Notes under the pieces: model-generated
Database searches by the model: none
Seen by the model: only the letters and a program-made list of their open reading frames with translations
Told to the model about the DNA's origin: nothing
NCBI GenBank assembly: GCA_041649045.1
Contig: JBAZNV010000002.1
Location: 50,336-114,335, forward strand
DNA from: Candidatus Pacearchaeota archaeon
GTDB taxonomy: Archaea > Nanobdellota > Nanobdellia > Pacearchaeales > GW2011-AR1
Reading direction: 5' to 3'
DNA: 64,000 nt
Part shown: positions 1 through 64,000 of the stretch, in pieces
Numbering within the stretch: position 1 is the first letter of the stretch
How the letters are laid out: every line of letters begins with the position of its first letter
Made by a program: the position numbers and the translations under genes

Positions 1-2244
1 TATCCTGCAGGATTTGACTTGAAAAACGAAAGATATCAGTCCATCGCAAAATCGATTTGTGGGATGGCAAATCAAAAATGTACAGTTGTATACAAACCAA
101 AATTTACAGGTGGATGTGAAATAGAATATAATAAAGATTGTCTTAGTGAGGAATTCGGCCAGAAAATGAACGATTTTTGTCGGGGGCTCGGCGATTGCGG
201 TGGAGAAGTAAATATTTTGGGAGAATACTCTGAGAATTATAAAATTACAAAATCTCCAAAACTAAGTCAATCATGGATAGCCAAATTAAAGGGATTAGCA
301 ACGCCCATCCAGGGCCAAATTGCAGAAGTAGAAAATTATGCAAAATATTTAGAAGCAGCAGGAGTAATCAAAACGCAGAATGAAGTAGAAAATTATAACG
401 TTGACGAAGACCTTATGAAATTAGGAACTGGAGTTGCGGGAATTGGCTATGCGATGGGAGTAGTCGCGGTCGCTTCTTATTATGGCGTGGGGCTATCAAC
501 CCTAACATTAGAAGGCTTGGGCACAGCATCTGTCTGGCAATCTTCATTGGGATCAACACTCGCACCATTTTCTGGTGCTGCAATAGGCGCAGGGATAGGA
601 ATGATAGCAGGAATGTATCTGGCAAAAGTGTTAAAACTTGCACCAATGGGTTCAATCTTAATGTCAATAGGAGGTGGAATCGTTGGCGGAGTTTTGGGCT
701 ATGAGATGGTGTTGCAAACAACATTAAATCCAATTTTCTTTTGGGTCGGCGTTGCATTGATTGTTTTTTCTCTTTTTTTCGGAAGCAACGACTGCAAACC
801 AAAAATCGTTGAATTTGAATGCAAACCATGGCAGCCGCCAAAAGGGGGAAGCAACTGCGAAGAGTGCAACGGCGACTCGCTTAAACCATGTTCCGAATAT
901 AGGTGTAGTAGTCTGGGTGCAGCCTGTGAATTAATAAATAAAGGGACAGCAGAAGAACTTTGTATAGATAAAAATCCGGATGATACAACTCCGCCAACAA
1001 TCACTCCCCAATACGGGGTAATTTCGGAAAACGAAAAATACAATCAAATTACTGATAAAGGTTTCAAAATTTCTTCATCAACGAGCGAATGCATAGATGC
1101 TTATACAGATTTGGAATTCGGAATCCAAACTAATGAACCAGCACAATGTAAGTTTGACCTTCAAACTAAAAATTTTGAAGACATGGAATTTGATATTGGA
1201 GGGAATAATTTCTTATATAATCACACAACTATATTCACTCTTCCGGACCCAAGTCATGGGCAAAGCCAAGGGGGAAACTGGACAGGCGAACTTGATCTTT
1301 ATATAAAATGTCAGGATACTCACGGACACGAAAATCCGGATTTTTACACCATAAACCTATGCGTGAAAGAAGGTCCCGATAAAACACCGCCAAGAATAAA
1401 ATCCTTAAACCCGGGAAACAACGAACTAATTAGTTTCGATAAAACAGAGACAAGTTCACAAATAATTACTAATGAACTTTCAGAATGCAGGTGGGATATT
1501 GCAGACAAGGACTACTCTCTTATGTCAAACCAAATGATTTGTGACAAAGATTTATTATCGCCATCTTCGACGCTTGGGTATATGTGCAGTACAGCCTTGG
1601 CGTTAGCATCAAGCGAAAATATTTTCTATGTAAGATGCATAGATCAGCCATGGTTAAATGGGACAGGGAATGCGAATACACAAAGCTTTCTATATACTTT
1701 AAAAAAACCCGGGAACAAAATTGCGATTGATGAAGTATTGCCAAATGAAGACTTCAAAAGTTCGACAACATTTTCCTCAATTGAATTACAAGTGAAAACT
1801 TCGGGTGGCGGGATTAGGCATATATGTTCATATTCATTTTCTGGCTATGAAAAAACAATCGAATTTTTTGAAACAGGAGAGTCAAATATCCATAAACAGC
1901 CGCTTAATGTAAGATCAAGTACAAACAAAATTTTTATAGAATGCACGGACGAAACAGGAGATTATGCACGTTCCGAAACAGAATTTAAAATTAACTTTGA
2001 CAGTTCATCGCCTCAAATTTCAAGAGTATGGAGAGGGGAGAATACCCTTAATTTTATTACAAATGAAAAAGCAGAATGTAGTTATTCAGAAAAAAGTTGC
2101 CTCATGAATTCAAATGAAAAGACAACTCAGTTAAGCGAAACTCATAAAATCGAAATTTCGACAGGCAAAAATTATTATATTAAATGCACAGATGAATTCG
2201 GAAATACGCCGACAGGATGTTCGTTGATAATTAATCCCGTCTAA
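1..2244 (+). CDS. Giant Cys-rich secreted/membrane surface protein, paralog A (5' partial; frame open to window start)
   Basis: The reading frame is open from nt 1, and the listed start is TTG at 19, so the true start is probably upstream. It has a central Gly/Ala-rich hydrophobic segment followed by the Cys module CKPWQPPKGGSNCEECNGDSLKPCSEYRCSSLG. It contains the motifs LGDCGGEVNILGEY and FGIQTNEPAQCKFD, which recur in ORF 3007..6912. Stretches at 190-204, 891-920 and 1120-1160 are conserved at DNA level with 4641-4655, 5492-5521 and 5740-5780. Confidence 0.55.
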   Translation, partial: YPAGFDLKNERYQSIAKSICGMANQKCTVVYKPKFTGGCEIEYNKDCLSEEFGQKMNDFCRGLGDCGGEVNILGEYSENYKITKSPKLSQSWIAKLKGLATPIQGQIAEVENYAKYLEAAGVIKTQNEVENYNVDEDLMKLGTGVAGIGYAMGVVAVASYYGVGLSTLTLEGLGTASVWQSSLGSTLAPFSGAAIGAGIGMIAGMYLAKVLKLAPMGSILMSIGGGIVGGVLGYEMVLQTTLNPIFFWVGVALIVFSLFFGSNDCKPKIVEFECKPWQPPKGGSNCEECNGDSLKPCSEYRCSSLGAACELINKGTAEELCIDKNPDDTTPPTITPQYGVISENEKYNQITDKGFKISSSTSECIDAYTDLEFGIQTNEPAQCKFDLQTKNFEDMEFDIGGNNFLYNHTTIFTLPDPSHGQSQGGNWTGELDLYIKCQDTHGHENPDFYTINLCVKEGPDKTPPRIKSLNPGNNELISFDKTETSSQIITNELSECRWDIADKDYSLMSNQMICDKDLLSPSSTLGYMCSTALALASSENIFYVRCIDQPWLNGTGNANTQSFLYTLKKPGNKIAIDEVLPNEDFKSSTTFSSIELQVKTSGGGIRHICSYSFSGYEKTIEFFETGESNIHKQPLNVRSSTNKIFIECTDETGDYARSETEFKINFDSSSPQISRVWRGENTLNFITNEKAECSYSEKSCLMNSNEKTTQLSETHKIEISTGKNYYIKCTDEFGNTPTGCSLIINPV

Positions 2245-2276
2245 ATATTTATAAATAAAGCATGGTTGAAATAAAT

Positions 2277-2588
2277 ATGGCGAAAAAGGGGCAGATCACG
2301 ATTTTTATTATATTGGCGATTTTAATCGTTTCCGCCATCCTCGTTTTCTTTTTATACGTAAGACCAACATTTATTTCATCAGGCAACAAATTAGATTTCG
2401 AAAATTGCGTTCAGCAAACTGTAGAAAAATCAATTTTAAAACTTGAAAAAAATGCCGGATTCGTTAACTCAGAATTTACTTACAATTATAAGAGCGAGGA
2501 ATTTACGTATCTTTGTTATACTAACGAATACTATAAAACATGTACAATACAGCAACCTTTTTTAAAACAACATTTCAGCAACAAATAG
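2277..2588 (+). CDS. Type IV pilin-like protein (class III signal peptide), N-terminal part; probably one gene with 2540..3010 if T6 at 2558-2563 is really T7
   Basis: The N-terminus is MAKKG|QITIFIILAILIVSAILVFF: a short basic leader, Gly at -1 and Gln at +1, then a hydrophobic helix, as in archaeal EppA-type prepilins. The ORF ends 25 nt after a T6 run. Inserting one T fuses it in frame to the next ORF, giving ...QQPFFKTTFQQQIEKD... Confidence 0.45.
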   Translation: MAKKGQITIFIILAILIVSAILVFFLYVRPTFISSGNKLDFENCVQQTVEKSILKLEKNAGFVNSEFTYNYKSEEFTYLCYTNEYYKTCTIQQPFLKQHFSNK

Positions 2589-3010
2589 AAAAAGATGTGA
2601 CGCAAGAAATAAATCTTTGCTATGAAAATTCTTTGCAAGATTTAAAAGACAGAGGTTATTCAGTAACATCAGGTAAATTGAATTATTCGATATTAATTAA
2701 CCCCAGTGTCGTTAATGTGAATATACAGTCTCCTACGACAGTTGGCTCAAACAAATTTTCAAGGTTTAATGTACAAATAGCCTCGCCTTTATACGAAATG
2801 CTTATGATATCGACAGTGATTCTTCAGTATGAAACATTTTACGGAGACGCCGATGTGGACTCAATTATGTCAATCTACCAGGATTATTATATTGAAAAAA
2901 TAAAAAGAGACGACGGGACCACAATCTATATTTTAAATAGTAAATCTTTTGAAAATAAATTTCAATTCGCAAGCAAAAGTTTGACGTGGCCTGCAGGATA
3001 TGTCGGATGA
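2540..3010 (+). CDS. C-terminal part of the pilin-like protein (separate frame; likely joined to 2277..2588 by a homopolymer frameshift); stop overlaps start of next gene (ATGA)
   Basis: It has no signal peptide of its own. It overlaps the upstream ORF by 49 nt in a different frame. Its stop TGA at 3008-3010 overlaps the ATG at 3007 of the giant protein, which suggests translational coupling. Confidence 0.4.
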   Translation: MYNTATFFKTTFQQQIEKDVTQEINLCYENSLQDLKDRGYSVTSGKLNYSILINPSVVNVNIQSPTTVGSNKFSRFNVQIASPLYEMLMISTVILQYETFYGDADVDSIMSIYQDYYIEKIKRDDGTTIYILNSKSFENKFQFASKSLTWPAGYVG

Positions 3011-6000
3011 AGAAAAAATTTGTTACAAGTTTTGAACTAACTATTTTGCTTTTTTCAACTTTTGCTTTTTCATTTTTAATTTATTCTGCAGACAATGTTT
3101 CCGCAGATACATCTTTGTCAGAACCAACAAGTTGTTGCGAAAAAACAAAGGATGGCGCTTTTTGCCTGAATACTAACGAAGATGATTGTGCGGCAAACTA
3201 CAAAATCTCTCAAACTTCATGCGAAACAACATCATATTGCAAACTTGGAACCTGTTATGATTCAGACGAAGGAATATGTATGGAGAACACGCCCCAGAAC
3301 ATTTGTGTTTCAAGTGGAGGCACATGGGATGAACGAGAATTAGCCGAAGTCCCACAGTGTCAACCCGGATGTTGTATTATTGCAGATCAGGCAGCATTCG
3401 TTTCGTTAGTCAGATGCAAGAAACTTTCAAATTTTTTCGGCGTGGAAAATAATTTTAAGAAGGATATAAATTCAGAAATCCAATGCATTGCGACAGCTCA
3501 ATCGCAGGATATGGGCGCTTGTGTTTATGAAAAAGATTACGAAAAAATTTGCAAATTTACAACGAGAGCTGAATGCAGCGCGCCAGAAACCATCGAAAGT
3601 GTGAATTCATCATCTTCGGGAAAGAAATTCTATAAAGATTATTTATGTTCGGCCGAAGAATTAAATACGATTTGCGCACGACAAACTTCGACAATATGTT
3701 ATGGAGGGAAGGTTTACTGGGTAGATTCATGTGGCAACAGGGAGAATGTATACTCATCAAATAAAGATAAGAGTTGGAATAGAGGAAGAATAGCCGAGCC
3801 CGATACAATCTGCTCCCCAAATTCAGGGACAAACAAAAACTGTGGAAATTGTGATTATTTTCTTGGAACAAGATGTGCAGAATGGGATGGCTCAACAGGA
3901 AAACCATCAGGGAGTGAATATTATTGTAAAAAAACAGAATGTGTAGATAGAAACGGCGATAAGAAATTAAATGGAGAAAGTTGGTGTGTTTACGATGGAG
4001 AAGTCGGGAATGGCTTGGACTCAGTTGGTTCAAGATATTTTAGAGAAATTTGTGTTGACGGCCAAGTGAAAGTTGAGCCATGCGCAGAGTATCGAAACGA
4101 GATTTGCCTTGAAGGTTCAATAAAAACATCCGAAGGAGATTATTCAACAAGCGCGTGCAGAGTAAACAGATGGCAAGATTGCATATTACAAGATGAGCAA
4201 GAAGATTGTCTGAATATAGATAAAAGAGATTGCTTATGGCTTCCCTCTATAACAGGAATTATCCTTGGTTCTGCGAAATCCGATTCTTCAAAGCAAACCG
4301 GTTTTTCAAACCCAACAGCAGGAGAGACAGTCTTTTCAAACCCAACAGCGACAGGCAACGTAATTTCGCCGATTACAGGAGAAATTGCATGGGGCGGGAC
4401 AGAAAAAGAAGATGAAAAAACAATGACAACAAACCCTGATGGGATTTGTGTTCCAAACTATCCCCCCGGATTAAAATTCTGGGAAGGAACAATAAATCAA
4501 CAAACTTGTGCCCAGGCAAGCGCAAAATGTATAATTAAATATGAAAAAGGAATTCTTGATGGAAGTTGGGAGTGTATAGAAAATTGTGAATGCGAAGACG
4601 AAGACTGGGCCTTGGACGTAAATCGGGTTTGTGCAGCTCTCGGCGATTGCGGTGGATACGTAAATTATTTAGGAAAATATACGGATGATGGATATGAATG
4701 GAAATCTGACAATGACAAAAAAGAATTTTCTCCAAACAATATAAATAAAATTAGCGGAGGCTTCACGGGGATGGTTGCAGGATTTATCGATAAAATAATT
4801 ATAACTGGGAATACACTCGCCCAAACACCAACCCCTGTTTCAGGAATTCAGGTAGCCGAAGGAATCGCTGCAAGGTCATCAACACTAATTACAAAAGAAG
4901 CTGTGCAGGTCGAAGTCGTAAAATTTGCAGAAATGGGGCCATTTTCATCCATGCCAGCCAGAGAAACAATCCTCATCGCAAAAGATACCCCCATCACCCT
5001 GTCCGCTAACGGCGGAACATTCGTTTCAGGAGATAAAGTTTATTCTTTAACTAATGCTCAAATCGAAACTGTGCGGGGAGCAGGAGGTGTTGGGCAGCAA
5101 ACAAGTAAACACTTTCTTTCAGGTAAATTAGGTTTGGAAGCGGGGGGGCTTCCTGATGCTCTTGCAACGGGTATTCAGTGGGCAGCGGTTGCATACGGAG
5201 CGGGTTATTTAATTGGAAGTCTATTTGGGATGAGCAAACAAAATACCCAATCTCTTTCAACAGCAATGGCAGCCGGTTCTTTCACATGGCAAAGTCTGGC
5301 TACATATAAAGCCGTAAATCTCGGATGGTTCAGTGCAAATCCATTTTTAACAGGGTTGGGCGTAGGCGCCATTGTTTTCATAGCAATGTATAAAAAATAC
5401 GAAACAAAAACAGTTTCATTTGATTGCTTGCCATACCAAGCTCCTTCTGGCGGAAACGATTGCGAAAAATGCAACGATCCAACTCTCCCATGTTCCGAAT
5501 ACAGATGTAAATCACTCGGTCAGAATTGCGAACTCGTAAATATCGGGACTAAAGAAGAAAAATGTGTAAACATTAATCCGCGAGACGTGAATTCGCCGGT
5601 GATAAAACCAAACACAGAAGAACTAACAGATGGCCATAAATATACAAATATAAAAACATCTCCTCCTGGCCCGGGATTCAGTATAATATCAACCAATAAT
5701 CAAGACGGATGTTTGCAGGCATTTACACCATTAAAGTTTGGGATTCAAACTAACGAACCAGCACAATGCAAGATAGATTTTAATCACACAACAAAATTCG
5801 ATGACATGATTTCATTTATGGGCGGGAGCAATTTATATTCCTACAATCATACCGAACAGTTTTCACTTCCAGGAGCAAAATTATTCGAAAATTCATCGTT
5901 GATACTTCAAAATGGAAAAGACATGACTTTTTTCATAAGATGCAAAGATAAAAACGGGAACGAGAATTCAGCAGAGTACGCAGTAAATCTATGTGTTGAC

Positions 6001-6912
6001 CCAAGCCCCGATACAACAGCTCCCCAAATAAAAGCAACGTCAATTGAAAACAATGGATGTATTGCAGAAAATTACGATTCCGTGGATGTAGAATTTTACG
6101 TCAACGAACCTGCCGATTGCAAATGGGACTTTCAGGATACAAGTTACGAAAACATGGGAAATGAAATGACATGCTCGAATGAACTATATCAGGTAAATGC
6201 AAACTACTTGTTTACATGCAAGACAGAATTAAGTGGCATAGCACGAGACGGAACCAATTTCTACGTCAGATGCCAAGACCAACCCGAAAGCGACATTAAT
6301 GATAGAATAACAAATAAGGAAAGTTTCGTATTTTCCCTCAGAGGCAGTACAGAATTAAAATTAAGTTATCTGATGCCAAACAGCACGCTTTCCGGATCAG
6401 TAAATCCCGCTCCAATAGAATTGTACGCCGAGACCGTTTTTGGCTGCAATAACGGGCAATCAATCTGCTACTATTCGACAACAGGAGACGAAGACGATTA
6501 TATAATGTTTTACGATACAAACAATGAAGATGGGATCAGCACCCAAAGACAGGATTTAGCTTCAGGCGACCACAAATACTATATTCGATGTATCGATGCA
6601 GGGGGGAATGTTGTGGAAGACATGATTAGATTTAATCTTGATATAGACACAAGTGCCCCAACAATAACGAGAATTTACGAAGAAAATAAAAATTTGAAAA
6701 TAATCACAGTAAGAAGTAGCGAGTGCGCTTATAGCTTCAACAACTGTGATTTTAGCTTTGAAGAAGGAGTCGAAATGCCATACGCAAATTCAACAATCCA
6801 CGTCGCAGAATGGAACAAAGATAAAACATATTATATAAAATGCAGGGACGAATTTAAAAATGAAGATGCAGATTGTTCGGCAATCGTAAAACCGAGCGAT
6901 AATTTTTTATAA
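3007..6912 (+). CDS. Giant Cys-rich secreted/membrane surface protein, paralog B (1301 aa from Met at 3007)
   Basis: It has a signal peptide MKKKFVTSFELTILLFSTFAFSFLIYSA and a Cys-dense N-terminal third. It carries LGDCGGYVNYLGKY, a Gly/Ala-rich hydrophobic block, and then CLPYQAPSGGNDCEKCNDPTLPCSEYRCKSLG. Beta-rich modules follow, each seeded by NEPAQCKID / NEPADCKWD. It is paralogous to the ORF at 1..2244. Confidence 0.6.
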   Translation: MKKKFVTSFELTILLFSTFAFSFLIYSADNVSADTSLSEPTSCCEKTKDGAFCLNTNEDDCAANYKISQTSCETTSYCKLGTCYDSDEGICMENTPQNICVSSGGTWDERELAEVPQCQPGCCIIADQAAFVSLVRCKKLSNFFGVENNFKKDINSEIQCIATAQSQDMGACVYEKDYEKICKFTTRAECSAPETIESVNSSSSGKKFYKDYLCSAEELNTICARQTSTICYGGKVYWVDSCGNRENVYSSNKDKSWNRGRIAEPDTICSPNSGTNKNCGNCDYFLGTRCAEWDGSTGKPSGSEYYCKKTECVDRNGDKKLNGESWCVYDGEVGNGLDSVGSRYFREICVDGQVKVEPCAEYRNEICLEGSIKTSEGDYSTSACRVNRWQDCILQDEQEDCLNIDKRDCLWLPSITGIILGSAKSDSSKQTGFSNPTAGETVFSNPTATGNVISPITGEIAWGGTEKEDEKTMTTNPDGICVPNYPPGLKFWEGTINQQTCAQASAKCIIKYEKGILDGSWECIENCECEDEDWALDVNRVCAALGDCGGYVNYLGKYTDDGYEWKSDNDKKEFSPNNINKISGGFTGMVAGFIDKIIITGNTLAQTPTPVSGIQVAEGIAARSSTLITKEAVQVEVVKFAEMGPFSSMPARETILIAKDTPITLSANGGTFVSGDKVYSLTNAQIETVRGAGGVGQQTSKHFLSGKLGLEAGGLPDALATGIQWAAVAYGAGYLIGSLFGMSKQNTQSLSTAMAAGSFTWQSLATYKAVNLGWFSANPFLTGLGVGAIVFIAMYKKYETKTVSFDCLPYQAPSGGNDCEKCNDPTLPCSEYRCKSLGQNCELVNIGTKEEKCVNINPRDVNSPVIKPNTEELTDGHKYTNIKTSPPGPGFSIISTNNQDGCLQAFTPLKFGIQTNEPAQCKIDFNHTTKFDDMISFMGGSNLYSYNHTEQFSLPGAKLFENSSLILQNGKDMTFFIRCKDKNGNENSAEYAVNLCVDPSPDTTAPQIKATSIENNGCIAENYDSVDVEFYVNEPADCKWDFQDTSYENMGNEMTCSNELYQVNANYLFTCKTELSGIARDGTNFYVRCQDQPESDINDRITNKESFVFSLRGSTELKLSYLMPNSTLSGSVNPAPIELYAETVFGCNNGQSICYYSTTGDEDDYIMFYDTNNEDGISTQRQDLASGDHKYYIRCIDAGGNVVEDMIRFNLDIDTSAPTITRIYEENKNLKIITVRSSECAYSFNNCDFSFEEGVEMPYANSTIHVAEWNKDKTYYIKCRDEFKNEDADCSAIVKPSDNFL

Positions 6913-6913
6913 A

Positions 6914-7402
6914 ATGAAAAAAAAAGCACAAGAATCCATTGGGATGTCATTCGGCGTAATTTTTGCAATTTTTTTAATAATTATTTTTTTGCTTGTAGCT
7001 TTCTTCACGATAAAACATTTTTTAGACATAGAAAAAACTTCAAAAGTTGGTTTATTTTATCGTGATTTTCAGGAATCCGTGGATTCAGCCTTTATCAGTC
7101 AATCAACAGAATTTAATTTTGAAATTAATCTTCCTCCAAAGATAGAAAAAATTTGTTTTGCAAATCTTTCAGCCAAAATAACTGGCAATCAGGCAGATTA
7201 TAAGGAACTGGAAAATTATGATATTTATGAAGCGAATGTTTTTTTAATCCCATCGCAATTTGCGGAAAGCATGGAATACAAATTAATCAATCATCTAAAC
7301 ATTACAAAAATAATTGAAAACAAAAATCCGTATTGTATTCCCGTCTCTCAAAATATATTAATAAAAAAAGACTTTTACGACAGGTTGGTTAGTGTAGAAT
7401 AA
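6914..7402 (+). CDS. Pilin-like small secreted protein (class III-like signal peptide)
   Basis: The N-terminus is MKKKAQESIG|MSFGVIFAIFLIIIFLLVAFF. It starts 2 nt after the giant gene's stop codon. Confidence 0.4.
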   Translation: MKKKAQESIGMSFGVIFAIFLIIIFLLVAFFTIKHFLDIEKTSKVGLFYRDFQESVDSAFISQSTEFNFEINLPPKIEKICFANLSAKITGNQADYKELENYDIYEANVFLIPSQFAESMEYKLINHLNITKIIENKNPYCIPVSQNILIKKDFYDRLVSVE

Positions 7403-7431
7403 TTAATAAACTATGCCTCCAATATTTTATT

Positions 7432-8361
7432 ATGAAAAGAGGTGAGTTTAATTTTGTCTGGCTCTTCGCAATAGTTGTGGGCGGATTGATTTTATTTTTA
7501 GCTGTGTATGGCGCCACAAAAATAGGAGACACCAAAAAATATCAGACAGACAGTGAGATAGCAAAACAAATTTCAATTTTAACTGACCCAATGCAGGCAG
7601 GTTTTGCCGAAGGAAGTTTCAGCAAAATGACTTTCAAGCAAGAGATAAAAATAAAAAATCTTTGTTCAGTCGGAAATTTTGGAGAAAATGAAATTTCGGT
7701 TTCAACAAAAACAAACAACAAATGGAATCAGTTCGGAGCAGGAACAATAATACCAAATAAATATATTTTTTCCGCGGAATTAAACGAAGGAAAAGAATTT
7801 TACATTACTTCAAAACCATTTAATTTTCCTTATGAAGTAAGCGACATGATATTTTTGACTTCAAAAGAATATTGTTTCTCTAATTCTCCTGATGAAATAT
7901 CCGAAGAGATAAAAGAACTAAATATCCCAAATATAAAAATAGAAAATTGTTCTGGTTCAGAAATAAAAGTTTGTTTCGGCTCATCGGCAAACTGCGACAT
8001 AGTAATTTATGGTACATGTTTATCAAACTGCGATTCTGTTTACGAGGAAGGTGTTGTAGAAAAAAAAGAAGAAATAATAAAATACGTAGACAATTTATTA
8101 TTGGCAGCAATTTTTTCAGATAAAACGGTTTACGATTGCAATATCAATAGACTTTTGCAAAGAACATCTTCAATTGCAGAATTATATAGCGAAAAGGCAG
8201 ATATCTCAAATGCAAGAAATTGCAACACCAATCTCAAAAGCGACTTGTTATTTTGGAAAGATTTCACTGTGAATTCAACTTCAGACGAGATTATTTCCCT
8301 TAATATTTTATCAAAAAGCTTACAAATTAAAAATGAAAGGGAATTATGTAAATTATGGTAA
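7432..8361 (+). CDS. Pilin-like secreted protein (class III signal peptide)
   Basis: The N-terminus is MKRG|EFNFVWLFAIVVGGLILFLAVYG, a classic basic-Gly leader followed by a hydrophobic helix. Confidence 0.45.
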   Translation: MKRGEFNFVWLFAIVVGGLILFLAVYGATKIGDTKKYQTDSEIAKQISILTDPMQAGFAEGSFSKMTFKQEIKIKNLCSVGNFGENEISVSTKTNNKWNQFGAGTIIPNKYIFSAELNEGKEFYITSKPFNFPYEVSDMIFLTSKEYCFSNSPDEISEEIKELNIPNIKIENCSGSEIKVCFGSSANCDIVIYGTCLSNCDSVYEEGVVEKKEEIIKYVDNLLLAAIFSDKTVYDCNINRLLQRTSSIAELYSEKADISNARNCNTNLKSDLLFWKDFTVNSTSDEIISLNILSKSLQIKNERELCKLW

Positions 8362-8855
8362 GAGCACAAATGAAAATTCAGCAAATGGCGTTTATGATTT
8401 TGGCGGTTTTTTTATTTTTTGTTCTGGTTGGTTTATTTTTTTTAGCTATTCAATTTCGGGACATAAATAAAAATGCAGATAGGATGCAGACAGAACAGGC
8501 AATATCATCATTAAAAGTAATCGCGGACATGGCCGAGTTATCTTATGATTCAACAGACACATTAACAATAGACGAAGATAAATTAAAGATAATGTCAACC
8601 AAATTTTCTGAAAAATATAAAAACTTCTGGCCAGTTGCCTCAATCAAAATTTACATAATTTACCCATCGTTCAACAAGACAATCAAATGCCCAGAAACGA
8701 ACTGCAACTATTATGAGATTTTAGACAACGGACAAAAAAACATAAAAGAATATTCCACTTTCATTTCTATATGTAGCAAAATAAATAATTTCGGGGTTTA
8801 TGATAAATGCGGAATAGGAAAAATAGTCGTAGGAGTCAAAATAAATGAAAAATAA
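8355..8855 (+). CDS. Pilin-like small secreted protein
   Basis: The N-terminus is MVRAQMKIQQMAFMILAVFLFFVLVGLFF. It overlaps the previous gene by 7 nt, consistent with an operon. Confidence 0.4.
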   Translation: MVRAQMKIQQMAFMILAVFLFFVLVGLFFLAIQFRDINKNADRMQTEQAISSLKVIADMAELSYDSTDTLTIDEDKLKIMSTKFSEKYKNFWPVASIKIYIIYPSFNKTIKCPETNCNYYEILDNGQKNIKEYSTFISICSKINNFGVYDKCGIGKIVVGVKINEK

Positions 8856-9330
8856 TCACAAAGCCCAGCAGGAAATGGTCGGTTTTGTCTTGATAGTCAT
8901 CTTGGTAATTGTAGGAGTAATGGTTTTTTTAATCCTTTCATTAAAATCTCCCGAAGAACAATCCAGCTCAAATGTTGATAATATGCTCGGAGCGATAATG
9001 AAAATAACGACAGAATGTGCCATTGTTTTCGAACCCCAATTCGAAGATTTGCATGATTTATTTGAGAGTTGTTACGCAGGAAAAAAATGTGCGAATCTAA
9101 ACATCGACACCTGCGAATACCTTAATAAAACGCTCCAGAACGTTTTTGCCGATATTATAAAAACCGAAAGCACAATAGAATCATATCAGTTTGACTTTTT
9201 AATTAAAGAAGGAGATAGTTTACTTGAGATTAAAGAGGGAAATTGTTCGGGAGAATTTTCTTCAGCACAAAGAAATCTTGGAAATTCTGCGAATTTGGTT
9301 GTTAGATTAAAGATTTGTAAATCAGATTAA
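8845..9330 (+). CDS. Pilin-like small secreted protein
   Basis: The N-terminus is MKNNHKAQQEMVGFVLIVILVIVGVMVFLILSL. It overlaps the previous gene by 11 nt. Confidence 0.4.
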   Translation: MKNNHKAQQEMVGFVLIVILVIVGVMVFLILSLKSPEEQSSSNVDNMLGAIMKITTECAIVFEPQFEDLHDLFESCYAGKKCANLNIDTCEYLNKTLQNVFADIIKTESTIESYQFDFLIKEGDSLLEIKEGNCSGEFSSAQRNLGNSANLVVRLKICKSD

Positions 9331-9683
9331 ATATTAATAATTATTTGCAAACTATCGACTGAAAGCACGGGCCTCAACGATTCTCTTTTCCCCCTTTTTT
9401 CCGAAATGAATTCTAAAAATCCAAATCGCTCAAGAGACAAAACGTCTTCTCTGACAGACTTAAAGTCCCTTCCAAGAATTTTTGCAAGAGCATAAATAGA
9501 ACAAGGATTTTCTTTTTTTAAAATATATAATATTCTTGATTTTTCATTGCTTAATAAGCTTCGCAACATTTTCACATCAGAAAAATCATGATCAGTCGAT
9601 TTCCCTATAAATTTTGAGACGAAGTTTTCCTTATTTGCATTTACTTCAACGTATCTAATTTTGGTTTTTCTTATTTGTGCCAT
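9327..9683 (-). CDS. Winged-helix (ArsR/MarR-like) transcriptional regulator
   Basis: The HTH-like segment is SRILYILKKENPCSIYALAKILGRDFKSVREDV. It is transcribed divergently from the major surface protein gene. Confidence 0.45.
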   Translation of the reverse strand: MAQIRKTKIRYVEVNANKENFVSKFIGKSTDHDFSDVKMLRSLLSNEKSRILYILKKENPCSIYALAKILGRDFKSVREDVLSLERFGFLEFISEKRGKRESLRPVLSVDSLQIIINI

Positions 9684-9962
9684 ACATATTCTTATTTAAC
9701 CATATATATAAATACTATGTTTTTATTATATATGTGTTTTTCGACCATATATTTTATATATATTTTTTTATTTTTTTTTAAATCGTTATCTTAAAATATA
9801 ATAACAAAAGATTTATAAATAAACCATGAAAAAAGTTGGTTTTTAACTAAAAATTTATGGCAAAGTTTATAAACTATTTTCAAGATAACTAAACAAGCGT
9901 TATTGTTTATCAATAATGCATTGACTAGTCAGTGTTCATACAGGGACCCTAGTAATAACAAA

Positions 9963-9987
9963 CTTATAACGCTCCCTAAGTTATAAG
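9963..9987 (+). promoter_or_regulatory. Hairpin (CTTATAAC-loop-GTTATAAG) inside GC-richer 5' leader of the S-layer-like gene
   Basis: The stem is a perfect 8-bp inverted repeat with a 9-nt loop. The ~130-nt stretch 9950-10078 is much more GC-rich than the surrounding AT-rich intergenic region. Confidence 0.35.
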
Positions 9988-10063
9988 AACCGGCCAGGCT
10001 ATTAGAAAAGTTGAACGCGAAACTCGCGGCCTTGAAGAAGGCGGCTAATCTGATAGTGCTGAA

Positions 10064-10070
10064 AGGAGGT
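10064..10070 (+). promoter_or_regulatory. Shine-Dalgarno-like RBS (GGAGGT) 8 nt upstream of ATG 10079
   Basis: The context is aaAGGAGGTtaataataATG. Confidence 0.5.
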
Positions 10071-10078
10071 TAATAATA

Positions 10079-12259
10079 ATGAATAATATATTTAGAAAAG
10101 CTATAACAGTTTTAAGTAGTGTTGCTATGGTAGGTGCTACAATAGGTGCGGCTGCTGCTGCTTCCTATCCAGACCCTTTCGTAGGAAGTACCGCTGTTGT
10201 TTATGGTGCCAATGCTGCTCCTTCTGATTTCTCCGCTGCTACAAACATAGTTGCTAATTTGAACTCAGAAAATGCTGGTTCAGTTTCGCTAACTGGTGGC
10301 GAAGGAGTAACTGAAGATCAAATTCCTCTTGGAGGAAGTATCGTTTCAGGAAAAATTCCTGCCACAATTACAGATGCAAAAGTTTCAGGTCTTCTTGATA
10401 CGAAGATTAACTGGGACGATGGAGATGGAACAGGAGCTCAGGACTACAATATACAGGAACAAATTATCCTTACTGCAACAGGCATCCAACTGAATACTAC
10501 TTTAGATGATAATGAGTATGCAGAAAAGGTTGCTTTAACAAATGATAAAGCTATAGAATACAGATATGTATTTGACGATGCTTTTAATTCAACATTTGTA
10601 GATGCAGATGCAGACACTCTTTACTTAGATCTTTTAGGAAAGAGATACGAAGTTAGTGCTATGACCGCTTCAAGTCTTACAGTAACGACTTCCGAAGAAG
10701 TTTCTCTTGCAATCGGTGAGAGCTACACTTACAAAGGAAAGACATTTACTGTAGACGATGTTTACAGCGATAAGGCACAGGTTAATGGAGAACTTATATC
10801 TACAAGTTCCTCGAAAAAAATCGATGGAATGCGAGTTTATGTTTCTTCGGTAGGTTACCACTCTAACTCTCCAGAATTAAGTAAAGTAATTTTGAAGATT
10901 GGAGAAGATATTAGTAAAACCTATTCCAGTGGAGAAGAATACGTTGGAGAAGACCCAGATGACCCAGAATGGGTTTGGACTTGGTCAAATCCAGGCGTTG
11001 CTGCAGGATACATAGGTGTTAAGTATAACTATAAACAAACAAGAGATACAGATGATGTTGTCTACGCTGGAGGGAGTTTTATCTTTCCAGAAAATTATGC
11101 TGAAGTAAAATTCGAAGGTCTAACAGACGTAGATTATAAAGACTATAAAGTCTATTTTGATCTAACAGAAGATCTTTGGAATAGTACTGACTTGACTTCT
11201 ACAGCTACTGTTCAAGATGCCCCTGTTTTAATCATCGAAGCGCTAAGTGGCGAGAAAGATGCTATTAAAATATCTGGTAATGCAGATGTTGGTGGAGGAA
11301 CGACAGTAAATATCGAAACAAATAAGATTTATCTTAGATGGGCGGTAAATCAATCCGCTACAGAATCGACTGAAGACGAAGTAGGTGTTGGGGTAGATAA
11401 TTTTGGTGGACTTGAACTCTTTTACAGCGATGTAAATGGAGATGTTTCATCATCCATAAAACCAAGGTTTGGTGCACGTTACAATTCAACTGCAGTAGCA
11501 GGAACTATATCTGAAGTAGATTTGGGAGATTTAATCGTTGGAGATACAGAAGTTCAAATTTTAGCTACAGTTGCTGATAGTGATTTGAATTTGACTTTCA
11601 TCGATGACGGTGCTGCTAACTCAATCCAGGTAGATGTGGGAGGTGTAAACTTAACACACGCTACTGGCTCTATGAAATGGTTAGGTGGGAACACTGAAAC
11701 CACAAGCAAAGAAATTGGAGAATCTACAGATATTAATGTTACAGCAGGAGGAGTACTAACCTCTATCGGGACCTATGATAATGATGTTATGACTTATAAC
11801 GGGCTTATCATAAAAACACCCGAAGCAAACGCTGACGATGATCAGGTTATAATCAGTGTTCCAAGCGACAGAGTATACGGTATAGTATCGGTACTCGCTG
11901 GTGGAAGTGCTGTTGACGGCGAAACAGGAGCTTTAGTAGTTAAGGACTCTGAAACTTCAAAAATAACCGGTAAAAACTTAATCGTTGTAGGTGGTTCAGC
12001 TATAAATGCTGTTGCTGCTGATTTATTGGGTTCTGCTTATGCAGGTGAAGCTTTCGCAGCTCAAACTGGCGTTGATGCAGGTAAATTCTTAATCCAGTCC
12101 TTTAATAGGAATGGGAAGACGGCTCTGCTTGTAGCTGGTTATAATGCTGCTGATACAGAAAAGGCCTCGCAATACTTGCTTAACAATGCAGTTGATACAA
12201 CTGTTGGGAAGAAGTATGTAGGAACTTCTGCTACTGAAGCTACTCTTGTAGTTCAATAA
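10079..12259 (+). CDS. Major secreted surface protein, putative S-layer protein
   Basis: It has a Sec signal peptide, MNNIFRKAITVLSSVAMVGATIGAAAAAS, and is Thr/Ser/Gly/Val/Asp-rich with no TM anchor. It has a strong SD and a long leader. Its codon usage shifts to GC-richer, Ala/Gly-rich codons relative to its neighbours, as expected for a highly expressed gene. A poly-T terminator follows. Confidence 0.5.
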   Translation: MNNIFRKAITVLSSVAMVGATIGAAAAASYPDPFVGSTAVVYGANAAPSDFSAATNIVANLNSENAGSVSLTGGEGVTEDQIPLGGSIVSGKIPATITDAKVSGLLDTKINWDDGDGTGAQDYNIQEQIILTATGIQLNTTLDDNEYAEKVALTNDKAIEYRYVFDDAFNSTFVDADADTLYLDLLGKRYEVSAMTASSLTVTTSEEVSLAIGESYTYKGKTFTVDDVYSDKAQVNGELISTSSSKKIDGMRVYVSSVGYHSNSPELSKVILKIGEDISKTYSSGEEYVGEDPDDPEWVWTWSNPGVAAGYIGVKYNYKQTRDTDDVVYAGGSFIFPENYAEVKFEGLTDVDYKDYKVYFDLTEDLWNSTDLTSTATVQDAPVLIIEALSGEKDAIKISGNADVGGGTTVNIETNKIYLRWAVNQSATESTEDEVGVGVDNFGGLELFYSDVNGDVSSSIKPRFGARYNSTAVAGTISEVDLGDLIVGDTEVQILATVADSDLNLTFIDDGAANSIQVDVGGVNLTHATGSMKWLGGNTETTSKEIGESTDINVTAGGVLTSIGTYDNDVMTYNGLIIKTPEANADDDQVIISVPSDRVYGIVSVLAGGSAVDGETGALVVKDSETSKITGKNLIVVGGSAINAVAADLLGSAYAGEAFAAQTGVDAGKFLIQSFNRNGKTALLVAGYNAADTEKASQYLLNNAVDTTVGKKYVGTSATEATLVVQ

Positions 12260-12275
12260 ATACAAAAGATAGGAA

Positions 12276-12311
12276 TTTTTTCCTTTCTTTTTTTCTTTTT
12301 TTCTTTTTTTT
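12276..12311 (+). terminator. Poly-T archaeal-type terminator after the S-layer-like gene
   Basis: The sequence ttttttcctttctttttttctttttttctttttttt lies immediately after stop 12257-12259. Confidence 0.5.
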
Positions 12312-12329
12312 GAAAATATTTATAAGTAA

Positions 12330-12899
12330 ATGTTTTTTAAAATAATAATGATTAGAAAAATAAAAAATCAAAATGATATTAAAAAAGCCAAAAGAAGAAA
12401 CCAAATAATACTTGGGATAATTTTAATTTTTATATTGGTTGGATCAATGCTTCTGGTTGATAAAGCAGGGGATTCCAAAGACGAAAGCAAGACAACAGAA
12501 AATGGGGTGGAGTTTTATAATATAAATGATGTTTGGCAAACACAAATCGGCCAACAGGTTTTCGCGTTTTCTTATTTGCCTTCAGAATTAGATATTGAGG
12601 CAAAGGGAGTATTTTCAATTGCAGATTATTATAGCAAGCCTATCTATTTCAACGACCTGAATAATGAGGGAGCGATAGAAATATTAATGAATATCGGAAA
12701 TTTTATTCAACGATATCAGGAAGCCTGTGAAACAGAAAATTGTGAAAAAAACTTGCCAACAAAAACCTGTGAAGACATTTTTTTTATTTTCAAAGAAGGA
12801 GAGAATTCGTCAGTCTATAAAAAAGATAACTGTGTTTATATTACAGGGGATTCAAAAAAGGGAGCCGATGCATTCCTATATAAAGCTTTAAATATTTAA
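12330..12899 (+). CDS. N-terminally anchored secreted protein (paralog pair with 12916..13614)
   Basis: A basic N-terminus is followed by the TM segment IILGIILIFILVGSMLLV. The C-terminal block ...EGENSSVYKKDNCVYITG resembles ...KGNESSVVQSPKNPYCYTIT in the next ORF. Confidence 0.4.
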   Translation: MFFKIIMIRKIKNQNDIKKAKRRNQIILGIILIFILVGSMLLVDKAGDSKDESKTTENGVEFYNINDVWQTQIGQQVFAFSYLPSELDIEAKGVFSIADYYSKPIYFNDLNNEGAIEILMNIGNFIQRYQEACETENCEKNLPTKTCEDIFFIFKEGENSSVYKKDNCVYITGDSKKGADAFLYKALNI

Positions 12900-12915
12900 T
12901 TTTACAACTATCAAA

Positions 12916-13614
12916 ATGGCAAAAAAGACAAAATCCAAAGAAAAGAATGACCAAAGGGATAATGATAGAACCGTAAAAAAATCAATTATAAAAAAAGAGA
13001 ATCGTCAACTCGCGTGGTTTATTGCAATAGTAATAGTCGGGTTTATTATTTTTTTTGGAATATATTTGTATCTTGAAAAATCAAAAGAGCCTGAAAAATT
13101 TAATTATATCGGGGTAGATTGGACAGTGGAACCCTATGAAGATTTTACAACGTATCATGCAAGATTCCAGTCTTTTGCTCACGAGAATTTAACATATAAT
13201 TTATATCTTAGAAATGACCCAAGAGAAAACAATGTTTCGGTTGATGGTAATTTGACCTATTTTAAATATGGAGGAATCCTTGCTTTTTCTCCAGAGGTTG
13301 ACGAGTGTCGAGAAGATGTCCCGATAGCGACGGTAGCTTTTGCAAGTTTTTTACAATCGGTCGTCGGGATGAGAGAAGTGATTCCTGGGACAACGGACTT
13401 TGAAGTTTACCAAGAAACTGGGAAAGTGTTTACAGATTGTTCAATTTCGAATAGAGTTGTTTTTATAATACAAAAGGGGAATGAATCCTCGGTCGTACAA
13501 TCTCCAAAGAATCCATATTGTTACACGATAACAATCAAAGATTGTGAAGATGTTCTCCCAATAGAAAAATTCATAATAGAAACAATGCGAGAACGAAATA
13601 ATAATTTAGAATAA
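12916..13614 (+). CDS. N-terminally anchored secreted protein (paralog of 12330..12899)
   Basis: A Lys-rich N-terminus is followed by the TM segment LAWFIAIVIVGFIIFFGIYLYL. It shares a Cys-containing C-terminal motif with the previous ORF. Confidence 0.4.
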   Translation: MAKKTKSKEKNDQRDNDRTVKKSIIKKENRQLAWFIAIVIVGFIIFFGIYLYLEKSKEPEKFNYIGVDWTVEPYEDFTTYHARFQSFAHENLTYNLYLRNDPRENNVSVDGNLTYFKYGGILAFSPEVDECREDVPIATVAFASFLQSVVGMREVIPGTTDFEVYQETGKVFTDCSISNRVVFIIQKGNESSVVQSPKNPYCYTITIKDCEDVLPIEKFIIETMRERNNNLE

Positions 13615-13616
13615 TC

Positions 13617-14156
13617 TTATTTTTTCTTTTCTTTAAATTCATTTCTTATATTTAATAAAAATTTTATATCAGAATAAATCGGAACAGAATTAATCCCAAA
13701 AAGTTTTGTAACAAAAAACCAAATGGCAACTACAAAAACTATTGAAACAAGGTGCCACAAAATCCAATGAATTACATTAAAATAGAAGCTGTTTGCTATT
13801 GCTATTAAAAAAACTATTCTTGAATAATTTAAAAATAATAAAATAGCCGAAGATACAATAAGCGCCAGCATTCTTTTTTTTGGAGAAATATCATTCGTTG
13901 AAAATATAAGTAAAAATAACAGAAAAAAAGCAGAACCCGCAACACAAGCAGGTACGATTTCGATATTAAAATTTGCCATCTTGATTACATTATCGATAAT
14001 AAAAACATTCGTGAACAAGCCAACAGTTTTTGAAACCAGAAAAAGAGTTGTGGGCATAAGAATCTTATAAAAAATATACAAATTCCCAGCACCAAGAAGA
14101 AGAATAAAAAAGTATCTGGCAAACATTCCTATTATTTTTTTAGACTGATAATTCAT
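13617..14156 (-). CDS. Small polytopic membrane protein, archaeosortase/exosortase-like candidate
   Basis: It has 5-6 predicted TM helices. It contains a conserved-looking Cys (EIVPACVAGSAF) and an Arg in an N-x-x-R context (FLNYSRIVF). It sits directly beside a surface protein with a C-terminal TM+basic anchor. Confidence 0.3.
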   Translation of the reverse strand: MNYQSKKIIGMFARYFFILLLGAGNLYIFYKILMPTTLFLVSKTVGLFTNVFIIDNVIKMANFNIEIVPACVAGSAFFLLFLLIFSTNDISPKKRMLALIVSSAILLFLNYSRIVFLIAIANSFYFNVIHWILWHLVSIVFVVAIWFFVTKLFGINSVPIYSDIKFLLNIRNEFKEKKK

Positions 14157-14189
14157 TAAGATTTATAAGAAACGATATTTAAAAACTTA

Positions 14190-15923
14190 TCAATAAGATT
14201 CCTTTGTTTTTCTTGTTACTTTAATAATCAAAACTATCAATATCAAAACAATTAATACACCGATTCCGATTAACAAATATAGGGATAAATTATCTATTCC
14301 ACTAAACAATCCAGAACCTTTGCTAATAATTACCGAGACTGGTTGTTCAGAAGTTTGCCCATCAGATACAGCTTTAATCTTGAATGATTTAACGCCTTCA
14401 CTATTAGGCAATAATGAAATTAAAACCTCAGCAGACTCTCCTGCTCCAATCGTCAAAAGAGAAGGATCTATTTCTTTCAATTCTGCCCATGATTCAAATT
14501 CAGAAGTAGAAATAACAAAATTTTTTTCTTCGTCAGCATTATTTTTTATTGTCACGCTAATAATCAAATCGTCTCCAACCTTTGCTTCAGAATTTAATTT
14601 CGCGTTTATTGTTGGTTCAGGAGATTGGCAACTTAAAACTTCAAGTCTTAAATTAAAATCCCTGTCAATATCTTCTGAAGTTTCATCGTATGAAGTTATT
14701 TCCCTCTCGTCCCCGTCGTTATAATCATAATAAGTTCTGACCAATAAATCGTAAACATTTTTTGATAACTGATCAGGAAGATTGAATGTAAAAGTAATTT
14801 CCTTTTTCTTTCCCGTCTTTAAATCCGATATAACCTGACTTTCTGAAATGCCAAGCTCAGAATTTTCTAACACAACCAAAACACTATCTTCATCATCCGA
14901 ACCAAGATTATAGATATCAAAATTAGCTATGATATTTTGTTCTCCGCATGTACCTAAGATTTTTAACAAGTCACTTTCAGCAAAAACAGCCGGATCATCT
15001 TCTCTTATTATTTCAATCTCATGGAAATTATCTTCATTAAAATCGCTTGAACTATCAACACACTGCGTTTCCTCGTCATTCTCCGAGTATGCTTTTACAT
15101 ATATTTTATAATTACTTTCTTCTAAATCAGCAGGCAATTCCAAAATTTTAAAAAGAGCAAACTTAGAATCTTTTTCTTTTATTCTTCCTATATCAATTTC
15201 TTCTTCATCTAAATCAAAATCAGACGTAACATCATTATTGCCTTCATCTAAAATTCTTAATTCAACAATAACATCATCTACATTTTCATTTCTGTTATTA
15301 TTTTCAATCTCAATCTCAATCTCAATGCTATCAAGCAGATTCCATTCTTCTTCATCGCCATTTCCTAAATTAGTTATATCAAAAGCGACTATTTCCAAAT
15401 CACCCGTTTCCCCAAATTCACAAGTAAAATCATTATCTTCATTATAAATACAGGATCCATCATCAACCGTAGCAGAAGAATTGTAATTTATTGCAGAAGA
15501 ATCAGTGCACCCAGGCAAACTTGTGTTCGCGTTATTTACAGTATAATAAACACTGTCGGTTGGGGTTCCCAATAATATATCTGAACTATAAACCTCTGCA
15601 CTTAACGTTCTTGATTGTGTTGCTTGTGTAGATGGAATCACGAAGCTTACCTGAAAACTTTCATTTCCGCTCACCGTTTTATTCATTTGAACAATATTGG
15701 TTCCGGACAAACTCAAATTTAAAGTTTGACTTTGGTAACTGGAATTAGAATTATTAAATTGTACATTAAAAAAAACCGTATTCCCAGAATTGCCTGATAT
15801 TCTGTTTGAAGTAGACTCGCCTGCACCAACAACCGTAATAGAAAATCCATTCTCGCTGGCAGCGCTTGCCAAACCCAAAAGTAGAACCAAACCAGCAAAC
15901 AATACCAACGTTTTTTCTATCAT
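14190..15923 (-). CDS. Acidic secreted surface protein with signal peptide and C-terminal TM + basic tail anchor (possible sortase-type substrate)
   Basis: The signal peptide is MIEKTLVLFAGLVLLLGLASAAS. The protein is very rich in D/E and N-x-S/T sequons. Its C-terminus is ...LYLLIGIGVLIVLILIVLIIKVTRKTKESY. Confidence 0.5.
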   Translation of the reverse strand: MIEKTLVLFAGLVLLLGLASAASENGFSITVVGAGESTSNRISGNSGNTVFFNVQFNNSNSSYQSQTLNLSLSGTNIVQMNKTVSGNESFQVSFVIPSTQATQSRTLSAEVYSSDILLGTPTDSVYYTVNNANTSLPGCTDSSAINYNSSATVDDGSCIYNEDNDFTCEFGETGDLEIVAFDITNLGNGDEEEWNLLDSIEIEIEIENNNRNENVDDVIVELRILDEGNNDVTSDFDLDEEEIDIGRIKEKDSKFALFKILELPADLEESNYKIYVKAYSENDEETQCVDSSSDFNEDNFHEIEIIREDDPAVFAESDLLKILGTCGEQNIIANFDIYNLGSDDEDSVLVVLENSELGISESQVISDLKTGKKKEITFTFNLPDQLSKNVYDLLVRTYYDYNDGDEREITSYDETSEDIDRDFNLRLEVLSCQSPEPTINAKLNSEAKVGDDLIISVTIKNNADEEKNFVISTSEFESWAELKEIDPSLLTIGAGESAEVLISLLPNSEGVKSFKIKAVSDGQTSEQPVSVIISKGSGLFSGIDNLSLYLLIGIGVLIVLILIVLIIKVTRKTKESY

Positions 15924-16114
15924 GTTGTAATTTCATAATTACAATACTTTATAAAACTTTCTATGATTTTATAATTTGTTAAAATTAAATTTTTAATCTA
16001 AAATATCATTTTAAATTATTAAATATATCTCAAAAATATTTATTCAAATATCATCTCCCAGCCATTTAATTTATTTACAATTAACTTTAAAAACCACTAA
16101 TTCCCCCTTAAGAT

Positions 16115-16450
16115 ATGGAAAAAAATTTGAAGCCAACATGGGTTAAGATGAAAGAATCAGATTTGAAAAAAATAATTTCAGAACTATCCGAGAAAAATTC
16201 TCCATCCCAAATCGGATTGATATTAAGAGATCAGTATGGAGTTCCAACAACAAAAGTATTCGGTAAGAAGCTGAAGAAATATTTGATCGAACTTGGCATA
16301 GAAAAAAACGAAGATCTTGAAAACGCAGAAAAAAAAGTTGAAAAAATAAAAGAACATCTTAAAAAAAATATCACAGACAGAAAAGCAAAACATAAAATTC
16401 AGAAAGCTCAAAGTAGACTTAATATAATGAAAAGATATTTCACAAAGTAA
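16115..16450 (+). CDS. rps15: 30S ribosomal protein S15 (uS15 / S13e)
   Basis: It has ...SPSQIGLILRDQYGVP...KEHLKKN..DRKAKHKI...SRLNIMKRYF, characteristic of archaeal and eukaryotic S15/S13e. Confidence 0.7.
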   Translation: MEKNLKPTWVKMKESDLKKIISELSEKNSPSQIGLILRDQYGVPTTKVFGKKLKKYLIELGIEKNEDLENAEKKVEKIKEHLKKNITDRKAKHKIQKAQSRLNIMKRYFTK

Positions 16451-16468
16451 AAGTAATTAGGAGTTATA

Positions 16469-17800
16469 ATGTTAAAAGAGGTTGAAAAATTAGCTTTAGA
16501 ATTTTTAGAATTATCTAAAAATAAAACAATAAGAATTATTAGTCATTATGATACAGACGGAATTACATCAGCTGCGATTTTAATTAAAACTCTTGTGAGA
16601 CTCGATAAAAAATTTTCCATAAAAATAATAAAGGGACTCGAAGAAGAAATAATTAAAAAAGAACTTCTAAGACAGCCCAAAGAATTAATAATTTTTAGCG
16701 ACCTTGCTTCCGGGAATCTCGAACATTTTCAAAATCTAAGAGAGCCTATTTTTATTTTGGATCATCACGAAATTAAAAAAGAAATGTTAAACGATAAAAT
16801 AAAAATTCTTAATCCTCATTTATCTGATAACCCCAAAGACAATGAATGCACAGGTGCGGGAATTTGCTATTTATTTTCACGGGCAATTTCACCCAAAAAC
16901 AGGGATTTGTCTAAATTGGCGATAATAAGCATGATAGGAGACAGGCAGGAGTCCGAACTTTCTAAAATAAATCAACAGATAATTAATGATAACACAGACT
17001 TGACAATTAAAAAAGGAGTAGTGCTTTACCCGGCTACAAGACCCCTGAGAAGAACACTCGAATATTCAACTTCGCCTTATATCCCAGGAGTTACAGGAAA
17101 TGGTATTGGCGTGATAGAAATTTTAAGAGAGACAGGAATACCATTTGAAAAAACTCTTCTCGAATTAAATGAGGCCGAAACATCAAAATTAATTACAGCG
17201 ATAATGATAAGAAGAGCGAATTTTAGGGAAGAAAGCATTTTAGGGAATTTATTCATATTGAAATTTTTCAACACAAAAGAAGATGTGAGAGAAATCTCTC
17301 TTTTGATAAACTCATGTTCAAGATTGGGCTACAGCGACATAGCAATATACTATTGTCTTGAAAATGAAAATGCAAAATCAAGGGCATTGGATATATACAC
17401 GGAATATAAACAAGAACTTGTTTCTGGTTTAAGGGCAGCCGAAAAAATGGACAAAATAAAGGGAGACGGATTTGTTATTTTAAATGCCAAAAACCAAATT
17501 AAAGATGTTATCGTAGGAACAATTTGTTCGATGCTATCATCATCAAATACATATAAAGAAGGAACAATATTAATAGGAATGGCTTACAATGAAGACAAAA
17601 TAAAAATCTCAGCAAGAATTGTTGGACGCGAAGGAAGAAATTTGAAAGAAATTCTTGAAAAAACAGTCGTAGAATTTAAACTGCAATACCCCGGGACAAA
17701 TGCAGAAGTTGGCGGTCATCATTATGCCGCAGGTTGCTCGATAGAAAAAGAAAAAGAAGAAAGTTTTATAGAAACCTTGAAAAAAAATTTAATTGTTTAA
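16469..17800 (+). CDS. RecJ-like DHH-family phosphoesterase (GAN/Cdc45-like)
   Basis: It has the DHH motifs ISHYDTDGITSAAIL and ILDHHEI, plus a DHHA1-like C-terminus with GGHHYAAG. Adjacency to rps15 is typical of archaeal recJ-like genes. Confidence 0.6.
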   Translation: MLKEVEKLALEFLELSKNKTIRIISHYDTDGITSAAILIKTLVRLDKKFSIKIIKGLEEEIIKKELLRQPKELIIFSDLASGNLEHFQNLREPIFILDHHEIKKEMLNDKIKILNPHLSDNPKDNECTGAGICYLFSRAISPKNRDLSKLAIISMIGDRQESELSKINQQIINDNTDLTIKKGVVLYPATRPLRRTLEYSTSPYIPGVTGNGIGVIEILRETGIPFEKTLLELNEAETSKLITAIMIRRANFREESILGNLFILKFFNTKEDVREISLLINSCSRLGYSDIAIYYCLENENAKSRALDIYTEYKQELVSGLRAAEKMDKIKGDGFVILNAKNQIKDVIVGTICSMLSSSNTYKEGTILIGMAYNEDKIKISARIVGREGRNLKEILEKTVVEFKLQYPGTNAEVGGHHYAAGCSIEKEKEESFIETLKKNLIV

Positions 17801-18406
17801 TTAATCAGATTCTTGAAAGGCCAAAGTAATAGTATCAGACAGATTTCCCGTGTTTGAATCATAAGAGATTGTTAAATTTAAATCAAAAAGAATATTTTTT
17901 CCGGGAACAAAATATTTGCATATATTGACAGAAACCCCTTCGGATGGAAATTCGTAAAAATTATCAAGATCAAATCCCGAGGGAGGAACGCATGCGTTTT
18001 CGTCTATATTAGATATTTTGTATTGATAAGAAGAGTTCGTTCCTCCAATAAAGGTTGTAGCGTTTTTTAAGGAAGAAAAATTTAAGCTTAGATTTATGTT
18101 TCCTATGTTTTCAATGACAAACCCTGAACTAACGGGATCCCAGCTTCCATTAATTACATTCCCCATTGTGTCTATAATCGCCTTCGTCGCATTTTCACTT
18201 ACAACTCCACTTCCCCAATCAACATTATCAATAGTAAAATTTACCAAAACTATTTGTTCAATGCTTATATTAATATTCCCCGTGCTGACGGATTTTCCCG
18301 TAATTTTTATTAAATCGTAAAGCGAATTGCAAGTCCCGACAAAAATAAATAAGCTGAAAATAAATATCATGATTGAAAAAACAAACAATATATTATCTTT
18401 TTTCAT
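17801..18406 (-). CDS. Secreted hypothetical protein (signal peptide)
   Basis: The N-terminus MKKDNILFVFSIMIFIFSLFIFVGTCNS is followed by an N-glycosylation-sequon-rich sequence. Confidence 0.35.
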   Translation of the reverse strand: MKKDNILFVFSIMIFIFSLFIFVGTCNSLYDLIKITGKSVSTGNINISIEQIVLVNFTIDNVDWGSGVVSENATKAIIDTMGNVINGSWDPVSSGFVIENIGNINLSLNFSSLKNATTFIGGTNSSYQYKISNIDENACVPPSGFDLDNFYEFPSEGVSVNICKYFVPGKNILFDLNLTISYDSNTGNLSDTITLAFQESD

Positions 18407-18581
18407 CTAAAAAATTCCTCCCCTCAGGCAGATTTTTTTCACACAAATTTTCGGAAAAGTCTTCTCTTGTATTTTTTTCATCGTCATCATCATCAATATA
18501 AAAATTTAAAACAAAACAAAAAAATAATAAAGAAATCGATAATATAATTAATAAAATTCCGATTGCTTCCCTCTTTCTCAT
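18393..18581 (-). CDS. Small single-TM membrane protein (hypothetical)
   Basis: A TM segment (IGILLIILSISLLFFCFVLNFYI) is followed by a poly-Asp acidic tail. Confidence 0.25.
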   Translation of the reverse strand: MRKREAIGILLIILSISLLFFCFVLNFYIDDDDDEKNTREDFSENLCEKNLPEGRNFLDEKR

Positions 18582-18626
18582 TAGTTAAAGATGAAATAAA
18601 ATTATATAAAGATTACTAATAATTTA

Positions 18627-20585
18627 TTAATAACGGCTCCTTTTTTCTTCTTTGCTAAGTGGGGCTTTGTATTTGTATATATTTCTTATTTTCAAGATAA
18701 TAAATATCAATACAATAATCAATACAATAATCAATATTATAAATAGCCAATTAAATTGAAATGGGAATTCTGTTTCGCATTTGAAGGGACATGGCCCTCC
18801 GCAATCAACTCCTAACTCTCCCTGATTTCTTATCTTGTCCGAACAAGTCGGGCACGGACCACATGGCCCTCCGCAATCAACCAAAAGTTCGCATCTCCCA
18901 TCGTGGCAATTTTTTATTTTATCGTTGCAATTTGGGTTTTCCGTATAATGGCAGATTTGATATTCAAAGGGCTTCGGGATTTTAAAAATAGGATTAGTGC
19001 AATTATTTATATCGGAACAAGCTCTTATCTGAAAACCACAGGAACTAATATTGTATTTTTCTTGGGCGCAGATTTCTTTGGAATAATAGTAATCTTCCTC
19101 GGAAATTCCATTTATATCAAAAGATTTTTCAAGATTCTGGCAAACTTCCCAGTCTGGACAAACCCATGATTCAAAGCAATATTTTGATACTCCGCCGCCT
19201 CCCCCTCCGCCGCCTCCCGTTGAAGCTTCCGGTGCACATGCGACAATTCTAACAGATATATTCCATTCATGGGTCGCATTTAACAAGCCATCCGTTGCAA
19301 TAATCTTTATTGTATGATTTCCGGAAACGTCACACCCAAATATATAACTAAAATTATCAAAAGACATATTTTCATTATGCTCCTTTAGCTGGTTATCGAC
19401 ATACCAATCTATATCGGGAATCGTTCCATCAGGATCATAAGTTTCCACATAAAAAGAAGAAATATTTGTTCCTTCAGATGAAAAGTTTCCGGAAGGAACG
19501 TAGTAAGTTATTTCCGGAGGACGATTTTCGTCAGTAACAGTAATCGTGAAATCATCACACGCAGATTCTCTCCAATTTCCTCTGGGAAAACATAAACTTA
19601 TATTTTCATGAACAAAACTAATCCCTCGATCTTCAACGCAAACACGAACGGAATAAACTCCAATATGACTTGGTAGCGGGTTATAATCCATTATCCCGTA
19701 ATAATTGTCGATAGAAAATAAATCCTCATCATTCAAAAAACTTATGTTAAATCTTAATCTTCCGTCAAAAGAGTTTCCGTCTTCTATGTCATTCGCATCC
19801 ATTTGATGATAGAAATTCGAATCGTCTCCCGTGACCCAGACAGTTTGTGCCCCTATCCCGCTTAAACGAGGAGGATTATTAATCTCTATTACTGTAATAT
19901 TGGTAGTGGTGCTGTCGACACAACATGAATCACTATAAAAATCGTTCACAGAAACCATTTCGGTTCTGGTCCCAATATGATTTTTATTTAGTGTCCCTGA
20001 GAATATTTTGAAAAGACTTATATAATTACCAGACTTGCCCAAAAAAGAAGTGTAAAAAGGATTCTTTGGAGAAATATCTGAAAGAAGGGTGTCTTCATCC
20101 ACGTCACTTCCATTGAAGAAATATTCTAATACAGTTCCTTCACAGCTAAAAATTTCATCATCTATGTCACCTATAACCGGCGCCGTATTGGAAACGTTAA
20201 CATAAAAAATAACTTCTTTTGATGCCCAATTTCCCGTAGCCGTTCTTGCTTGTACTTTCAATTTATTTTCCCATCTCGATGCGTTCAGGCTGCTATTTGG
20301 AGTAAAAGAGAATTCGGAAACAGGTGTGGTCCCATGCCTTAAATCATAAAGCGAATATCTCCATTCAGTATAAGCAATATTGGAGCTTACATTCAAATCA
20401 ATAGGATATTCTCCTGGCTCGAAATTATAAGTCTCATTAAGAGGTGAATGAATGACAATTCTGGACCCATCCTCTATGGAAATATTTACATTGCCAGAAG
20501 TCGCCTTGCCGGTTATAGAAAAAGAATAGACCACAAAAAAGAAATTAACTAAAATTAGAACAATAAAAACCGTTTTCAGCTTCAT
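18627..20585 (-). CDS. Large secreted surface protein with Cys-rich C-terminal module (repeated VDCGGPC), poly-Gly linker and C-terminal TM anchor
   Basis: The signal peptide is MKLKTVFIVLILVNFFFVVYSFS. The protein contains STGGGGGGGGGV, then ...CHDGRCELLVDCGGPCGPCPTCSDKIRNQGELGVDCGGPCPFKC, and ends ...FIILIIVLIIVLIFIILKIRNIYKYK. Confidence 0.5.
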   Translation of the reverse strand: MKLKTVFIVLILVNFFFVVYSFSITGKATSGNVNISIEDGSRIVIHSPLNETYNFEPGEYPIDLNVSSNIAYTEWRYSLYDLRHGTTPVSEFSFTPNSSLNASRWENKLKVQARTATGNWASKEVIFYVNVSNTAPVIGDIDDEIFSCEGTVLEYFFNGSDVDEDTLLSDISPKNPFYTSFLGKSGNYISLFKIFSGTLNKNHIGTRTEMVSVNDFYSDSCCVDSTTTNITVIEINNPPRLSGIGAQTVWVTGDDSNFYHQMDANDIEDGNSFDGRLRFNISFLNDEDLFSIDNYYGIMDYNPLPSHIGVYSVRVCVEDRGISFVHENISLCFPRGNWRESACDDFTITVTDENRPPEITYYVPSGNFSSEGTNISSFYVETYDPDGTIPDIDWYVDNQLKEHNENMSFDNFSYIFGCDVSGNHTIKIIATDGLLNATHEWNISVRIVACAPEASTGGGGGGGGGVSKYCFESWVCPDWEVCQNLEKSFDINGISEEDYYYSKEICAQEKYNISSCGFQIRACSDINNCTNPIFKIPKPFEYQICHYTENPNCNDKIKNCHDGRCELLVDCGGPCGPCPTCSDKIRNQGELGVDCGGPCPFKCETEFPFQFNWLFIILIIVLIIVLIFIILKIRNIYKYKAPLSKEEKRSRY

Positions 20586-20616
20586 GAAATAAAGATAGTC
20601 TTGATGTATAAAAAAC

Positions 20617-21705
20617 TTACCAAATTCTCCTTCTCTTTATTTTGTTTCTCTTTTTGATAAAAAAGTAAAAAACTAAAAAAAGAACAACTAAAATAATAGT
20701 ATAAAGATAAAATTCAATTTTTTCTTCTACGTTGAAAAATATTTTTTCAGTGTGACTTCTGCCCTCATAATTTAAAATCAAATCGGCCTCGACTCGTCCT
20801 CCTAATTTGGTGGAATCTATATAAATAGTCATGTTCTTTTTCTCCCATGGATCAAGCTCAATAAAAGGTGAAGAAAAATTATGCCCATGAAAAGAAATAT
20901 TCGCATATAATTTTTCTATTTTTTTGTTCCAAAGATTTTCAATTTCAAAATTAAATTCCTCAATTGGTGTTTTGTTTAAAGTTTTCTTATAATCATTTAC
21001 CTTTACAAATAATTCTCCAACTCTAAAAAAGGTTTCATCTCTCTCAAACGTTCCATCTTCATAATTAATCAGCGAAACAGCTCCGTATTCCCCCGGAGAA
21101 TTTATTCTCAATTCTTTTTTAAATTGATAATCTTGCAAAATCGGGATTTCCATTAAATCAAAATCTACGCTGGTTATTTTTTCATCATCCAAGAATATTT
21201 GCACGATTGGGCTTATTTTTATTGTTGAGTTTCCTAAGTTTTTGACATTTAGAAAAACAAAATTTGTTTCTTCGATATTCCCATCGGGGATGATTAATTT
21301 GGATTCAATATATTTACCAGGGTAGGGAACGAAAATATTTATTATAGCTCCGACATCAGATGAAATTCCAATCCCGCCTTCGCCTGGTAAAATTTGTTTC
21401 GCGCCTATTCTTATTTTATTTGACCCCGGATTTTCAATTTTTTCTGGTAATTTTATAGTTGCAGTTACATTCTCGCTTCCGAAAATTTTATACTTATTCA
21501 AGACAACATATTTAGAAAGTTCTCCCTCAACCGACAATTTCGAAATAACATTTTCATCAAATATAAATCTAAAATTAAAATCTTTTTCAATTCCAGCCTC
21601 AAAATTCACATCGTAACTTCCTGGGCTTACTCCCGAAACAGCAAAAACAGATTGTGTAAAAAATATAATTAAAACAAACACAAATCCCGCCTCTTTTTTC
21701 ATCAT
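20617..21705 (-). CDS. Secreted surface protein with signal peptide and C-terminal TM + basic tail
   Basis: The N-terminus is MMKKEAGFVFVLIIFFTQSVFA and the C-terminus is ...LYTIILVVLFLVFYFFIKKRNKIKRRRIW. Confidence 0.45.
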   Translation of the reverse strand: MMKKEAGFVFVLIIFFTQSVFAVSGVSPGSYDVNFEAGIEKDFNFRFIFDENVISKLSVEGELSKYVVLNKYKIFGSENVTATIKLPEKIENPGSNKIRIGAKQILPGEGGIGISSDVGAIINIFVPYPGKYIESKLIIPDGNIEETNFVFLNVKNLGNSTIKISPIVQIFLDDEKITSVDFDLMEIPILQDYQFKKELRINSPGEYGAVSLINYEDGTFERDETFFRVGELFVKVNDYKKTLNKTPIEEFNFEIENLWNKKIEKLYANISFHGHNFSSPFIELDPWEKKNMTIYIDSTKLGGRVEADLILNYEGRSHTEKIFFNVEEKIEFYLYTIILVVLFLVFYFFIKKRNKIKRRRIW

Positions 21706-21746
21706 AAAAGATATCGCAATGGGTTTTTATTCATTTTGATATAAAT

Positions 21747-21816
21747 GACCCTGCCAAGAATCGAACTTGGGCCTTGTCGAAGTCAACGACACGTTCTGCC
21801 ACTAGACTACAAGGTC
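21747..21816 (-). tRNA. tRNA-Val (anticodon GAC)
   Basis: The reverse complement folds as a cloverleaf. The acceptor stem is GACCTTG/CAGGGTC. The anticodon stem TGTCG/CGACA has loop TTGACTT. The T-arm is CCAAG-TTCGATT-CTTGG. No CCA is encoded. Confidence 0.75.
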
Positions 21817-21876
21817 ATTAAATTTTAATTTAAATTAACTTTAAAAATTATCTGGTGACTTATTAAATTTAAAAAT

Positions 21877-22158
21877 CTAATGACTCATCTTCCCACCCTT
21901 TACCTTCCCCCAATTATTGTCGAATAAAACAATGTCAAAAAATTTTGGATCAAGTCCGGCAACGCTGCACATTTCTTCAAAAATTTTCTTCGGCAATAAT
22001 CTAAGTTCATTATAATAATTTTTCAGGGCAGAATATTTCACATCAAATCCAAATTGTATTAACCCTCTTAATGAGGGAGAATTAGTCTTGGAAATAATCA
22101 TATTCAAGAATTTTCTTTGTTCTCCCGTTGGAAATTTTACTCTCATGAGAACAACCAT
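21877..22158 (-). CDS. Hypothetical small protein
   Basis: This is a 93-aa ORF with no recognisable motif. Confidence 0.25.
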   Translation of the reverse strand: MVVLMRVKFPTGEQRKFLNMIISKTNSPSLRGLIQFGFDVKYSALKNYYNELRLLPKKIFEEMCSVAGLDPKFFDIVLFDNNWGKVKGGKMSH

Positions 22159-22243
22159 CTTTCACAATATAAAACTTTTTCCTTCTTTGTCTTGCACGTA
22201 AAATTCGATAGTATTTCACAAGGTAAATTTTTGTTTAAAATTA

Positions 22244-24442
22244 TTATTGATTTTCTGCCAGTCCTTTTCTTGACCTTATCTTCTGAATAACTTTTTGCTG
22301 TAATTCATTAGGTAATTTCTTGAATGTTTGACTAACGAGACTTGAAACGCCACGGCCTTCTGTCGCACTTCTTAAATCACTTGTCCATCCAATCATTTCC
22401 TGAACCGGGATTTCAGCCTTGATTATTACAGTAGATGCTTCTTGTTCTACATCAATTAAGTTTCCTCTTTTTGAAGATACCAACGATGTCACTGTTCCCA
22501 TAAAGCTATTTGGAGCTTCAATCTGATGAACCTGAACAGGCTCGAAAATTGCAGGCCCCGCATTTGCGAATGCTTCTTTTATTGCTTCTCGGACTGCTGG
22601 GTATACTTGAGCAGGACCTCGGTGAATCGCATCTTCATGAAGTTTCATGTCGACAACGCTTACTTTCATTTTAAGGCAAGGTTCTCTCGCCAATGGTCCC
22701 GCATCAACAACTTGCTCAAACGAATCAAGTAAAAGTTCTATGACCTCTCCAATCTGGACAATACCTTTTGTTTTATCGAGAAAAACACAACCTTTGTAAA
22801 TGTCTCTGTATTGTTGAGCCTCATCTCTTGAAATGCCAAGTCCGACAAGCGTTTCGTCAAGCGTTTTATCTTTTTTCTTGATTCTTCCGGATGGTAAAAG
22901 TTTGTCTGCAATCGCTTGACTAATAGAATCTTCAAGAGGCTCAACTGTCATGAAGAAATCATTGTGTTTGTTTGGAGATCGTCCCACAGCAGGTTGGGCA
23001 TTTGCCTTCGCCACGGATTCTCTAAATACAACAATCGGAGGACCCATTTGGATATCTAATCCTTTTTCAGTTTTTATTCTGTTTTCAATAATTTCAAGAT
23101 GCAGCTCCCCCATTCCCGAAATCAGTGATTCTCCCGTCTCGTCATTAATCTCAATTTTCAACGAAGGATCTTCCTTGCCGACTTGTCTTAATATTTCAAT
23201 TAATTTTGGCAGGTCCTGAGTTTTTTTTGCAGCAATGGATTTTGTGACGACAGGTTCAAACAAATGAGTGATTGCCTCAAAGGGTTCTATAGGATTAACA
23301 GATATAGTTTCTCCAACTTCCGATGCTATTCCGGCAATTGCAAAAACATTCCCTGCTGAAATTTCTTCAACCTGTTCGGGCTTTATCCCATCATACACCA
23401 AAACTTGCTGAATTCTTTGTTTCTTTCTTGCTAAATTCATATAAACTTCTTGTCCGACTTTGAGGGTTCCGCTAAAAAGTCTTCCTGCTGAAATTTCTTT
23501 TCCATAACGAGGGTCTATGACAATTTTTGTAATGACAAACGCCGGCTCGCCATTCGGATCACACGAAAGCAATTGTTTTCCTAATTCTGATTCCTTGTCT
23601 CCCCTCCAAATTCTCCCGATACGATATTTTTGCGCCTCCAAAGGACTCGGCAAATGTTTTACAACTACATCCATCATCGCATCAAAGAGCGAAGCATTTT
23701 TCCATACCCAGTCTTTTCTTTCTTCTTCAGATTTTGTTTCATCATAAATTTTGTAAATATCGCTGAATGTGATTCCTTTTTTTTTCATAAATGGGATTGT
23801 TAATGCCCAATTGTCTCTGGCCGATCCGAAAGCAACGCTTCCATCCATGACGCTTACCTGCCATTTCTGTTTAAAATCATTTTCTGCAATTTGTGCAACA
23901 AGGGTGTTGAAACTGTCAATAATTTTTTTAAATCTCATCTGCATTTGCTCTGGTCCGAGTTTCAATTCTTTGATAAGTCTATCTACCTTATTTATGAATA
24001 AAACCGGCTTTACCCTTTCTCTTAATGCCTGTCTCAAAACTGTTTCTGTTTGTGGCATTATTCCCTCTGATGCACAAACAAGAACTACTGTTCCGTCGAT
24101 AGCCCTCATAGCTCGCGTTACGTTTCCCGAAAAATCAACGTGACCAGGTGTATCAATTAAATTTACAAGATATTCTGTCCCAGCATATTCATGAACCATT
24201 GTAGCATTCGCAGCGTCAACAGTCATCAATCTCTCCTGTTCATCTGCATGTTGCCAAGTTTGCATCCCTGCATCAAGATCACCTGCATTTTTCGCTGCAA
24301 TTTTCCCAGCTGCCGCCAAAAGATTGTCGGTAAACGCCGTTTTCCCATGATGAATGTGCGCAGAAGTAGCGATGTTTCTAATATTAGCCTGATTTCTAAT
24401 AATTCTCTTTATCTTGTCAAAATTTTTTTCTTCCGTTGCCAT
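22244..24442 (-). CDS. fusA: Translation elongation factor 2 (aEF-2)
   Basis: The G-domain motifs are AHIHHGKT, DTPGH and NKVD. Its length and order after rps7 are typical of aEF-2. Confidence 0.9.
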   Translation of the reverse strand: MATEEKNFDKIKRIIRNQANIRNIATSAHIHHGKTAFTDNLLAAAGKIAAKNAGDLDAGMQTWQHADEQERLMTVDAANATMVHEYAGTEYLVNLIDTPGHVDFSGNVTRAMRAIDGTVVLVCASEGIMPQTETVLRQALRERVKPVLFINKVDRLIKELKLGPEQMQMRFKKIIDSFNTLVAQIAENDFKQKWQVSVMDGSVAFGSARDNWALTIPFMKKKGITFSDIYKIYDETKSEEERKDWVWKNASLFDAMMDVVVKHLPSPLEAQKYRIGRIWRGDKESELGKQLLSCDPNGEPAFVITKIVIDPRYGKEISAGRLFSGTLKVGQEVYMNLARKKQRIQQVLVYDGIKPEQVEEISAGNVFAIAGIASEVGETISVNPIEPFEAITHLFEPVVTKSIAAKKTQDLPKLIEILRQVGKEDPSLKIEINDETGESLISGMGELHLEIIENRIKTEKGLDIQMGPPIVVFRESVAKANAQPAVGRSPNKHNDFFMTVEPLEDSISQAIADKLLPSGRIKKKDKTLDETLVGLGISRDEAQQYRDIYKGCVFLDKTKGIVQIGEVIELLLDSFEQVVDAGPLAREPCLKMKVSVVDMKLHEDAIHRGPAQVYPAVREAIKEAFANAGPAIFEPVQVHQIEAPNSFMGTVTSLVSSKRGNLIDVEQEASTVIIKAEIPVQEMIGWTSDLRSATEGRGVSSLVSQTFKKLPNELQQKVIQKIRSRKGLAENQ

Positions 24443-24582
24443 TTGTTAAACAAATAGATTAGATAAATAAATTATCAAAAAATGCTTTATAAATATTTGC
24501 GTTATTAATCGACGTTTATTCGACAAATTTTATTTGCAGGTTTTTATACAAATTCTTTTAAATTCTCACATTAGAGATTTTT

Positions 24583-25386
24583 ATGAACAAATATATCTCT
24601 CAATTAATGAGAAAGGCAATCTATTTTGCACTCCCATTGGTTTTCTGTTCATGCGCCAACAATGGCTCATCCGACTTAAAGCCTTCTTTGCTCGAAAGAA
24701 TTGTTACAAAAGTTTCTCAGTCTGAACCGCCGCAAATTGATGAATATCCCTCGGGTTATCAACGGGCATTGAATGATATAAGCACAAAAGAAGTTAATGA
24801 ACCCGATAATTTTATGGACTTATTCTATCTGGAAGCATCGCAGGAAAATATTTATGGGGAGGATATAGATGATCCTCATTATGCCAAGGGATTAAAGCTG
24901 CCTCAAAAAATTTGCGAAGAAGCATTTAAAGATTCTGCCGAGGAAATGGTAAAAGATTATTTTAAAGGTTCTGCAGCTGAATCCACTTTCAAAAAAATAT
25001 CAGAAGCAGAGTCAGATTGGGGGAATATTTCTTTTAAACCAGGGTTATATCATGGTGAGTTATATCTAAAAGGGTTGTTTGAACTAAAGGATTTAAAATT
25101 ATTTTCAAAATCATTCGGAAAATTTGAAGCAGAAATCGGGACACTTGAATCAAGATTAAGATTTGTAAAGCCATTCGGTGGATTCCAATTTATCGCGGAC
25201 TATCAGGTAAAAAACGATCACGAAGGTTTTATATTTGGGATAAGAAAAACAAAACGTAGCAAAAATTTTACTTCTGACTTAAACATATTCGCAGGACATG
25301 GAAGGTCAAGATACTCATTTGAAGAAAAAAGAGACTTCTCAGATTCGGATTTTTCTTTCGTTGCCTTTTATACTTTAGGATTTTAG
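24583..25386 (+). CDS. Hypothetical lipoprotein-like secreted protein
   Basis: The N-terminus is MNKYISQLMRKAIYFALPLVFCSCANNGSS, a signal peptide with Cys shortly after. The C-terminus ends ...FYTLGF. It is encoded opposite to the flanking rps7 and fusA genes. Confidence 0.4.
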   Translation: MNKYISQLMRKAIYFALPLVFCSCANNGSSDLKPSLLERIVTKVSQSEPPQIDEYPSGYQRALNDISTKEVNEPDNFMDLFYLEASQENIYGEDIDDPHYAKGLKLPQKICEEAFKDSAEEMVKDYFKGSAAESTFKKISEAESDWGNISFKPGLYHGELYLKGLFELKDLKLFSKSFGKFEAEIGTLESRLRFVKPFGGFQFIADYQVKNDHEGFIFGIRKTKRSKNFTSDLNIFAGHGRSRYSFEEKRDFSDSDFSFVAFYTLGF

Positions 25387-25406
25387 TCTTGGGCGTGTCT
25401 TATAAA

Positions 25407-26003
25407 TTACCTCGCTGCATCAGCAGCTTTTTCAGACTCATTCTTTTTAGAAACTGCGTAACTTTCTGATGAATTTTCGGCGGCGGACATTATTTCTTTT
25501 GCAAGTGATTCAGTTATTGTGGCTTTTTTATTAAATGCTTTGTCATAAGCGCCGTTGACTATATATCTTAAAACTAAATTTATTCTTCTTCGTGGTGAAA
25601 TATCAACGGCCTGAGGATACCTCGCTCCACCATATTCAATTGCAGTTACCTCATCTCTTGGCGCACCATTTTCAATTGCTTTGACAAGAATTTTCAAGGG
25701 ATTTTCCCCTGTTTTTTCCTGAATAATTTTCAGGGCGTCAATTAAAATTTTTGTGCACTTGCCCTGTTTCCCTGTAATCCAACCAGTTATGATTCTGTGT
25801 TTTTTACCTCGTGAACCCGGAACCTGCAAAAGATTAATCAACCTTTCGATAATATTCACGCCCGATTTTGTTGGATCCCACTTTATTCTTCCATGCGACT
25901 TCAACATTAACTTTGAATTTAGATTTATTACCTTTTTCAATCCGGGATCTTCGACTTTAACCTCACTTGCATCAAACAACCCGAAAATTTTCATCTGCAT
26001 CAT
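25407..26003 (-). CDS. rps7: 30S ribosomal protein S7 (uS7)
   Basis: The ORF is 198 aa and sits in the expected rps12-rps7-fusA neighbourhood. The sequence has an S5e/uS7-like layout. Confidence 0.85.
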   Translation of the reverse strand: MMQMKIFGLFDASEVKVEDPGLKKVINLNSKLMLKSHGRIKWDPTKSGVNIIERLINLLQVPGSRGKKHRIITGWITGKQGKCTKILIDALKIIQEKTGENPLKILVKAIENGAPRDEVTAIEYGGARYPQAVDISPRRRINLVLRYIVNGAYDKAFNKKATITESLAKEIMSAAENSSESYAVSKKNESEKAADAAR

Positions 26004-26004
26004 C

Positions 26005-26352
26005 TTATCGTTCTCCTACCATAAAATTATCATTTAATGTTTCAATAATATAATCATCTCCCGGTTCACCACCAAGATCAAGAATTATACTTTCAGACAT
26101 TCTTGAATCTGGATTAGTTCTTGTGACCATAGCTGATAGCCCTTCGGTTCTATCCATAGAGTATTCGTAAAATAAAAAAGTCCCATCAAGCAATCTTGTT
26201 GCTCCAAGATAATTCTGTAACCTATCATCCTTTTTGTCTAAACTATTTATATCTTTAAATCCAACAACCTCTCTTCTTCCTCCCAAATAAGCATCTCTTT
26301 CGCCCATTTTATCTTCTACCCTTTTCGATCTTGCCTTGCCATAATCTATCAA
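26005..26352 (-). CDS. Novel small protein encoded between rps12 and rps7 (likely start at internal Met, 26307)
   Basis: The ORF fills the whole rps12-rps7 gap. The internal Met codon 26305-26307 lies 1 nt after the rps12 stop, and the ORF's own stop abuts the rps7 start. It matches no protein family I recognise. Confidence 0.4.
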   Translation of the reverse strand: MIDYGKARSKRVEDKMGERDAYLGGRREVVGFKDINSLDKKDDRLQNYLGATRLLDGTFLFYEYSMDRTEGLSAMVTRTNPDSRMSESIILDLGGEPGDDYIIETLNDNFMVGER

Positions 26353-26731
26353 GAGGCTGATCGTTTACTTTAATTATTTGGAATCTAACTCCCGATAAGT
26401 CGCCCTTTGTTCTGCCCTGTTTCCCACCAATTCTTTCAATTACGACTTCATCGTGTTCATCGACAAATTTTTGCGCTAAGTTTCCCGGGATGAATGCAGT
26501 AACTTCCTTGCCTGTTTTTATGAGTTGAACTCTGCAACACTTTCTCATTGCTGAGTTTGGCTGCTTCGCTTCTTTCTGAACCTTTTTTGTCACAATCCCT
26601 TTGGCTTGTGAACTTCGTCCGATAGGATCATATTTTAAACTAATTCCAAGCCTTTTTTTCTTATGAGGCAACTTGTTATCTCTAAATTTAGTTCTTGTTT
26701 TCTTGAGTTTTCTTGCATTCATCAATCCCAT
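26309..26731 (-). CDS. rps12: 30S ribosomal protein S12 (uS12)
   Basis: It has ...KQPNSAMRKCCRVQLIKTGKEVTAFIPG..., the signature of uS12. Confidence 0.9.
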   Translation of the reverse strand: MGLMNARKLKKTRTKFRDNKLPHKKKRLGISLKYDPIGRSSQAKGIVTKKVQKEAKQPNSAMRKCCRVQLIKTGKEVTAFIPGNLAQKFVDEHDEVVIERIGGKQGRTKGDLSGVRFQIIKVNDQPLDRLWQGKIEKGRR

Positions 26732-26858
26732 GTATAGATTAAGTGAAAAATTGCTTTATAAAGTTTATTATATATTTGCTGTCGGAAATTAAAATTTTAT
26801 TTTATTAACGGTTTGCAGCAAGATTTTATTATCACAAATAATTATTAAAAGAATTTAT

Positions 26859-27284
26859 CTACGCAATTTTTAATTTTGTTAACCCAAAATAATTCTTTAA
26901 AACATCTGAAAGTTCCTTTTCTCTTGTGCGATTCCTCCCGATAAGAGCAGCCTTACTTTGCCTTCCTGCATTTATCGTTATGGAACTATCTTTTACTTCA
27001 ATGCTGTTAAATTCTAATGGTTCAACAACAGAACCAACAAACTTCGCAATTCCTTCCTTGTTGTCTTTTGCGGGCATTGCGACAATCTTTATTTTTTTTC
27101 TCAAAATGTCTCTTAATTTTTTTACATTTGTTGCATCTCTTCCTATTGCCTGAGAAACCTGGGCGGATGGAACAGCAAAAACGATTTGTCCGTTATAAAC
27201 AAAACAATTTTTAGTTGAGACATTCGAAATTCTTGAGAACAAATTAATGTATCTCATCAGCTGCATATCTATGACGGTTACCAT
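26859..27284 (-). CDS. nusA: Archaeal NusA-like transcription termination factor (tandem KH domains)
   Basis: The ORF is 141 aa with KH-like segments (...AQVSQAIGRDATNVKKL...). It is placed between L30e and rps12, as in the archaeal rpo operon. Confidence 0.65.
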   Translation of the reverse strand: MVTVIDMQLMRYINLFSRISNVSTKNCFVYNGQIVFAVPSAQVSQAIGRDATNVKKLRDILRKKIKIVAMPAKDNKEGIAKFVGSVVEPLEFNSIEVKDSSITINAGRQSKAALIGRNRTREKELSDVLKNYFGLTKLKIA

Positions 27285-27285
27285 C

Positions 27286-27522
27286 TTATTTTATCGAAAA
27301 AACTTCGCATTCAAAATCAAGATTTAATTCCCGACTTATGTCTGCTTTAGGTTTTAAAACAACGAATTCTATACCTGCCTTTTCAAGTTTTTCAATTGTT
27401 TCATTTCTTGTGTCTTTGGCGATGAAAACATTAGAGATTTTTTTAGCATTTTTAATTGCCTGACGAATTCCAAAATAAATTTTCTTTTTTTCGATTGCTT
27501 CTTTTATTTCTTTTATACTCAT
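27286..27522 (-). CDS. rpl30e: 50S ribosomal protein L30e (short form)
   Basis: It sits between rpoA and nusA and has an L30e/L7Ae-like core (...FGIRQAIKNAKKISNVFIAKD...). It overlaps the nusA start. Confidence 0.55.
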   Translation of the reverse strand: MSIKEIKEAIEKKKIYFGIRQAIKNAKKISNVFIAKDTRNETIEKLEKAGIEFVVLKPKADISRELNLDFECEVFSIK

Positions 27523-27559
27523 CTTATTTTATTAAAAAATCTTTATTTAAATTTTGCTC

Positions 27560-30500
27560 TTATTCGGCTTTTTTCTTAGATTTTTTCTCTGCAAGTGAAC
27601 CTGTCACTTTAACCAGCAAGCCAGGTAGTCCCGTTCCTACTGGGACAGGCTGGTTCAAGATTATATTCTCAATTACTGAGGCAAGTTTATCTTTCTTTCC
27701 CGTTTTAGTTGCCTGCACAAAGTGTTTTACAGGAGTTTCAAAACTTGCTCTTGCGAGTATGGAATTCTTGTCTGAAATAATTCCCATTCTCGTTATACCT
27801 TTAACAATTCCGGATGCGGTCATTGTATCTGCAACGAGCATCGAATGTTTCTTGTCAATATTTAATCCCTGGGATACAATTACTTTATCTATTTCATCAA
27901 TAATGACTTGCCTTGCGGCCTCAATCCCAAACACATTATAAATTTCATAAATATCGTTTGTTGTCGTTCTTCTTGTGTCAACACCTTTAAATCCAAGTAC
28001 ATCTTTTAAATTTGAACCAGCAGTTAAAATGACAAATTCTTTCCCTCGCTTCACAATAAGCACTTGGGATATTTTTTTGACTCCCGTAAGAATTACGTCC
28101 TTAATTTTTTCTTTTGTCTTGTAAATATCTTTGAAGTTTTCCTTAGACATATCAAGCATGATTACCTCACCTTTCTTGGCAGCAAAACCCTTGTCATTCA
28201 AAACTTCAACTACTTTATCAATAGTAATGTGAGCTGTTTTAAGCGCACTTGAGTTTACATTTATTTTTATTTTTTTTGTTCCGAAATCTATTGAAATATC
28301 CGAAATAATTTCTTTTAATTTTACTTCTTTAATTTTTTCCGCTATTGATTTTGCATCTTTTTCATTATTAAAATCTTTCTCAAGATAAATTTCCATTGCC
28401 GGCGTTTTAGGAAGTTTTCTTGCATCCAGAATTTCAATTATTCTTGGCAAACCTTGTGTTACCTGCACTTCTGCAACACCTGCTGCATGGAATACATTAA
28501 GAACCATTTGCGTTGATGATTCACCAAATGATTGTGCAGTTACGACTCCAATTGCTTCGCCTGGAGAAATTTCTTCGTTTTTATGTTTTGTTGAAATGTC
28601 AATCCCATCGACGCCATACTTGAATTGAACGATATTATTTGAAGCATCTCGGACTGTCCCGTCATAAGCGACAACAAGATCCTGAAGCGCATTGGCAAGC
28701 CTTCTGTATAAATAACCTGACTTTGGCGTTCTAAGCGCAGTATCCATAAGCCCGTCTCTTCCTGTCATCGAACCAAAAAAGAATTCTTCTGGAGACAATC
28801 CTTTCATATATGAGCTATAAATAAATCCCCTGGACTTTGGCGATAAATCTTCTTTCTTGAAAAAAGGCAGGGTTCTTCCTGTGTATCCAAAATCAATCCT
28901 TCTTCCATTAAGTACCTGTTGTCCAACAGAACAAGCAATCTGTGTGATGTTTAGCATGCTACCTTTCGCACCCGAACCAATCATTTTAGCAACAAGATTA
29001 TCTTTTGGAAAACCTTCTTTTACTGCCTTGCCGATTTGAGTTCTTGTATTATTTAGAACTTGTAAAATTTTTATTTCTCTGGTCTGTTCTAATGTTTTGC
29101 CCGGAATCAATTCAAGTTCTTTTTTATAATAACTCTCAATAATTTCTGCCGTTTCTTTTTCTGCTTCTTCTATTATTTTATCCGTAGTTTTTTTAACTTG
29201 TTGCGGAACCTGAAGATCTTCGATGGCGATTGTAAAACCATTTCTTGATAAAAACGTCACACCCAAACCAAAAATCTTTTTTAAAATTTCCATTGTTTCA
29301 TCTCTCCCCATCTGAATATCAAGTTCTTTCAAAACTTCCCCTTTTTCTTTTTTGAATTTCTTAAAATTAATTTCACCCTCAATCTTTTTCGATAAAACCT
29401 TGCTAAAAAGTTCTGCTCCAGAATTTGTTTTGTTTAACTTAAATTCTTTTACACCAGATTGATAGAGTAATTGAGATGCATCTTCTTTATTGAATTCCAT
29501 TTCGTGAATGAGTGATCCTCCGGTGATTGCATCATCAACGCCCCCCATTAAATTCATGTTATTTTTTGGCGAGAATAAGTTTGCGTTAACGTTTAGCAAA
29601 ACTTTGGCTTCAGCCCTTGCTTCTTCAGTTTGAGGTGCGTGAATATTCATTTCGTCCCCATCGAAATCGGCATTATACGGATTGCATGTAGCAGGATGCA
29701 GTCTAAAAGTTCTGTAAGGCAAGACTTTCACAAAGTGCGCCATTAAAGAAGCCCGATGAAGAGAAGGGTGCCTGTTGAATAAAACAATATCTCCATCAAC
29801 CAAATGTCTTTCAACAATATATCCCGGTTCAATTTCTTCAACTAAATCATCTCTTAAATCTTCAGTTATCCTTTTTCTTTTCCCATCTGTTCTTATAATA
29901 TAATTTGCACCAGGGTATCCCTTTGCTTTTATAAGATCTTTCATTCTCGAAATATTTAGCGTGGTTACCCTTTCCGCGACTGTCAAAATTTTTGCAACTT
30001 CAAATGGTATACCAACTTCGTTCAGCTTTATATTTGGGTCAGGAGAAATCACGGTACGCGCTGAAAAATTTACTCTTTTACCTGCAAGGTTTTTTCTAAT
30101 TCTTCCTTCTTTCCCCTTTATCCTTTCCGCTATTGTCTTCAAAGGCTGACCGCTTCTGTGTCTTGCCGGAGGAACTTTCGCTATAGAATTGTCAAATAAA
30201 GTTGTAACATGGTATTGCAATAAATCCCAAAGATCCTCGATAATTACTTCGGGAGCTCCCGCGTTAAGATTTTCCCAGAGTCTCTGGTTCGACCTGATTA
30301 TATCTGAAAGCTTATGTGTGACATCATCTTCAGATCTTTCACCCGTTTCAAGAGTTATAGAAGGCCTTACTGTTACCGGAGGAACAATAAGCAAAGTTAA
30401 AACAGCCCATTCTGGTCTTAAAGTTTTTGCGCTTATTCCTAAAAGTTTCAAATCATTGTCAGAAACTTTAACAAGTCTTTCCCGAATTTCTGAAGGGAAC

Positions 30501-30970
30501 AATCTTCGTTTCCCGCTTCTGAAAGTAGAGGGTTTTTCAAGTTTTATTTTTTCTTGAATAATTCCGCAATGAGGGCATTTTTTGCCGTCTTTCGCTTTTT
30601 TGATTCTTGCAATTAAATCCTTGTTCAAATCTTTCTCATCTTTGATTAAAATTTTTCCACACGCTTCACAAGTTGAACGCAAAACCAAATCAATTATTGG
30701 CAAATAATTTATATGAATAATCGGACGAGCCATTTCAATCATTCCTGGGTGTCCTAAACATTCTTTTAATCTTCCGCCGCAAGTTCGACATCTAACGCCA
30801 GGGTCAACAGCCCCAAGTCTCAAATCCATCAAGCCACCGTCGACAGGATAACCATCAATATCATAAAGTTCCGGAGTTACAATTTTTGCAACCGCCAGTT
30901 TTTTTATTTGTTCAGGGCTAAGTAAAGCAAAATTCAGGCCGCTAACTTGTTTTTTTATTGGTCTATTCAT
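27560..30970 (-). CDS. rpoA: DNA-directed RNA polymerase subunit A, unsplit (A'+A'' fused)
   Basis: The N-terminal zinc motif is CRTCGGRLKECLGHPG. The catalytic NADFDGDEMN motif is present. The end-of-A' region (GSKGS...CSVGQQ...FFFGSMTGRDGLMDTALRT...) runs straight into the start-of-A'' region (PGEAIGVVTAQSFGESSTQMVLNVFHAAGV...LPRIIEILDARK) with no stop codon. The C-terminus has ...ASFETPV... Confidence 0.85.
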   Translation of the reverse strand: MNRPIKKQVSGLNFALLSPEQIKKLAVAKIVTPELYDIDGYPVDGGLMDLRLGAVDPGVRCRTCGGRLKECLGHPGMIEMARPIIHINYLPIIDLVLRSTCEACGKILIKDEKDLNKDLIARIKKAKDGKKCPHCGIIQEKIKLEKPSTFRSGKRRLFPSEIRERLVKVSDNDLKLLGISAKTLRPEWAVLTLLIVPPVTVRPSITLETGERSEDDVTHKLSDIIRSNQRLWENLNAGAPEVIIEDLWDLLQYHVTTLFDNSIAKVPPARHRSGQPLKTIAERIKGKEGRIRKNLAGKRVNFSARTVISPDPNIKLNEVGIPFEVAKILTVAERVTTLNISRMKDLIKAKGYPGANYIIRTDGKRKRITEDLRDDLVEEIEPGYIVERHLVDGDIVLFNRHPSLHRASLMAHFVKVLPYRTFRLHPATCNPYNADFDGDEMNIHAPQTEEARAEAKVLLNVNANLFSPKNNMNLMGGVDDAITGGSLIHEMEFNKEDASQLLYQSGVKEFKLNKTNSGAELFSKVLSKKIEGEINFKKFKKEKGEVLKELDIQMGRDETMEILKKIFGLGVTFLSRNGFTIAIEDLQVPQQVKKTTDKIIEEAEKETAEIIESYYKKELELIPGKTLEQTREIKILQVLNNTRTQIGKAVKEGFPKDNLVAKMIGSGAKGSMLNITQIACSVGQQVLNGRRIDFGYTGRTLPFFKKEDLSPKSRGFIYSSYMKGLSPEEFFFGSMTGRDGLMDTALRTPKSGYLYRRLANALQDLVVAYDGTVRDASNNIVQFKYGVDGIDISTKHKNEEISPGEAIGVVTAQSFGESSTQMVLNVFHAAGVAEVQVTQGLPRIIEILDARKLPKTPAMEIYLEKDFNNEKDAKSIAEKIKEVKLKEIISDISIDFGTKKIKINVNSSALKTAHITIDKVVEVLNDKGFAAKKGEVIMLDMSKENFKDIYKTKEKIKDVILTGVKKISQVLIVKRGKEFVILTAGSNLKDVLGFKGVDTRRTTTNDIYEIYNVFGIEAARQVIIDEIDKVIVSQGLNIDKKHSMLVADTMTASGIVKGITRMGIISDKNSILARASFETPVKHFVQATKTGKKDKLASVIENIILNQPVPVGTGLPGLLVKVTGSLAEKKSKKKAE

Positions 30971-33900
30971 ATTTATTTTTCAGTTCGAATTTAGTTAATA
31001 AATGTAAGGATTGAAGTTCTTCGACTAAAAGTTTGAATGCGTATGAAACTTCGACAGGTTCAACCTGGTTTGAATGGCAAAGACTGCAAACTCTTTTGTT
31101 ATGGATTTGGTCGTCGATAACGATGCTCCCGCATCTCGAACAAATATTTATTACAACTTTGTCCGAATCGTATCTCTCTTTTAATAACAACGATGCTCCA
31201 TGTCCGACGAGTGCTTCTTGCTCCATCTCTCCAAGCCTTAATGCTCCACCTCTTGCTCTTCCCTCAATAGGCTGTCTTGTAAGTAGCGCTATTTTTCCCG
31301 AAGCTCTAGAATGCATCTTATCAGAAACCATGTATTTCAATTTCAAGTAGAACATGTTCCCGATGAAAATTTTTATTGGCATTCTTTTCCCCGTGATTCC
31401 ATTATACATTACTTCCTTTCCATTTTCTCTGAATCCTAATTTCTTTAAATTGTTTTCAAGACTATCAATTGTTTCACCTGAAAATGAAGATGCGTCAACA
31501 ACCCTTCCAGATAATGCCGCGATTTTACCTGCCAAAACATCCATTAAATAACCAACAGTCATACGAGAAGGTATACCATGCGGATTGAACATTATGTCTG
31601 GCCTCATGCCTGAGGTTGTGAAAGGAATATCCATTTCTGGAGCGACAAAGCCCACGATACCCTTTTGTCCATGAGGAACCGAAAACTTGTCTCCAATCTC
31701 GGGTATCCTTAGTTCTCTTGTCCTGACCTGGACAGTTTTATTTCCTTCTTTATCCTGAGTTACAAAAACAGCATCGACAGTTCCCTTTTCTTCCTGCCTT
31801 ATTGATGTGGAATTTTCTTTCTTTGTTTGTATCGAAATCTCCCTTGCTTCACTCAAAAATTTAGGAGGACTTATTTTCCCGATTACAATTTCTCCTTCGT
31901 TCAATTCAGCTTCAGGATAGACAATCCCATCATCTTCTAAATACCTGTAACTTTCTTCAGTTCTATAACCAGAAACATCTTTGCTTGGGATTACTATTTC
32001 ATCTTTAAGCCCACCCGCATAATTTAATTCTACCGAGGTATAAGGCCTGAATCGCGAACTTCTTCCAAGCCCCCTTTGAACCGAACCTCTGTTTAAAACA
32101 GTCGCATCTTCAAGATTATAACCCTCATAAGGCAAAACCGCCAAAATAACATTTTGCCCAACTGGATGAACATCTAAAGTATCGTAGATAAAACTTCTTA
32201 CTAACGGTTTTTGCGGATAGTGCAAAAGAGAAACATCCGTGTCCATTCGAACTGGAAAATTTCCTGCGTATATTCCAAGCCCCTGCCTGTAAGCCCTTGA
32301 ACCACCTTTAACCATACGTGCCGGAGGATCATGATCTCCGAACGGAATTAACGAGACACTGACCCCAAAACAATCAATTTTATCAACTTCAAGATGAGTA
32401 TGGTCTTTTGTAATATCGTTTTCATCCAGAACTATATAACAATCATCTTCTTCGGATGCATCAAGATATTCGATAATTCCTTTTTTGATTAAATCTTCCC
32501 ATGTCAAATCTCCTTTTTCAATCAAATCTAAATGTTCTTTTTTTAATCTCGAAACTCCGCCATCCAAAATAATTAAGGGTCGCATTACCCTTCCTTCCTC
32601 GGAATTTAAAAATATGGTATCCAAAAATTTCTCGAATTTTACACTCATTTCAATTGGCAACTTTTCATTTCTTCTTGCTTCTTTTACCTGTTTCACAAAT
32701 TCGATAGCATTTTCCACAACGCCAATAAATCTTCCATTGTAAAAAACATCTATCTCGCCCTTGTCCTGAGTCATTCCTGAATCATGCAAAACGTTTAATA
32801 TTTTTTTCTGATCAAAATTAATTCTTGTTGAAATTCTGGCGAGCAAAGCAAGATTTTTTCTTAAACCAATTTCTGTTCCTTCAGGAGTTTCAATCGGACA
32901 AAATCTTCCGTAGTGCGTTGGATGAACAGTTCTTGCGGGAAAATTTTCTTGTTCTCCAGGAAGTGTTGAAGTCACTCTTTGAAGCTGTGAAAGAACCGCG
33001 AAAGAATTATTATGGTCCATATTTTGAGTTACTCCGCTTCTTTCTCCAATCCAGGCGCCCGTTGCGATAGAACTTTCTATTCTATGTGTAAATAGTGTAG
33101 ATTTGGCAATAGTTTTTATTGAGTAAAATTTTCTTCTTTTCACAGTTTTTTGAAGCGAGTGTTGAATTTCTCTTAAAAGTATATTCATATTTACCCTAAA
33201 TAAATCCGAAAGCAAATCACCAGAAAGTCGGACCCTTTTATTTGCATAATGATCCTTATCTGTCATCGAATCCTCGGGATGTTCTTTTGCGACGTAATAT
33301 TGTTTGATAAATTTACATAAAGTTTTTGCTTTTTCAATTCGCGAATCTTTATCAAGACCGATGTGCGGCAAAAAGTAAGAATCAATCCTTTGTTTTACTC
33401 TGTCAAGCATTTCCTTGTTCGTTCCCTGAAGAGCGCTTTTTTCCGCTATCCACATCAATGCCTCGTTGATGCTATTAATGTTTGCGAATTCGTAAAGATT
33501 AACAATAAGATTGTCGGTTTGTTTCCCAATTAATTTGGCGATTTCAGCATCGCTGGAAAGTCCCAATGCTTTAAGTAATATTACTGCAGGAATATCCCTG
33601 AATCTCGAAAAAGAAACTTCTAATAATCCATCTGAACCTTCCACGATAGAAATCGGGATTTTGTACGCGCCTCTTTGCGAAAATAATCTCAACATCAATC
33701 TTTTTCGCGTTTTTTGGAATTCAATAAAAGTTTGGTTCGAGGCCAAATCTTCTGCCATGATCATGGCTCTTTCGTTGCCGTTAATTAAAAAATACCCACC
33801 TTGATCCTTTGGGTCTATATAATTTTTTATTAATCCTTCTTCATTCATGCCATTTAAATTACAAACCTTGCTTTTGATCATTATAGGAATTCTCCCCAAT

Positions 33901-34220
33901 TGGACTTCTTCTGTTTCTATCTGCCCCGCATAATTAATTGCCATTTCAATCCAGATTGGAGCCGAATAAGTTAAATTTCTAAGTCTGGCCTCAGCTGGCG
34001 TGATAAGTCTCGTCGAACCGTCAGACTCGACGATGTCGGGCCTGCCAACACGAATTTTTCCTAATTTTATTTCAAAATCTTCATTTGGCAAGGAATTAGA
34101 AAGTTCTGTCACGATTTCCTGAATTCTATTCTCTATAAAATCATTGAAAGACTTTATATTTGACTCTACAAGCGAATGATTCTTAAGAAACTCTTTGACT
34201 AAAATATGTTTTGCCATCAA
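30963..34220 (-). CDS. rpoB: DNA-directed RNA polymerase subunit B, unsplit
   Basis: It is a single 1085-aa ORF with Rpb2-like motifs (...GFRENGKEVMYNGITG...). It overlaps rpoA by 8 nt and rpoH by 4 nt. Confidence 0.85.
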   Translation of the reverse strand: MMAKHILVKEFLKNHSLVESNIKSFNDFIENRIQEIVTELSNSLPNEDFEIKLGKIRVGRPDIVESDGSTRLITPAEARLRNLTYSAPIWIEMAINYAGQIETEEVQLGRIPIMIKSKVCNLNGMNEEGLIKNYIDPKDQGGYFLINGNERAMIMAEDLASNQTFIEFQKTRKRLMLRLFSQRGAYKIPISIVEGSDGLLEVSFSRFRDIPAVILLKALGLSSDAEIAKLIGKQTDNLIVNLYEFANINSINEALMWIAEKSALQGTNKEMLDRVKQRIDSYFLPHIGLDKDSRIEKAKTLCKFIKQYYVAKEHPEDSMTDKDHYANKRVRLSGDLLSDLFRVNMNILLREIQHSLQKTVKRRKFYSIKTIAKSTLFTHRIESSIATGAWIGERSGVTQNMDHNNSFAVLSQLQRVTSTLPGEQENFPARTVHPTHYGRFCPIETPEGTEIGLRKNLALLARISTRINFDQKKILNVLHDSGMTQDKGEIDVFYNGRFIGVVENAIEFVKQVKEARRNEKLPIEMSVKFEKFLDTIFLNSEEGRVMRPLIILDGGVSRLKKEHLDLIEKGDLTWEDLIKKGIIEYLDASEEDDCYIVLDENDITKDHTHLEVDKIDCFGVSVSLIPFGDHDPPARMVKGGSRAYRQGLGIYAGNFPVRMDTDVSLLHYPQKPLVRSFIYDTLDVHPVGQNVILAVLPYEGYNLEDATVLNRGSVQRGLGRSSRFRPYTSVELNYAGGLKDEIVIPSKDVSGYRTEESYRYLEDDGIVYPEAELNEGEIVIGKISPPKFLSEAREISIQTKKENSTSIRQEEKGTVDAVFVTQDKEGNKTVQVRTRELRIPEIGDKFSVPHGQKGIVGFVAPEMDIPFTTSGMRPDIMFNPHGIPSRMTVGYLMDVLAGKIAALSGRVVDASSFSGETIDSLENNLKKLGFRENGKEVMYNGITGKRMPIKIFIGNMFYLKLKYMVSDKMHSRASGKIALLTRQPIEGRARGGALRLGEMEQEALVGHGASLLLKERYDSDKVVINICSRCGSIVIDDQIHNKRVCSLCHSNQVEPVEVSYAFKLLVEELQSLHLLTKFELKNKYE

Positions 34221-34411
34221 ATCACCACGCGATAATATATCTCATCTAACCTCTCTATTTTTATTACATCACCTTTTTCACAATCTTCTGGCAAGGCAGG
34301 ATCTTTCTGAGAAATTTTAGGAAGTTGGGCGAGGGTAATATTTAAACTATCTAAAAGTTTTTTTGTTTCGTCAGGATTGAGTTTTGTGTGCTTTGGTTGG
34401 GTTACGTGCAT
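34217..34411 (-). CDS. rpoH: RNA polymerase subunit H (Rpb5 homologue)
   Basis: It has ...TQPKHTKLNPDETKKLL...LPKISQKDPA...GDVIKIERL...IYYRVVI and lies immediately upstream of rpoB. Confidence 0.8.
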   Translation of the reverse strand: MHVTQPKHTKLNPDETKKLLDSLNITLAQLPKISQKDPALPEDCEKGDVIKIERLDEIYYRVVI

Positions 34412-34524
34412 CTTTTAGAATATTATCACTTTAGATATAAAAAATATCAAAAATGGCTTTAAAAATCTTTTGGTTTTTATTATTTTATAGTGGTTCGAGG
34501 AGAAATCGAACAAAAATTAAGAAA

Positions 34525-35157
34525 TTATTTTGGGGTAATTAAAAGTTTCACAATTTCATAAATTTCATGATGGATGTTTTCAATCCCAACCGAGCCATCT
34601 ATTAATTTACAATTTTTAAAACTTGCAATTTGTAAATAAGCCTCTCTGACTCTTTTGTGATATTTTAAATCCCTTGATTCTATTTTATCTCCTCCAGTAT
34701 CTCGTCTTGCTCTTCTTAATCCTTCTTCGGCGTTAATATCAATAATAAAGGCAAGGTTTGGGTTGATTCCCAGAGTTGCAATTTTACTTATAGCCAGAAT
34801 TGATTCAGCACTTATTTCTCCACCAGCGCCCTGATAGGCCAAAGTTGAAAAATAATTTCTATCTGATAAAACAATCTCTCCTCTGTCTAATGCAGGCATA
34901 ACTAATTTTTCTATTGAGTGGCACCTACTTGCAGAAAATAATAATAATTCCGTTATTGCACTCAATTCTTCTTCTTGCTTATTAAGTAATAATTCTCTTA
35001 TCTTGTCTCCAAGTGGTGTTCCTCCCGGTTCTCTGATTCTTGTAATACCATATTCTTTAGACAATTTATTATAAAGTAGTTCACATTGAGTAGTTTTTCC
35101 ACAACCATCACCACCTTCTATAACTATATAAAATCCGCCTGGAATTTTGAGATTCAT
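34525..35157 (-). CDS. tmk: Thymidylate kinase
   Basis: The P-loop FYIVIEGGDGCGKTTQ is present and the C-terminus is Tmk-like. Its start overlaps the stop of the upstream ThyX-like gene. Confidence 0.8.
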   Translation of the reverse strand: MNLKIPGGFYIVIEGGDGCGKTTQCELLYNKLSKEYGITRIREPGGTPLGDKIRELLLNKQEEELSAITELLLFSASRCHSIEKLVMPALDRGEIVLSDRNYFSTLAYQGAGGEISAESILAISKIATLGINPNLAFIIDINAEEGLRRARRDTGGDKIESRDLKYHKRVREAYLQIASFKNCKLIDGSVGIENIHHEIYEIVKLLITPK

Positions 35158-36899
35158 TTTTCAAAGTATTTTTTTGATTCTGTTTTTATTGCTTCAGGAA
35201 GTCTATTTAATAAATATGAATTTTTATTATCAAAAGAGATAAGCCCTCTAAAGGCTGGCAGAATTTTTAATCCTTGTCTAATTTCTTGAAGAGCTATAGT
35301 CCTGTAAGAATCTGCGCCTGCGGGCTGACATCTTAATTGTGCTTGATAGAATAGCTGATTAGGATCCATTGTTGTTACGTGATGTATTAAGTTTGCCATT
35401 ACGGGCGCATATTGAGCCGCTGAATGCATACCTTCTGATTTCAAATCATCATGCAACCTTTTTATTTCTTCCAATAACTTTTCGAATTTTTCTGGCAAAC
35501 CTTGTCCGGTCAAAGAAATTTCTTTAGGCATATGATATCCAAGATAAGTCCCATAAGGAGAAATTTGTTGTCTATCTCCTCTCTGTCTATGCAAATCTCT
35601 GTACGCCCCAATATCATAGAGTCTAGAAAAGGTAAGGGATCCTATTTCGGTTGTTTTTATATTTACTTCATATGGGTTTTTGCCTTCAAACTGGCTTCTT
35701 GCGATTCTTGCTCTTTCTTCAGTAGATAATTTTGAAACAAATTCCTTTAACTCTGTCAGCGTTCTTCCTTTCTCAACGCTAAGCAATATACTTGCGAGTA
35801 CCCAATCTTCAATATCAGGTGTGAATGCTATTATTTTTGATTCAATGGGATAGTGTCCATAATTTCTGGGTAATTCATATTTGCCAAGTTGAGATGATAA
35901 AACGCGAGTTCTTTCCGGTATTTGTTCCATAAATTCACTTCTTTCTCCGTATCTCATTAGATATGGAAAAATTTTAGAAGCCTCAGCTTGCGCAGCTTTC
36001 CCAAGCATCCTCATTTCTGCAAATTCTGATGATTGCCATTCAGTTAACATATCTTGAAACCTTCTTGCGCACAAAGTCATTCCAAGTGAAGTAGTAATAT
36101 TTTGTGGCAACAAAGATCTTGAAACATCAAAAGCTTTTTCTCTAATTACTTTTTCCCATGACTTATCAGAAATTCTTGCGTTTGTATTTCCACTTAATTT
36201 CCTTATTTGTTCGTCGGCATCCGTCCTTAAATCTATATATTCTTTTTCCATCCAAGTTATTACTTTTTCTTTAGCTTCTTCATAAAGTGAAATTAATTTT
36301 TTCCCAAGTTCTTGAAATCTGTCTTCAAAAGGAGTTCTTCTAACTTCAAAAGGAGTTCCTAAATTTTCGATACTAAAAGGAGTTGCCCTAGTGGATTGCT
36401 CTTGATAAGCACCTTCTCGTGCTGTCTCTAAGAATTTTGTAGCTCGTTGACTCACTCCCTCAAAACAAATTCTCACAGAAGCAGAATCTCGGAGTGATGC
36501 GTGTCCGTAATCAATCCCCCAGTTTACTATAAATTCGCCCGCTTTTTTTAAGTGAGAAGTCATAAGATCAGAAGCGTCCGTTCCTGATCTTATCGCTGTT
36601 GCAATTTCTTCCAAGGTTTTTGCAGAGGGATCTTTTTTCGGCATATCTCTAAGAAGTTGCAAAAATCTTTCTTTTAGTGTTATATTGCTTCTGGCGTACT
36701 GTCCCATTCCCATTGCCCATAGTTCAACAGGGAGCGTATCTTTTGCAACATAAACATTCGAATCTACGTTTGTAAAAAAATATTCTAAAATAGTTCTTTC
36801 ATCTGAACTTAATTCACTAGCTCTTCTCCCCCGAAAATTTCCAATCCCACTAAATCCAGATAAGTTATCATCAGCTAATTCACCTGTTTTTAAAATCAT
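35154..36899 (-). CDS. ThyX-like (FAD-dependent thymidylate synthase) protein, unusually long (581 aa)
   Basis: It is translationally coupled to tmk, in a block with dcd and dut. It has a degenerate RHR-x7-S-like segment (LHRQRGDRQQIS). The call rests mainly on context. Confidence 0.35.
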   Translation of the reverse strand: MILKTGELADDNLSGFSGIGNFRGRRASELSSDERTILEYFFTNVDSNVYVAKDTLPVELWAMGMGQYARSNITLKERFLQLLRDMPKKDPSAKTLEEIATAIRSGTDASDLMTSHLKKAGEFIVNWGIDYGHASLRDSASVRICFEGVSQRATKFLETAREGAYQEQSTRATPFSIENLGTPFEVRRTPFEDRFQELGKKLISLYEEAKEKVITWMEKEYIDLRTDADEQIRKLSGNTNARISDKSWEKVIREKAFDVSRSLLPQNITTSLGMTLCARRFQDMLTEWQSSEFAEMRMLGKAAQAEASKIFPYLMRYGERSEFMEQIPERTRVLSSQLGKYELPRNYGHYPIESKIIAFTPDIEDWVLASILLSVEKGRTLTELKEFVSKLSTEERARIARSQFEGKNPYEVNIKTTEIGSLTFSRLYDIGAYRDLHRQRGDRQQISPYGTYLGYHMPKEISLTGQGLPEKFEKLLEEIKRLHDDLKSEGMHSAAQYAPVMANLIHHVTTMDPNQLFYQAQLRCQPAGADSYRTIALQEIRQGLKILPAFRGLISFDNKNSYLLNRLPEAIKTESKKYFEK

Positions 36900-36971
36900 T
36901 TCTTTGGCAAGGTCACCATATTTTTAAAGACTTATTTAATTTAAAATATATTTTAGAGTTTGTTTAAATTA

Positions 36972-37045
36972 TGGCCCCGACGGGATTTGAACCCGCGACA
37001 CCTGGATTAAAAGTCCAGTGCTCTACCAAGCTGAGCTACGGAGCC
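36972..37045 (-). tRNA. tRNA-Lys (anticodon UUU)
   Basis: The reverse complement is GGCTCCGTAGCTCAGCTTGGTAGAGCACTGGACTTTTAATCCAGGTGTCGCGGGTTCAAATCCCGTCGGGGCCA. The anticodon stem CTGGA/TCCAG has loop CTTTTAA. The T-arm is GCGGG-TTCAAAT-CCCGT. Confidence 0.8.
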
Positions 37046-37077
37046 TTGATAAACTTGAGATTTGATGATTTAAAAAA
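37041..37077 (-). repeat. tRNA-Lys 5' end + upstream TATA-like element, copy 1 (duplicated at 37204..37240)
   Basis: gagccttgataaacttgaga...atttaaaaa recurs 163 nt further upstream of the tRNA. Confidence 0.5.
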
Positions 37078-37203
37078 CTTCTGAATTAGTAGAGTACGTG
37101 CGATACCAACGTTGAGCTTGAGCAAAACGCTTCGAGCAAAAAAATAAGAAGCCCGATGAAAACAAGATTTTGTGAGATGCATTTTGCGGACCAAGAGCCT
37201 TGA

Positions 37204-37240
37204 TAAACTTGAGAAGAAGTAATTTAAAAATTATGTATAG
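37204..37240 (-). repeat. Copy 2 of tRNA-Lys promoter/5'-end segment
   Basis: A 20/20-nt identical core is followed by an atttaaaaa box. On the minus strand it would start a transcript GGCUCUUGGUCCGCAAAAUGC... that runs into a T7 tract. Confidence 0.45.
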
Positions 37241-37290
37241 GCAGTATATACATACTTCCAATATCGAACAATTAATAGAAATTATGGAGC

Positions 37291-38439
37291 TTAACTATAA
37301 AACGGTCCCGCTTTTACTCCAACTTGGCCGTAATGGAAATTTCTTTGATTTTTCCCATATTCGTCGAAAACTTTTCCAATAACTGGAGACACAAGAACTC
37401 CCATCATAGGTTGCCATGTTCTGAAAACAAAGGGTACATTTTCATAAACAATCGGTTCAAAAGTAATTGTTCCGAACCACCGCGGATCAATAAAACCAGC
37501 ATGGTCTCCTTTAACATCACCATATCTTGGGTCGATAGGTCTTGTTACCATTAATAAATCTGGAGGACAATGTAAAATTTCTGCACTTGATGATAAAAAG
37601 AATTCGCTAGGATCTACTACAAATTCATCGCTTTTAATGCCATCTAAACTAATAGGTTTAAAAAATCTTTCGAGACGATTTGTTTTACCTTTTCTAATAT
37701 CAAGAATTTTTTTGGTTTTTTTAGCTACATATGAAACGACGCCGGCATCATTTGGAAAACTGTTTGAATAATGAAGGACAATCGCATTGCCACAAAAATC
37801 AATTTTATCAAGCGGGGCTTCGTTTCCTTCTCTGTCAAAAATCATATTTACCAAAGGAACTCTTTGACGATTTTCTAGAACGCCTATTGTAGGATTTGGA
37901 CGCGCTCTATATTTTAAAATATAATCTATTATATCTTTTGCGCTGAATTGGATTTCCTCAAAAGGAGCATTTGCAAATCTAATTTGATTAAGTGGCATAT
38001 ATGGAGCTATTTTCGTTCTTCCTCTTCGGCAAGTTATTTCTGCCGAAATCGGTCCGCGATATCCTGCAGGAATCACATCATACGCTTCCGGACAATCATC
38101 AGCTATTAATCGAACATTTATTCCCGCACGACCAGATCTACTTTTTGGATTAGAGAACCCTCTTTCTTCGGGCGATAGGTTAAGTCTTTCAATATAACGA
38201 ACACGATAAACAAACCCTGGCTCCAAAATAAAACCATCTGTGAGTTTTCTTTTTTCTCCTTGATTTTCAGAAAAACGATCTGCTCTATCGTTCACATAAA
38301 CTTCATTTCCAATTCTCGCTTCATAACTTGCTGGCTGAATATTTTCTTTTGAAATAGGTAATCGATAATCTGAGAAAATTCTTCCACGAGAAACCATTTC
38401 TCCAATTTTTGATTGGGCATAAAATCCTCTACTTTTCAT
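37291..38439 (-). CDS. dcd: dCTP deaminase-like protein, long form (approx. 380 aa DCD family)
   Basis: The N-terminal motif is ENIQPASYEARIGNEVYV (compare Dcd QPASVDLRLG). The C-terminal beta-barrel core is DHAGFIDPRWFGTITFE (compare Dcd/Dut IDPGxxG..LE). About 190 aa of extra sequence lie between the two. Confidence 0.5.
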   Translation of the reverse strand: MKSRGFYAQSKIGEMVSRGRIFSDYRLPISKENIQPASYEARIGNEVYVNDRADRFSENQGEKRKLTDGFILEPGFVYRVRYIERLNLSPEERGFSNPKSRSGRAGINVRLIADDCPEAYDVIPAGYRGPISAEITCRRGRTKIAPYMPLNQIRFANAPFEEIQFSAKDIIDYILKYRARPNPTIGVLENRQRVPLVNMIFDREGNEAPLDKIDFCGNAIVLHYSNSFPNDAGVVSYVAKKTKKILDIRKGKTNRLERFFKPISLDGIKSDEFVVDPSEFFLSSSAEILHCPPDLLMVTRPIDPRYGDVKGDHAGFIDPRWFGTITFEPIVYENVPFVFRTWQPMMGVLVSPVIGKVFDEYGKNQRNFHYGQVGVKAGPFYS

Positions 38440-38492
38440 TTTCTTTTATCAATATCTCATTTTTTAAAAACTACTACACTCAAAAATATATA

Positions 38493-38920
38493 TTAATTTC
38501 CCGTACTTCCGAAATTTCCTGCTCCCCTTTCTGTTTCAGATAGTTCTTGAACTTCTTGGATTTGGGCGGTTGCGACTGGTTGAATAACGACTTGGGCAAT
38601 TCTATCGCCTGTTTTGATTTCGAAAGATTCTTCTCCGGTGTTTAATAAGACTACAATATACTCACCTCTATAAGTATACTCGATTACACCACCTAAAACA
38701 GTTATTCCTTTTTTAGCTGCAAGCCCGCCCTGTCTCTAATTGATGCAAAGTATCCTGCGGGGAATTCCATCGCGATTCCTGTCGAAATCATTTGTCTTTT
38801 TCCTGCATGTATCGTGTAATTTTCTGTTGAGTGTAAATCCAGTGCGGCGTCTCCCTCGTGAGCATATTTTGGAATAATCGCGTTTTGTTTTAATTTTTTG
38901 ATTTTAATTTCTACGTTCAT
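38493..38920 (-). pseudogene. dut: dUTPase with a frameshift at a homopolymer (A6 on coding strand; T6 at 38709-38714 on + strand)
   Basis: The upstream frame gives ...IPKYAHEGDAALDLHS...FASIRDRAGLQLKKE*. The -1 frame continues GITVLGGVIEYTYRGEYIVVLLNTGEESFEIKTGDRIAQVVIQPV...ELSETERGAGNFGSTGN*. One extra A restores ...GLQLKKGITVLGGVI..., a canonical dUTPase. Confidence 0.75.
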
Positions 38921-38981
38921 TTTTTGAAAAATGATTTTAAGTTTTTATATTTTGTTGTAATAAATTTTAATTATTTTTTAT

Positions 38982-39359
38982 TTACTTTATTTTTGTAAAT
39001 CTTTTTACTCTATTCCCATCAGGCAGTTCTTTGTAGCCTATAAAATCATCAATTGTTCTAATCCAAATTGTTCCATTTGGGAAATTGTCTAATCCATAAA
39101 GTTGTTCATAGACTACATATTTTCTGTCAGAGCGTCCATTATTCAAGAGGGAGTTACGAGGAGAATTTTTTTTAATTAAAACATCGTATTCATCATTCGG
39201 ATTGTCACAATCTCTTGCCTGGATGACTGAATAATTTGTTGCTATTTCGTTGATTAAGGGGAGGTGTTTGCATTCAGTGGCAATGGCAATTATTTTATAA
39301 ATTTTTTCAGGACTTTTAAAATGTCTGTATTTTTCTCCAATTTTCGGCTCTTCGTTCAT
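38982..39359 (-). CDS. DUF1653-like protein
   Basis: The motifs GEKYRHFKSPEKIYKI and ...KYVVYEQLYG...GTIWIRTIDDF resemble the YRHYKGG...VVY..LY...W.RP...F pattern. Confidence 0.35.
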   Translation of the reverse strand: MNEEPKIGEKYRHFKSPEKIYKIIAIATECKHLPLINEIATNYSVIQARDCDNPNDEYDVLIKKNSPRNSLLNNGRSDRKYVVYEQLYGLDNFPNGTIWIRTIDDFIGYKELPDGNRVKRFTKIK

Positions 39360-40057
39360 GCTCTAACCTCCGCGCTTTCAAAATATTTTTCAGCAACCTT
39401 TTTTAACTGATTCAAATATCCCTCGCCAACATCCGGCTCCAGAACAAAACTTTCATCCACAAAATTTCCCTTATTCTTGAAACCTTGCAAGAAATATTTT
39501 TTTGGTTTTCCATCGCAAAGCTCGTTAATCCATTTTCCTAAATTTTCTATTTCCTTAAAATCATGAAATTTTTTCACTATTGTGGTTCTGAATTCATAAT
39601 TTCCAAATTTGTGAATTAATTTTATTGATTCTTCAATCTTTTTTATATCAATTTTAGAAGCCGTGATCTCGCCATATTTTTCTTCGCTTCCTTTAATATC
39701 CATTGCGATATAGTCGACCAAACGCTCATCAATTATTTTTTCTAATTTTTCCGGGAAGTTTCCGTTGGTGTCTATTTTTATCAGATATCCAAGTTCCCTT
39801 ATTTTTTTTAAAAATTCCAAATCTATATCAATCAAAGGCTCTCCACCGGTTATGCAAACAGCCTCAAGTTTTTCTTTTCGTTTTATCAAAAATTCTATTA
39901 TCGCTTGTTCAGAAAAATTTCCTTGTTCTTTTTTTATAACTAAATTCGGATTATAACAAAATCCACAGCGGAAGTTGCATCCCCATAAAAAAATCGTGCA
40001 GGCTATCTTGGAAGGATAGTCGATTAAAGTTGTTTTTTGCAATCCTGCGATTTTCAT
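39356..40057 (-). CDS. nrdG: Anaerobic ribonucleotide reductase activating protein (radical SAM)
   Basis: The CxxxCxxC motif is GCNFRCGFCYNP. It lies downstream of nrdD. Confidence 0.65.
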   Translation of the reverse strand: MKIAGLQKTTLIDYPSKIACTIFLWGCNFRCGFCYNPNLVIKKEQGNFSEQAIIEFLIKRKEKLEAVCITGGEPLIDIDLEFLKKIRELGYLIKIDTNGNFPEKLEKIIDERLVDYIAMDIKGSEEKYGEITASKIDIKKIEESIKLIHKFGNYEFRTTIVKKFHDFKEIENLGKWINELCDGKPKKYFLQGFKNKGNFVDESFVLEPDVGEGYLNQLKKVAEKYFESAEVRA

Positions 40058-40169
40058 GCGAAGTAAAAGCCCGCGGGATTTTTAAGGATGATTGTAATGA
40101 TAATCCATAACACATTATTTTCATAACTATCTTTTTGTAAAAATCATAATAAGCATTAAATCAACTTTT

Positions 40170-40197
40170 AAAAATAAAAAGAAGGGCAAAGCCCTCC
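40170..40197 (-). terminator. Hairpin + T-tract terminator downstream of nrdD
   Basis: On the minus strand, GGAGGGC-TTT-GCCCTTC is followed by TTTTTATTTTT, about 85 nt after the nrdD stop. Confidence 0.4.
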
Positions 40198-40281
40198 AAA
40201 AATTAGCAATCGCAAGGACAGGAAAATACTGTTCGATCTTTGAATTCTTCCAGCTTTCCATCATTGAACTGAGATGTAGGC

Positions 40282-42438
40282 CTAAGGTATCCTACAACTC
40301 TGCTCCAAACTTCGCATTTCGTTCGTACTCCCATTATCACCTCCAGAGTTTATTTGAGATACCGATTTTTTTTCAGAGACATCATCTCCATACGAAATTT
40401 CTTCATTTATGTTTTCTTCCGGCGCCTTGAGCAAATTTTCATTAAATTCTTCATCGCATTTAGGGCAATACTCGTGTTCCCCGGGCAAATACCCATGAAT
40501 TGGGCATATCGAAAAAGTTGGCGTGATCGTGAAATATGGAAGATGGTATTTGGAAGATATTTTTTTTACTATTGCCTTGATAGAATCTTTACTCAACTTT
40601 TCTCCGACATAGGTGTGGAAAACCGTTCCTCCCGTATACTTGCATTGTAATTCATCTTGTAAATCCAAGGCTTCAAAAATATCATTCGTAAAATTAACAG
40701 GCAATTGAGTTGAATTCGTATAATAAGGCTTCGCTCCAGACTGGAATGCATTTTCGTTTGCGACATGGATTCTGCCAAATCTTTTTTTGTCAATTCTCGC
40801 AAACCTAAAAGTTGTTCCTTCCCCAGGCGTTGCTTCAAGATTGTAAATATTCCCAGTTTCTTTCTGGTATTCTTCGAGTTTTTTTCTCATAAAATCCAGA
40901 ATTTTCAGGCTAAAATTCCTTCCCCGGGTTGTTGCTATGCTTTCTCCCGGCATGAAATTTAGAATAGCCTCATTCATTCCCAAGAGTCCGATTGTAGCGA
41001 AATGATTTTTCCAATACTGACCGAATCTTTGATGAACCTGTCGGAGATAAAACTTTGAGTATGGATACAGACCAACTTCGGTAAACTTTTCGATAGTTTT
41101 CCTTTTAATTTCCAGACTTTCTTTCGAAAGTTCCATTAATCTTCCGAGACGATCTAAAAAATCTTCCTCATTTATCGAAACATATCCAAGTCGTGGCATG
41201 TTTATTGTAACTACTCCAATTGAACCCGTTTGAGGATTTGCGCCAAAAAGTCCTCCGCCTCTTTTCCTAAGTTCAACTTGATCAAGTCTAAGTCTACAGC
41301 ACATGCTTCTTGCGTCTTCTGGTTTCATATCTGAATTTACAAAGTTTGAAAAATAAGGGATGCCGTATTTTGCAGTCATTTCCCAGATATTATCAAAATC
41401 AGGATTATCCCAATCAAAATCTTTAGTAATATTGTAAGTCGGGATAGGAAACGTGAATACCTGCCCAGACGCATCTCCTTCAAGCATCACTTCACAAAAA
41501 GCTTTATTAATCATTTTTATTTCCTTTTCGAATTCCTTATATGTTTCTCTCTGGACCTCCCCGCCTATAACCACATGTTCATCTTTCATATATGTCGGAA
41601 CTTCCATGTCCATAGTTATGTTGGTAAATGGAGTCTGGAATCCCACGCGAGTCGGAACCGCTAAATTAAAAACAAATTCTTGCATGATTTGTTTCACCTG
41701 AGAATAATCAAGATTATCTTTTCTTATGAAAGGGGCAAGTAATGTATCAAAATTTGAAAAAGCCTGGGCTCCTGCGGTTTCACCTTGCAAAGTATAAAAG
41801 AAATTAACAATCTGCCCAAGTGCAGTTCTAAGATGCTTTGCAGGTTTACTTTCAACTTTTCCCTTCACGCCCTTGAATCCAACAGTTAGTAAATCTTTCA
41901 AGTCCCAGCCTACACAATATGCACCAAGTGTCCCCAAATCGTGGATATGAATGTCTCCTGCTTCGTGAGCTTTTCTTATAGCTTCAGGATAAATTCTTCT
42001 CATCCAATAATTAGAAATTATTTTTGTTGCTATATAATTATTAAGTCCCTGAAGGGAAAACCCCATATTAGAATTTTCTTTTACCATCCAGTCATTCAAT
42101 CCGATATAATCTTCAACCGCTTCAATCGTATCAAAAAGTCCCTTTACATTCCTAAGTTCTTCATGACTTTTTCTGTAAAGTATAAAAGCTTTGGCGACTT
42201 TTGCATGTCTTTCTTCTATTAATGTTTTTTCAACCAAATCTTGGACTTCCTCAACATCCGGGATACCATTTTCTCCATAAATTTCATTTAATCGAGTGAC
42301 CACGATTTTTGAAATTTGTTTCGCCCTTTCTTTATCGGTCCCACCTACTGCCTTTACCGCTTTCCAAATAGCCTCGGTAATTTTATCTTCCTGAAAAAAA
42401 ACTACGCTTCCATCTCTTTTTCTAATTTTTGTTGTCAT
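40282..42438 (-). CDS. nrdD: Anaerobic (class III) ribonucleoside-triphosphate reductase
   Basis: It has an N-terminal ATP-cone (MTTKIRKRDGSVVFFQEDKITEAI...) and a C-terminal Zn-ribbon/Gly-radical region (...ICPIHGYLPGEHEYCPKC). The 718-aa length fits. A low-complexity C-terminal tail of about 50 aa follows. Confidence 0.75.
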   Translation of the reverse strand: MTTKIRKRDGSVVFFQEDKITEAIWKAVKAVGGTDKERAKQISKIVVTRLNEIYGENGIPDVEEVQDLVEKTLIEERHAKVAKAFILYRKSHEELRNVKGLFDTIEAVEDYIGLNDWMVKENSNMGFSLQGLNNYIATKIISNYWMRRIYPEAIRKAHEAGDIHIHDLGTLGAYCVGWDLKDLLTVGFKGVKGKVESKPAKHLRTALGQIVNFFYTLQGETAGAQAFSNFDTLLAPFIRKDNLDYSQVKQIMQEFVFNLAVPTRVGFQTPFTNITMDMEVPTYMKDEHVVIGGEVQRETYKEFEKEIKMINKAFCEVMLEGDASGQVFTFPIPTYNITKDFDWDNPDFDNIWEMTAKYGIPYFSNFVNSDMKPEDARSMCCRLRLDQVELRKRGGGLFGANPQTGSIGVVTINMPRLGYVSINEEDFLDRLGRLMELSKESLEIKRKTIEKFTEVGLYPYSKFYLRQVHQRFGQYWKNHFATIGLLGMNEAILNFMPGESIATTRGRNFSLKILDFMRKKLEEYQKETGNIYNLEATPGEGTTFRFARIDKKRFGRIHVANENAFQSGAKPYYTNSTQLPVNFTNDIFEALDLQDELQCKYTGGTVFHTYVGEKLSKDSIKAIVKKISSKYHLPYFTITPTFSICPIHGYLPGEHEYCPKCDEEFNENLLKAPEENINEEISYGDDVSEKKSVSQINSGGDNGSTNEMRSLEQSCRIP

Positions 42439-42590
42439 TAAGAAAGCCTCCTGTAGCCATATCGTAATCGATTGCTATTTGTAAATTTTTTTAAGCTAAC
42501 ATCGCCTCCAACATCAGTTCCCGAAGTTTTGTCTAAAAACTTTGAGCCTGTGTCTTCTCTTTCTGGACAAATCAATTCTTTTTTCCCCAT

Positions 42591-43034
42591 TTAATCTTCC
42601 AATTTTTTTATTTCTTCCTTGAAATCATCAACATCGGCAAAGTCTCGATATACTGCTGCAAAACGGATATATGCCACCTTATCAATTTTTTTTAATTTGT
42701 TCATTACAATTTCTCCAATTTTTGAACTTTTAATATCCTTGTCTTTTGCGATTCGATATATGTTCGCCTCAACATCATCAACAGCCAAATCAATTTGCTC
42801 ACTTGTGAACGGACGTTTTTCCAGATTTTTTGCGATTCCTTGATAAAGTTTATCTCTCGAAAACTTTTCTCTTCGTCCGTCTTTCTTGATGACATTCAAA
42901 TCCAGCTCTACGCGTTCATAAGTCGTGAATCTCTTCCCGCATTTAAGACATTCCCTTCTTCTTCTCGTTATAGAATCACAATCTCTTTTATCAGTAACTT
43001 TAGTATCCGGGTTTGTACAATATGGACATATCAT
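42591..43034 (-). CDS. nrdR: NrdR transcriptional repressor (Zn-ribbon + ATP-cone)
   Basis: It begins MICPYCTNPDTKVTDKRDCDSITRRRRECLKCGKRFTTYERVE, followed by an ATP-cone. The 147-aa length is typical of NrdR. Confidence 0.85.
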   Translation of the reverse strand: MICPYCTNPDTKVTDKRDCDSITRRRRECLKCGKRFTTYERVELDLNVIKKDGRREKFSRDKLYQGIAKNLEKRPFTSEQIDLAVDDVEANIYRIAKDKDIKSSKIGEIVMNKLKKIDKVAYIRFAAVYRDFADVDDFKEEIKKLED

Positions 43035-43133
43035 TATGGAGATAAAATTTTAGAAGCGTTGCTTTTATCCGCAAGGATTCCATGATCCCAACTAACTAAA
43101 ATTTTTATAACCTCCACTTTGTTTATCATTAAT

Positions 43134-43181
43134 ATACAAGATATTGTATCTTGCACCTCATTTTTCCACAATCTGTTGTGG
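43134..43181 (-). promoter_or_regulatory. Two NrdR-box-like palindromes upstream of nrdR-nrdD-nrdG, centres 32 bp apart
   Basis: Box A is ATACAAGATATTGTAT (43134-43149) and box B is CCACAATCTGTTGTGG (43166-43181). Against the consensus acaCwAtATaTwGtgt, box A matches 13/16 and box B 12/16. The spacing is three helical turns, as for bacterial tandem NrdR boxes. Confidence 0.55.
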
Positions 43182-43411
43182 ATACAAACTATTATAATCT
43201 CCAGGGCTATTTAAAGATTATTATAGTAGAAAAAATATTTTAAAATTTTAGTTACTTTTCTTTAGGAATTATGAAGATTTAAAAGCCTGTCTCATGCAAG
43301 TTTAGTTATTTCATAGATTTTTTCACGAATATTCTCGAGAACCCCTGCCATGAATTTTTTGGATTGCCGTTCCTCTTCGATTCACCAATACATCTGCAAA
43401 ATATACTTAGA

Positions 43412-44224
43412 TTATATGCATTCAAAAATTTTACACGCATTGCAGATTCCTTCGCGACTCGGCTCTCCGCATTTTTCACAGATTTTTATCTCGCGATGAT
43501 TCTCTACCCTTAACTTTGGAATCAACTTTTGAAAATTTTTCACGATTTTTTCCTTTTCTTTATTTGTTATATCTTTCATCCACTCTCTTGTGTCGACGCG
43601 GTACGTCCCGAAAGCACATGGGCATTTGTCGTACAAAATATCAAAATTATTTTTTTGTGCGTAGGCTCTAATCTCCGACTCCGGTACAAAAAAAAGCGGC
43701 TTTACTCTCTGAACGAAACCATCAATTTCCTTCCCGCCCGTCGCCGGCGAAGAATTTATTCCAAGCAAGATATTCCCCTTTAAGAAATTCATCAAAATGT
43801 TTTGCGCTTCATCGTCGAGATTGTGCCCGGTTACAAGTTTTTTTGCCCCAAGTTTTTTTGCCCAACGGTTCAGTACCCATCTTTTTATAATTCCGCAAAC
43901 AGTGCATCCGCTAAGGTTTTTCTGTTTTTTTAAAACAGATTTAATGAAACATATGCCTTGCCCCAACTCCTTTTTTAAATCAACGATAGTTAATTCCACA
44001 CAAATTTTATCACAAAAATTTTTCATTTTTTCGTTATGAATTTTTGACCATTCGCCAAGATTAAGATCTATCATGAGAGCCGAAACATTATATCCTTGTT
44101 TTTTTAAAATATAAAGAATCGAAGTCGAATCTTTTCCTCCCGACAAAGCTACGATTATTTTTTCTTTTTTATCAAGCAGATTATATTTTTTTATAGTTTG
44201 GCCTATTTTATTCTCGATATTCAT
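43412..44224 (-). CDS. PP-loop ATPase, TtuA/NcsA-like tRNA thiolation enzyme
   Basis: It has the SGGKDS PP-loop and the Zn-finger pairs CTVCGIIKRW and CEKCGEPSREGICNACK. Confidence 0.6.
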   Translation of the reverse strand: MNIENKIGQTIKKYNLLDKKEKIIVALSGGKDSTSILYILKKQGYNVSALMIDLNLGEWSKIHNEKMKNFCDKICVELTIVDLKKELGQGICFIKSVLKKQKNLSGCTVCGIIKRWVLNRWAKKLGAKKLVTGHNLDDEAQNILMNFLKGNILLGINSSPATGGKEIDGFVQRVKPLFFVPESEIRAYAQKNNFDILYDKCPCAFGTYRVDTREWMKDITNKEKEKIVKNFQKLIPKLRVENHREIKICEKCGEPSREGICNACKIFECI

Positions 44225-44386
44225 GAAAAGAAATTAGATATAGGGATTTTTAAGTTATTTGTTAACTAATTTCTAAATCACCAAGTCATTAAATATAAAA
44301 TCAACGATTGTAAAGTTTAATAAAAATTGTGATTATATTCCAAAGAATTGCCCAAAAGTTTATAAAGAAAATAAAATTCAACTTAT

Positions 44387-45373
44387 ATGAATTTAAGAAA
44401 AAGCGTTGGTGGTCCCATAAGAAGACTTAGAAAAAATTATTGGATAGTTTCAACTTTTGTTTTGGCGATTATTATTGTTGGCATGTTGATATTCGGACTG
44501 GTTAATTTCGGGGGGATTAATGCAAATGTTGTTGGGCAAAAAGTCGTCGAGTTCGCAAACTCACAGGGTGCTAACGCAGAACTTGTTTCTGTGGAAGAAG
44601 ATGGAGAATTGTTTAAAGTAATTCTTTCAATCGATAGTCAGGAATTTCCCGTTTATGTTACAAGAGACGGGAAAAATTTGGTTCCAAGCTTGATTCCACT
44701 TGAAACAACTATAACATCAGATACACAGCAACAAACTTCAACAGACATTCCAAAAAATGATAAGCCGATAATTGAAGCATTCGTTATGTCACACTGTCCT
44801 TATGGAACACAAATTGAAAAAGGTTTAATCCCGGTTGCAAATTTATTAAAAGATAAAATCGATTTCAAGATAAAATTCGTATATTATGCCATGCATCCTT
44901 CTCAGGGCGAGGTCCAAGAACAACTTAATCAATATTGTATTCAGGAAGAACAAAACGATAAGTATATCGATTACTTAACTTGCTTCCTTGATAAAGGCGA
45001 CGGCACTTCATGTATAACATCGACAGGTATTGATAAAACAAAATTGGCTGCTTGTGTTGAAAAAACAGATAAAGAATTTGCTGTTACAGAAAATTTAAAT
45101 GATAAAACAAAATGGCTAAGCGGAAATTACCCATTATTTAATATATATAAGGAAGATAATGAAAGATATGGTGTTGGCGGCTCGCCAACTTTAATAATCA
45201 ATGGGGTTGAGGCACAATCAGGAAGAGATTCAGCTTCGTTATTATCGACGATTTGCAGCGCTTTTAATGTTGCTCCTGAAGAATGTAATACACAACTATC
45301 TTCAGCACAACCTTCGCCTGGTTTTGGATTTTCTACAACTTCTAATACAAACAACGCTGCTCAATGCGGATAA
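44387..45373 (+). CDS. N-terminally membrane-anchored secreted protein with thioredoxin-like CPYG motif
   Basis: The TM segment is IVSTFVLAIIIVGMLIFGLV. The motif FVMSHCPYGTQ is followed by several further Cys residues. Confidence 0.25.
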   Translation: MNLRKSVGGPIRRLRKNYWIVSTFVLAIIIVGMLIFGLVNFGGINANVVGQKVVEFANSQGANAELVSVEEDGELFKVILSIDSQEFPVYVTRDGKNLVPSLIPLETTITSDTQQQTSTDIPKNDKPIIEAFVMSHCPYGTQIEKGLIPVANLLKDKIDFKIKFVYYAMHPSQGEVQEQLNQYCIQEEQNDKYIDYLTCFLDKGDGTSCITSTGIDKTKLAACVEKTDKEFAVTENLNDKTKWLSGNYPLFNIYKEDNERYGVGGSPTLIINGVEAQSGRDSASLLSTICSAFNVAPEECNTQLSSAQPSPGFGFSTTSNTNNAAQCG

Positions 45374-45481
45374 GATATTAAAATAATTCATCTAAACTAA
45401 ATTCAAAATCAAATTGTTTCCATCAATGGCCTCTTAAGATTCATAAAAAAATTCTAATTATTCCTTATAAAAATTTATACT

Positions 45482-46684
45482 CTACATTACCATTGGTTTT
45501 TCTAAATAAGCAACTTCGTCTGAATCTAATTTTAATTCGTTTCTTATACTGATGTTTTGCAAAATTTGTTTGAGCAAGAGCCAATCTTTCATCGCTGTTT
45601 TTATCGAAATGTGGCAAAGTTTCGCATATTTTTCGCAAATAGATTTCTTTTTTAACGAACGTTGATTTTGAAGCCAGATTTTTAAAATTCTCGATGGCTT
45701 TCGATAGTTTGTCCAACCTGCTCGATTATAAGGCTTGACACCTGCAATTGCGGGGCCAAGAAGAAAATACTCATATACCATAAATCTCCAATGCCTTTGC
45801 CTTTGAATCCTTCCACGAAAAACATCAGCCATTGATAAAGCGTCCAGTGCTCTGATAAGTTCTTTGCCTTTATATTCAAGCGGCAAATTTTCTTCGACCC
45901 ACAAAAAAATATCATCAAGAGGAAGATTAACATCATCAAAAACCTTCAACATTTCATCATCTATCTTTGAATTTTTAAAAATCATTTGTAATGCTGAAAA
46001 AATTGACTGTTCTTTATTTCTTTCGCCAACCTCTTTAATCAGTTCAGGAGATTCCATTTTTGAAAGCATTTGTAAATCATTCAAAGCCGCTCGAACATCA
46101 CTCCTTGATTTTATTGCAATTGAAGTTAAGACCTCTAAGGAAATTGCGCAAACTTCTTTTTCGCAAACTTCTTTTAGTATATTCAAAATTATTTTGTAAT
46201 CAACTTCTTTTAACTGAATCATTTCAGACTTTTGTCGAAGAAGGTTAAATTTTTGTTGCCAAATATCATTCGCCGTGATAATTAACGGAAAAGAAGATTT
46301 TTCAATGAGTGCGAGTAACTCTCCAAGCCCGCCACGATCTTTTACTGCCGAAACCCCATCAACTTCATCAACTAAAATAATTTTATTTTTTCTAAATAAA
46401 CTTCGTTGCTGGCTTGCCGGTCCCACAATTTCAGAAATTTTTTCTTTGTTTCGAAGATCAGACGCATTTAGTTCTAAAACTTCGGCGTCGAGTTCTGAAG
46501 CGATTGCATAGGCAAGACTTGTTTTGCCGATTCCGGGAGGTCCGTGCAAAATCGCTGCCTTTTTTTTTGGAAAATTTCCCAGGAAAATTTTTATTTTATC
46601 GATTGCGAGTTCCTGACCTTTTACGGCCGAAAGTGTTTTCACCCGATATTTTTCGCACCAAGGGATGTTGGATGGGAGAATCAT
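45482..46684 (-). CDS. rfcL: Replication factor C large subunit
   Basis: It has ...WCEKYRVKTLSAVKGQELAIDKIK...AAILHGPPGIGKTSLAYAIA...ILVDEVD... and an RFC-large-type C-terminus. Confidence 0.8.
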   Translation of the reverse strand: MILPSNIPWCEKYRVKTLSAVKGQELAIDKIKIFLGNFPKKKAAILHGPPGIGKTSLAYAIASELDAEVLELNASDLRNKEKISEIVGPASQQRSLFRKNKIILVDEVDGVSAVKDRGGLGELLALIEKSSFPLIITANDIWQQKFNLLRQKSEMIQLKEVDYKIILNILKEVCEKEVCAISLEVLTSIAIKSRSDVRAALNDLQMLSKMESPELIKEVGERNKEQSIFSALQMIFKNSKIDDEMLKVFDDVNLPLDDIFLWVEENLPLEYKGKELIRALDALSMADVFRGRIQRQRHWRFMVYEYFLLGPAIAGVKPYNRAGWTNYRKPSRILKIWLQNQRSLKKKSICEKYAKLCHISIKTAMKDWLLLKQILQNISIRNELKLDSDEVAYLEKPMVM

Positions 46685-47253
46685 TTAATTGCCTCCAGCA
46701 TTTCTATAATGGTTTCAAGAGGCAATCCTTGTAAAATATTTAGATAACTTCCGTTAATACTTTTAATAAAAGTTGAGCTTAATCCTTTTAATGGATCAAA
46801 TCCTAAAGCGTAAGTTTTATATTTTGTGTCCGAATTTAAATATCTACGAATTTCTTCATCTATTAATTTTCTCATTTGTGCTGTTGTTTCAACTACATTT
46901 ATCATTTCTTTCCCAGAACTTTTATTTATCATGAATATTCCTGTATAAAAAGAAAAAGTATTTCCAGACATTCTTTTCAGTCTTTCAAATGCTTCTTCTT
47001 CAGATTTTGGTTTCTCAAGAATTTCTCCGTCGAAATAACCTATAGAGTCGAACCCGATTATTATTCCCTCATTATAATGTTTGGCCACATCATTAGCTTT
47101 TAATTTTGCTAATGTTTGTACTAATTCGGAAGGACTCGCAGGTCTTCCTTTGAATTTTTCATCAATTTCACTTGCTTGTGCCTGAAATTCAATTCCTGCA
47201 TCTCTAAACATTTGTTGTCTATATGGTGAAGATGTGGCCAGTATAATTTTCAT
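46681..47253 (-). CDS. maf: Maf-like nucleoside triphosphate pyrophosphatase
   Basis: It has MKIILATSSPYRQQMFRDAGIEFQ... and the Maf family length. Confidence 0.75.
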   Translation of the reverse strand: MKIILATSSPYRQQMFRDAGIEFQAQASEIDEKFKGRPASPSELVQTLAKLKANDVAKHYNEGIIIGFDSIGYFDGEILEKPKSEEEAFERLKRMSGNTFSFYTGIFMINKSSGKEMINVVETTAQMRKLIDEEIRRYLNSDTKYKTYALGFDPLKGLSSTFIKSINGSYLNILQGLPLETIIEMLEAIK

Positions 47254-47660
47254 TTTATCATCTCCAAGTTTCCGTTTATTATTATAGGACCGAATGCTTT
47301 TAGTTCATCAGTGAAAGAACAATTTGGCAAAGGATTATATAAAAAAATTTTTCTTTTTAATCTCCAAGCGTTAAACATTTCTAAAAAAGTTGCGCCACCG
47401 ATATAATTTGGAATCCCTTTTTTTTCAAAGTTTAAAACAAAAATTGCATCATTTTGCAGGATTATTTTTTCGTCTTCTTTAAGCATATTTTCTTTCCATT
47501 TTTGAAATTCTTCCTTGCTCATTTTCTGCATTTCCGATTCTTTCTCAGGTTCGTTAAATCCGTTTGGAAGATGAATTTTGTGGCCTTTATCTTTAAGAAT
47601 AGCTACAATTGGTTTTACTTTATCATAATTATGCTTACTGCAAACGATAAATATTTTCAT
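47250..47660 (-). CDS. Nucleoside 2-deoxyribosyltransferase-like protein
   Basis: It has KIFIVCS at the N-terminus and IGGATFLEMFNAWRLKRKIFLY, which resembles the NDT D.GT..E.G.A...KP(I/V) motif. Confidence 0.35.
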   Translation of the reverse strand: MKIFIVCSKHNYDKVKPIVAILKDKGHKIHLPNGFNEPEKESEMQKMSKEEFQKWKENMLKEDEKIILQNDAIFVLNFEKKGIPNYIGGATFLEMFNAWRLKRKIFLYNPLPNCSFTDELKAFGPIIINGNLEMIK

Positions 47661-48081
47661 TTCTAAATGGGTCGTAACCTTGTTTAATTAAATTTGAATT
47701 TGAAGCATATAACCCAGAAGGGAGTTTCTCCCAATTAAACCATTTCCATTCAAGACATTTATCTGGTTCCATAATTCTTGGTTCTCCGCCTAAATAATTT
47801 GCTCTTATAAAAATCGTCACAAAATGGCCTTGATCTGGAATTACATTATTAGTAACAGGTAATCGGCTATCTTCTTTCAAGATATCTATTTCTAAACCCG
47901 TTTCCTCTCTAACTTCTCTTTCTCCACAATCATAAAAACTTTCTCCAAGTTCTAAACGTCCTCCTGGTGATGCCCATGTTCCTTTTCCTGGGTTTGAATT
48001 TCTTAGTCCAAGTAAAACCTCTTTATTATCTCTTATAATAATTACTCCAACGCCCACTATTGGTCTTTCCAATATTTTCAT
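47635..48081 (-). CDS. Nudix hydrolase
   Basis: The Nudix box is GGRLELGESFYDCGEREVREETGLEI. Confidence 0.85.
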   Translation of the reverse strand: MKILERPIVGVGVIIIRDNKEVLLGLRNSNPGKGTWASPGGRLELGESFYDCGEREVREETGLEIDILKEDSRLPVTNNVIPDQGHFVTIFIRANYLGGEPRIMEPDKCLEWKWFNWEKLPSGLYASNSNLIKQGYDPFRNENIYRLQ

Positions 48082-48854
48082 TTTTCAATATAAAATTTAT
48101 TTAGTTTAAAATTGTCGAGGACTTTTTTGCTCGGAGGAAATAAATTTTTTGGCAGATTGTATAGAGAAAACCATTTCCATTCGGTAATTTCGTCGGGCTC
48201 CATTATTTTGGCTTTGTCGTCAAAAAAATCTTTTCCGAATTCGGCGAATAGTCCGATTGTTATGAAATGTGCGTCGGTTGCGGTGTCGTTATTTACACAA
48301 ATAACTTTTGAGTTTTTTAGTTCAATTCCGGTTTCTTCCATAACTTCTCTTTTTGCGCCGTCTTCAAAACTTTCCAGAAATTCCAATTTTCCTCCGGGCA
48401 TTGTCCAAGTCCCTTCGCCATGAAGTTCTGAGTCTGCTTTGTTTTTATCTTCATTTCTCTTCCCAAGAAGAATTTTCCAATCCTTAAACATCAAAACTCC
48501 AAAACCAACGCCCGGCCTCTTTTTTTCTTTTTTCTTTTCCAGCCCGTCAAAAGTAAAACCATTCAAATCTTTTATAAGATATTTTCCCTTGGTAAATTTT
48601 TGTCCATTTTCAATAAAATGTGTTACTTCCAAAATCTGAACACTTGCAGCTGGTTTGGATAATTTTTCTCCACCTTCAGTTTTTCTTAAAGGGATTTCCC
48701 CCATTAACCAATAATTTCTAAAATCTTTTTTTAAAAAACTGTGAACTTTTCCGATTTCAATTTTTTCCGGAAGACATTCTTCGGATTTTCTACTTGGCGT
48801 ATTAAATTCTCTAAGACATAAATCAGGATTAAACTCAACCTGAATTCCCATCAT
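48078..48854 (-). CDS. Nudix hydrolase with ~120-aa N-terminal extension
   Basis: The Nudix box is GGKLEFLESFEDGAKREVMEETGIEL, in the C-terminal half. Confidence 0.8.
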   Translation of the reverse strand: MMGIQVEFNPDLCLREFNTPSRKSEECLPEKIEIGKVHSFLKKDFRNYWLMGEIPLRKTEGGEKLSKPAASVQILEVTHFIENGQKFTKGKYLIKDLNGFTFDGLEKKKEKKRPGVGFGVLMFKDWKILLGKRNEDKNKADSELHGEGTWTMPGGKLEFLESFEDGAKREVMEETGIELKNSKVICVNNDTATDAHFITIGLFAEFGKDFFDDKAKIMEPDEITEWKWFSLYNLPKNLFPPSKKVLDNFKLNKFYIEK

Positions 48855-49825
48855 CCTCCCCCTTGTCCTGCCAAAATAAAACTTGCGAGAAGAGCCTCAA
48901 GCTGGATGAATTCATCGCTTCCTTCAATTAATCTGAATTCTGCCTCTCCGGTTTTCTCAGTAAGCCTGACTTTAAGCGCATTGTCTATTTGCAAATTCCA
49001 GATTTCTTTTTGAATCGCTTTTATAACATCCTGCCCGGAAATTGATTCTTTAAGCATTATATCTAAAAGTTTTTCTCGCGAGTTCGCAAAGTCCCCGGTT
49101 AACGCATAATCTAAAACAATTTTTATATCAGAAGGTTTTGCCTTTGACACAATTGTATTAACAAGATCAGGAGTAATATTTGGCGAAATTGAAGCGGTTG
49201 CTTGAAGTAAATTAATAACTCGCCTACAATCACCTTCGCTTGCTTCATAAAGTGCATCAAATGCCTCGGCAGTAATCGACAACCCTTCTCTTTCGGCAAT
49301 CAAGTCAATTCTTCTTTTAATATCTTTTTTTTCAAGAAGTTGAAATCTAAATACAACTGCTCTTGATTGAATTGGATCAAGAATTTTTGAAGAATAATTG
49401 CACGACATGATAAATCTGCACGTTGAAGTGTAGTTTTCCATCGTTCTTCTAAGTGCCTGCTGGGCTTCTCTTGTAAGCGCGTCCGCCTCATCAAGGAAAA
49501 TAACCTTGAAAGGTACATCTCCAAGTGCTTTAGTACGCGCGAAATCTTTTACTTTTTGCCTGACAACATCAATCCCTCTTTCATCTGAAGCGTTAAGTTC
49601 GAGATAATTTTCTCTCCAGCTTTCTCCAAAAAGTTGTTTAACGATGATTAACGCAAGGGTTGATTTTCCTGTTCCTGCAGGACCAGCGAAAAGCAAGTGA
49701 GGAATATTAAGCGAATTCACAAGTGAACGAACTCTTTTGATAATTTCTTCCTGACCGACCATATCTTCAAACTTTTTTGGTCTATATTTTTCCGTCCACA
49801 CCTCTGAACTATAATGATCCGTCAT
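48851..49825 (-). CDS. rfcS: Replication factor C small subunit (start placed at Met 'MTDHYSSEVWTEKYRP')
   Basis: It has EKYRPKKFEDMVGQEEI, LLFAGPAGTGKST, the DEADAL Walker B and the SRC motif (SCNYSSKILDPIQSRAVVFRF). The ORF track extends to 50071, but the upstream 82 codons look non-native. Confidence 0.8.
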   Translation of the reverse strand: MTDHYSSEVWTEKYRPKKFEDMVGQEEIIKRVRSLVNSLNIPHLLFAGPAGTGKSTLALIIVKQLFGESWRENYLELNASDERGIDVVRQKVKDFARTKALGDVPFKVIFLDEADALTREAQQALRRTMENYTSTCRFIMSCNYSSKILDPIQSRAVVFRFQLLEKKDIKRRIDLIAEREGLSITAEAFDALYEASEGDCRRVINLLQATASISPNITPDLVNTIVSKAKPSDIKIVLDYALTGDFANSREKLLDIMLKESISGQDVIKAIQKEIWNLQIDNALKVRLTEKTGEAEFRLIEGSDEFIQLEALLASFILAGQGGG

Positions 49826-49880
49826 ATTATAAAAGAGCAATTTTGGTTTATAAGGATTATTGTGATAAAAATTGGGAATA

Positions 49881-50309
49881 TTATTTTGCAAGACGTAACG
49901 AGTTAAATCCGAAAGATCGAAGTTGAAGATTAAACTCTTCAGTTTCATTGCTAAGTTCTTTGCAGCACACATGAAGCCCAATTCCAGAAAGTGCCCCAAC
50001 AAATAAAGGTAATAATCCTGCAGATGCCTGATTATTGTTTGCCAAATATCCCCAGCTCGCCACCCCTCCAATCATTAATGCAGCAGGAGCCAAATCCAAA
50101 GCGATTCTCTTGACAGAATGAGAGACCTGTTTTTCTTCGATCGACGTCAAATATCTCGCATTACTGAAAACTGGAGTGATATGACGATCCAACAATTCTC
50201 CTTTGGGAGAAAACGTTTCAAGAGTGTAAACAGAATCTTCTTCCCCAAAAATCGTTTTTCTTCCATCTTCGTGACTCACATAATCTAAAACTTGAAAATT
50301 TGAACTCAT
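49881..50309 (-). CDS. Hypothetical protein with C-terminal hydrophobic segment
   Basis: The ORF is 142 aa and contains ...RIALDLAPAALMIGGVASWGYL...LLPLFVGALSGIGLHV... Confidence 0.3.
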   Translation of the reverse strand: MSSNFQVLDYVSHEDGRKTIFGEEDSVYTLETFSPKGELLDRHITPVFSNARYLTSIEEKQVSHSVKRIALDLAPAALMIGGVASWGYLANNNQASAGLLPLFVGALSGIGLHVCCKELSNETEEFNLQLRSFGFNSLRLAK

Positions 50310-50348
50310 AAATATTTAAAGAAAATCAATTTTATAAATATTATTATG

Positions 50349-50513
50349 TTATCTGATCAAGTGTCTAATTATATATACTACAAATAAAACAAGGAAAATC
50401 ACGAAAAGCCATTTGGCAATTATAGCACTTACGCCTATAAGCACGGTAAATCCTAAAATCGCAACGATTACAGCTATTATCAAAAAAATCAAAGCCCATA
50501 ATAAAAAGCCCAT
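50349..50513 (-). CDS. UPF0391/DUF1328-like small membrane protein (54 aa; not in ORF track)
   Basis: It translates to MGFLLWALIFLIIAVIVAILGFTVLIGVSAIIAKWLFVIFLVLFVVYIIRHLIR. This matches the MLRWALIFL..AL.A..LGFGG.AG.AAGIAKILF.IFLVLF pattern of the family. Confidence 0.5.
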   Translation of the reverse strand: MGFLLWALIFLIIAVIVAILGFTVLIGVSAIIAKWLFVIFLVLFVVYIIRHLIR

Positions 50514-50747
50514 AACAAAATATACCCAAATATTATTTTAAAGATGTGTTGTATTAGAGAAGACTATCTGGAAACTGATTCATTCACCTTTCCCTAAGTA
50601 GTTATCATATTTGTTATATCTTCGAGCATAAATCTTCATTTTATAAATAGAAATCATTTCTCGATCACCAGACCATAAAAAGCTTTGTCTTACACGATAT
50701 CTCGCAAAATTCATATAAATCTTCCATGAAATTAGATAAAAATATTA

Positions 50748-50819
50748 CTACTTGTTTCTCTTAAGCTTTCTCTTCCGTTTTTCTTTCTTGAGTCTTTTTC
50801 TTTGCCATTTCCATCTCAT
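50748..50819 (-). CDS. rpl41e: Ribosomal protein L41e-like ultra-basic peptide (23 aa; possible N-extended form to 50858)
   Basis: It translates to MRWKWQRKRLKKEKRKRKLKRNK, against the eukaryotic/archaeal L41e consensus [25 protein letters not shown]. It is not in the ORF track. Confidence 0.5.
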   Translation of the reverse strand: MRWKWQRKRLKKEKRKRKLKRNK

Positions 50820-50880
50820 CTGGCCTTTCTTCTTCCATCTTCGACTGCTTCTTTTCATATTAATTTATTAAAAAATTGGT

Positions 50881-51513
50881 TTATAAAGTTTTAGATACGC
50901 TCCCGTTTCTTTTTCTGCTCGCATAAATTATGACTATAACTATCGCAATAATTACCATAACAACAGTGATTAACCTCAAGTTTTGACTTATTAATTCGGC
51001 ATTATTACCCAAGAAATATCCAAGAGAAATTAAAATTAACGACCAGATTCCGGCACCAAGACCAGTGTAAAAAATAAATTTCCAGATATTCATTTTGCCA
51101 AATCCCGCAGGAAGCGAAATAAATTGACGAACAACAGGGATTAATCTCCCGATAAAAGTTGTTATTTCGCCGTGTTTTTTGAAGTATTGTTCCGACTTAT
51201 CTATACTGTTTTCATTCACGAAAAAAAATTTGCCATAGCGTTTTGTTAAAGAAAATACCGCCTTTCTTCCGAGATGAAAAGCAAGACAATAATTAATTAG
51301 TGCTCCCACAATACTTCCTAAAATTGCAAGGACAAGAACTAAACCAAAAGACATTGAGCCTTTCGCTACCAAAACACCAGCAGGAATTAAAACTACTTCA
51401 CTCGGGAAAGGCACAAACGAACTTTCAATCGCCATTAAAATAAAAATTCCAAAATAACCAAGAGTCCCGACAGAACCAAGTAAATAGTTTGTCAGTGAAT
51501 CAAGTATTGTCAT
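50881..51513 (-). CDS. DedA/SNARE-associated family membrane protein
   Basis: It has ...[29 protein letters not shown]... and multiple TM segments. Confidence 0.75.
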
Positions 51514-51626
51514 AATAAGGAATAAACAAAGAGGTTTATAAAAGTTAATAAGTAAAGCCGTTTCGCCATCGCAAATTAAATTTTAGAATTCATTAAAATC
51601 ACTTTGTTAAATCTAAACTTGTCAAA

Positions 51627-52223
51627 TCATTTATTTTCGGGCACAACTGTCTCAAAACTTTCTAACAAACTATTGTAAACTCCATAAGAATTGCAAGCAT
51701 TAGCGGGGCAGGAATAACTTATTACATAGAGATTGTTATGCTGGATACCAAAAACCTGTTGGCCGCCTCTTTTTACTCCTTCAAAAGTTCCCGTAAACTT
51801 AATCTTCTTCCCAGAGAAATAATCGTTTTCCCAATCCACATCCTCTATTAATTCAAAATCAGGCATAATATTTTTTGAGTTTTCAACTCCTTGTTCTAAC
51901 AAATTCTCCAAAGTATACTGGCCGCTTTCTCCCAAAAATGTAACCGCGATAGAAATCACTTCAGCATTGACATCTTCACGTGCAACATTAGGAGGAAGAT
52001 AAAAATAAGTCGAGGGAGAGATTTCTGACTCCTGCCAATCTTTTTTCATTATTGCTCTGAAATCTTTATGAATAATAGTTGTTGATTCACCAACGTAATC
52101 ATTTGTCTCTTTGGAATTCATCACATCCCCTTGCCCAGAATCATTATCTTGATTAATAAAATAAAGTGCCCCAAGAATCAATACTGCGAACACAACCAAT
52201 CCAATTATTATACCACTCCTCAT
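51627..52223 (-). CDS. N-terminally anchored secreted hypothetical protein
   Basis: The N-terminus MRSGIIIGLVVFAVLILGALYF has a single TM segment. Confidence 0.35.
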   Translation of the reverse strand: MRSGIIIGLVVFAVLILGALYFINQDNDSGQGDVMNSKETNDYVGESTTIIHKDFRAIMKKDWQESEISPSTYFYLPPNVAREDVNAEVISIAVTFLGESGQYTLENLLEQGVENSKNIMPDFELIEDVDWENDYFSGKKIKFTGTFEGVKRGGQQVFGIQHNNLYVISYSCPANACNSYGVYNSLLESFETVVPENK

Positions 52224-52269
52224 CTATTACGTAACAAAATATTATATAAAAATCTATCCCCATGGACTA

Positions 52270-55200
52270 TTAAATTTCAGGATTTCTTTTATTAGACTCT
52301 TCAATATCTTCCTCGATTTCCTCAATTTGTCCCGAAGTTAATTTTTCTCCTTGTTTATCATTCGAAATTTTTTCAAGCGTTATCTTTATCCCGTTTTTTA
52401 ATCTTTCTAAAATTTTTTCTTCAGTATTTTTTATAAGCCTCAAGCCTTTGACTGTAGGTTCCTTGATTTTTGTCAACAAATTCTCATTCTTCGTCACGCT
52501 TTTTTTGTATTTAGTTAAGACTTCATTTACAATTTTTTCAGGAGATTTTATATCCCTTATCTTTATTTTTTTCACGCTTTTTCTGTTGATTTCATTAAGG
52601 ACATCATCCGAATCAAGCAATCTTTCTTTTCTAAAAGCAACGCTTCTTAATCTAAATTTTTCAATTTTGTCAGCTATATTCACGAAAAATCCCCTCGGCG
52701 ATTCAATCTCTTCCAATTTTTCTTCAATCTCTTCCAATTTTTCTTCAATCTCCTCTTCTCTTTTTCGGGCCCTATGCCAATTCAATGTCACAAAAACTAA
52801 AAGTCCGCATATAAAAAAAGCAAATAAAATCCAGCCATACGATTCAAATCCAACTATACTAAAATTTTTTTCTGAACTTGCACTTTGGTTCTTCCCATAA
52901 TCAACAACTACCTGCAGAGAGTACTCTCCCGAAGGCAAATGCAAATCACGGATTTCTTTTGAATAAAAAATTTCCCCTTCTATGGCTTTCGTCTCCGATT
53001 CTTCATAAACATTTTTTTGATTTTTTGTGATTCTGTAAATTATTTTGACGTCTACAAGATCAGACTGATTAATTTCTTTCAAGTTAACATTAAATTTTAA
53101 AGGTGACCATCTATAAATTTTATTTTTGTCTAATTCAACCAGGGAATCAAAAAGTATATCGGGGCATTTCCTCAATTCTTCAGGTTTGTCATAAACAATT
53201 GAACAATTATTTAAATTTGTGCATTTTCTTTGTTGCGTGAAATCGTTGCTGCAAAAACTCCATGAATCACAAGTCCAGTTTGAGGTACAATTATTTTCGA
53301 CAGAAAGTACTTTTGAAGAACTTCCCCTTCTTCGTGACGTATCTTGAGTTGGCGTTTCTGGGGTAGACGCAGGAATTCCCAAAATTGCTGAATGGCGAAG
53401 GTTTTCTATTTTAATTACATCTCCCTCGTCGATGCAAACAATTCCATTCACTGAATAATTTTCACCCAAGCACGAAGTCATTAGAATTTCATTTTCTTCA
53501 TTGCAATCGTTGCTGATATTGCTTATAAATTCTATTTCGGAATCTTCAACACACAAAAATACAAAATCATTGTCGTTAATATACAATGTTTTGTTATAAT
53601 TTTCTTGCAATTGGTTTGAAAGATTTACGAGAATATAGTTGTCCGATTTGTTTATCGTAATCTCCTCTAAATCAAAAACAGAACGTGAAAAATTATGAGT
53701 AAAATTAACTATTAACTCTTCGGAATCATAAAACAATATTTCCACTGTGTCGTTAAAACTTGTTAAATTTGTTTCATTCCCAATAGCTATATTTAATTCA
53801 TCAATTCCCTCTTCTATCACACTCGCCTTGTTCCCATTTAATCTGTCTAAATTATTTCTTATCCCGTCATCGTCCGAATCCACAAACCCGATAAGGATTG
53901 TTTGGTTCGAGGTGGCAAAGGCAGACTTCCCATCTTCCGAATAAGATAGACAATTCCATGTATAGTTTCCTGCTGCAAGTTCCAGGGTCCAATTGGCAGA
54001 ATAATCTAATCCTGACGCAACGATTGTTTGATTGAGCCTGAAATTTTCATTTTCACCATCGCTCAAATAAAGACTGATATTCGATAGCCCCGAATTATAA
54101 TTTGCAGAGCAGTTAAAAAATATATTTGCAGTGTCGTCAGAATCTATCTCATAATTATTTCCAGGATGATTGAGTGCAACGTTCACCGACAAATATTGGC
54201 AGGACCCCTCGGATTTATATTCATAATAAGTGATGTTTTCTCCAAAATTCCAAAGATCACTATCCAATCCCGTTAAAGCATAGCAAAAATTATAATTAAA
54301 ATCATATTCAATCTTGTTTCTTGATTGATTCATTAAATTCGTTGGCAAACAAGACACATTCACCCATTCGCTCCATGAAGTGTTTGTTTGATTATATGAG
54401 CAATAGTTGCAGGAAATATTTTGATATTCATAGAGCGTTTGGTTTTCGATTTCATTGCAGGAATTAGCATCATACTCAATTCGGCTTCTATTTTGTAGTT
54501 GTAAGTCATTTATCATACAAGCACCATGATATCTCCATTCACTCCAAGAGATATTTACTATATTTGGGATACAAGAGTAATTCACTAAATAATATCTTGT
54601 TTCCGAAACATTATAATTTTCATTTGTTCCATTTCCCCAAGAATGCCATCTGTAAGAAAATGTTCCGTTCGAAAGAAAATCATAACTCACATTGTAAATA
54701 TTGGCAATTAAATGAGTTGCTGTTAGATTGATGTTATTAATTTCCAAAATAACGGTCCCGTTTGTGTTCTCTATTGTAACATTAAAAAGCCCTGTTCCCG
54801 AATTTATTAAAGATGCGTTGTTGTCCTGATAAATTGAAAATATAGGATAAGTTGTATCGGGCAGGGCAGAAGGGATATTTATTGTTCTTAGTTCAGTCGA
54901 ATTAATTTCTCCAAACAAATCAACGGCGTACCCTTTAAATGTATGCGTTTCTTGGCTAAGTTCGGTAAAATTATTGTAGTATTTATTTGCAGTTGCATTG
55001 TGTAGTGCTCTGATTTCTTGTGATGACAAGCTTCTGTTGAAAATCATGACTTCATCTATTGCGCCATCAAAATAAGAAGTTACATCTCTGTTATCTCTGC
55101 CTATTACTAAATCAGACGTCCCGTAAACGACATCTTGCAATGCAGTTTTAGTTCCATCAGCAACCCCATCAATATAAAACTCACCCAATACACCTCTCTT

Positions 55201-56763
55201 CACAAACACAACATGGTGCCAACCCCCATCATTAATAATCTCACTGGTGTTCTCTTCGCCCAGGAAACCATAATCAGAAGTTCCATAATCCCAAAAGTCA
55301 AGATTACCAGAGGAAATTTGAAAAACATATTCATTTTGATAATTGCCTAAATTACGATTTTGCTGGAGAATAAATTGTTTTGCTGAAGATGAAGTTTTAA
55401 TCCATGCAGAAAGAGTTATATTTGAAGCGAGAGCACTGAATGTATCATCTCTTAAATAGCCATTGGCCCCATTAAACAAACTGCCATTTCCAAATATTCC
55501 CGACGAAGAGTTAATGACAATATTTGTTCTTGTAAGATTATTGCTATAACCTGAAGAATCAAATACAATTGAAGAATTAACGCTATCCATTCTCCACCAA
55601 CCCAACAATGAGTTGTCAAAATTATTAACCACATAGTGTCCCCCGTGATCATCAGATGAAGAAATATTTACATAAACACTCGTCCCAGTTTGCGTCGTTC
55701 CATTTTCAGGGGTAGGATAATTAAAGGTTATTAAGGGAGCCGTATCTTCTGCCCCTCCAATTATTATTGTTCTTGACTCAGTTGAATTTAAATTTCCAAT
55801 AACATCGGCCGCGAATGTTTGATAACTATAAGTACCATTATCCAATCTGGCAGTTGCATTTTTACTTTGATTAACATACAAATTCCAATCAGTTGAATTA
55901 AACTTGTTTAAATTTGATATGTATTGTTGGTAAACTTCCGTGTCCGAAAGGCTTCTATTCCATATTTTTACCTCATCTATACTCCCATTAAAATAATCTG
56001 TACAACAACTACCTGCATTATTGTTTCTTGCGCCAATTATCATATTCCCATCAGGATAAAACTTGAAAGCGGATTCGGCGACTCGGTTTTTTAATATCCC
56101 ATTTAAATAAATGCTTACAATTGTTGCATTCCAACTAATAGTGCCCTGCTGCCACTGATTTGCCAAAACAGTTCCAGTCCCGGTACAGGGTCCATCGTTT
56201 GTAGCACAAAGACCATTATTGGTTACATAAATATAACCTTCATATCCTGAATTATGTCTATCTTTAGCAACGATTACATTCCATCCCGTCGCAAGAGTTT
56301 TGGGATAAAACCAAAAAGATACACTCTTGGCTCGGCTTCCATCTCCCAAATCAATTGAATTATTGCTGCCCAAATCAATATAATTTTTATTTGCACTATT
56401 AAATGAACAAGAGCCCCCATATTTTCCCGAGGAGTTCCAGATTGTTCCATTTTTTAATGTTCCATTATTTGCATACTTTGAAACATCAACGGCTTTTATC
56501 GAATTTTCTCCTAAGGCAGAAACATTATTAAAATTCATCATTAAAACAAGAGAGTCATTATAAAAAGTAAAATTAGTCCCATTCCAATTATATATCAAAC
56601 TTCCAAGATTATTTTCCATTATCGAAAAGTTTAATTCAATCGAAGTGTTTGTTGTATACAGCGGGGAAGACGCAGGAAGATAAACCATAATTTGCGGAAT
56701 CGCAGAAACTATAAAAAAAAGCAACACTATCCCAATCATGACTGCTAAAAATCTATATTTCAT
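52270..56763 (-). CDS. Giant (1497 aa) type-I surface protein with two LamG_3 (concanavalin-like) domains, single TM and ~200-aa cytoplasmic coiled-coil tail
   Basis: The signal peptide is MKYRFLAVMIGIVLLFFIVSA. The LamG_3 motifs are FNGSIDEVKIWNRSLSDTEVYQQY and YFDGAIDEVMIFNRSLSSQEIRALH. It has many N-x-S/T sequons. The TM segment GWILFAFFICGLLVFVTL is followed by WHRARKREEEIEEKLEEIEEKLEEIE. Confidence 0.6.
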   Translation of the reverse strand: MKYRFLAVMIGIVLLFFIVSAIPQIMVYLPASSPLYTTNTSIELNFSIMENNLGSLIYNWNGTNFTFYNDSLVLMMNFNNVSALGENSIKAVDVSKYANNGTLKNGTIWNSSGKYGGSCSFNSANKNYIDLGSNNSIDLGDGSRAKSVSFWFYPKTLATGWNVIVAKDRHNSGYEGYIYVTNNGLCATNDGPCTGTGTVLANQWQQGTISWNATIVSIYLNGILKNRVAESAFKFYPDGNMIIGARNNNAGSCCTDYFNGSIDEVKIWNRSLSDTEVYQQYISNLNKFNSTDWNLYVNQSKNATARLDNGTYSYQTFAADVIGNLNSTESRTIIIGGAEDTAPLITFNYPTPENGTTQTGTSVYVNISSSDDHGGHYVVNNFDNSLLGWWRMDSVNSSIVFDSSGYSNNLTRTNIVINSSSGIFGNGSLFNGANGYLRDDTFSALASNITLSAWIKTSSSAKQFILQQNRNLGNYQNEYVFQISSGNLDFWDYGTSDYGFLGEENTSEIINDGGWHHVVFVKRGVLGEFYIDGVADGTKTALQDVVYGTSDLVIGRDNRDVTSYFDGAIDEVMIFNRSLSSQEIRALHNATANKYYNNFTELSQETHTFKGYAVDLFGEINSTELRTINIPSALPDTTYPIFSIYQDNNASLINSGTGLFNVTIENTNGTVILEINNINLTATHLIANIYNVSYDFLSNGTFSYRWHSWGNGTNENYNVSETRYYLVNYSCIPNIVNISWSEWRYHGACMINDLQLQNRSRIEYDANSCNEIENQTLYEYQNISCNYCSYNQTNTSWSEWVNVSCLPTNLMNQSRNKIEYDFNYNFCYALTGLDSDLWNFGENITYYEYKSEGSCQYLSVNVALNHPGNNYEIDSDDTANIFFNCSANYNSGLSNISLYLSDGENENFRLNQTIVASGLDYSANWTLELAAGNYTWNCLSYSEDGKSAFATSNQTILIGFVDSDDDGIRNNLDRLNGNKASVIEEGIDELNIAIGNETNLTSFNDTVEILFYDSEELIVNFTHNFSRSVFDLEEITINKSDNYILVNLSNQLQENYNKTLYINDNDFVFLCVEDSEIEFISNISNDCNEENEILMTSCLGENYSVNGIVCIDEGDVIKIENLRHSAILGIPASTPETPTQDTSRRRGSSSKVLSVENNCTSNWTCDSWSFCSNDFTQQRKCTNLNNCSIVYDKPEELRKCPDILFDSLVELDKNKIYRWSPLKFNVNLKEINQSDLVDVKIIYRITKNQKNVYEESETKAIEGEIFYSKEIRDLHLPSGEYSLQVVVDYGKNQSASSEKNFSIVGFESYGWILFAFFICGLLVFVTLNWHRARKREEEIEEKLEEIEEKLEEIESPRGFFVNIADKIEKFRLRSVAFRKERLLDSDDVLNEINRKSVKKIKIRDIKSPEKIVNEVLTKYKKSVTKNENLLTKIKEPTVKGLRLIKNTEEKILERLKNGIKITLEKISNDKQGEKLTSGQIEEIEEDIEESNKRNPEI
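52703..52759 (-). repeat. Tandem 21-nt coding repeat (x2.7) in cytoplasmic tail of the giant protein
   Basis: ttcaatctcttccaatttttc at 52703-52723 recurs at 52724-52744, with a partial third copy. It encodes the heptads EEIEEKL. Confidence 0.7.
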
Positions 56764-56905
56764 TTCCTCTTAAAGTACGATAATTAAAGAAAGGCTATAT
56801 AAAAAGTTAACTTTCTTCATCAAAAACTTTGCAAAAAATTATCTACATCTTCTAATCTAATAAACTTTTATTCATAACTTATTTTCTTTGACGTTTTTAT
56901 TAATA

Positions 56906-57652
56906 TCAAGAACCGATAAATCTCAATAAGTAGATAATTAGAATTCCGATTAAAATGGCGATAAAATTAATTAAGCTACTTTTTATAGATTCAAATTTTT
57001 TTATTTCTGGAATTAAATCTGAGGCCGCAATGTAAATAAATCCGCCTGCCGCAGAAGAAAGTAAAAATGGCATTAAACCCTCGATGAAACTCAAAAGATA
57101 AAAACCTATCACCCCACCGAAGATTGCGCTCAATGCAGTTAAAAAATTAAAGAACAAAGCTTTCCTTTTTGAAAAGCCAGCATAAACCAATACCCCGAAA
57201 TCTCCAAGCTCTTGGGGAATTTCATGAATTGCTATCGCTGCCGAAGAGCTTGCTCCAATTATGGAGCTTGCCGCAAAACCGGCCGCGATTATTACCCCAT
57301 CAATGAAATTATGAATAACGTCTCCTAAAAGATTGACGTAAGCAAAAGAATGAACCGAACATTTATTTTTATGACAATGTCTCCAATGAAACAACTTTTC
57401 AATAATAAAAAACAAAAGAAACCCTCCAATAACAAAAATAAAAATATTCCCGCTATGCTCAATCGCCTCAGGGATGAGATGCAAAAACGCACCTCCTAAT
57501 AGCGCCCCAATCGAAAATGAAATTAAAATTAATAATATTTTATTCAAAAATTTCTCCTTAAAAAATAAGGTCAAAATACCAACTAACGAAGTTAAACTTA
57601 CTAAAAAAGTTGCAAGAATTATCTGTACCAAGCTCATTATTATAAAAAACAA
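56906..57652 (-). CDS. zupT: ZIP-family metal (Zn/Fe) transporter
   Basis: It has HNFIDGVIIAAGF and HEIPQELGDFGVLVYAGF. The ORF is 248 aa with about 8 TM segments. Confidence 0.8.
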   Translation of the reverse strand: MFFIIMSLVQIILATFLVSLTSLVGILTLFFKEKFLNKILLILISFSIGALLGGAFLHLIPEAIEHSGNIFIFVIGGFLLFFIIEKLFHWRHCHKNKCSVHSFAYVNLLGDVIHNFIDGVIIAAGFAASSIIGASSSAAIAIHEIPQELGDFGVLVYAGFSKRKALFFNFLTALSAIFGGVIGFYLLSFIEGLMPFLLSSAAGGFIYIAASDLIPEIKKFESIKSSLINFIAILIGILIIYLLRFIGS

Positions 57653-57706
57653 GCAATATTTTTAAGTTTAACTTAAATATAAAAAGAGATTTTTAATATA
57701 TTCAAT

Positions 57707-57970
57707 ATGAAAGAATCAACAATTATAATAATTTTCACAATGGTACTTTTAGCAGGAGGACTAATCTCGATCTTTTTCAGTTCAGAATTTAATTTTTATA
57801 AATCAGATTTACTGATAAACGAACTCAAATCTGCAAGATTAATAACTGCAACACAGGCAAAAATGTATTTAGGAATTTATGCCCACTCTTCAACTTTTGC
57901 AACAAATTCAGGATCAGTTTCTGGCGGTCACGTCGGAGCAGGTAGCGGCGGAAGTGGAGGCGGGAGATGA
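57707..57970 (+). CDS. Small membrane protein with Gly-rich C-terminus (hypothetical)
   Basis: The TM segment IIIIFTMVLLAGGLISIFF is followed by ...GSVSGGHVGAGSGGSGGGR. It overlaps the trm5 start by 4 nt. Confidence 0.3.
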   Translation: MKESTIIIIFTMVLLAGGLISIFFSSEFNFYKSDLLINELKSARLITATQAKMYLGIYAHSSTFATNSGSVSGGHVGAGSGGSGGGR

Positions 57971-58749
57971 AAAAAATACCTCAAGACATCATTGGTGATA
58001 TTGCAATTTTAAAATTTTCACGAAAAGCTTTTTGGATAACGAAGAAAATTAAAGCTTTAATTTTTTTAAAAAAGCACCCGGCAATAAAAACAGTCCTTGA
58101 AAAAACAGAAGGATTTTCTGGCGAATTAAGGACATTGAAAACAAAATATTTAGCGGGAATGAAAACGAAAGAGGCGACTTATAGGGAAAATGATTGTGTG
58201 TTTAAATTTAATATCGACAGCTCTTATTTTTCGCCGAGACTTTCAAACGAAAGAAAAATAATTGCGGAAGAAGTTTTTAAAAAAATGAAAAATGGTGCAA
58301 AAATTCTCGTGATGTTTGCTGGAATTGCTCCGTACCCTATTGTGATTGCAAAAAAATTAAAACATGAAGGAAAGTATGCCAGAGTTTTTTCCAATGAATT
58401 AAATGCTGACGCGAATAAATATGCTGAGAAAAATATTGTTTTAAATAAATTGAAGGATTACATAACTCTTTTGCCTGGCGACGCAAGAAAATTGCCGACG
58501 GTTACACAGGAAAAATTCGATATAATTCTAATGCCAAGACCTAATTTAAATGAAACATTTTTGAATGTAGCACTAAAATTATCCAAAAAAGGAACCACAA
58601 TTTTCTATCATGGATTCGGGACCAAAGAAGAAGTCACAAAGGAAATAAAAAAAGACACCAAGGGGAAAATAGATAAAATAACAATTAGAAAAGCTGGAGA
58701 TATTGGACCACACAAATGGAGATGGCAGGCAATATTTAAGGTAAAGTAG
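57967..58749 (+). CDS. trm5: tRNA (guanine37-N1)-methyltransferase Trm5/Taw-like (Met-10+ family)
   Basis: It has DIIGDIAIL at the N-terminus, YFSPRLSNER and VMFAGIAPYPIVIAKK, the class I SAM MTase motif. Confidence 0.65.
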   Translation: MKKIPQDIIGDIAILKFSRKAFWITKKIKALIFLKKHPAIKTVLEKTEGFSGELRTLKTKYLAGMKTKEATYRENDCVFKFNIDSSYFSPRLSNERKIIAEEVFKKMKNGAKILVMFAGIAPYPIVIAKKLKHEGKYARVFSNELNADANKYAEKNIVLNKLKDYITLLPGDARKLPTVTQEKFDIILMPRPNLNETFLNVALKLSKKGTTIFYHGFGTKEEVTKEIKKDTKGKIDKITIRKAGDIGPHKWRWQAIFKVK

Positions 58750-59434
58750 GTTGCTTGTATGTCAAAATCATAGAATTCCCTGAAGCGATTAATTTTCCTT
58801 CTTGTAGCCAATAGTTGTTTAATTTCAACCCCCTGCTCCCGCTTTTTATAACTTTTAATTCAACATCTATATCCCCCATTATTGCCCTTCGATACTGTAT
58901 AAATGTCTGAAAACCGTGCACTTTTATGCAATTACTATCCTCTCCAAATTTCAATAATGCTGGAGCTGACATTGACATTAGAAAAGCCGAAGGAATTTCT
59001 GTTAAACCTTCAGTCCCAACTCTTTCAGCCCCGATTGACTTCAAAAACTGCTTTACTAAATTATTAGTAATTTGGGCAGAATAAACAAAATCAAAATTAT
59101 GTTTAACATCAGGAGCCTCTGGGTATTCACTTCTTATCGCATTCCCATCAGCCACCGTTTTGCCATTTGAAAAAGAATAAGCTGAACCATTTACCGTCAT
59201 TTCTACCATAGTATCTTTGTATACTGGTAATCTGAACCCAAAATTAGCACGAACAAATTCTCCATCTCTTTGTGCATGAGAGGCTAACCACATTCCTGGG
59301 GCCACAACTCCCTCCAATCCAAACCCTTTTGCGGCTTTGGCGCTTCTATGAATAGGATTTTTATCTCCAATGGCGTCAGCATACTGCAACCAGGAATTTT
59401 CATTTGCTAAGATTTCCATTTTACTTTCTTTCAC
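58736..59434 (-). CDS. MaoC-like dehydratase / hotdog-fold protein
   Basis: It has DKNPIHRSAKAAKGFGLEGVVAPGMW, the MaoC dehydratase motif. Confidence 0.55.
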   Translation of the reverse strand: MKESKMEILANENSWLQYADAIGDKNPIHRSAKAAKGFGLEGVVAPGMWLASHAQRDGEFVRANFGFRLPVYKDTMVEMTVNGSAYSFSNGKTVADGNAIRSEYPEAPDVKHNFDFVYSAQITNNLVKQFLKSIGAERVGTEGLTEIPSAFLMSMSAPALLKFGEDSNCIKVHGFQTFIQYRRAIMGDIDVELKVIKSGSRGLKLNNYWLQEGKLIASGNSMILTYKQPTLP

Positions 59435-59463
59435 CTAAAACTTTCGGTTTATAAAATCTTCTA

Positions 59464-60777
59464 TTAACTGAAAATATCTTCAGTTTTTTTGATCGCGAGC
59501 GGCGCTTCTCCGCCATGCCACGTGAACCTCGGGCGAATCTTCATCGGGTAAATTCTTTCACTATTATCATCAAGTATAACCGCTGAACCCTTGAGCTTAG
59601 GAAGGGAATTTAATTTCTCCGAAATTGTTTCATAAAGATATGATTGCGTAATTTCATTTAATGCCTCGATATCAATTTTCGCCGTCACGCGATGAGAAAT
59701 AACAATATCTGACTGTGTTATGGCATCGGTATGAATTTTCCCCGGCTGTTGTGTTGCAAGAACAAGAGACAAGCCGGGCTGTCTTCCTTCTCTTAGAATC
59801 TGAACTAACGCATCTGTAGCTGGAGTTTTAGTCTCTTTTGGCAAAAATTCATGAGCTTCATCAATAAATATCCAAACAATTGGGATATCCCTTCTTATTT
59901 CATATCTTCCATAATCAATTCCGCGAGAAATCGCCTGTATTTCCTCATCTTTTCTGGCTTTCATTCTCTCACTAAAAAGTTTTTTAGAAACTAATCCAAT
60001 TATCAACGCCCTCACATTAAACGCTCCAATTGAGGCATACATGGATAAATCAATAACAGTTGTCGTGCCCGGCGTGACCAATTCTTTGACATTAGTCCCC
60101 CTTTCTTCATCAAAAACTTTCCATGTTCTTGCGACATCAAACAACGCAATCGCAGAATTTTTTATATCATTTTCAACATTTTTTGTTCTATAAATTAAAC
60201 TATAAATTTCTTCAAATCCAAATTTGGAATTTTTGTTTTTTAATTCTGATATGACCGACTCTATAACAACCGCAATCGGGTTTGTGAAATCCAAATCGAA
60301 AAGGCTTACCCAATCATTCGGTTCAAGTTCGCTTATTTTTATTGCAAATTCTTCATCAACTTCTATCCCCTTATCTCGATATTCCTGAAAATATCCAAAA
60401 GGCGCAAAAACTCTAAGTGGAACATTTTGCGCCTTGAGATCCCATTCGGAAAGAAGTTCTCCATCTTTCTCGTTTTTATATTTCATTGTCCAAAAAATTC
60501 CCATTGTGTCGAAAATCAGAGATGAAATATTGGCGGCTTCTTCGACCTTTAAATTAGAGAGTGATTCTGCTATTGCGCCGAGAGTATAAGATTTACCAGA
60601 ACCTCGCTTACCCGCGACCAGAATAACGTGGCTTCGCACGACGTCTAAAAAAATCGGATTTGAGAGACTTGTGTAATTCCCCATCGATACAAAACCCTTC
60701 CCGATGAACGCAAGCCCTCTTTTCCCGAAATCTTTTTTATCGCTCTCGTTTCTACCAACTATAATATCGAATGGCAT
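59464..60777 (-). CDS. HerA/FtsK-superfamily (DUF87-like) P-loop ATPase
   Basis: The Walker A is VAGKRGSGKSYTLG and the Walker B is VWIFIDEAHEFLP. The C-terminal SLVLATQQPGKIHTDAITQSDIVISHRV is typical of HerA/VirB4. Confidence 0.6.
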   Translation of the reverse strand: MPFDIIVGRNESDKKDFGKRGLAFIGKGFVSMGNYTSLSNPIFLDVVRSHVILVAGKRGSGKSYTLGAIAESLSNLKVEEAANISSLIFDTMGIFWTMKYKNEKDGELLSEWDLKAQNVPLRVFAPFGYFQEYRDKGIEVDEEFAIKISELEPNDWVSLFDLDFTNPIAVVIESVISELKNKNSKFGFEEIYSLIYRTKNVENDIKNSAIALFDVARTWKVFDEERGTNVKELVTPGTTTVIDLSMYASIGAFNVRALIIGLVSKKLFSERMKARKDEEIQAISRGIDYGRYEIRRDIPIVWIFIDEAHEFLPKETKTPATDALVQILREGRQPGLSLVLATQQPGKIHTDAITQSDIVISHRVTAKIDIEALNEITQSYLYETISEKLNSLPKLKGSAVILDDNSERIYPMKIRPRFTWHGGEAPLAIKKTEDIFS

Positions 60778-60801
60778 TTTAGAATAGACTGTATTGATTA
60801 T

Positions 60802-61731
60802 TTATATATTTGGATGCGAAAGAAATTTTATTTTTCTTACTGCTTTTTTATTTTCTTCGAGTTCTAGTAAAACTTGTGCATTTGCCCCATATCCCGGGTT
60901 AATTATAGTTGTTTTACCAATTTTATCCTTGCCTTTTCCTTCGTGAACGTGGCCCCCGATACAAACAAGGGGCTGAAATTTTTTACAAAAATCTCTTGCA
61001 AGAATTGAGCCTGCATGTTTTTTGTAAGCGTAAGATTTTTTATCTTTTATTATATCAAGCCTGGTACCATAAGGTATGTTGTGCGAAATAAATACCGTTG
61101 GAATTCTTTTATTTTTTCTATTTTTATAAATTGAATATAACTTGCCAAATAATTTTTTACGCAAATTTTTAAGGATGTTAAATTTAGCGCTTCCCATTTC
61201 TTTTTTGTACTTTTTTTTGACTCTTTCCGGACCGCTTGAAAGTCCGTATCCGACAAAATTTATTCCATTGTATTCGACATTGCGGAACATGCAATTTTTT
61301 AAATTTCTTATTCCTTTTGTCAAAAACGAATTTAGTTTATCTCCCATCCATGAGTCATAAAAATACCTAAGCCTGTTGTAGGTATCTTTGTCAACGTTTT
61401 TTATCATAGTCTTTCCATAGCTTTGGTCCCAATTTCCCCCCACCATGAAAATCGGTTTTTCAAATTTATCAAGATATTTTAAAATTTTTCTCCCGACTAT
61501 TAATGATTTTTTTTCGTATTCTAAGAATTTATTTTTTTCAATCTCACTGTATGCAAATTCTTTAAAACCCATTTCAAAATCGGGATTTTTTAAAAGTGTA
61601 AAGTATTTTTTATATAATTTCCCAATTTTTCTATCGTCACATATATCTCCTACCAGGGCAAATGCATCAAAATCTTTTGTTTTAATGATCGGTTTTCTCC
61701 CATGCAAATCACCGATAATTAGAAGCTTCAT
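60802..61731 (-). CDS. Calcineurin-like metallophosphoesterase
   Basis: The motifs are GDLHG, GDICDD, GGNWD and GGHVHEG. There is no Mre11 capping domain and no Rad50 nearby. Confidence 0.65.
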   Translation of the reverse strand: MKLLIIGDLHGRKPIIKTKDFDAFALVGDICDDRKIGKLYKKYFTLLKNPDFEMGFKEFAYSEIEKNKFLEYEKKSLIVGRKILKYLDKFEKPIFMVGGNWDQSYGKTMIKNVDKDTYNRLRYFYDSWMGDKLNSFLTKGIRNLKNCMFRNVEYNGINFVGYGLSSGPERVKKKYKKEMGSAKFNILKNLRKKLFGKLYSIYKNRKNKRIPTVFISHNIPYGTRLDIIKDKKSYAYKKHAGSILARDFCKKFQPLVCIGGHVHEGKGKDKIGKTTIINPGYGANAQVLLELEENKKAVRKIKFLSHPNI

Positions 61732-62411
61732 CTTCCATTTTTAATAAATTTATTTTCTACATGGCTATCTGCAATATCACACAATTTATAAAAATATTTT
61801 TTTACATCTTTTTTACTCTTTGGAATTGGAGTTTTAAATCCCAATCTTTTTCGATATAAAAAATCAAAATAATGACTCATCACCTTTATCAAAAAATCTT
61901 CTTCGTAATTAGAGTTTACTCTATTGTACATCATTAAGTAAATATAGAGGGGATTATACTCTTTAGAATTAAATTCTAAACTAAATAATTCCGCTACGGA
62001 ACCAAATAAACAATTATAATTTTTGATTAGAATATTTTTAATATCTTCATTTGGAAAAATTGCCCAAAACCAATCATGATAAATCTGCGAATATGAAACA
62101 TAGGTCATCAATTGGATTGCTAAATCTTTTTCTTTAAAATTAGATAATTGTAAAAACTCTGGCTCATATCCTGAAAAGCAAATAACCCTTGCGCTATATT
62201 TTTTACTTAAATAATTATTAAGCAAATCAAATAAATTGTGAATTTCTCTGTAAAAATCAGAAATTTTAGATGATGGAGTTTTCGTAATAATTATATCGAG
62301 GTCATGTTCGACATTGCAAGAGCCAATTGTCCCAAAAGTCATTATGTGTTTTGAATTTGTTAATTGATTAATGAAAAAATTTCTTATTTCTTCCCATTTG
62401 TAAGGCTTCAT
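61728..62411 (-). CDS. Minimal Pol-beta-superfamily nucleotidyltransferase
   Basis: The hG[SG]x(n)DhD motif is TFGTIGSCNVEHDLDIII. The ORF is 227 aa and overlaps the downstream phosphoesterase gene by 4 nt. Confidence 0.55.
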   Translation of the reverse strand: MKPYKWEEIRNFFINQLTNSKHIMTFGTIGSCNVEHDLDIIITKTPSSKISDFYREIHNLFDLLNNYLSKKYSARVICFSGYEPEFLQLSNFKEKDLAIQLMTYVSYSQIYHDWFWAIFPNEDIKNILIKNYNCLFGSVAELFSLEFNSKEYNPLYIYLMMYNRVNSNYEEDFLIKVMSHYFDFLYRKRLGFKTPIPKSKKDVKKYFYKLCDIADSHVENKFIKNGR

Positions 62412-62470
62412 GAATTTTTTAATCTTGCATTCTTATTAAACTTTATTAACCCTTATTTCTTTGTTTTTTT

Positions 62471-63106
62471 ATGAAGATGAGTAAAATTGCAATTTTAGTT
62501 TTGATTGTCGCGTTATTTGTAGTTAGTACTTACTTTTACCAGATATTGCCCGAAAAAATCGCTTCACATTGGGGCGTCTCAGGTGACGCTAACGGATATT
62601 CGTCCAAAGCATTTGGTTTATTTTTTATCCCTGTTTTGACTCTAATTTTGACCCTGATATTTTTAGTTATTCCAAAAATCGATCCGCTTAAAAAAAATAT
62701 TAAAAAATTCGAAAACCATTATTTTGGATTTATAATAGTCTTCATTTTATTTATGTGTTTGGTTCAGGCGCAAATTATTTTATGGAATTTATCTGTAAAA
62801 ATAAATCCGAACATCGTTTTCCCAATTGGGATTGCTGCCTTATTTTTTTATATTGCATTACTCATGAGAGTTGTAAAAAGAAATTGGTTTATTGGGATAA
62901 GGACTCCATGGACTCTGGCAAGCGATAGAGTTTGGGACAAAACCCATGCACTTGGTTCGAAATTATTTTTTATTAGCGGAATTTTTTCTCTTGCGGGAAT
63001 ATTTTTCCGAGAATTTTCGTGGCTTTTTATTATTATTCCAGTTTTGATTTCAGCTCTGATATCCATTATTTATTCTTATCTTATTTATAGAAAACTTAAG
63101 CTTTAA
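62471..63106 (+). CDS. SdpI/YhfL-family membrane protein (immunity-protein-like)
   Basis: The motif ...KRNWFIGIRTPWTLASDRVWDKTH... is embedded in a 5-6 TM protein. Confidence 0.55.
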   Translation: MKMSKIAILVLIVALFVVSTYFYQILPEKIASHWGVSGDANGYSSKAFGLFFIPVLTLILTLIFLVIPKIDPLKKNIKKFENHYFGFIIVFILFMCLVQAQIILWNLSVKINPNIVFPIGIAALFFYIALLMRVVKRNWFIGIRTPWTLASDRVWDKTHALGSKLFFISGIFSLAGIFFREFSWLFIIIPVLISALISIIYSYLIYRKLKL

Positions 63107-63647
63107 TTGTTACGTCAACGAAATCACTATCATAAATTTTCCCATCCGCTTGTTTTACATTCACTCTATATCTGAATGTGCAAAGATTCGTTCCGTCTGG
63201 AATCTCAATTAATACCTTCCCAGCTTCTGATTCACCTGGAGCTATCTCCAATTTTTCAGTCCTTCCTGTTACCATCCAATTCAAGGCTTGTTGTTCAGAA
63301 AATCCACATTTTTTTTGAATATCTGTATCCGAAACCAAAACTTCATATGTAAAAGATGTCACGGCAGAATTTCCCTGAAGAAGATTTTTTATCCCTATCC
63401 CAAAACCTCCCACTTTTCCACCCTTAATTTCAATAAGCCTTGTATCGGGGTAGATTACAAGTCTTTTGTCATCTCCGAACATTTTTGATACCTGATTTTT
63501 AATTTGATCAATTGTCATATCTGCAATATCAACGCTCCCGCTAAAAATATTTTTGACAAGAACTATACCCAAAATCAACATTGACATTGCGAGAACAATG
63601 ATAACAATCGTTCCAATAGAAAGCTCAATCGCACCACTTTTTTTCAT
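63096..63647 (-). CDS. Type IV pilin-like protein (class III signal peptide)
   Basis: The N-terminus is MKKSGA|IELSIGTIVIIVLAMSMLILGIVLV. Confidence 0.45.
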   Translation of the reverse strand: MKKSGAIELSIGTIVIIVLAMSMLILGIVLVKNIFSGSVDIADMTIDQIKNQVSKMFGDDKRLVIYPDTRLIEIKGGKVGGFGIGIKNLLQGNSAVTSFTYEVLVSDTDIQKKCGFSEQQALNWMVTGRTEKLEIAPGESEAGKVLIEIPDGTNLCTFRYRVNVKQADGKIYDSDFVDVTIKA

Positions 63648-63752
63648 TTAAGTTTATAGAAAATGTATTTTATAAATGTTGTTCTGTTTAATTCCCATCT
63701 GTGAATCTTCTTCGCAATAAACTTAAAAACTATGAAATGTTGAAAACTAAAT

Positions 63753-63824
63753 GGGGCGGTAGCTCAGTGGGAGAGCACACGGCTGAAGACCGTGGTGTCG
63801 AGGGTTCGATTCCCTCTCGCCCCA
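63753..63824 (+). tRNA. tRNA-Phe (anticodon GAA)
   Basis: The sequence is GGGGCGGTAGCTCAGTGGGAGAGCACACGGCTGAAGACCGTGGTGTCGAGGGTTCGATTCCCTCTCGCCCCA. The anticodon stem CACGG/CCGTG has loop CTGAAGA. The T-arm is GAGGG-TTCGATT-CCCTC. Confidence 0.85.
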
Positions 63825-63837
63825 TAAAAGAAGATGA

Positions 63838-64000
63838 AAATATGCCAGAAAAAAAAGAAAAACCTATCCGCAAAAAGACAAGATTGATTTTTGAATTCAA
63901 AAGGAAATTTATACATTCTTTGTCTGCATTATCAATCCCAATTTATTATTTCTTTTTCAAAATGTTTGGGCATCAGATTACTATGCTTGGGTTTCTATTA
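63838..64000 (+). CDS. Partial ORF (runs off window), small basic N-terminus then hydrophobic segment
   Basis: The partial product is MPEKKEKPIRKKTRLIFEFKRKFIHSLSALSIPIYYFFFKMFGHQITMLGFLL.... It has no stop codon before the window end. Confidence 0.25.

What the first reader, a model, noticed from the sequence alone, without database searches (positions are those of the whole stretch)
1..6912. Two paralogous giant Cys-rich surface proteins sharing nucleotide-level conserved modules
ORFs 1..2244 and 3007..6912 share three blocks, in the same order. The first is LGDCGG[EY]VN.LG[EK]Y. The second is a Gly/Ala-rich hydrophobic, possibly membrane-embedded, segment. The third is C.P[WY]Q.P.GG..CE.CN...L.PCSEYRC.SLG..CEL.N, followed by beta-rich units nucleated by FGIQTNEPAQCK. 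Several of these blocks are also conserved at DNA level: ggcgattgcggtgga at 190 and 4641, and tgttccgaata...tg.a..c...ggt at 891 and 5492. That points to recent duplication or gene conversion. I do not recognise a characterised family with this architecture. It could be a host-attachment adhesin family in an episymbiotic archaeon.
Basis: partly seen in the sequence, partly recalled or inferred. Interest (0 to 1): 0.65.

Follow-up and report, generated by a model that had tools for sequence, protein, structure and literature searches.

The report
Paired archaeal surface proteins with pilin-like partners
Two old duplicate genes in a tiny symbiotic archaeon (Pacearchaeota) encode large, cysteine-rich, membrane-anchored surface proteins of an undescribed family; each is paired with a pilin-like partner in a conserved cell-envelope operon that may build the structure these cells use to contact other cells.

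Summary
ORF A (1..2244, cut by the window edge; 1162 aa in full) and ORF B (3007..6912, 1301 aa) are paralogues along their whole length (32% identity, E 3e-104).

The duplication is ancient, not recent. Synonymous sites are near saturation (z 2.1). In 8 of 9 genomes each copy is closer to the same-position copy elsewhere than to its neighbour.

What was duplicated is a cassette: a ~250-aa protein with a class III (prepilin-like) signal, then the giant. Four more pilin-like genes follow. Next come an S-layer gene, pacearchaeosortase and its PACE-CTERM target. This order recurs in at least 80 Pace-/Woesearchaeota loci.

Each giant fuses two modules that are separate genes in other genomes:
- A Sec-exported, disulfide-rich head of about 550 aa, with no match in the structure libraries available (PDB, viral models).
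- A stalk of Gly/Ala-rich helices, a 7-Cys module and four Ig-like domains with conserved Cys pairs and N-glycosylation sequons.

No Pfam, NCBIfam or PDB family matches. The Cys module defines a family of about 1,400 clusters.

The most likely function is a fixed surface complex for adhesion or S-layer contact. This is inferred, not shown, and the membrane topology is unsettled.

The parts
1..2244 (+). Giant A, 3' 747 codons. The full gene encodes 1162 aa; the rest lies upstream of the window.
   Evidence: Paralogue of B along the full length.
187..204 (+). LGDCGG block of A. The 18 nt are identical to 4639-4656.
421..780 (+). A: four Gly/Ala-rich uncharged hydrophobic segments (aa 141-260). 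Putative membrane anchor.
   Evidence: hydropathy; aligned with the B helices.
784..990 (+). A: 7-Cys module (C.PWQ.P.GG..CE.CN...PCSEYRC.SLG..CEL.N...C).
   Evidence: All seven Cys are invariant in 95 sequences.
991..2241 (+). A: four Ig-like domains. Boundaries are set by homology to B.
2262..3010 (+). p249b: 249-aa partner with a class III (prepilin-like) signal, KKG|QITIFIILAI. In the window it is split by a 1-nt deletion in a T run at about 2573. Its stop overlaps the start of B (ATGA).
3007..6912 (+). Giant B, 1301 aa (identical to P0001, NCBI locus tag WC548_02955).
3007..3105 (+). B: Sec-type signal peptide. It has a K-rich n-region, a hydrophobic core and a VSA-like end.
3106..4446 (+). 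B: Cys-rich head (35 Cys, mostly beta) plus a disordered S/T/G/N linker (aa 421-487).
   Evidence: AF2 pLDDT 86, pTM 0.69. No fold match in PDB or BFVD. Sequons are depleted, observed/expected 0.43.
4447..4725 (+). B: alpha/beta LGDCGG module (G, D and C invariant). It is the C-terminal end of the separately encoded head protein in genomes where the gene is split.
4726..5148 (+). B: variable middle. It holds a weakly hydrophobic stretch (aa 589-607), a disordered part and a small beta domain.
   Evidence: The fission point in L087 falls at aa ~597.
5149..5388 (+). B: three long uncharged Gly/Ala-zipper helices (aa 722-746, 751-773, 781-801). Putative membrane anchor; the last helix is the most hydrophobic and is conserved across the family.
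5389..5595 (+). B: 7-Cys module.
5596..6894 (+). B: four Ig-like beta-sandwich domains. Each has an invariant Cys pair. N-X-S/T sequons are conserved at N933, N954, N1132 and N1268.
6914..7402 (+). p162: protein with a class III-like signal.
7432..8361 (+). p309: protein with a class III-like signal (KRG|EFNFVW).
8355..8855 (+). p166: protein with a class III-like signal.
8845..9330 (+). p161: protein with a class III-like signal (KA|QQEMVGF; the Q is invariant in 29 of 29).
9327..9683 (-). HVO_A0114-family small protein. Its position between the operon and the S-layer gene is conserved.
10079..12259 (+). S-layer-like protein (PF05124 S_layer_C). It has no Cys and no TM anchor.
12330..13614 (+). 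p189 and p232: two conserved single-pass membrane proteins downstream of the S-layer gene.
13617..15923 (-). Pacearchaeosortase (13617-14156) and its PACE-CTERM putative S-layer target (14190-15923).
   Evidence: NF033505 6.9e-40; NF033506 6.8e-94.

Best explanation
A and B are ancient tandem paralogues of an uncharacterised cell-envelope protein family of Pace-/Woesearchaeota.

Each giant is a fusion of two modules.
- A head of about 550 aa. It is Sec-exported, disulfide-rich and of a fold with no match in the libraries searched. It ends in the LGDCGG module.
- A membrane-anchored stalk. It consists of Gly/Ala-zipper helices, a 7-Cys module and four disulfide-type Ig-like domains with conserved N-glycosylation sites.

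Each giant gene is translationally coupled to a ~250-aa protein with a prepilin-like (class III) N-terminus. Four more such proteins end the operon.

Inferred mechanism: the hydrophobic N-terminal helices of the pilin-like subunits and the Gly-zipper helices of the giants associate in the cell's own membrane. Together they form a fixed multi-subunit surface complex. Its head and Ig stalk project into or through the S-layer and mediate contact, either with another cell (the host) or with the S-layer itself.

Shown here: the homology, the architecture, the operon and its synteny, the age of the duplication, and the split-gene forms.

Inferred only: assembly, both ectodomains lying outside the cell, and the adhesive or anchoring role.
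For: Paralogy and its age:
- Paralogy is shown. The duplication is ancient.

Operon and synteny:
- Genes are packed tightly: ATGA overlaps and 1-29-nt spacers.
- The order p249-giant-p249-giant-p162-p309-p166-p161-(HVO_A0114)-S-layer-p189-p232 recurs in dozens of loci across Pace-, Woese- and Nanoarchaeota.
- A p249 gene ends within 200 nt upstream of 67 of 91 giant starts.

Pilin-like partners:
- The [KR][KR][GAS]|Q motif plus a hydrophobic helix is conserved in all five small-protein families. The Q is invariant in three of them.
- These families resemble each other only in that N-terminal segment, as pilins do.

Structure:
- The AF2 models are confident, pLDDT 86 for both.
- The C-terminal part matches tandem Ig/FN3 ectodomains, E 8e-15.

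Natural gene fission:
- In L087, L088 and L089 the head is a 500-608-aa secreted protein without any anchor.
- The stalk is a separate 747-956-aa protein with its own signal peptide.
- 92 of 96 complete new representative hits are such stalk-only proteins.

Evidence that the C-terminal part is extracellular:
- Each Ig domain has an invariant Cys pair.
- Cys content is 5.1%, against about 1% in cytoplasmic proteins.
- Four sequons are conserved in position, and N and the +2 S/T are coupled in 95-98% of cases.
- Amino-acid composition scores above all 10 cytoplasmic controls.

Envelope context:
- An S_layer_C protein, pacearchaeosortase and a PACE-CTERM protein lie alongside.
- Pacearchaeota were reported to be enriched in the host-attached size fraction (He et al., 10.1101/2020.05.14.094862).
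Against: - No experiment and no expression data exist for these genes.
- Three helices lie between an exported region and the C-terminal part. If all three span the membrane, the Ig string is cytoplasmic.
- K/R residues are richer on the C-side of the last helix than on the N-side (2.1 vs 0.7).
- Sequons are neutral in the C-terminal part (observed/expected 1.05) but depleted in the head (0.43).
- No pilin Pfam or NCBIfam model hits any of the 87 small proteins scanned.
- No class III peptidase, pilus ATPase or platform gene was found among the genes examined in the window, nor among the genes called in six related loci.
- PCNA is also syntenic with the locus, so conserved gene order alone is weak evidence of a functional link to the S-layer gene.
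Confidence: 0.45

Rival explanations
1. S-layer pillar or anchor. The Ig string spans the pseudo-periplasm and holds the anchor-less S_layer_C lattice protein to the membrane. This is functionally like SlaB of Sulfolobales.
For: - The adjacent S-layer protein has no TM segment or sorting signal.
- The locus is linked to S-layer genes in most loci.
- The stalk is well conserved, and its last Ig domain is the most conserved part (71%).
- The family is near-universal in this lineage, with at least 539 loci.
Against: - The S-layer gene is a separate transcription unit, lying beyond a divergent gene.
- Synteny also includes PCNA, which is unrelated.
- There is no sequence or fold similarity to SlaB or to any PDB S-layer entry.
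- This reading does not explain why six pilin-like proteins and a 550-aa head are needed.
Confidence: 0.2
2. Tip or priming complex of a type IV-like filament. The four small pilin-like proteins act as minor pilins and the giants as tip adhesins, analogous to bacterial FimU-PilVWX-PilY1. The ATPase, platform and major pilin would be encoded elsewhere.
For: - The operon logic is the same: several pilin-like genes plus a non-pilin protein of 1,100-1,300 aa.
- Archaeal type IV filament loci often carry large Ig-rich or PilY-like adhesins and Cys-rich components (Makarova 2016, PMC4858521; 2026 preprint 10.64898/2026.04.22.720090).
Against: - The giants carry internal hydrophobic helices that would hold them in the membrane.
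- No ATPase, platform or peptidase gene lies near the locus in any locus examined.
- He et al. state that type IV pilus components are missing from DPANN genomes.
- There is no similarity to PilY1.
Confidence: 0.15
3. Contact-dependent conduit. The Gly-zipper helices form a channel, or insert into the partner's membrane, to move metabolites between symbiont and host.
For: - GxxxG-type Gly/Ala-rich uncharged helices are conserved and predicted with good confidence.
- Their membrane parity is odd if they sit in the cell's own membrane.
- Pacearchaeota have minimal metabolism and attach strongly to hosts.
Against: - This rests purely on analogy. The helices are the least conserved structured part (43% identity).
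- There is no similarity to known pore formers or fusogens in PDB or BFVD.
Confidence: 0.08
4. Transmembrane receptor. A variable exported head faces outwards, and a conserved cytoplasmic Cys-module and Ig string faces inwards, with the Cys residues binding metal.
For: - There are three helices, so membrane parity is odd.
- K/R is enriched after the last helix.
- The N-terminal region varies between architectures while the C-terminal part is constant.
- Sequons are neutral in the C-terminal part.
Against: - One invariant Cys pair per Ig domain is a disulfide pattern, not a metal site.
- N-X-S/T sites are conserved and coupled.
- Composition is unlike that of cytoplasmic proteins.
- Paralogue A has four hydrophobic segments.
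Confidence: 0.12

Closest known systems
Bacterial type IV pilus minor-pilin/PilY1 tip module (fimU-pilVWXY1E-type operons). The comparison rests on my own knowledge of the system.
   Same: One operon holds several small proteins with a prepilin-type N-terminus plus a large non-pilin surface protein of about 1,100-1,300 aa with a Sec signal.
   Different: - No sequence or fold similarity to PilY1.
- The giants have internal hydrophobic helices and an Ig-like stalk.
- No assembly ATPase, platform or peptidase lies nearby.
- There are two or three giant cassettes per locus.
Archaeal type IV filament loci with large Ig-rich or PilY-like adhesins and Cys-rich components (Makarova et al. 2016, PMC4858521; preprint 10.64898/2026.04.22.720090).
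   Same: Proteins with class III signals are encoded next to large secreted or membrane proteins rich in Ig folds and conserved cysteines, sometimes beside S-layer-like genes.
   Different: - Those loci are defined by an ATPase and a TadC/FlaJ platform, which are absent here.
- None of the Pfam or NCBIfam families from those systems hits these proteins.
SlaB, the S-layer stalk of Sulfolobales. The comparison rests on my own knowledge of the system.
   Same: A string of beta-sandwich domains held in the membrane and encoded next to the lattice protein.
   Different: - SlaB has one C-terminal TM helix and a coiled coil, and no Cys-rich head.
- No detectable homology: the PDB profile search gave 0 hits.
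Fibrillar adhesins and Ig-repeat surface proteins. The PDB matches were PTP-delta, Sidekick, contactin and the GhpA grappling-hook fragments.
   Same: Tandem Ig/FN3-like domains (Foldseek E 8e-15 to 1e-9).
   Different: - Only about 10% sequence identity, so this is generic fold similarity.
- There is a fixed number of four non-identical domains rather than expanding repeats.
- The protein is anchored by mid-protein helices.

Membership tests
Type IV pilin / class III signal peptide proteins (for the six small partners) | A short positively charged N-terminus, [KR]-[GAS] before the cleavage site, then a hydrophobic helix of about 20 residues | tested here: met
   The motif K-[KR]-[GA]-Q-[VIL]-[TA]-I-F is conserved. 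The Q is invariant in 65/65, 75/75 and 29/29 sequences. It fits the FlaFind-type pattern as I recall it.
Type IV pilin / class III signal peptide proteins (for the six small partners) | A match to a curated pilin or archaellin family model | tested here: not met
   No pilin model hit any of the 87 members at E<=0.05.
Type IV pilin / class III signal peptide proteins (for the six small partners) | A cognate prepilin peptidase, assembly ATPase and platform protein in the locus or genome | tested here: not met
   None was found among the genes examined in the 64-kb window, nor among the genes called in six related loci. Whole genomes could not be searched.
Type IV pilin / class III signal peptide proteins (for the six small partners) | Cleavage at the G/A|Q site and assembly into a filament | not testable with these tools
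   This needs N-terminal proteomics or imaging.
Ig-like (E-set / bacterial Ig) domains, for the C-terminal repeats | A beta-sandwich fold matching solved Ig/FN3 domains | tested here: met
   AF2 pLDDT exceeds 90 over this region. Foldseek gives E 8e-15 to tandem Ig/FN3 ectodomains.
Ig-like (E-set / bacterial Ig) domains, for the C-terminal repeats | A Pfam Big_13 (PF19077) score above the gathering threshold | tested here: not met
   The score is 15.0 bits against a cut-off of 27 for B. Some homologues carry precomputed PF19077 hits.
PilY1 / PilC tip adhesins | A C-terminal beta-propeller, with or without an N-terminal vWA domain | tested here: not met
   No Pfam hit. The models show a head of unknown fold and an Ig string.
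Archaeal S-layer proteins (S_layer_N / S_layer_C, PACE-CTERM) | A match to the family models | tested here: not met
   The giants have no hit. The neighbouring genes 10079-12259 and 14190-15923 do hit.
Any solved-structure family, for the Cys-rich head | A significant sequence-profile or fold match | tested here: not met

The most novel reading that the evidence does not exclude
The operon encodes a previously undescribed surface organelle specific to Pace-/Woesearchaeota, built without a type IV pilus motor. It would contain two or three head-plus-Ig-stalk proteins and six pilin-like subunits held together by their hydrophobic helices. It would form the physical bridge to the host cell, possibly including a Gly-zipper channel.
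Probability: 0.15. Interest if true: 0.85.

Novelty: new variant of a known kind. Interest (0 to 1): 0.55.

Why it matters
Pacearchaeota and Woesearchaeota are abundant, uncultivated and metabolically minimal archaea. How they attach to and draw on other cells is unknown.

This locus is near-universal in that lineage: at least 539 loci were confirmed among the stretches examined in GTDB species genomes. It is tightly organised, encodes their most cysteine-rich exported proteins, and lies beside the S-layer genes.

That gives concrete targets for metaproteomics, cryo-ET and structural work:
- a head domain with no match in the structure libraries searched;
- a family of about 1,400 clusters that has no Pfam model;
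- six proteins with conserved prepilin-type signals and no pilus motor nearby.

It also corrects the annotation. The giants are fusions of two proteins that are separate in other genomes, and the tandem copies are old paralogues.

Tried and rejected
- Family scans: Pfam and NCBIfam scans of both giants and all neighbours returned only sub-threshold noise for the giants and the small proteins.
- Sequence profile against PDB: 0 hits.
- Foldseek of the C-terminal model: only generic Ig strings.
- Foldseek of the head model against PDB and BFVD: nothing significant.
- Recent duplication or gene conversion: rejected on codon-level statistics and on orthologue clustering.
- Constraint on the DNA itself at the LGDCGG block: rejected, because orthologues use varied codons there.
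- The stretch at B aa 589-607 as a TM helix: rejected. AF2 leaves it disordered, and in the split genes it is the charged C-terminal end of a secreted protein.
- Hydropathy counting and the positive-inside rule: these gave contradictory membrane parity.
- Overall sequon enrichment: uninformative for the C-terminal part. Positional conservation of sequons was informative.
- Pilus ATPase, platform or peptidase among the window genes examined: none found.
- Literature: five searches found no description of this family. Castelle et al. 2021 (PMC8204110) list 51 mostly unknown families shared by Pace- and Woesearchaeota. Whether this family is among them was not verified.

Full report
OBSERVATION

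The window carries ORF A (1..2244, + strand, open at the 5' edge) and ORF B (ATG at 3007, stop at 6912).
- BLASTP gives 32% identity over 826 columns, E 3e-104.
- B is 100% identical to an NCBI protein of a Candidatus Pacearchaeota MAG, locus tag WC548_02955.
- An independent Logan assembly of the same organism (L001) supplies the missing 5' part. A is 1162 aa in full, and its N-terminal Cys-rich half is also homologous to that of B (32%, E 1e-58).
The DNA identities are real: a 15-mer at 190 and 4642, an 11-mer at 889 and 5491, and a longest exact run of 18 nt.

AGE OF THE DUPLICATION

The duplication is ancient.
- Aligned codons are 49% identical. At identical residues the same codon is used in 51% of cases, against 45% expected from codon usage (z = 2.1).
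- Some homologues score 1.6 times higher against A than against B, and many show the reverse.
- In 8 of 9 loci with two complete copies, the upstream copy is closest to another genome's upstream copy, and the downstream copy to another downstream copy. L002 is the exception.
- Orthologues encode LGDCGG with varied codons. The 18-nt identity is peculiar to this genome, so a very short conversion tract cannot be excluded.

WHAT WAS DUPLICATED

The duplicated unit is a cassette, not a single gene.
- Each giant is preceded by a ~249-aa gene whose stop overlaps the giant's start (ATGA). The two 249-aa proteins are themselves paralogues (35% identity, E 2e-46).
- In the window the middle one is split by a 1-nt deletion in a T run at about 2573. 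The NCBI record annotates only the 156-aa remainder.
- Downstream, with spacers of -11 to +29 nt, come four further small genes (162, 309, 166 and 161 aa).
- All six small proteins begin with K/R-K/R-G/A-Q/E followed by a hydrophobic helix. Across orthologues this motif is strongly conserved, and the Q is invariant in three families.
- The five families resemble one another only in this N-terminal segment: hhalign gives up to 96% probability there and none once it is removed. That is the pattern of type IV pilins.
- No curated pilin model matches any of the 87 members scanned.

CONTEXT

- The order PCNA, p249, giant, p249, giant, p162, p309, p166, p161, HVO_A0114 (opposite strand), S_layer_C protein, p189, p232 recurs across Pace-, Woese- and Nanoarchaeota loci.
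- In the window the next genes are pacearchaeosortase and its PACE-CTERM putative S-layer substrate.
- The other window genes examined are housekeeping genes. None is a pilus ATPase, platform or prepilin peptidase.

ARCHITECTURE

Two AF2 models built from 95-sequence alignments are confident: pLDDT 86.4 and 86.2. From N to C, giant B contains:
- a Sec-type signal;
- a mostly beta, 35-Cys head, followed by a disordered S/T/G/N-rich linker;
- an alpha/beta module with invariant G-D-C;
- a variable middle;
- three long uncharged Gly/Ala-rich helices;
- a module of seven invariant Cys;
- four beta-sandwich domains, each with an invariant Cys pair.

The C-terminal model matches tandem Ig/FN3 ectodomains, E 8e-15 at about 10% identity. 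The head matches nothing in PDB or BFVD. A family profile finds no PDB sequence.

GENE FISSION

An exhaustive profile search with the Cys module found 1,393 clusters at 50% identity.
- Most complete hits (92 of 96) are proteins of 700-950 aa with their own signal peptide, few Cys before the helices, and no LGDCGG module.
- In L087, L088 and L089 such a stalk-only gene sits at the position of giant B. It is preceded by a 501-608-aa gene that aligns with B residues 9-597 at 57% identity and ends, without any anchor, where B has its weakly hydrophobic 589-607 stretch.
- The giants are therefore fusions of a secreted head protein and a membrane-anchored stalk protein. The 589-607 stretch is not a transmembrane helix.

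TOPOLOGY

Topology is unsettled.
- Evidence that the Ig string lies inside the cell:
  - Three helices follow an exported region.
  - K/R is richer after the last helix (2.1 against 0.7).
- Evidence that the Ig string lies outside the cell:
  - Each Ig domain has one invariant Cys pair.
  - Cys content is 5.1%, against about 1% in cytoplasmic proteins.
  - Four sequons are conserved in position. N954 is present in 87% of sequences, and N is coupled to the +2 S/T in 95-98% of cases.
  - Composition scores above all ten cytoplasmic controls.
  - Paralogue A has four hydrophobic segments.
- I favour both ectodomains outside, at about 70-75%. That requires one helix to be non-spanning.

FUNCTION

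Function is inferred, not shown.
- Both ectodomains are conserved, 60-70% among close orthologues, and the last Ig domain is the most conserved. Only the middle is variable. This argues for a core envelope or contact complex rather than a rapidly diversifying adhesin.
- I propose a fixed membrane complex of giants and pilin-like subunits that projects into the S-layer and mediates contact.
- The rivals are an S-layer pillar, the tip complex of a type IV-like filament, a Gly-zipper conduit, and a receptor with a cytoplasmic Ig string.
- Literature context:
  - Archaeal type IV loci often include large Ig-rich or Cys-rich proteins.
  - He et al. report type IV components missing in DPANN and Pacearchaeota enriched in the host-attached size fraction.
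  - Castelle et al. describe many unknown membrane or extracellular families shared by Pace- and Woesearchaeota.
- I found no description of this family.

VERDICT

- Within the known kind of archaeal Ig-rich, pilin-associated surface systems, this is a new variant.
- Interest is moderate to good.

Noticed in passing
window 2540-2600 (about 2573): A 1-nt difference in a T run (TTT here, TTTT in the independent assembly L001) splits the 249-aa partner gene into ORFs 2262-2588 and 2540-3010. NCBI annotates only a 156-aa product. This is either an assembly error or a population variant.
   Followed up: yes
window 13617-15923 (- strand): Pacearchaeosortase (NF033505, 6.9e-40) lies next to its PACE-CTERM putative S-layer substrate (NF033506, 6.8e-94). 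So the first 16 kb of the window form a cell-envelope gene island.
   Followed up: partly
window 52270-56763 (- strand): A 1497-aa Laminin_G_3 protein carries 70 N-X-S/T sequons against 28.6 expected, and has a weak partial match to TafC fimbrial protein. It is probably a heavily glycosylated surface protein.
   Followed up: no
L087 4883-8904; L088 8131-12871; L089 7462-12421: In these genomes the B-type giant is two genes: a secreted head of 501-608 aa and a stalk of 747-956 aa with its own signal peptide. That signal peptide resembles the one on the giants.
   Followed up: yes
L002 5339-13696: The two giants in this locus are more similar to each other (summed score 1375) than to any orthologue (<=1001). 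This suggests a lineage-specific re-duplication or gene conversion, unlike the situation in the window.
   Followed up: partly
window 187-204 and 4639-4656: The 18-nt identical stretch uses a codon combination that occurs only as this genome's own A and B copies among the 27 LGDCGG copies found in the related loci. A very short conversion tract is possible.
   Followed up: partly
L011 and L020: Contigs carrying this archaeal locus are filed under a 'Pseudomonadota bacterium' MAG and a 'Patescibacteria group bacterium' MAG. They are probably mis-binned.
   Followed up: no
P0358 and P0376 (1,685-1,708 aa): These are longer family members. They have the same helices, Cys module and Ig core, but an unrelated, acidic N-terminal region of about 1,150 aa with repeated DKDG-type motifs. 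The stalk therefore carries different heads.
   Followed up: no
window 2980-3007 (C-terminus of p249b) and about 4450-4475 (giant B aa 488-496): The p249 proteins end in a conserved P[PASQ]G motif (56 of 69). The giants have C[VI]PN[FY]PPG at the start of the LGDCGG module (27 of 56). Whether the two motifs are related is unknown.
   Followed up: partly
window 3007-3105 and orthologues: The hydrophobic core of the giants' signal peptide contains a conserved E/Q (consensus KK....FE[IL]..LI.S.FAFS). This is unusual for a Sec signal and has no explanation so far.
   Followed up: no
window 9327-9683 (- strand): An HVO_A0114-family gene always sits, on the opposite strand, between the last pilin-like gene and the S-layer gene. 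It could be a regulator of the locus.
   Followed up: no

What the first reader, a model, noticed from the sequence alone, without database searches (positions are those of the whole stretch)
2262..9330. Cluster of at least five type-IV-pilin-like genes interleaved with the giant adhesin-like genes, with no assembly ATPase or platform protein in 64 kb
Each small ORF has a short basic leader, a Gly/Ala then Gln/Glu/Met at the predicted cleavage site, and a hydrophobic stretch of about 20 aa. Examples are KKG|QITIFIIL, KRG|EFNFVWLF and KAQQEMVGFVLIV. Most are translationally coupled to one another or to the giant protein genes, by a 2-nt gap, 7-11-nt overlaps, or an ATGA overlap. There are additional pilin-like ORFs at 63096..63647 and possibly 12330..13614. 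This looks like a minor-pilin plus tip-adhesin locus whose PilB/FlaI-type ATPase and PilC/FlaJ platform are encoded elsewhere.
Basis: partly seen in the sequence, partly recalled or inferred. Interest (0 to 1): 0.6.

Follow-up and report, generated by a model that had tools for sequence, protein, structure and literature searches.

The report
Pilin-like surface operon of DPANN archaea
Five small genes beside two giant cysteine-rich membrane-protein genes all start with a conserved archaeal prepilin-type signal, and together they form an uncharacterised cell-surface operon, conserved next to S-layer genes in Pacearchaeota and Woesearchaeota, that probably builds a surface attachment complex.

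Summary
The window comes from a Candidatus Pacearchaeota (DPANN) MAG. On the + strand at 19..9330 lies the gene order B1-A2-B2-C-D-E-F. A2, C, D, E and F each start with a 4-7 aa basic leader, then K-[KR]-[GA]|Q (E in D), then about 20 hydrophobic residues.

- ORFs 2262..2588 and 2540..3010 are one 249-aa gene, split by a 1-nt deletion in this assembly.
- The B2-to-C gap is 1 nt, not 2.
- ORFs 12330..13614 are plain signal-anchor proteins, not pilin-like.

In 77 related loci the order (A-B)n-C-D-E-F-wHTH-S-layer-G-H recurs. The +1 Gln is nearly invariant in four families, and it is absent from 137 other proteins with an N-terminal transmembrane segment. The five families resemble each other only at the N-terminus, as pilins do.

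No curated pilin model, PDB sequence or PDB fold matches any of them. No PilB/FlaI-type ATPase, platform protein or prepilin peptidase lies in the window or within 10 kb of the locus in relatives. That is usual for archaeal pilin loci.

The giant B proteins have a Sec signal and a central transmembrane hairpin, so they are membrane-embedded rather than classical tip adhesins.

Best reading: prepilin-peptidase-processed, pilin-like subunits form a short surface assembly with B. This is a new variant of a known kind. Cleavage and the machinery remain untested.

The parts
19..2244 (+). B1: C-terminal 741 aa of a 1162-aa giant Cys-rich membrane protein. The gene starts upstream of the window and is preceded there by a further pilin-like gene, A1 (249 aa, NNKKA|QLTIFIIL).
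   Evidence: It is 32% identical to B2 over the full length.
2262..3010 (+). A2: pilin-like protein of family A, 249 aa when intact. The probable start is ATG 2277 (MAKKG|QITIFIILAILIV). In the window a 1-nt deletion at 2572/2573 splits it into 2262..2588 and 2540..3010.
   Evidence: The +1 Gln is invariant in a 51-sequence alignment. The AlphaFold2 model of the 66%-identical homologue P0241 has pLDDT 87.
3007..6912 (+). B2: giant protein of 1301 aa. It has a Sec-type signal (MKKKF...NVSA|DTS), a Cys-rich N-terminal ectodomain of about 600 aa, a central Gly-rich transmembrane hairpin, and a C-terminal ectodomain with four repeats of a Cys-motif pair (probable Ig-like modules). Its start overlaps the A2 stop (ATGA).
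   Evidence: There is no significant Pfam, NCBIfam or PDB match.
6914..7402 (+). C: pilin-like protein, 162 aa, MKKKA|QESIGMSFGVIFAIFLII.
   Evidence: The N-terminal 75 aa are homologous to D (hhalign 96%).
7432..8361 (+). D: pilin-like protein, 309 aa, MKRG|EFNFVWLFAIVVGG, with 8 invariant Cys.
   Evidence: The AlphaFold2 model has pLDDT 82.8 and pTM 0.81, with a helix at 8-50, then a beta domain, then a C-terminal helical bundle.
8355..8855 (+). E: pilin-like protein, 166 aa, MVRA|QMKIQQMAFMILAVF. It overlaps D by 7 nt.
   Evidence: Its N-terminus is similar to that of F (hhalign 95%).
8845..9330 (+). F: pilin-like protein, 161 aa, MKNNHKA|QQEMVGFVLIVILV. A conserved Glu sits at +3. It overlaps E by 11 nt.
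9327..9683 (-). Winged-helix regulator of the HVO_A0114 family. It is convergent with F and divergent from the S-layer gene, and it is syntenic in 28 loci.
10079..12259 (+). S: S-layer-like protein, 726 aa, with a Sec signal and a strong Shine-Dalgarno sequence. It is a conserved neighbour of the operon.
   Evidence: PF05124 at 27.6 bits against a cut-off of 23.9. Synteny. Shine-Dalgarno sequence.
12330..13614 (+). G (12330..12899) and H (12916..13614): paralogous N-terminal signal-anchor proteins without a class-III motif. They belong to the conserved block but are not pilin-like.
   Evidence: (hhalign 98.9%).
13617..15923 (-). Pacearchaeosortase (13617..14156) and its PACE-CTERM putative S-layer protein (14190..15923). 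Together they mark the end of the envelope-gene block.
   Evidence: NF033505 at 136.8 bits (cut-off 80) and NF033506 at 315.7 bits (cut-off 110), both. They recur in 9-11 loci.
63096..63647 (-). An unlinked protein with a class-III-like N-terminus (MKKSG|AIELSIGTIVIIVL), 183 aa.
   Evidence: (orthologue in L020). No family match.

Best explanation
Region 19..9330 is the core of a conserved cell-envelope operon of Pacearchaeota and Woesearchaeota, with gene order (A-B)n-C-D-E-F.

A, C, D, E and F are five separate families of exported, disulfide-rich proteins. Each begins with an archaeal class-III (type-IV-prepilin-like) signal: a 4-7 aa basic leader, then K-[KR]-[GA]|Q, then about 20 hydrophobic residues.

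Inferred steps:
1. The proteins are inserted with the N-terminus in the cytoplasm.
2. A PibD/EppA-type prepilin peptidase, encoded elsewhere, removes the leader and leaves an N-terminal Gln.
3. The freed hydrophobic helices bundle into a short pilus-like or stalk-like assembly, or stay in the membrane as pilin-type anchors.

The giant B proteins carry a Sec signal and a central transmembrane hairpin, with both Cys-rich ectodomains outside. Each is translationally coupled to an A protein, and together they are the displayed, probably adhesive, part of the assembly. The whole structure sits in or under the S-layer, whose genes lie next door.

Shown here: the motif and its conservation, the synteny and coupling, the topology features, and the absence of machinery in the locus.

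Inferred only: cleavage, assembly, and a role in adhesion or host attachment.
For: - Only the five cluster genes pass the motif scan in 64 kb.
- In 77 loci the +1 residue is Gln in 115/122 A, 33/43 C, 31/37 E and 35/37 F contexts, with -1 G/A and -2/-3 K/R. Of 137 other proteins with an N-terminal transmembrane segment, 13 have [KR][GA] and none has Gln at +1.
- Leaders are 15 aa or shorter in 264 of 291 members, with a mode of 5.
- The families share only their N-termini: C-D 96%, E-F 95%, A-E 85% by hhalign.
- The D model has a 43-residue helix with a hydrophobic first half and an amphipathic second half, followed by beta structure.
- The order (A-B)n-C-D-E-F-r-S-G-H is conserved, and gene overlaps are tight.
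- The EppA-processed pilins of Methanococcus maripaludis have G|Q with a conserved +1 Gln, and lie in several loci separate from the ATPase and platform genes (PMC3875500).
- A relative (L002) encodes a canonical pilin N-terminus: TIGR02537 at 20.6 bits against a cut-off of 20.
- PilB/PilC-like genes are reported in Woesearchaeota (PMC6642349).
- B has 64-66 Cys, many of them invariant, and an even number of central transmembrane segments.
Against: - No match to PF04021, PF07790 or TIGR02537 in the window proteins or in 146 family members. The best is PF04021 at E = 6.3.
- No PDB sequence or Foldseek match to any pilin.
- C, D, E and F have 3-7 mixed or polar residues between the putative cleavage site and the hydrophobic core.
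- The model of A's homologue shows a low-confidence linker between the helix and the globular domain, not an integrated pilin alpha-1 helix.
- No ATPase, platform protein or peptidase lies in the window or within 10 kb of the locus in 77 relatives.
- One preprint states that type IV pilus components are missing in DPANN genomes.
Confidence: 0.55

Rival explanations
1. The five proteins are ordinary uncleaved N-terminal signal-anchor (type II) membrane proteins. They form a membrane complex with B, and the K-K-G-Q motif is conserved for topology or for protein contacts, not for processing.
For: - No curated pilin model or pilin fold matches.
- No machinery is linked to the locus.
- Neighbours G and H in the same block are plain signal anchors.
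- One preprint states that DPANN lack type IV pilus components.
Against: - Positive-inside topology does not require a small residue at -1 or a Gln at +1. Yet both are kept in five otherwise unrelated families at about 30% overall divergence, and are absent from 137 control proteins.
- Leaders are uniformly very short.
- The same G|Q signature marks proven EppA substrates.
Confidence: 0.2
2. C-F, and perhaps A, are minor pilins that prime a true extended type IV pilus. That pilus carries the giant B proteins at its tip and is assembled by a PilB/FlaI-PilC/FlaJ machine encoded elsewhere.
For: - Four co-transcribed pilin-like genes plus a large non-pilin protein with a Sec signal recall FimU-PilVWX plus PilY1, or GspHIJK (established knowledge of those systems).
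- The N-terminal motif evidence is as above.
- Pilin loci lie apart from the machinery in M. maripaludis and Haloferax volcanii.
Against: - B has 2-4 central transmembrane segments, conserved in the family, which would hold it in the membrane.
- No small major pilin is present in the locus or the window.
- D has no structural similarity to any PDB minor pilin.
- The machinery is unobserved.
Confidence: 0.15
3. The operon is part of S-layer biogenesis or anchoring. The pilin-like proteins and B would form the membrane stalks or pores that tether or perforate the lattice made by the adjacent S-layer proteins. It would not be an adhesion device.
For: - There is constant adjacency to the S-layer-like gene S, to G and H, and often to the pacearchaeosortase/PACE-CTERM pair.
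- S-layer-like proteins occur in archaeal type-4-filament loci and are proposed to prime the wall (bioRxiv 10.64898/2026.04.22.720090).
Against: - In L002 the A-B-A-B and C-D-E-F modules lie about 7 kb apart, separated by housekeeping genes, and no S gene was detected in that stretch.
- S-G-H is a separate transcription unit, divergent from the regulator.
- Adjacency alone does not give function.
Confidence: 0.1

Closest known systems
Epd-type pilins of Methanococcus maripaludis (EppA substrates, DUF361/PF04021)
   Same: Both have a short basic leader ending in Gly and a conserved +1 Gln. Both have several pilin-like genes of very different sizes. Both have pilin genes scattered away from the ATPase and platform genes (PMC3875500).
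   Different: The +5 Glu is absent here: A has Phe at +5 and F has Glu at +3. There is no PF04021 match. The globular domains are unrelated and Cys-rich. The genes are coupled to giant membrane proteins. The peptidase is unknown.
Bacterial minor-pilin priming complexes with a large non-pilin adhesin (FimU-PilVWX-PilE plus PilY1; T2SS GspH-I-J-K)
   Same: Both have a co-transcribed set of four or five pilin-like proteins with divergent globular domains, next to a very large exported protein that uses a Sec signal. This is an analogy drawn from established knowledge.
   Different: No sequence or fold similarity was detected. B is anchored by its own transmembrane hairpin. There is no E+5 and no major pilin in the locus.
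Sulfolobus bindosome and class-III-signal substrate-binding proteins
   Same: In both, globular surface proteins use a prepilin-type signal as a membrane or assembly anchor rather than to build a long filament. Both have an association with the S-layer (bioRxiv 10.64898/2026.04.22.720090).
   Different: There are no binding-protein domains here and no Bas-like ATPase or membrane genes nearby. The lineage is different.
Archaeal type-4-filament loci with adhesin-like or S-layer-like accessory proteins (systems 1, 2 and 4A of the 2026 census)
   Same: Both have multiple pilins with class-III signals plus large adhesin-like proteins with Ig folds. Some DPANN carry system 1 or system 4A.
   Different: Those systems are defined by an ATPase and a platform protein in the locus. 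Here neither is present within 10 kb in 77 loci.

Membership tests
Archaeal class-III signal peptide / type IV pilin-like proteins | A short, positively charged leader that ends in Gly or Ala at -1. | tested here: met
   Leaders are 4-7 aa in the window. In relatives the -1 residue is G, A or occasionally S, and -2/-3 are K/R, in all five families. Leaders are 15 aa or shorter in 264 of 291 members.
Archaeal class-III signal peptide / type IV pilin-like proteins | A hydrophobic stretch of about 20 aa directly after the cleavage site. | tested here: met
   It starts at about +1 in A and F, and at about +3 to +6 in C, D and E. The best 15-residue hydropathy windows are 3.0-3.65.
Archaeal class-III signal peptide / type IV pilin-like proteins | A match to the curated N-terminal models PF04021 Class_IIIsignal, PF07790 Pilin_N or TIGR02537. 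| tested here: not met
   None matches at E <= 1 for the window proteins. None matches among 146 members at E <= 0.05. The best is PF04021 at E = 6.3 for the A2 N-terminus.
Archaeal class-III signal peptide / type IV pilin-like proteins | A long N-terminal alpha helix packed onto a beta-rich globular domain. | tested here: inconclusive
Archaeal class-III signal peptide / type IV pilin-like proteins | Cleavage by an A24-family prepilin peptidase present in the genome. | not testable with these tools
   No peptidase was found in the window or in the flanks of 80 loci. The rest of the genome could not be read.
Type-4-filament system (census definition) | A secretion ATPase and a platform protein encoded with the pilins. 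| tested here: not met
   No T2SSE or T2SSF domain is found in window ORFs. No G.TGSGKTT Walker A motif is found in any of the 80 loci.
Epd/EppA-type pilins | A +1 Gln together with a +5 Glu and the DUF361 domain. | tested here: not met
   The +1 Gln is met. The +5 Glu and DUF361 are not met.
PilY1-like tip adhesin (for B) | A soluble exported protein without membrane segments, carried by minor pilins. | tested here: not met
   B1 has four central hydrophobic segments and B2 has at least two. Most full-length homologues have 2-4. No homology to any PDB chain was found.

The most novel reading that the evidence does not exclude
The operon encodes a previously undescribed envelope organelle of Pacearchaeota and Woesearchaeota. 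In it, five families of pilin-type subunits and paralogous giant Cys-rich membrane proteins would assemble without a dedicated type IV pilus motor in the locus. It could be the host-attachment or contact structure of these uncultivated episymbionts, built on a prepilin-type signal that is used as an assembly handle rather than to make a pilus.
Probability: 0.25. Interest if true: 0.8.

Novelty: new variant of a known kind. Interest (0 to 1): 0.55.

Why it matters
Pacearchaeota and Woesearchaeota are abundant, uncultivated archaea with small genomes, and how they contact hosts is unknown. This operon is one of their larger conserved blocks of surface genes. Relatives of B were found at 532 places among species-representative genomes. 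Family A alone has 511 representatives at 50% identity with E <= 1e-30. None of its seven families is covered by a curated model. If the prepilin-type processing is real, the operon gives concrete targets for locating the attachment apparatus by cryo-ET or antibodies: B's ectodomains, and the A and C-F subunits. It would also extend the known uses of class-III signals in archaea.

Tried and rejected
- Pfam and NCBIfam on all cluster proteins, on 43-aa N-terminal fragments, and on 146 family members gave no pilin family.
- PDB sequence profiles for B, A and D gave nothing.
- Foldseek against the PDB for the D model and the A-homologue model gave no hit below E = 1e-3.
- Regular-expression searches for a PilB/FlaI Walker A motif and for a GxGD peptidase in multi-transmembrane proteins found none in the window or the 80 loci. 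These are crude substitutes for HMMs.
- Clustering of flanking genes found PCNA, a roughly 527-aa family that I did not identify, pacearchaeosortase and the PACE-CTERM protein as recurrent neighbours. It found no ATPase and no platform protein.
- I tried to read beyond the window's 3' end through the gene at 63096. That returned only a 3.3-kb Logan contig, and the last 350 nt hold tRNA-Phe.
- A hidden small major pilin was looked for with a six-frame scan down to 40 aa and not found.
- A foreign-island origin was considered and rejected, because the GC content of the block (0.30-0.41) matches the rest of the window.
- Six literature searches found no description of this cluster.
- I recall the FlaFind rule as [KRDE][GA][ALIFQMVED][ILMVTAS]x3. 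Applied from memory, it would accept only A. I could not run FlaFind itself.
Full report
**Source and context.** The window is archaeal. It carries Rpb1/Rpb2-type RNA polymerase subunits, EF-2, ribosomal proteins S7 and S12, RFC, and an S-layer-like protein. The exact giant protein at 3007..6912 is NCBI protein WC548_02955 of a Candidatus Pacearchaeota MAG, on a 125,884-bp contig. GC content is 0.30-0.41 throughout, and the cluster does not stand out.

**The observation.** On the + strand lie the following genes:
- B1 at 19..2244, the C-terminal 741 aa of a 1162-aa protein.
- A2 at 2262..3010.
- B2 at 3007..6912, 1301 aa from the ATG.
- C at 6914..7402.
- D at 7432..8361.
- E at 8355..8855.
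- F at 8845..9330.

An independent Logan assembly of the same population (L001) is identical over 10 kb except for one base. The window has TTT where L001 has TTTT at 2572/2573. L001 also shows that a further A gene (A1, NNKKA|QLTIFIIL) precedes B1. The unit is therefore A-B, A-B, then C, D, E, F.

I scanned all 64 kb in six frames for three features together: [KR][GA], a strongly hydrophobic 15-residue window within 24 aa, and a start codon 2-25 codons upstream. The scan returned the five cluster genes, all with ATG starts and 4-7 aa leaders. It also returned three hits that are clearly something else.

- A2/B2 share an ATGA overlap.
- B2-to-C has a 1-nt spacer.
- D/E overlap by 7 nt.
- E/F overlap by 11 nt.

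A TATA-like 'aaatatttataa' lies 13-22 nt upstream of ATG 2262. This suggests a leaderless transcript that starts at ATG 2277, giving MAKKG|Q. That is inference.

**Conservation.** B has 269 detectable homologues, all unannotated and all from Pacearchaeota, Woesearchaeota or Nanoarchaeota MAGs. A scan of one genome per GTDB species found 532 relatives, and I kept 77 loci with 10-kb flanks. After ORF calling and iterated HMM searches, the order (A-B)n-C-D-E-F recurs. A winged-helix regulator on the opposite strand usually follows, then an S-layer-like gene S and two paralogous genes G and H (also seen). In one genome (L002) A-B-A-B and C-D-E-F are about 7 kb apart. Tight spacing is conserved: A-to-B is -4 nt in 42 of 102 pairs, and the D-to-E and E-to-F medians are -7 and -4. 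Family A alone has 511 representatives at 50% identity with E <= 1e-30 in a library of 1.84 billion proteins.

**The N-terminal signature.** Consensus sequences from non-redundant contexts are:
- A: N-K-[RK]-G|Q-V-T-I-F-I-I
- C: K-[KR]-G|Q-Q-T-M-G-M-P-F-G-M-I-F
- D: K-[KR]-G|[QEF]-F-N-F-V-W-L-F-A-I
- E: K-K-[AG]|Q-M-K-I-Q-Q-M-A-F-M
- F: K-K-[GA]|Q-Q-E-[IM]-V-G-F-V-L-I-V

Gln at +1 occurs in 115/122 A, 33/43 C, 31/37 E and 35/37 F contexts. It is invariant in a 51-sequence alignment of family A whose mean column identity is 47%.

As a control, I examined 137 other proteins from the same loci that have an N-terminal transmembrane segment. Thirteen have any [KR][GA] in the right place, and none has Gln after it. 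Families G and H, in the same block, have no such site. The nearest upstream Met gives leaders of 15 aa or shorter in 264 of 291 members, with a mode of 5.

Profile-profile comparison shows that the five families resemble each other only in the N-terminal 25-75 residues: C-D 96%, E-F 95%, A-E 85%. This is the pattern expected of type IV pilins. Ordinary signal anchors need positive charge, but they do not need a small residue at -1 or a fixed +1 residue. The only known system that reads a site in front of the hydrophobic segment is the prepilin (class III) peptidase. That last point is established knowledge.

The pilins of Methanococcus maripaludis that EppA processes have exactly this Gly|Gln signature (PMC3875500).

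**Structure.**
- The AlphaFold2 model of D (46-sequence alignment, pLDDT 82.8, pTM 0.81) has one helix from residue 8 to 50. Residues 8-28 are hydrophobic and 29-50 are amphipathic by sequence. A beta-rich domain and a C-terminal helical bundle follow.
- The model of P0241, a 66%-identical homologue of A2 (pLDDT 87.1), has a helix at 8-37, a low-confidence linker, and an alpha/beta domain.
- Neither model has a PDB neighbour below E = 1e-3 in Foldseek.
- All five proteins and B are rich in conserved cysteines, which fits extracellular, disulfide-bonded domains.

**The giant proteins.** B1 and B2 are 32% identical paralogues. Each has four parts:
- A Sec-type signal, not a class-III one.
- A Cys-rich N-terminal domain of about 400-600 aa. 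It contains the invariant motifs W.DSCGN.EN and GDCGG.VN.
- A Gly-rich hydrophobic region with four segments in B1 and at least two in B2. Most homologues have 2-4.
- A C-terminal domain with repeated pairs of Cys motifs (E..C[KR][WF]D and [YF][YF][IV][RK]C.D), four copies of the second motif in B2 and fewer in B1. It also has weak Big_13/Y_Y_Y hits, and it probably forms tandem Ig-like modules.

An even number of membrane passes puts both Cys-rich domains outside the cell. B is therefore an integral membrane protein, not a detachable tip adhesin. No Pfam, NCBIfam or PDB sequence match reaches significance.

**Machinery.**
- No window ORF of 350 aa or more has a T2SSE or T2SSF domain.
- The ATPase at 59464..60777 is HerA/DUF87-like.
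- None of the 80 loci contains the G.TGSGKTT Walker A motif of PilB/FlaI/VirB11 ATPases, or a multi-pass protein with a GxGD-K motif.
- Recurrent neighbours are PCNA, a roughly 527-aa family that I did not identify, pacearchaeosortase and a PACE-CTERM protein.

Absence from the locus is not unusual. M. maripaludis pilin genes lie in at least four loci away from the ATPase and platform genes, and Haloferax pilins are not co-transcribed with theirs (PMC3875500).

Whether the genome has the machinery could not be tested. Indirect hints are mixed:
- A relative encodes a canonical pilin N-terminus: L002:15659-16060, TIGR02537 at 20.6 bits against a cut-off of 20.
- PilB/PilC-like genes are reported in Woesearchaeota (PMC6642349).
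- TFF system 1 is reported in some DPANN (bioRxiv 10.64898/2026.04.22.720090).
- Another preprint states that type IV pilus components are missing from DPANN genomes.

**Interpretation.** The most likely reading (about 0.55) is as follows. A and C-F are prepilin-type proteins, processed at G/A|Q. Their N-terminal helices act as pilin-style assembly anchors. Together with the membrane-embedded B proteins they form a short surface structure in the S-layer region. The structure is probably adhesive.

Rivals are:
- Uncleaved signal anchors (0.2).
- A role in S-layer tethering (0.1).

The conserved Lys at +3 in E and Glu at +3 in F could pair in a helix bundle. This is speculation.

**Novelty.** Six full-text searches found no description of this operon or of its families. 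It uses a known kind of signal in new protein families and in a new, conserved architecture, so I rate it a new variant of a known kind.

Noticed in passing
window 2572/2573 (gene 2262..3010): A homopolymer length difference (T3 here, T4 in the Logan contig L001) frameshifts the 249-aa A2 gene. NCBI annotates only a 156-aa fragment (P0279, WC548_02950). This is either an assembly error or a strain variant.
   Followed up: yes
window 13617..14156 (-) and 14190..15923 (-): A pacearchaeosortase (NF033505, 136.8 bits) lies next to its PACE-CTERM 'putative S-layer protein' (NF033506, 315.7 bits). The pair recurs downstream of the operon block in 9-11 related loci.
   Followed up: partly
window 10079..12259 (+), 12330..12899 (+), 12916..13614 (+): An S-layer-like protein (PF05124) with a strong ggaggt Shine-Dalgarno sequence is followed by two paralogous signal-anchored proteins, G and H (hhalign 98.9%). 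G and H might be its membrane anchors. The order is syntenic in many loci.
   Followed up: partly
window 27560..30970 (-): A single 1136-aa ORF carries Rpb1 domains 1-5. RNA polymerase subunit A therefore appears unsplit here, whereas from my own knowledge most archaea encode separate A' and A'' subunits.
   Followed up: no
window 52270..56763 (-): A 1497-aa surface protein has two LamG (Laminin_G_3) domains, a transmembrane segment near the C-terminus, and a charged, repetitive (possibly coiled-coil) cytoplasmic tail. Its outline recalls the much larger SPEARE proteins of Nanohaloarchaeota, but it lacks a nuclease domain.
   Followed up: no
window 63096..63647 (-), tRNA-Phe 63752..63825: An unlinked 183-aa protein has a class-III-like N-terminus (MKKSG|AIELSIGTIVIIVL). 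It has an orthologue in L020 and no family match. It sits next to a tRNA gene, not next to pilus genes.
   Followed up: partly
window 39356..43034 (-): NrdD, its radical-SAM activase and an NrdR-type repressor occur together in an archaeon. From my own knowledge NrdR is mostly bacterial, so this may be a transfer.
   Followed up: no
window 59464..62411 (-): A HerA/DUF87-type ATPase lies next to a calcineurin-like phosphoesterase and a 227-aa protein of unknown function. It is not a PilB/FlaI-type ATPase.
   Followed up: partly
window 2243..2252 and 12315..12322: The same TATA-like motif 'aaatatttataa' sits just upstream of the first ATG of A2 and of G. This suggests leaderless transcripts that start at the second ATGs, 2277 and 12348.
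   Followed up: no
P0275 (569-kb contig labelled Methanococcoides sp. SA1); L037 (labelled Patescibacteria group bacterium): Family A and B homologues sit on records named for unrelated organisms. These are probably DPANN contigs or genomes that were mislabelled or co-assembled. The 569-kb contig could be a near-complete DPANN genome.
   Followed up: no
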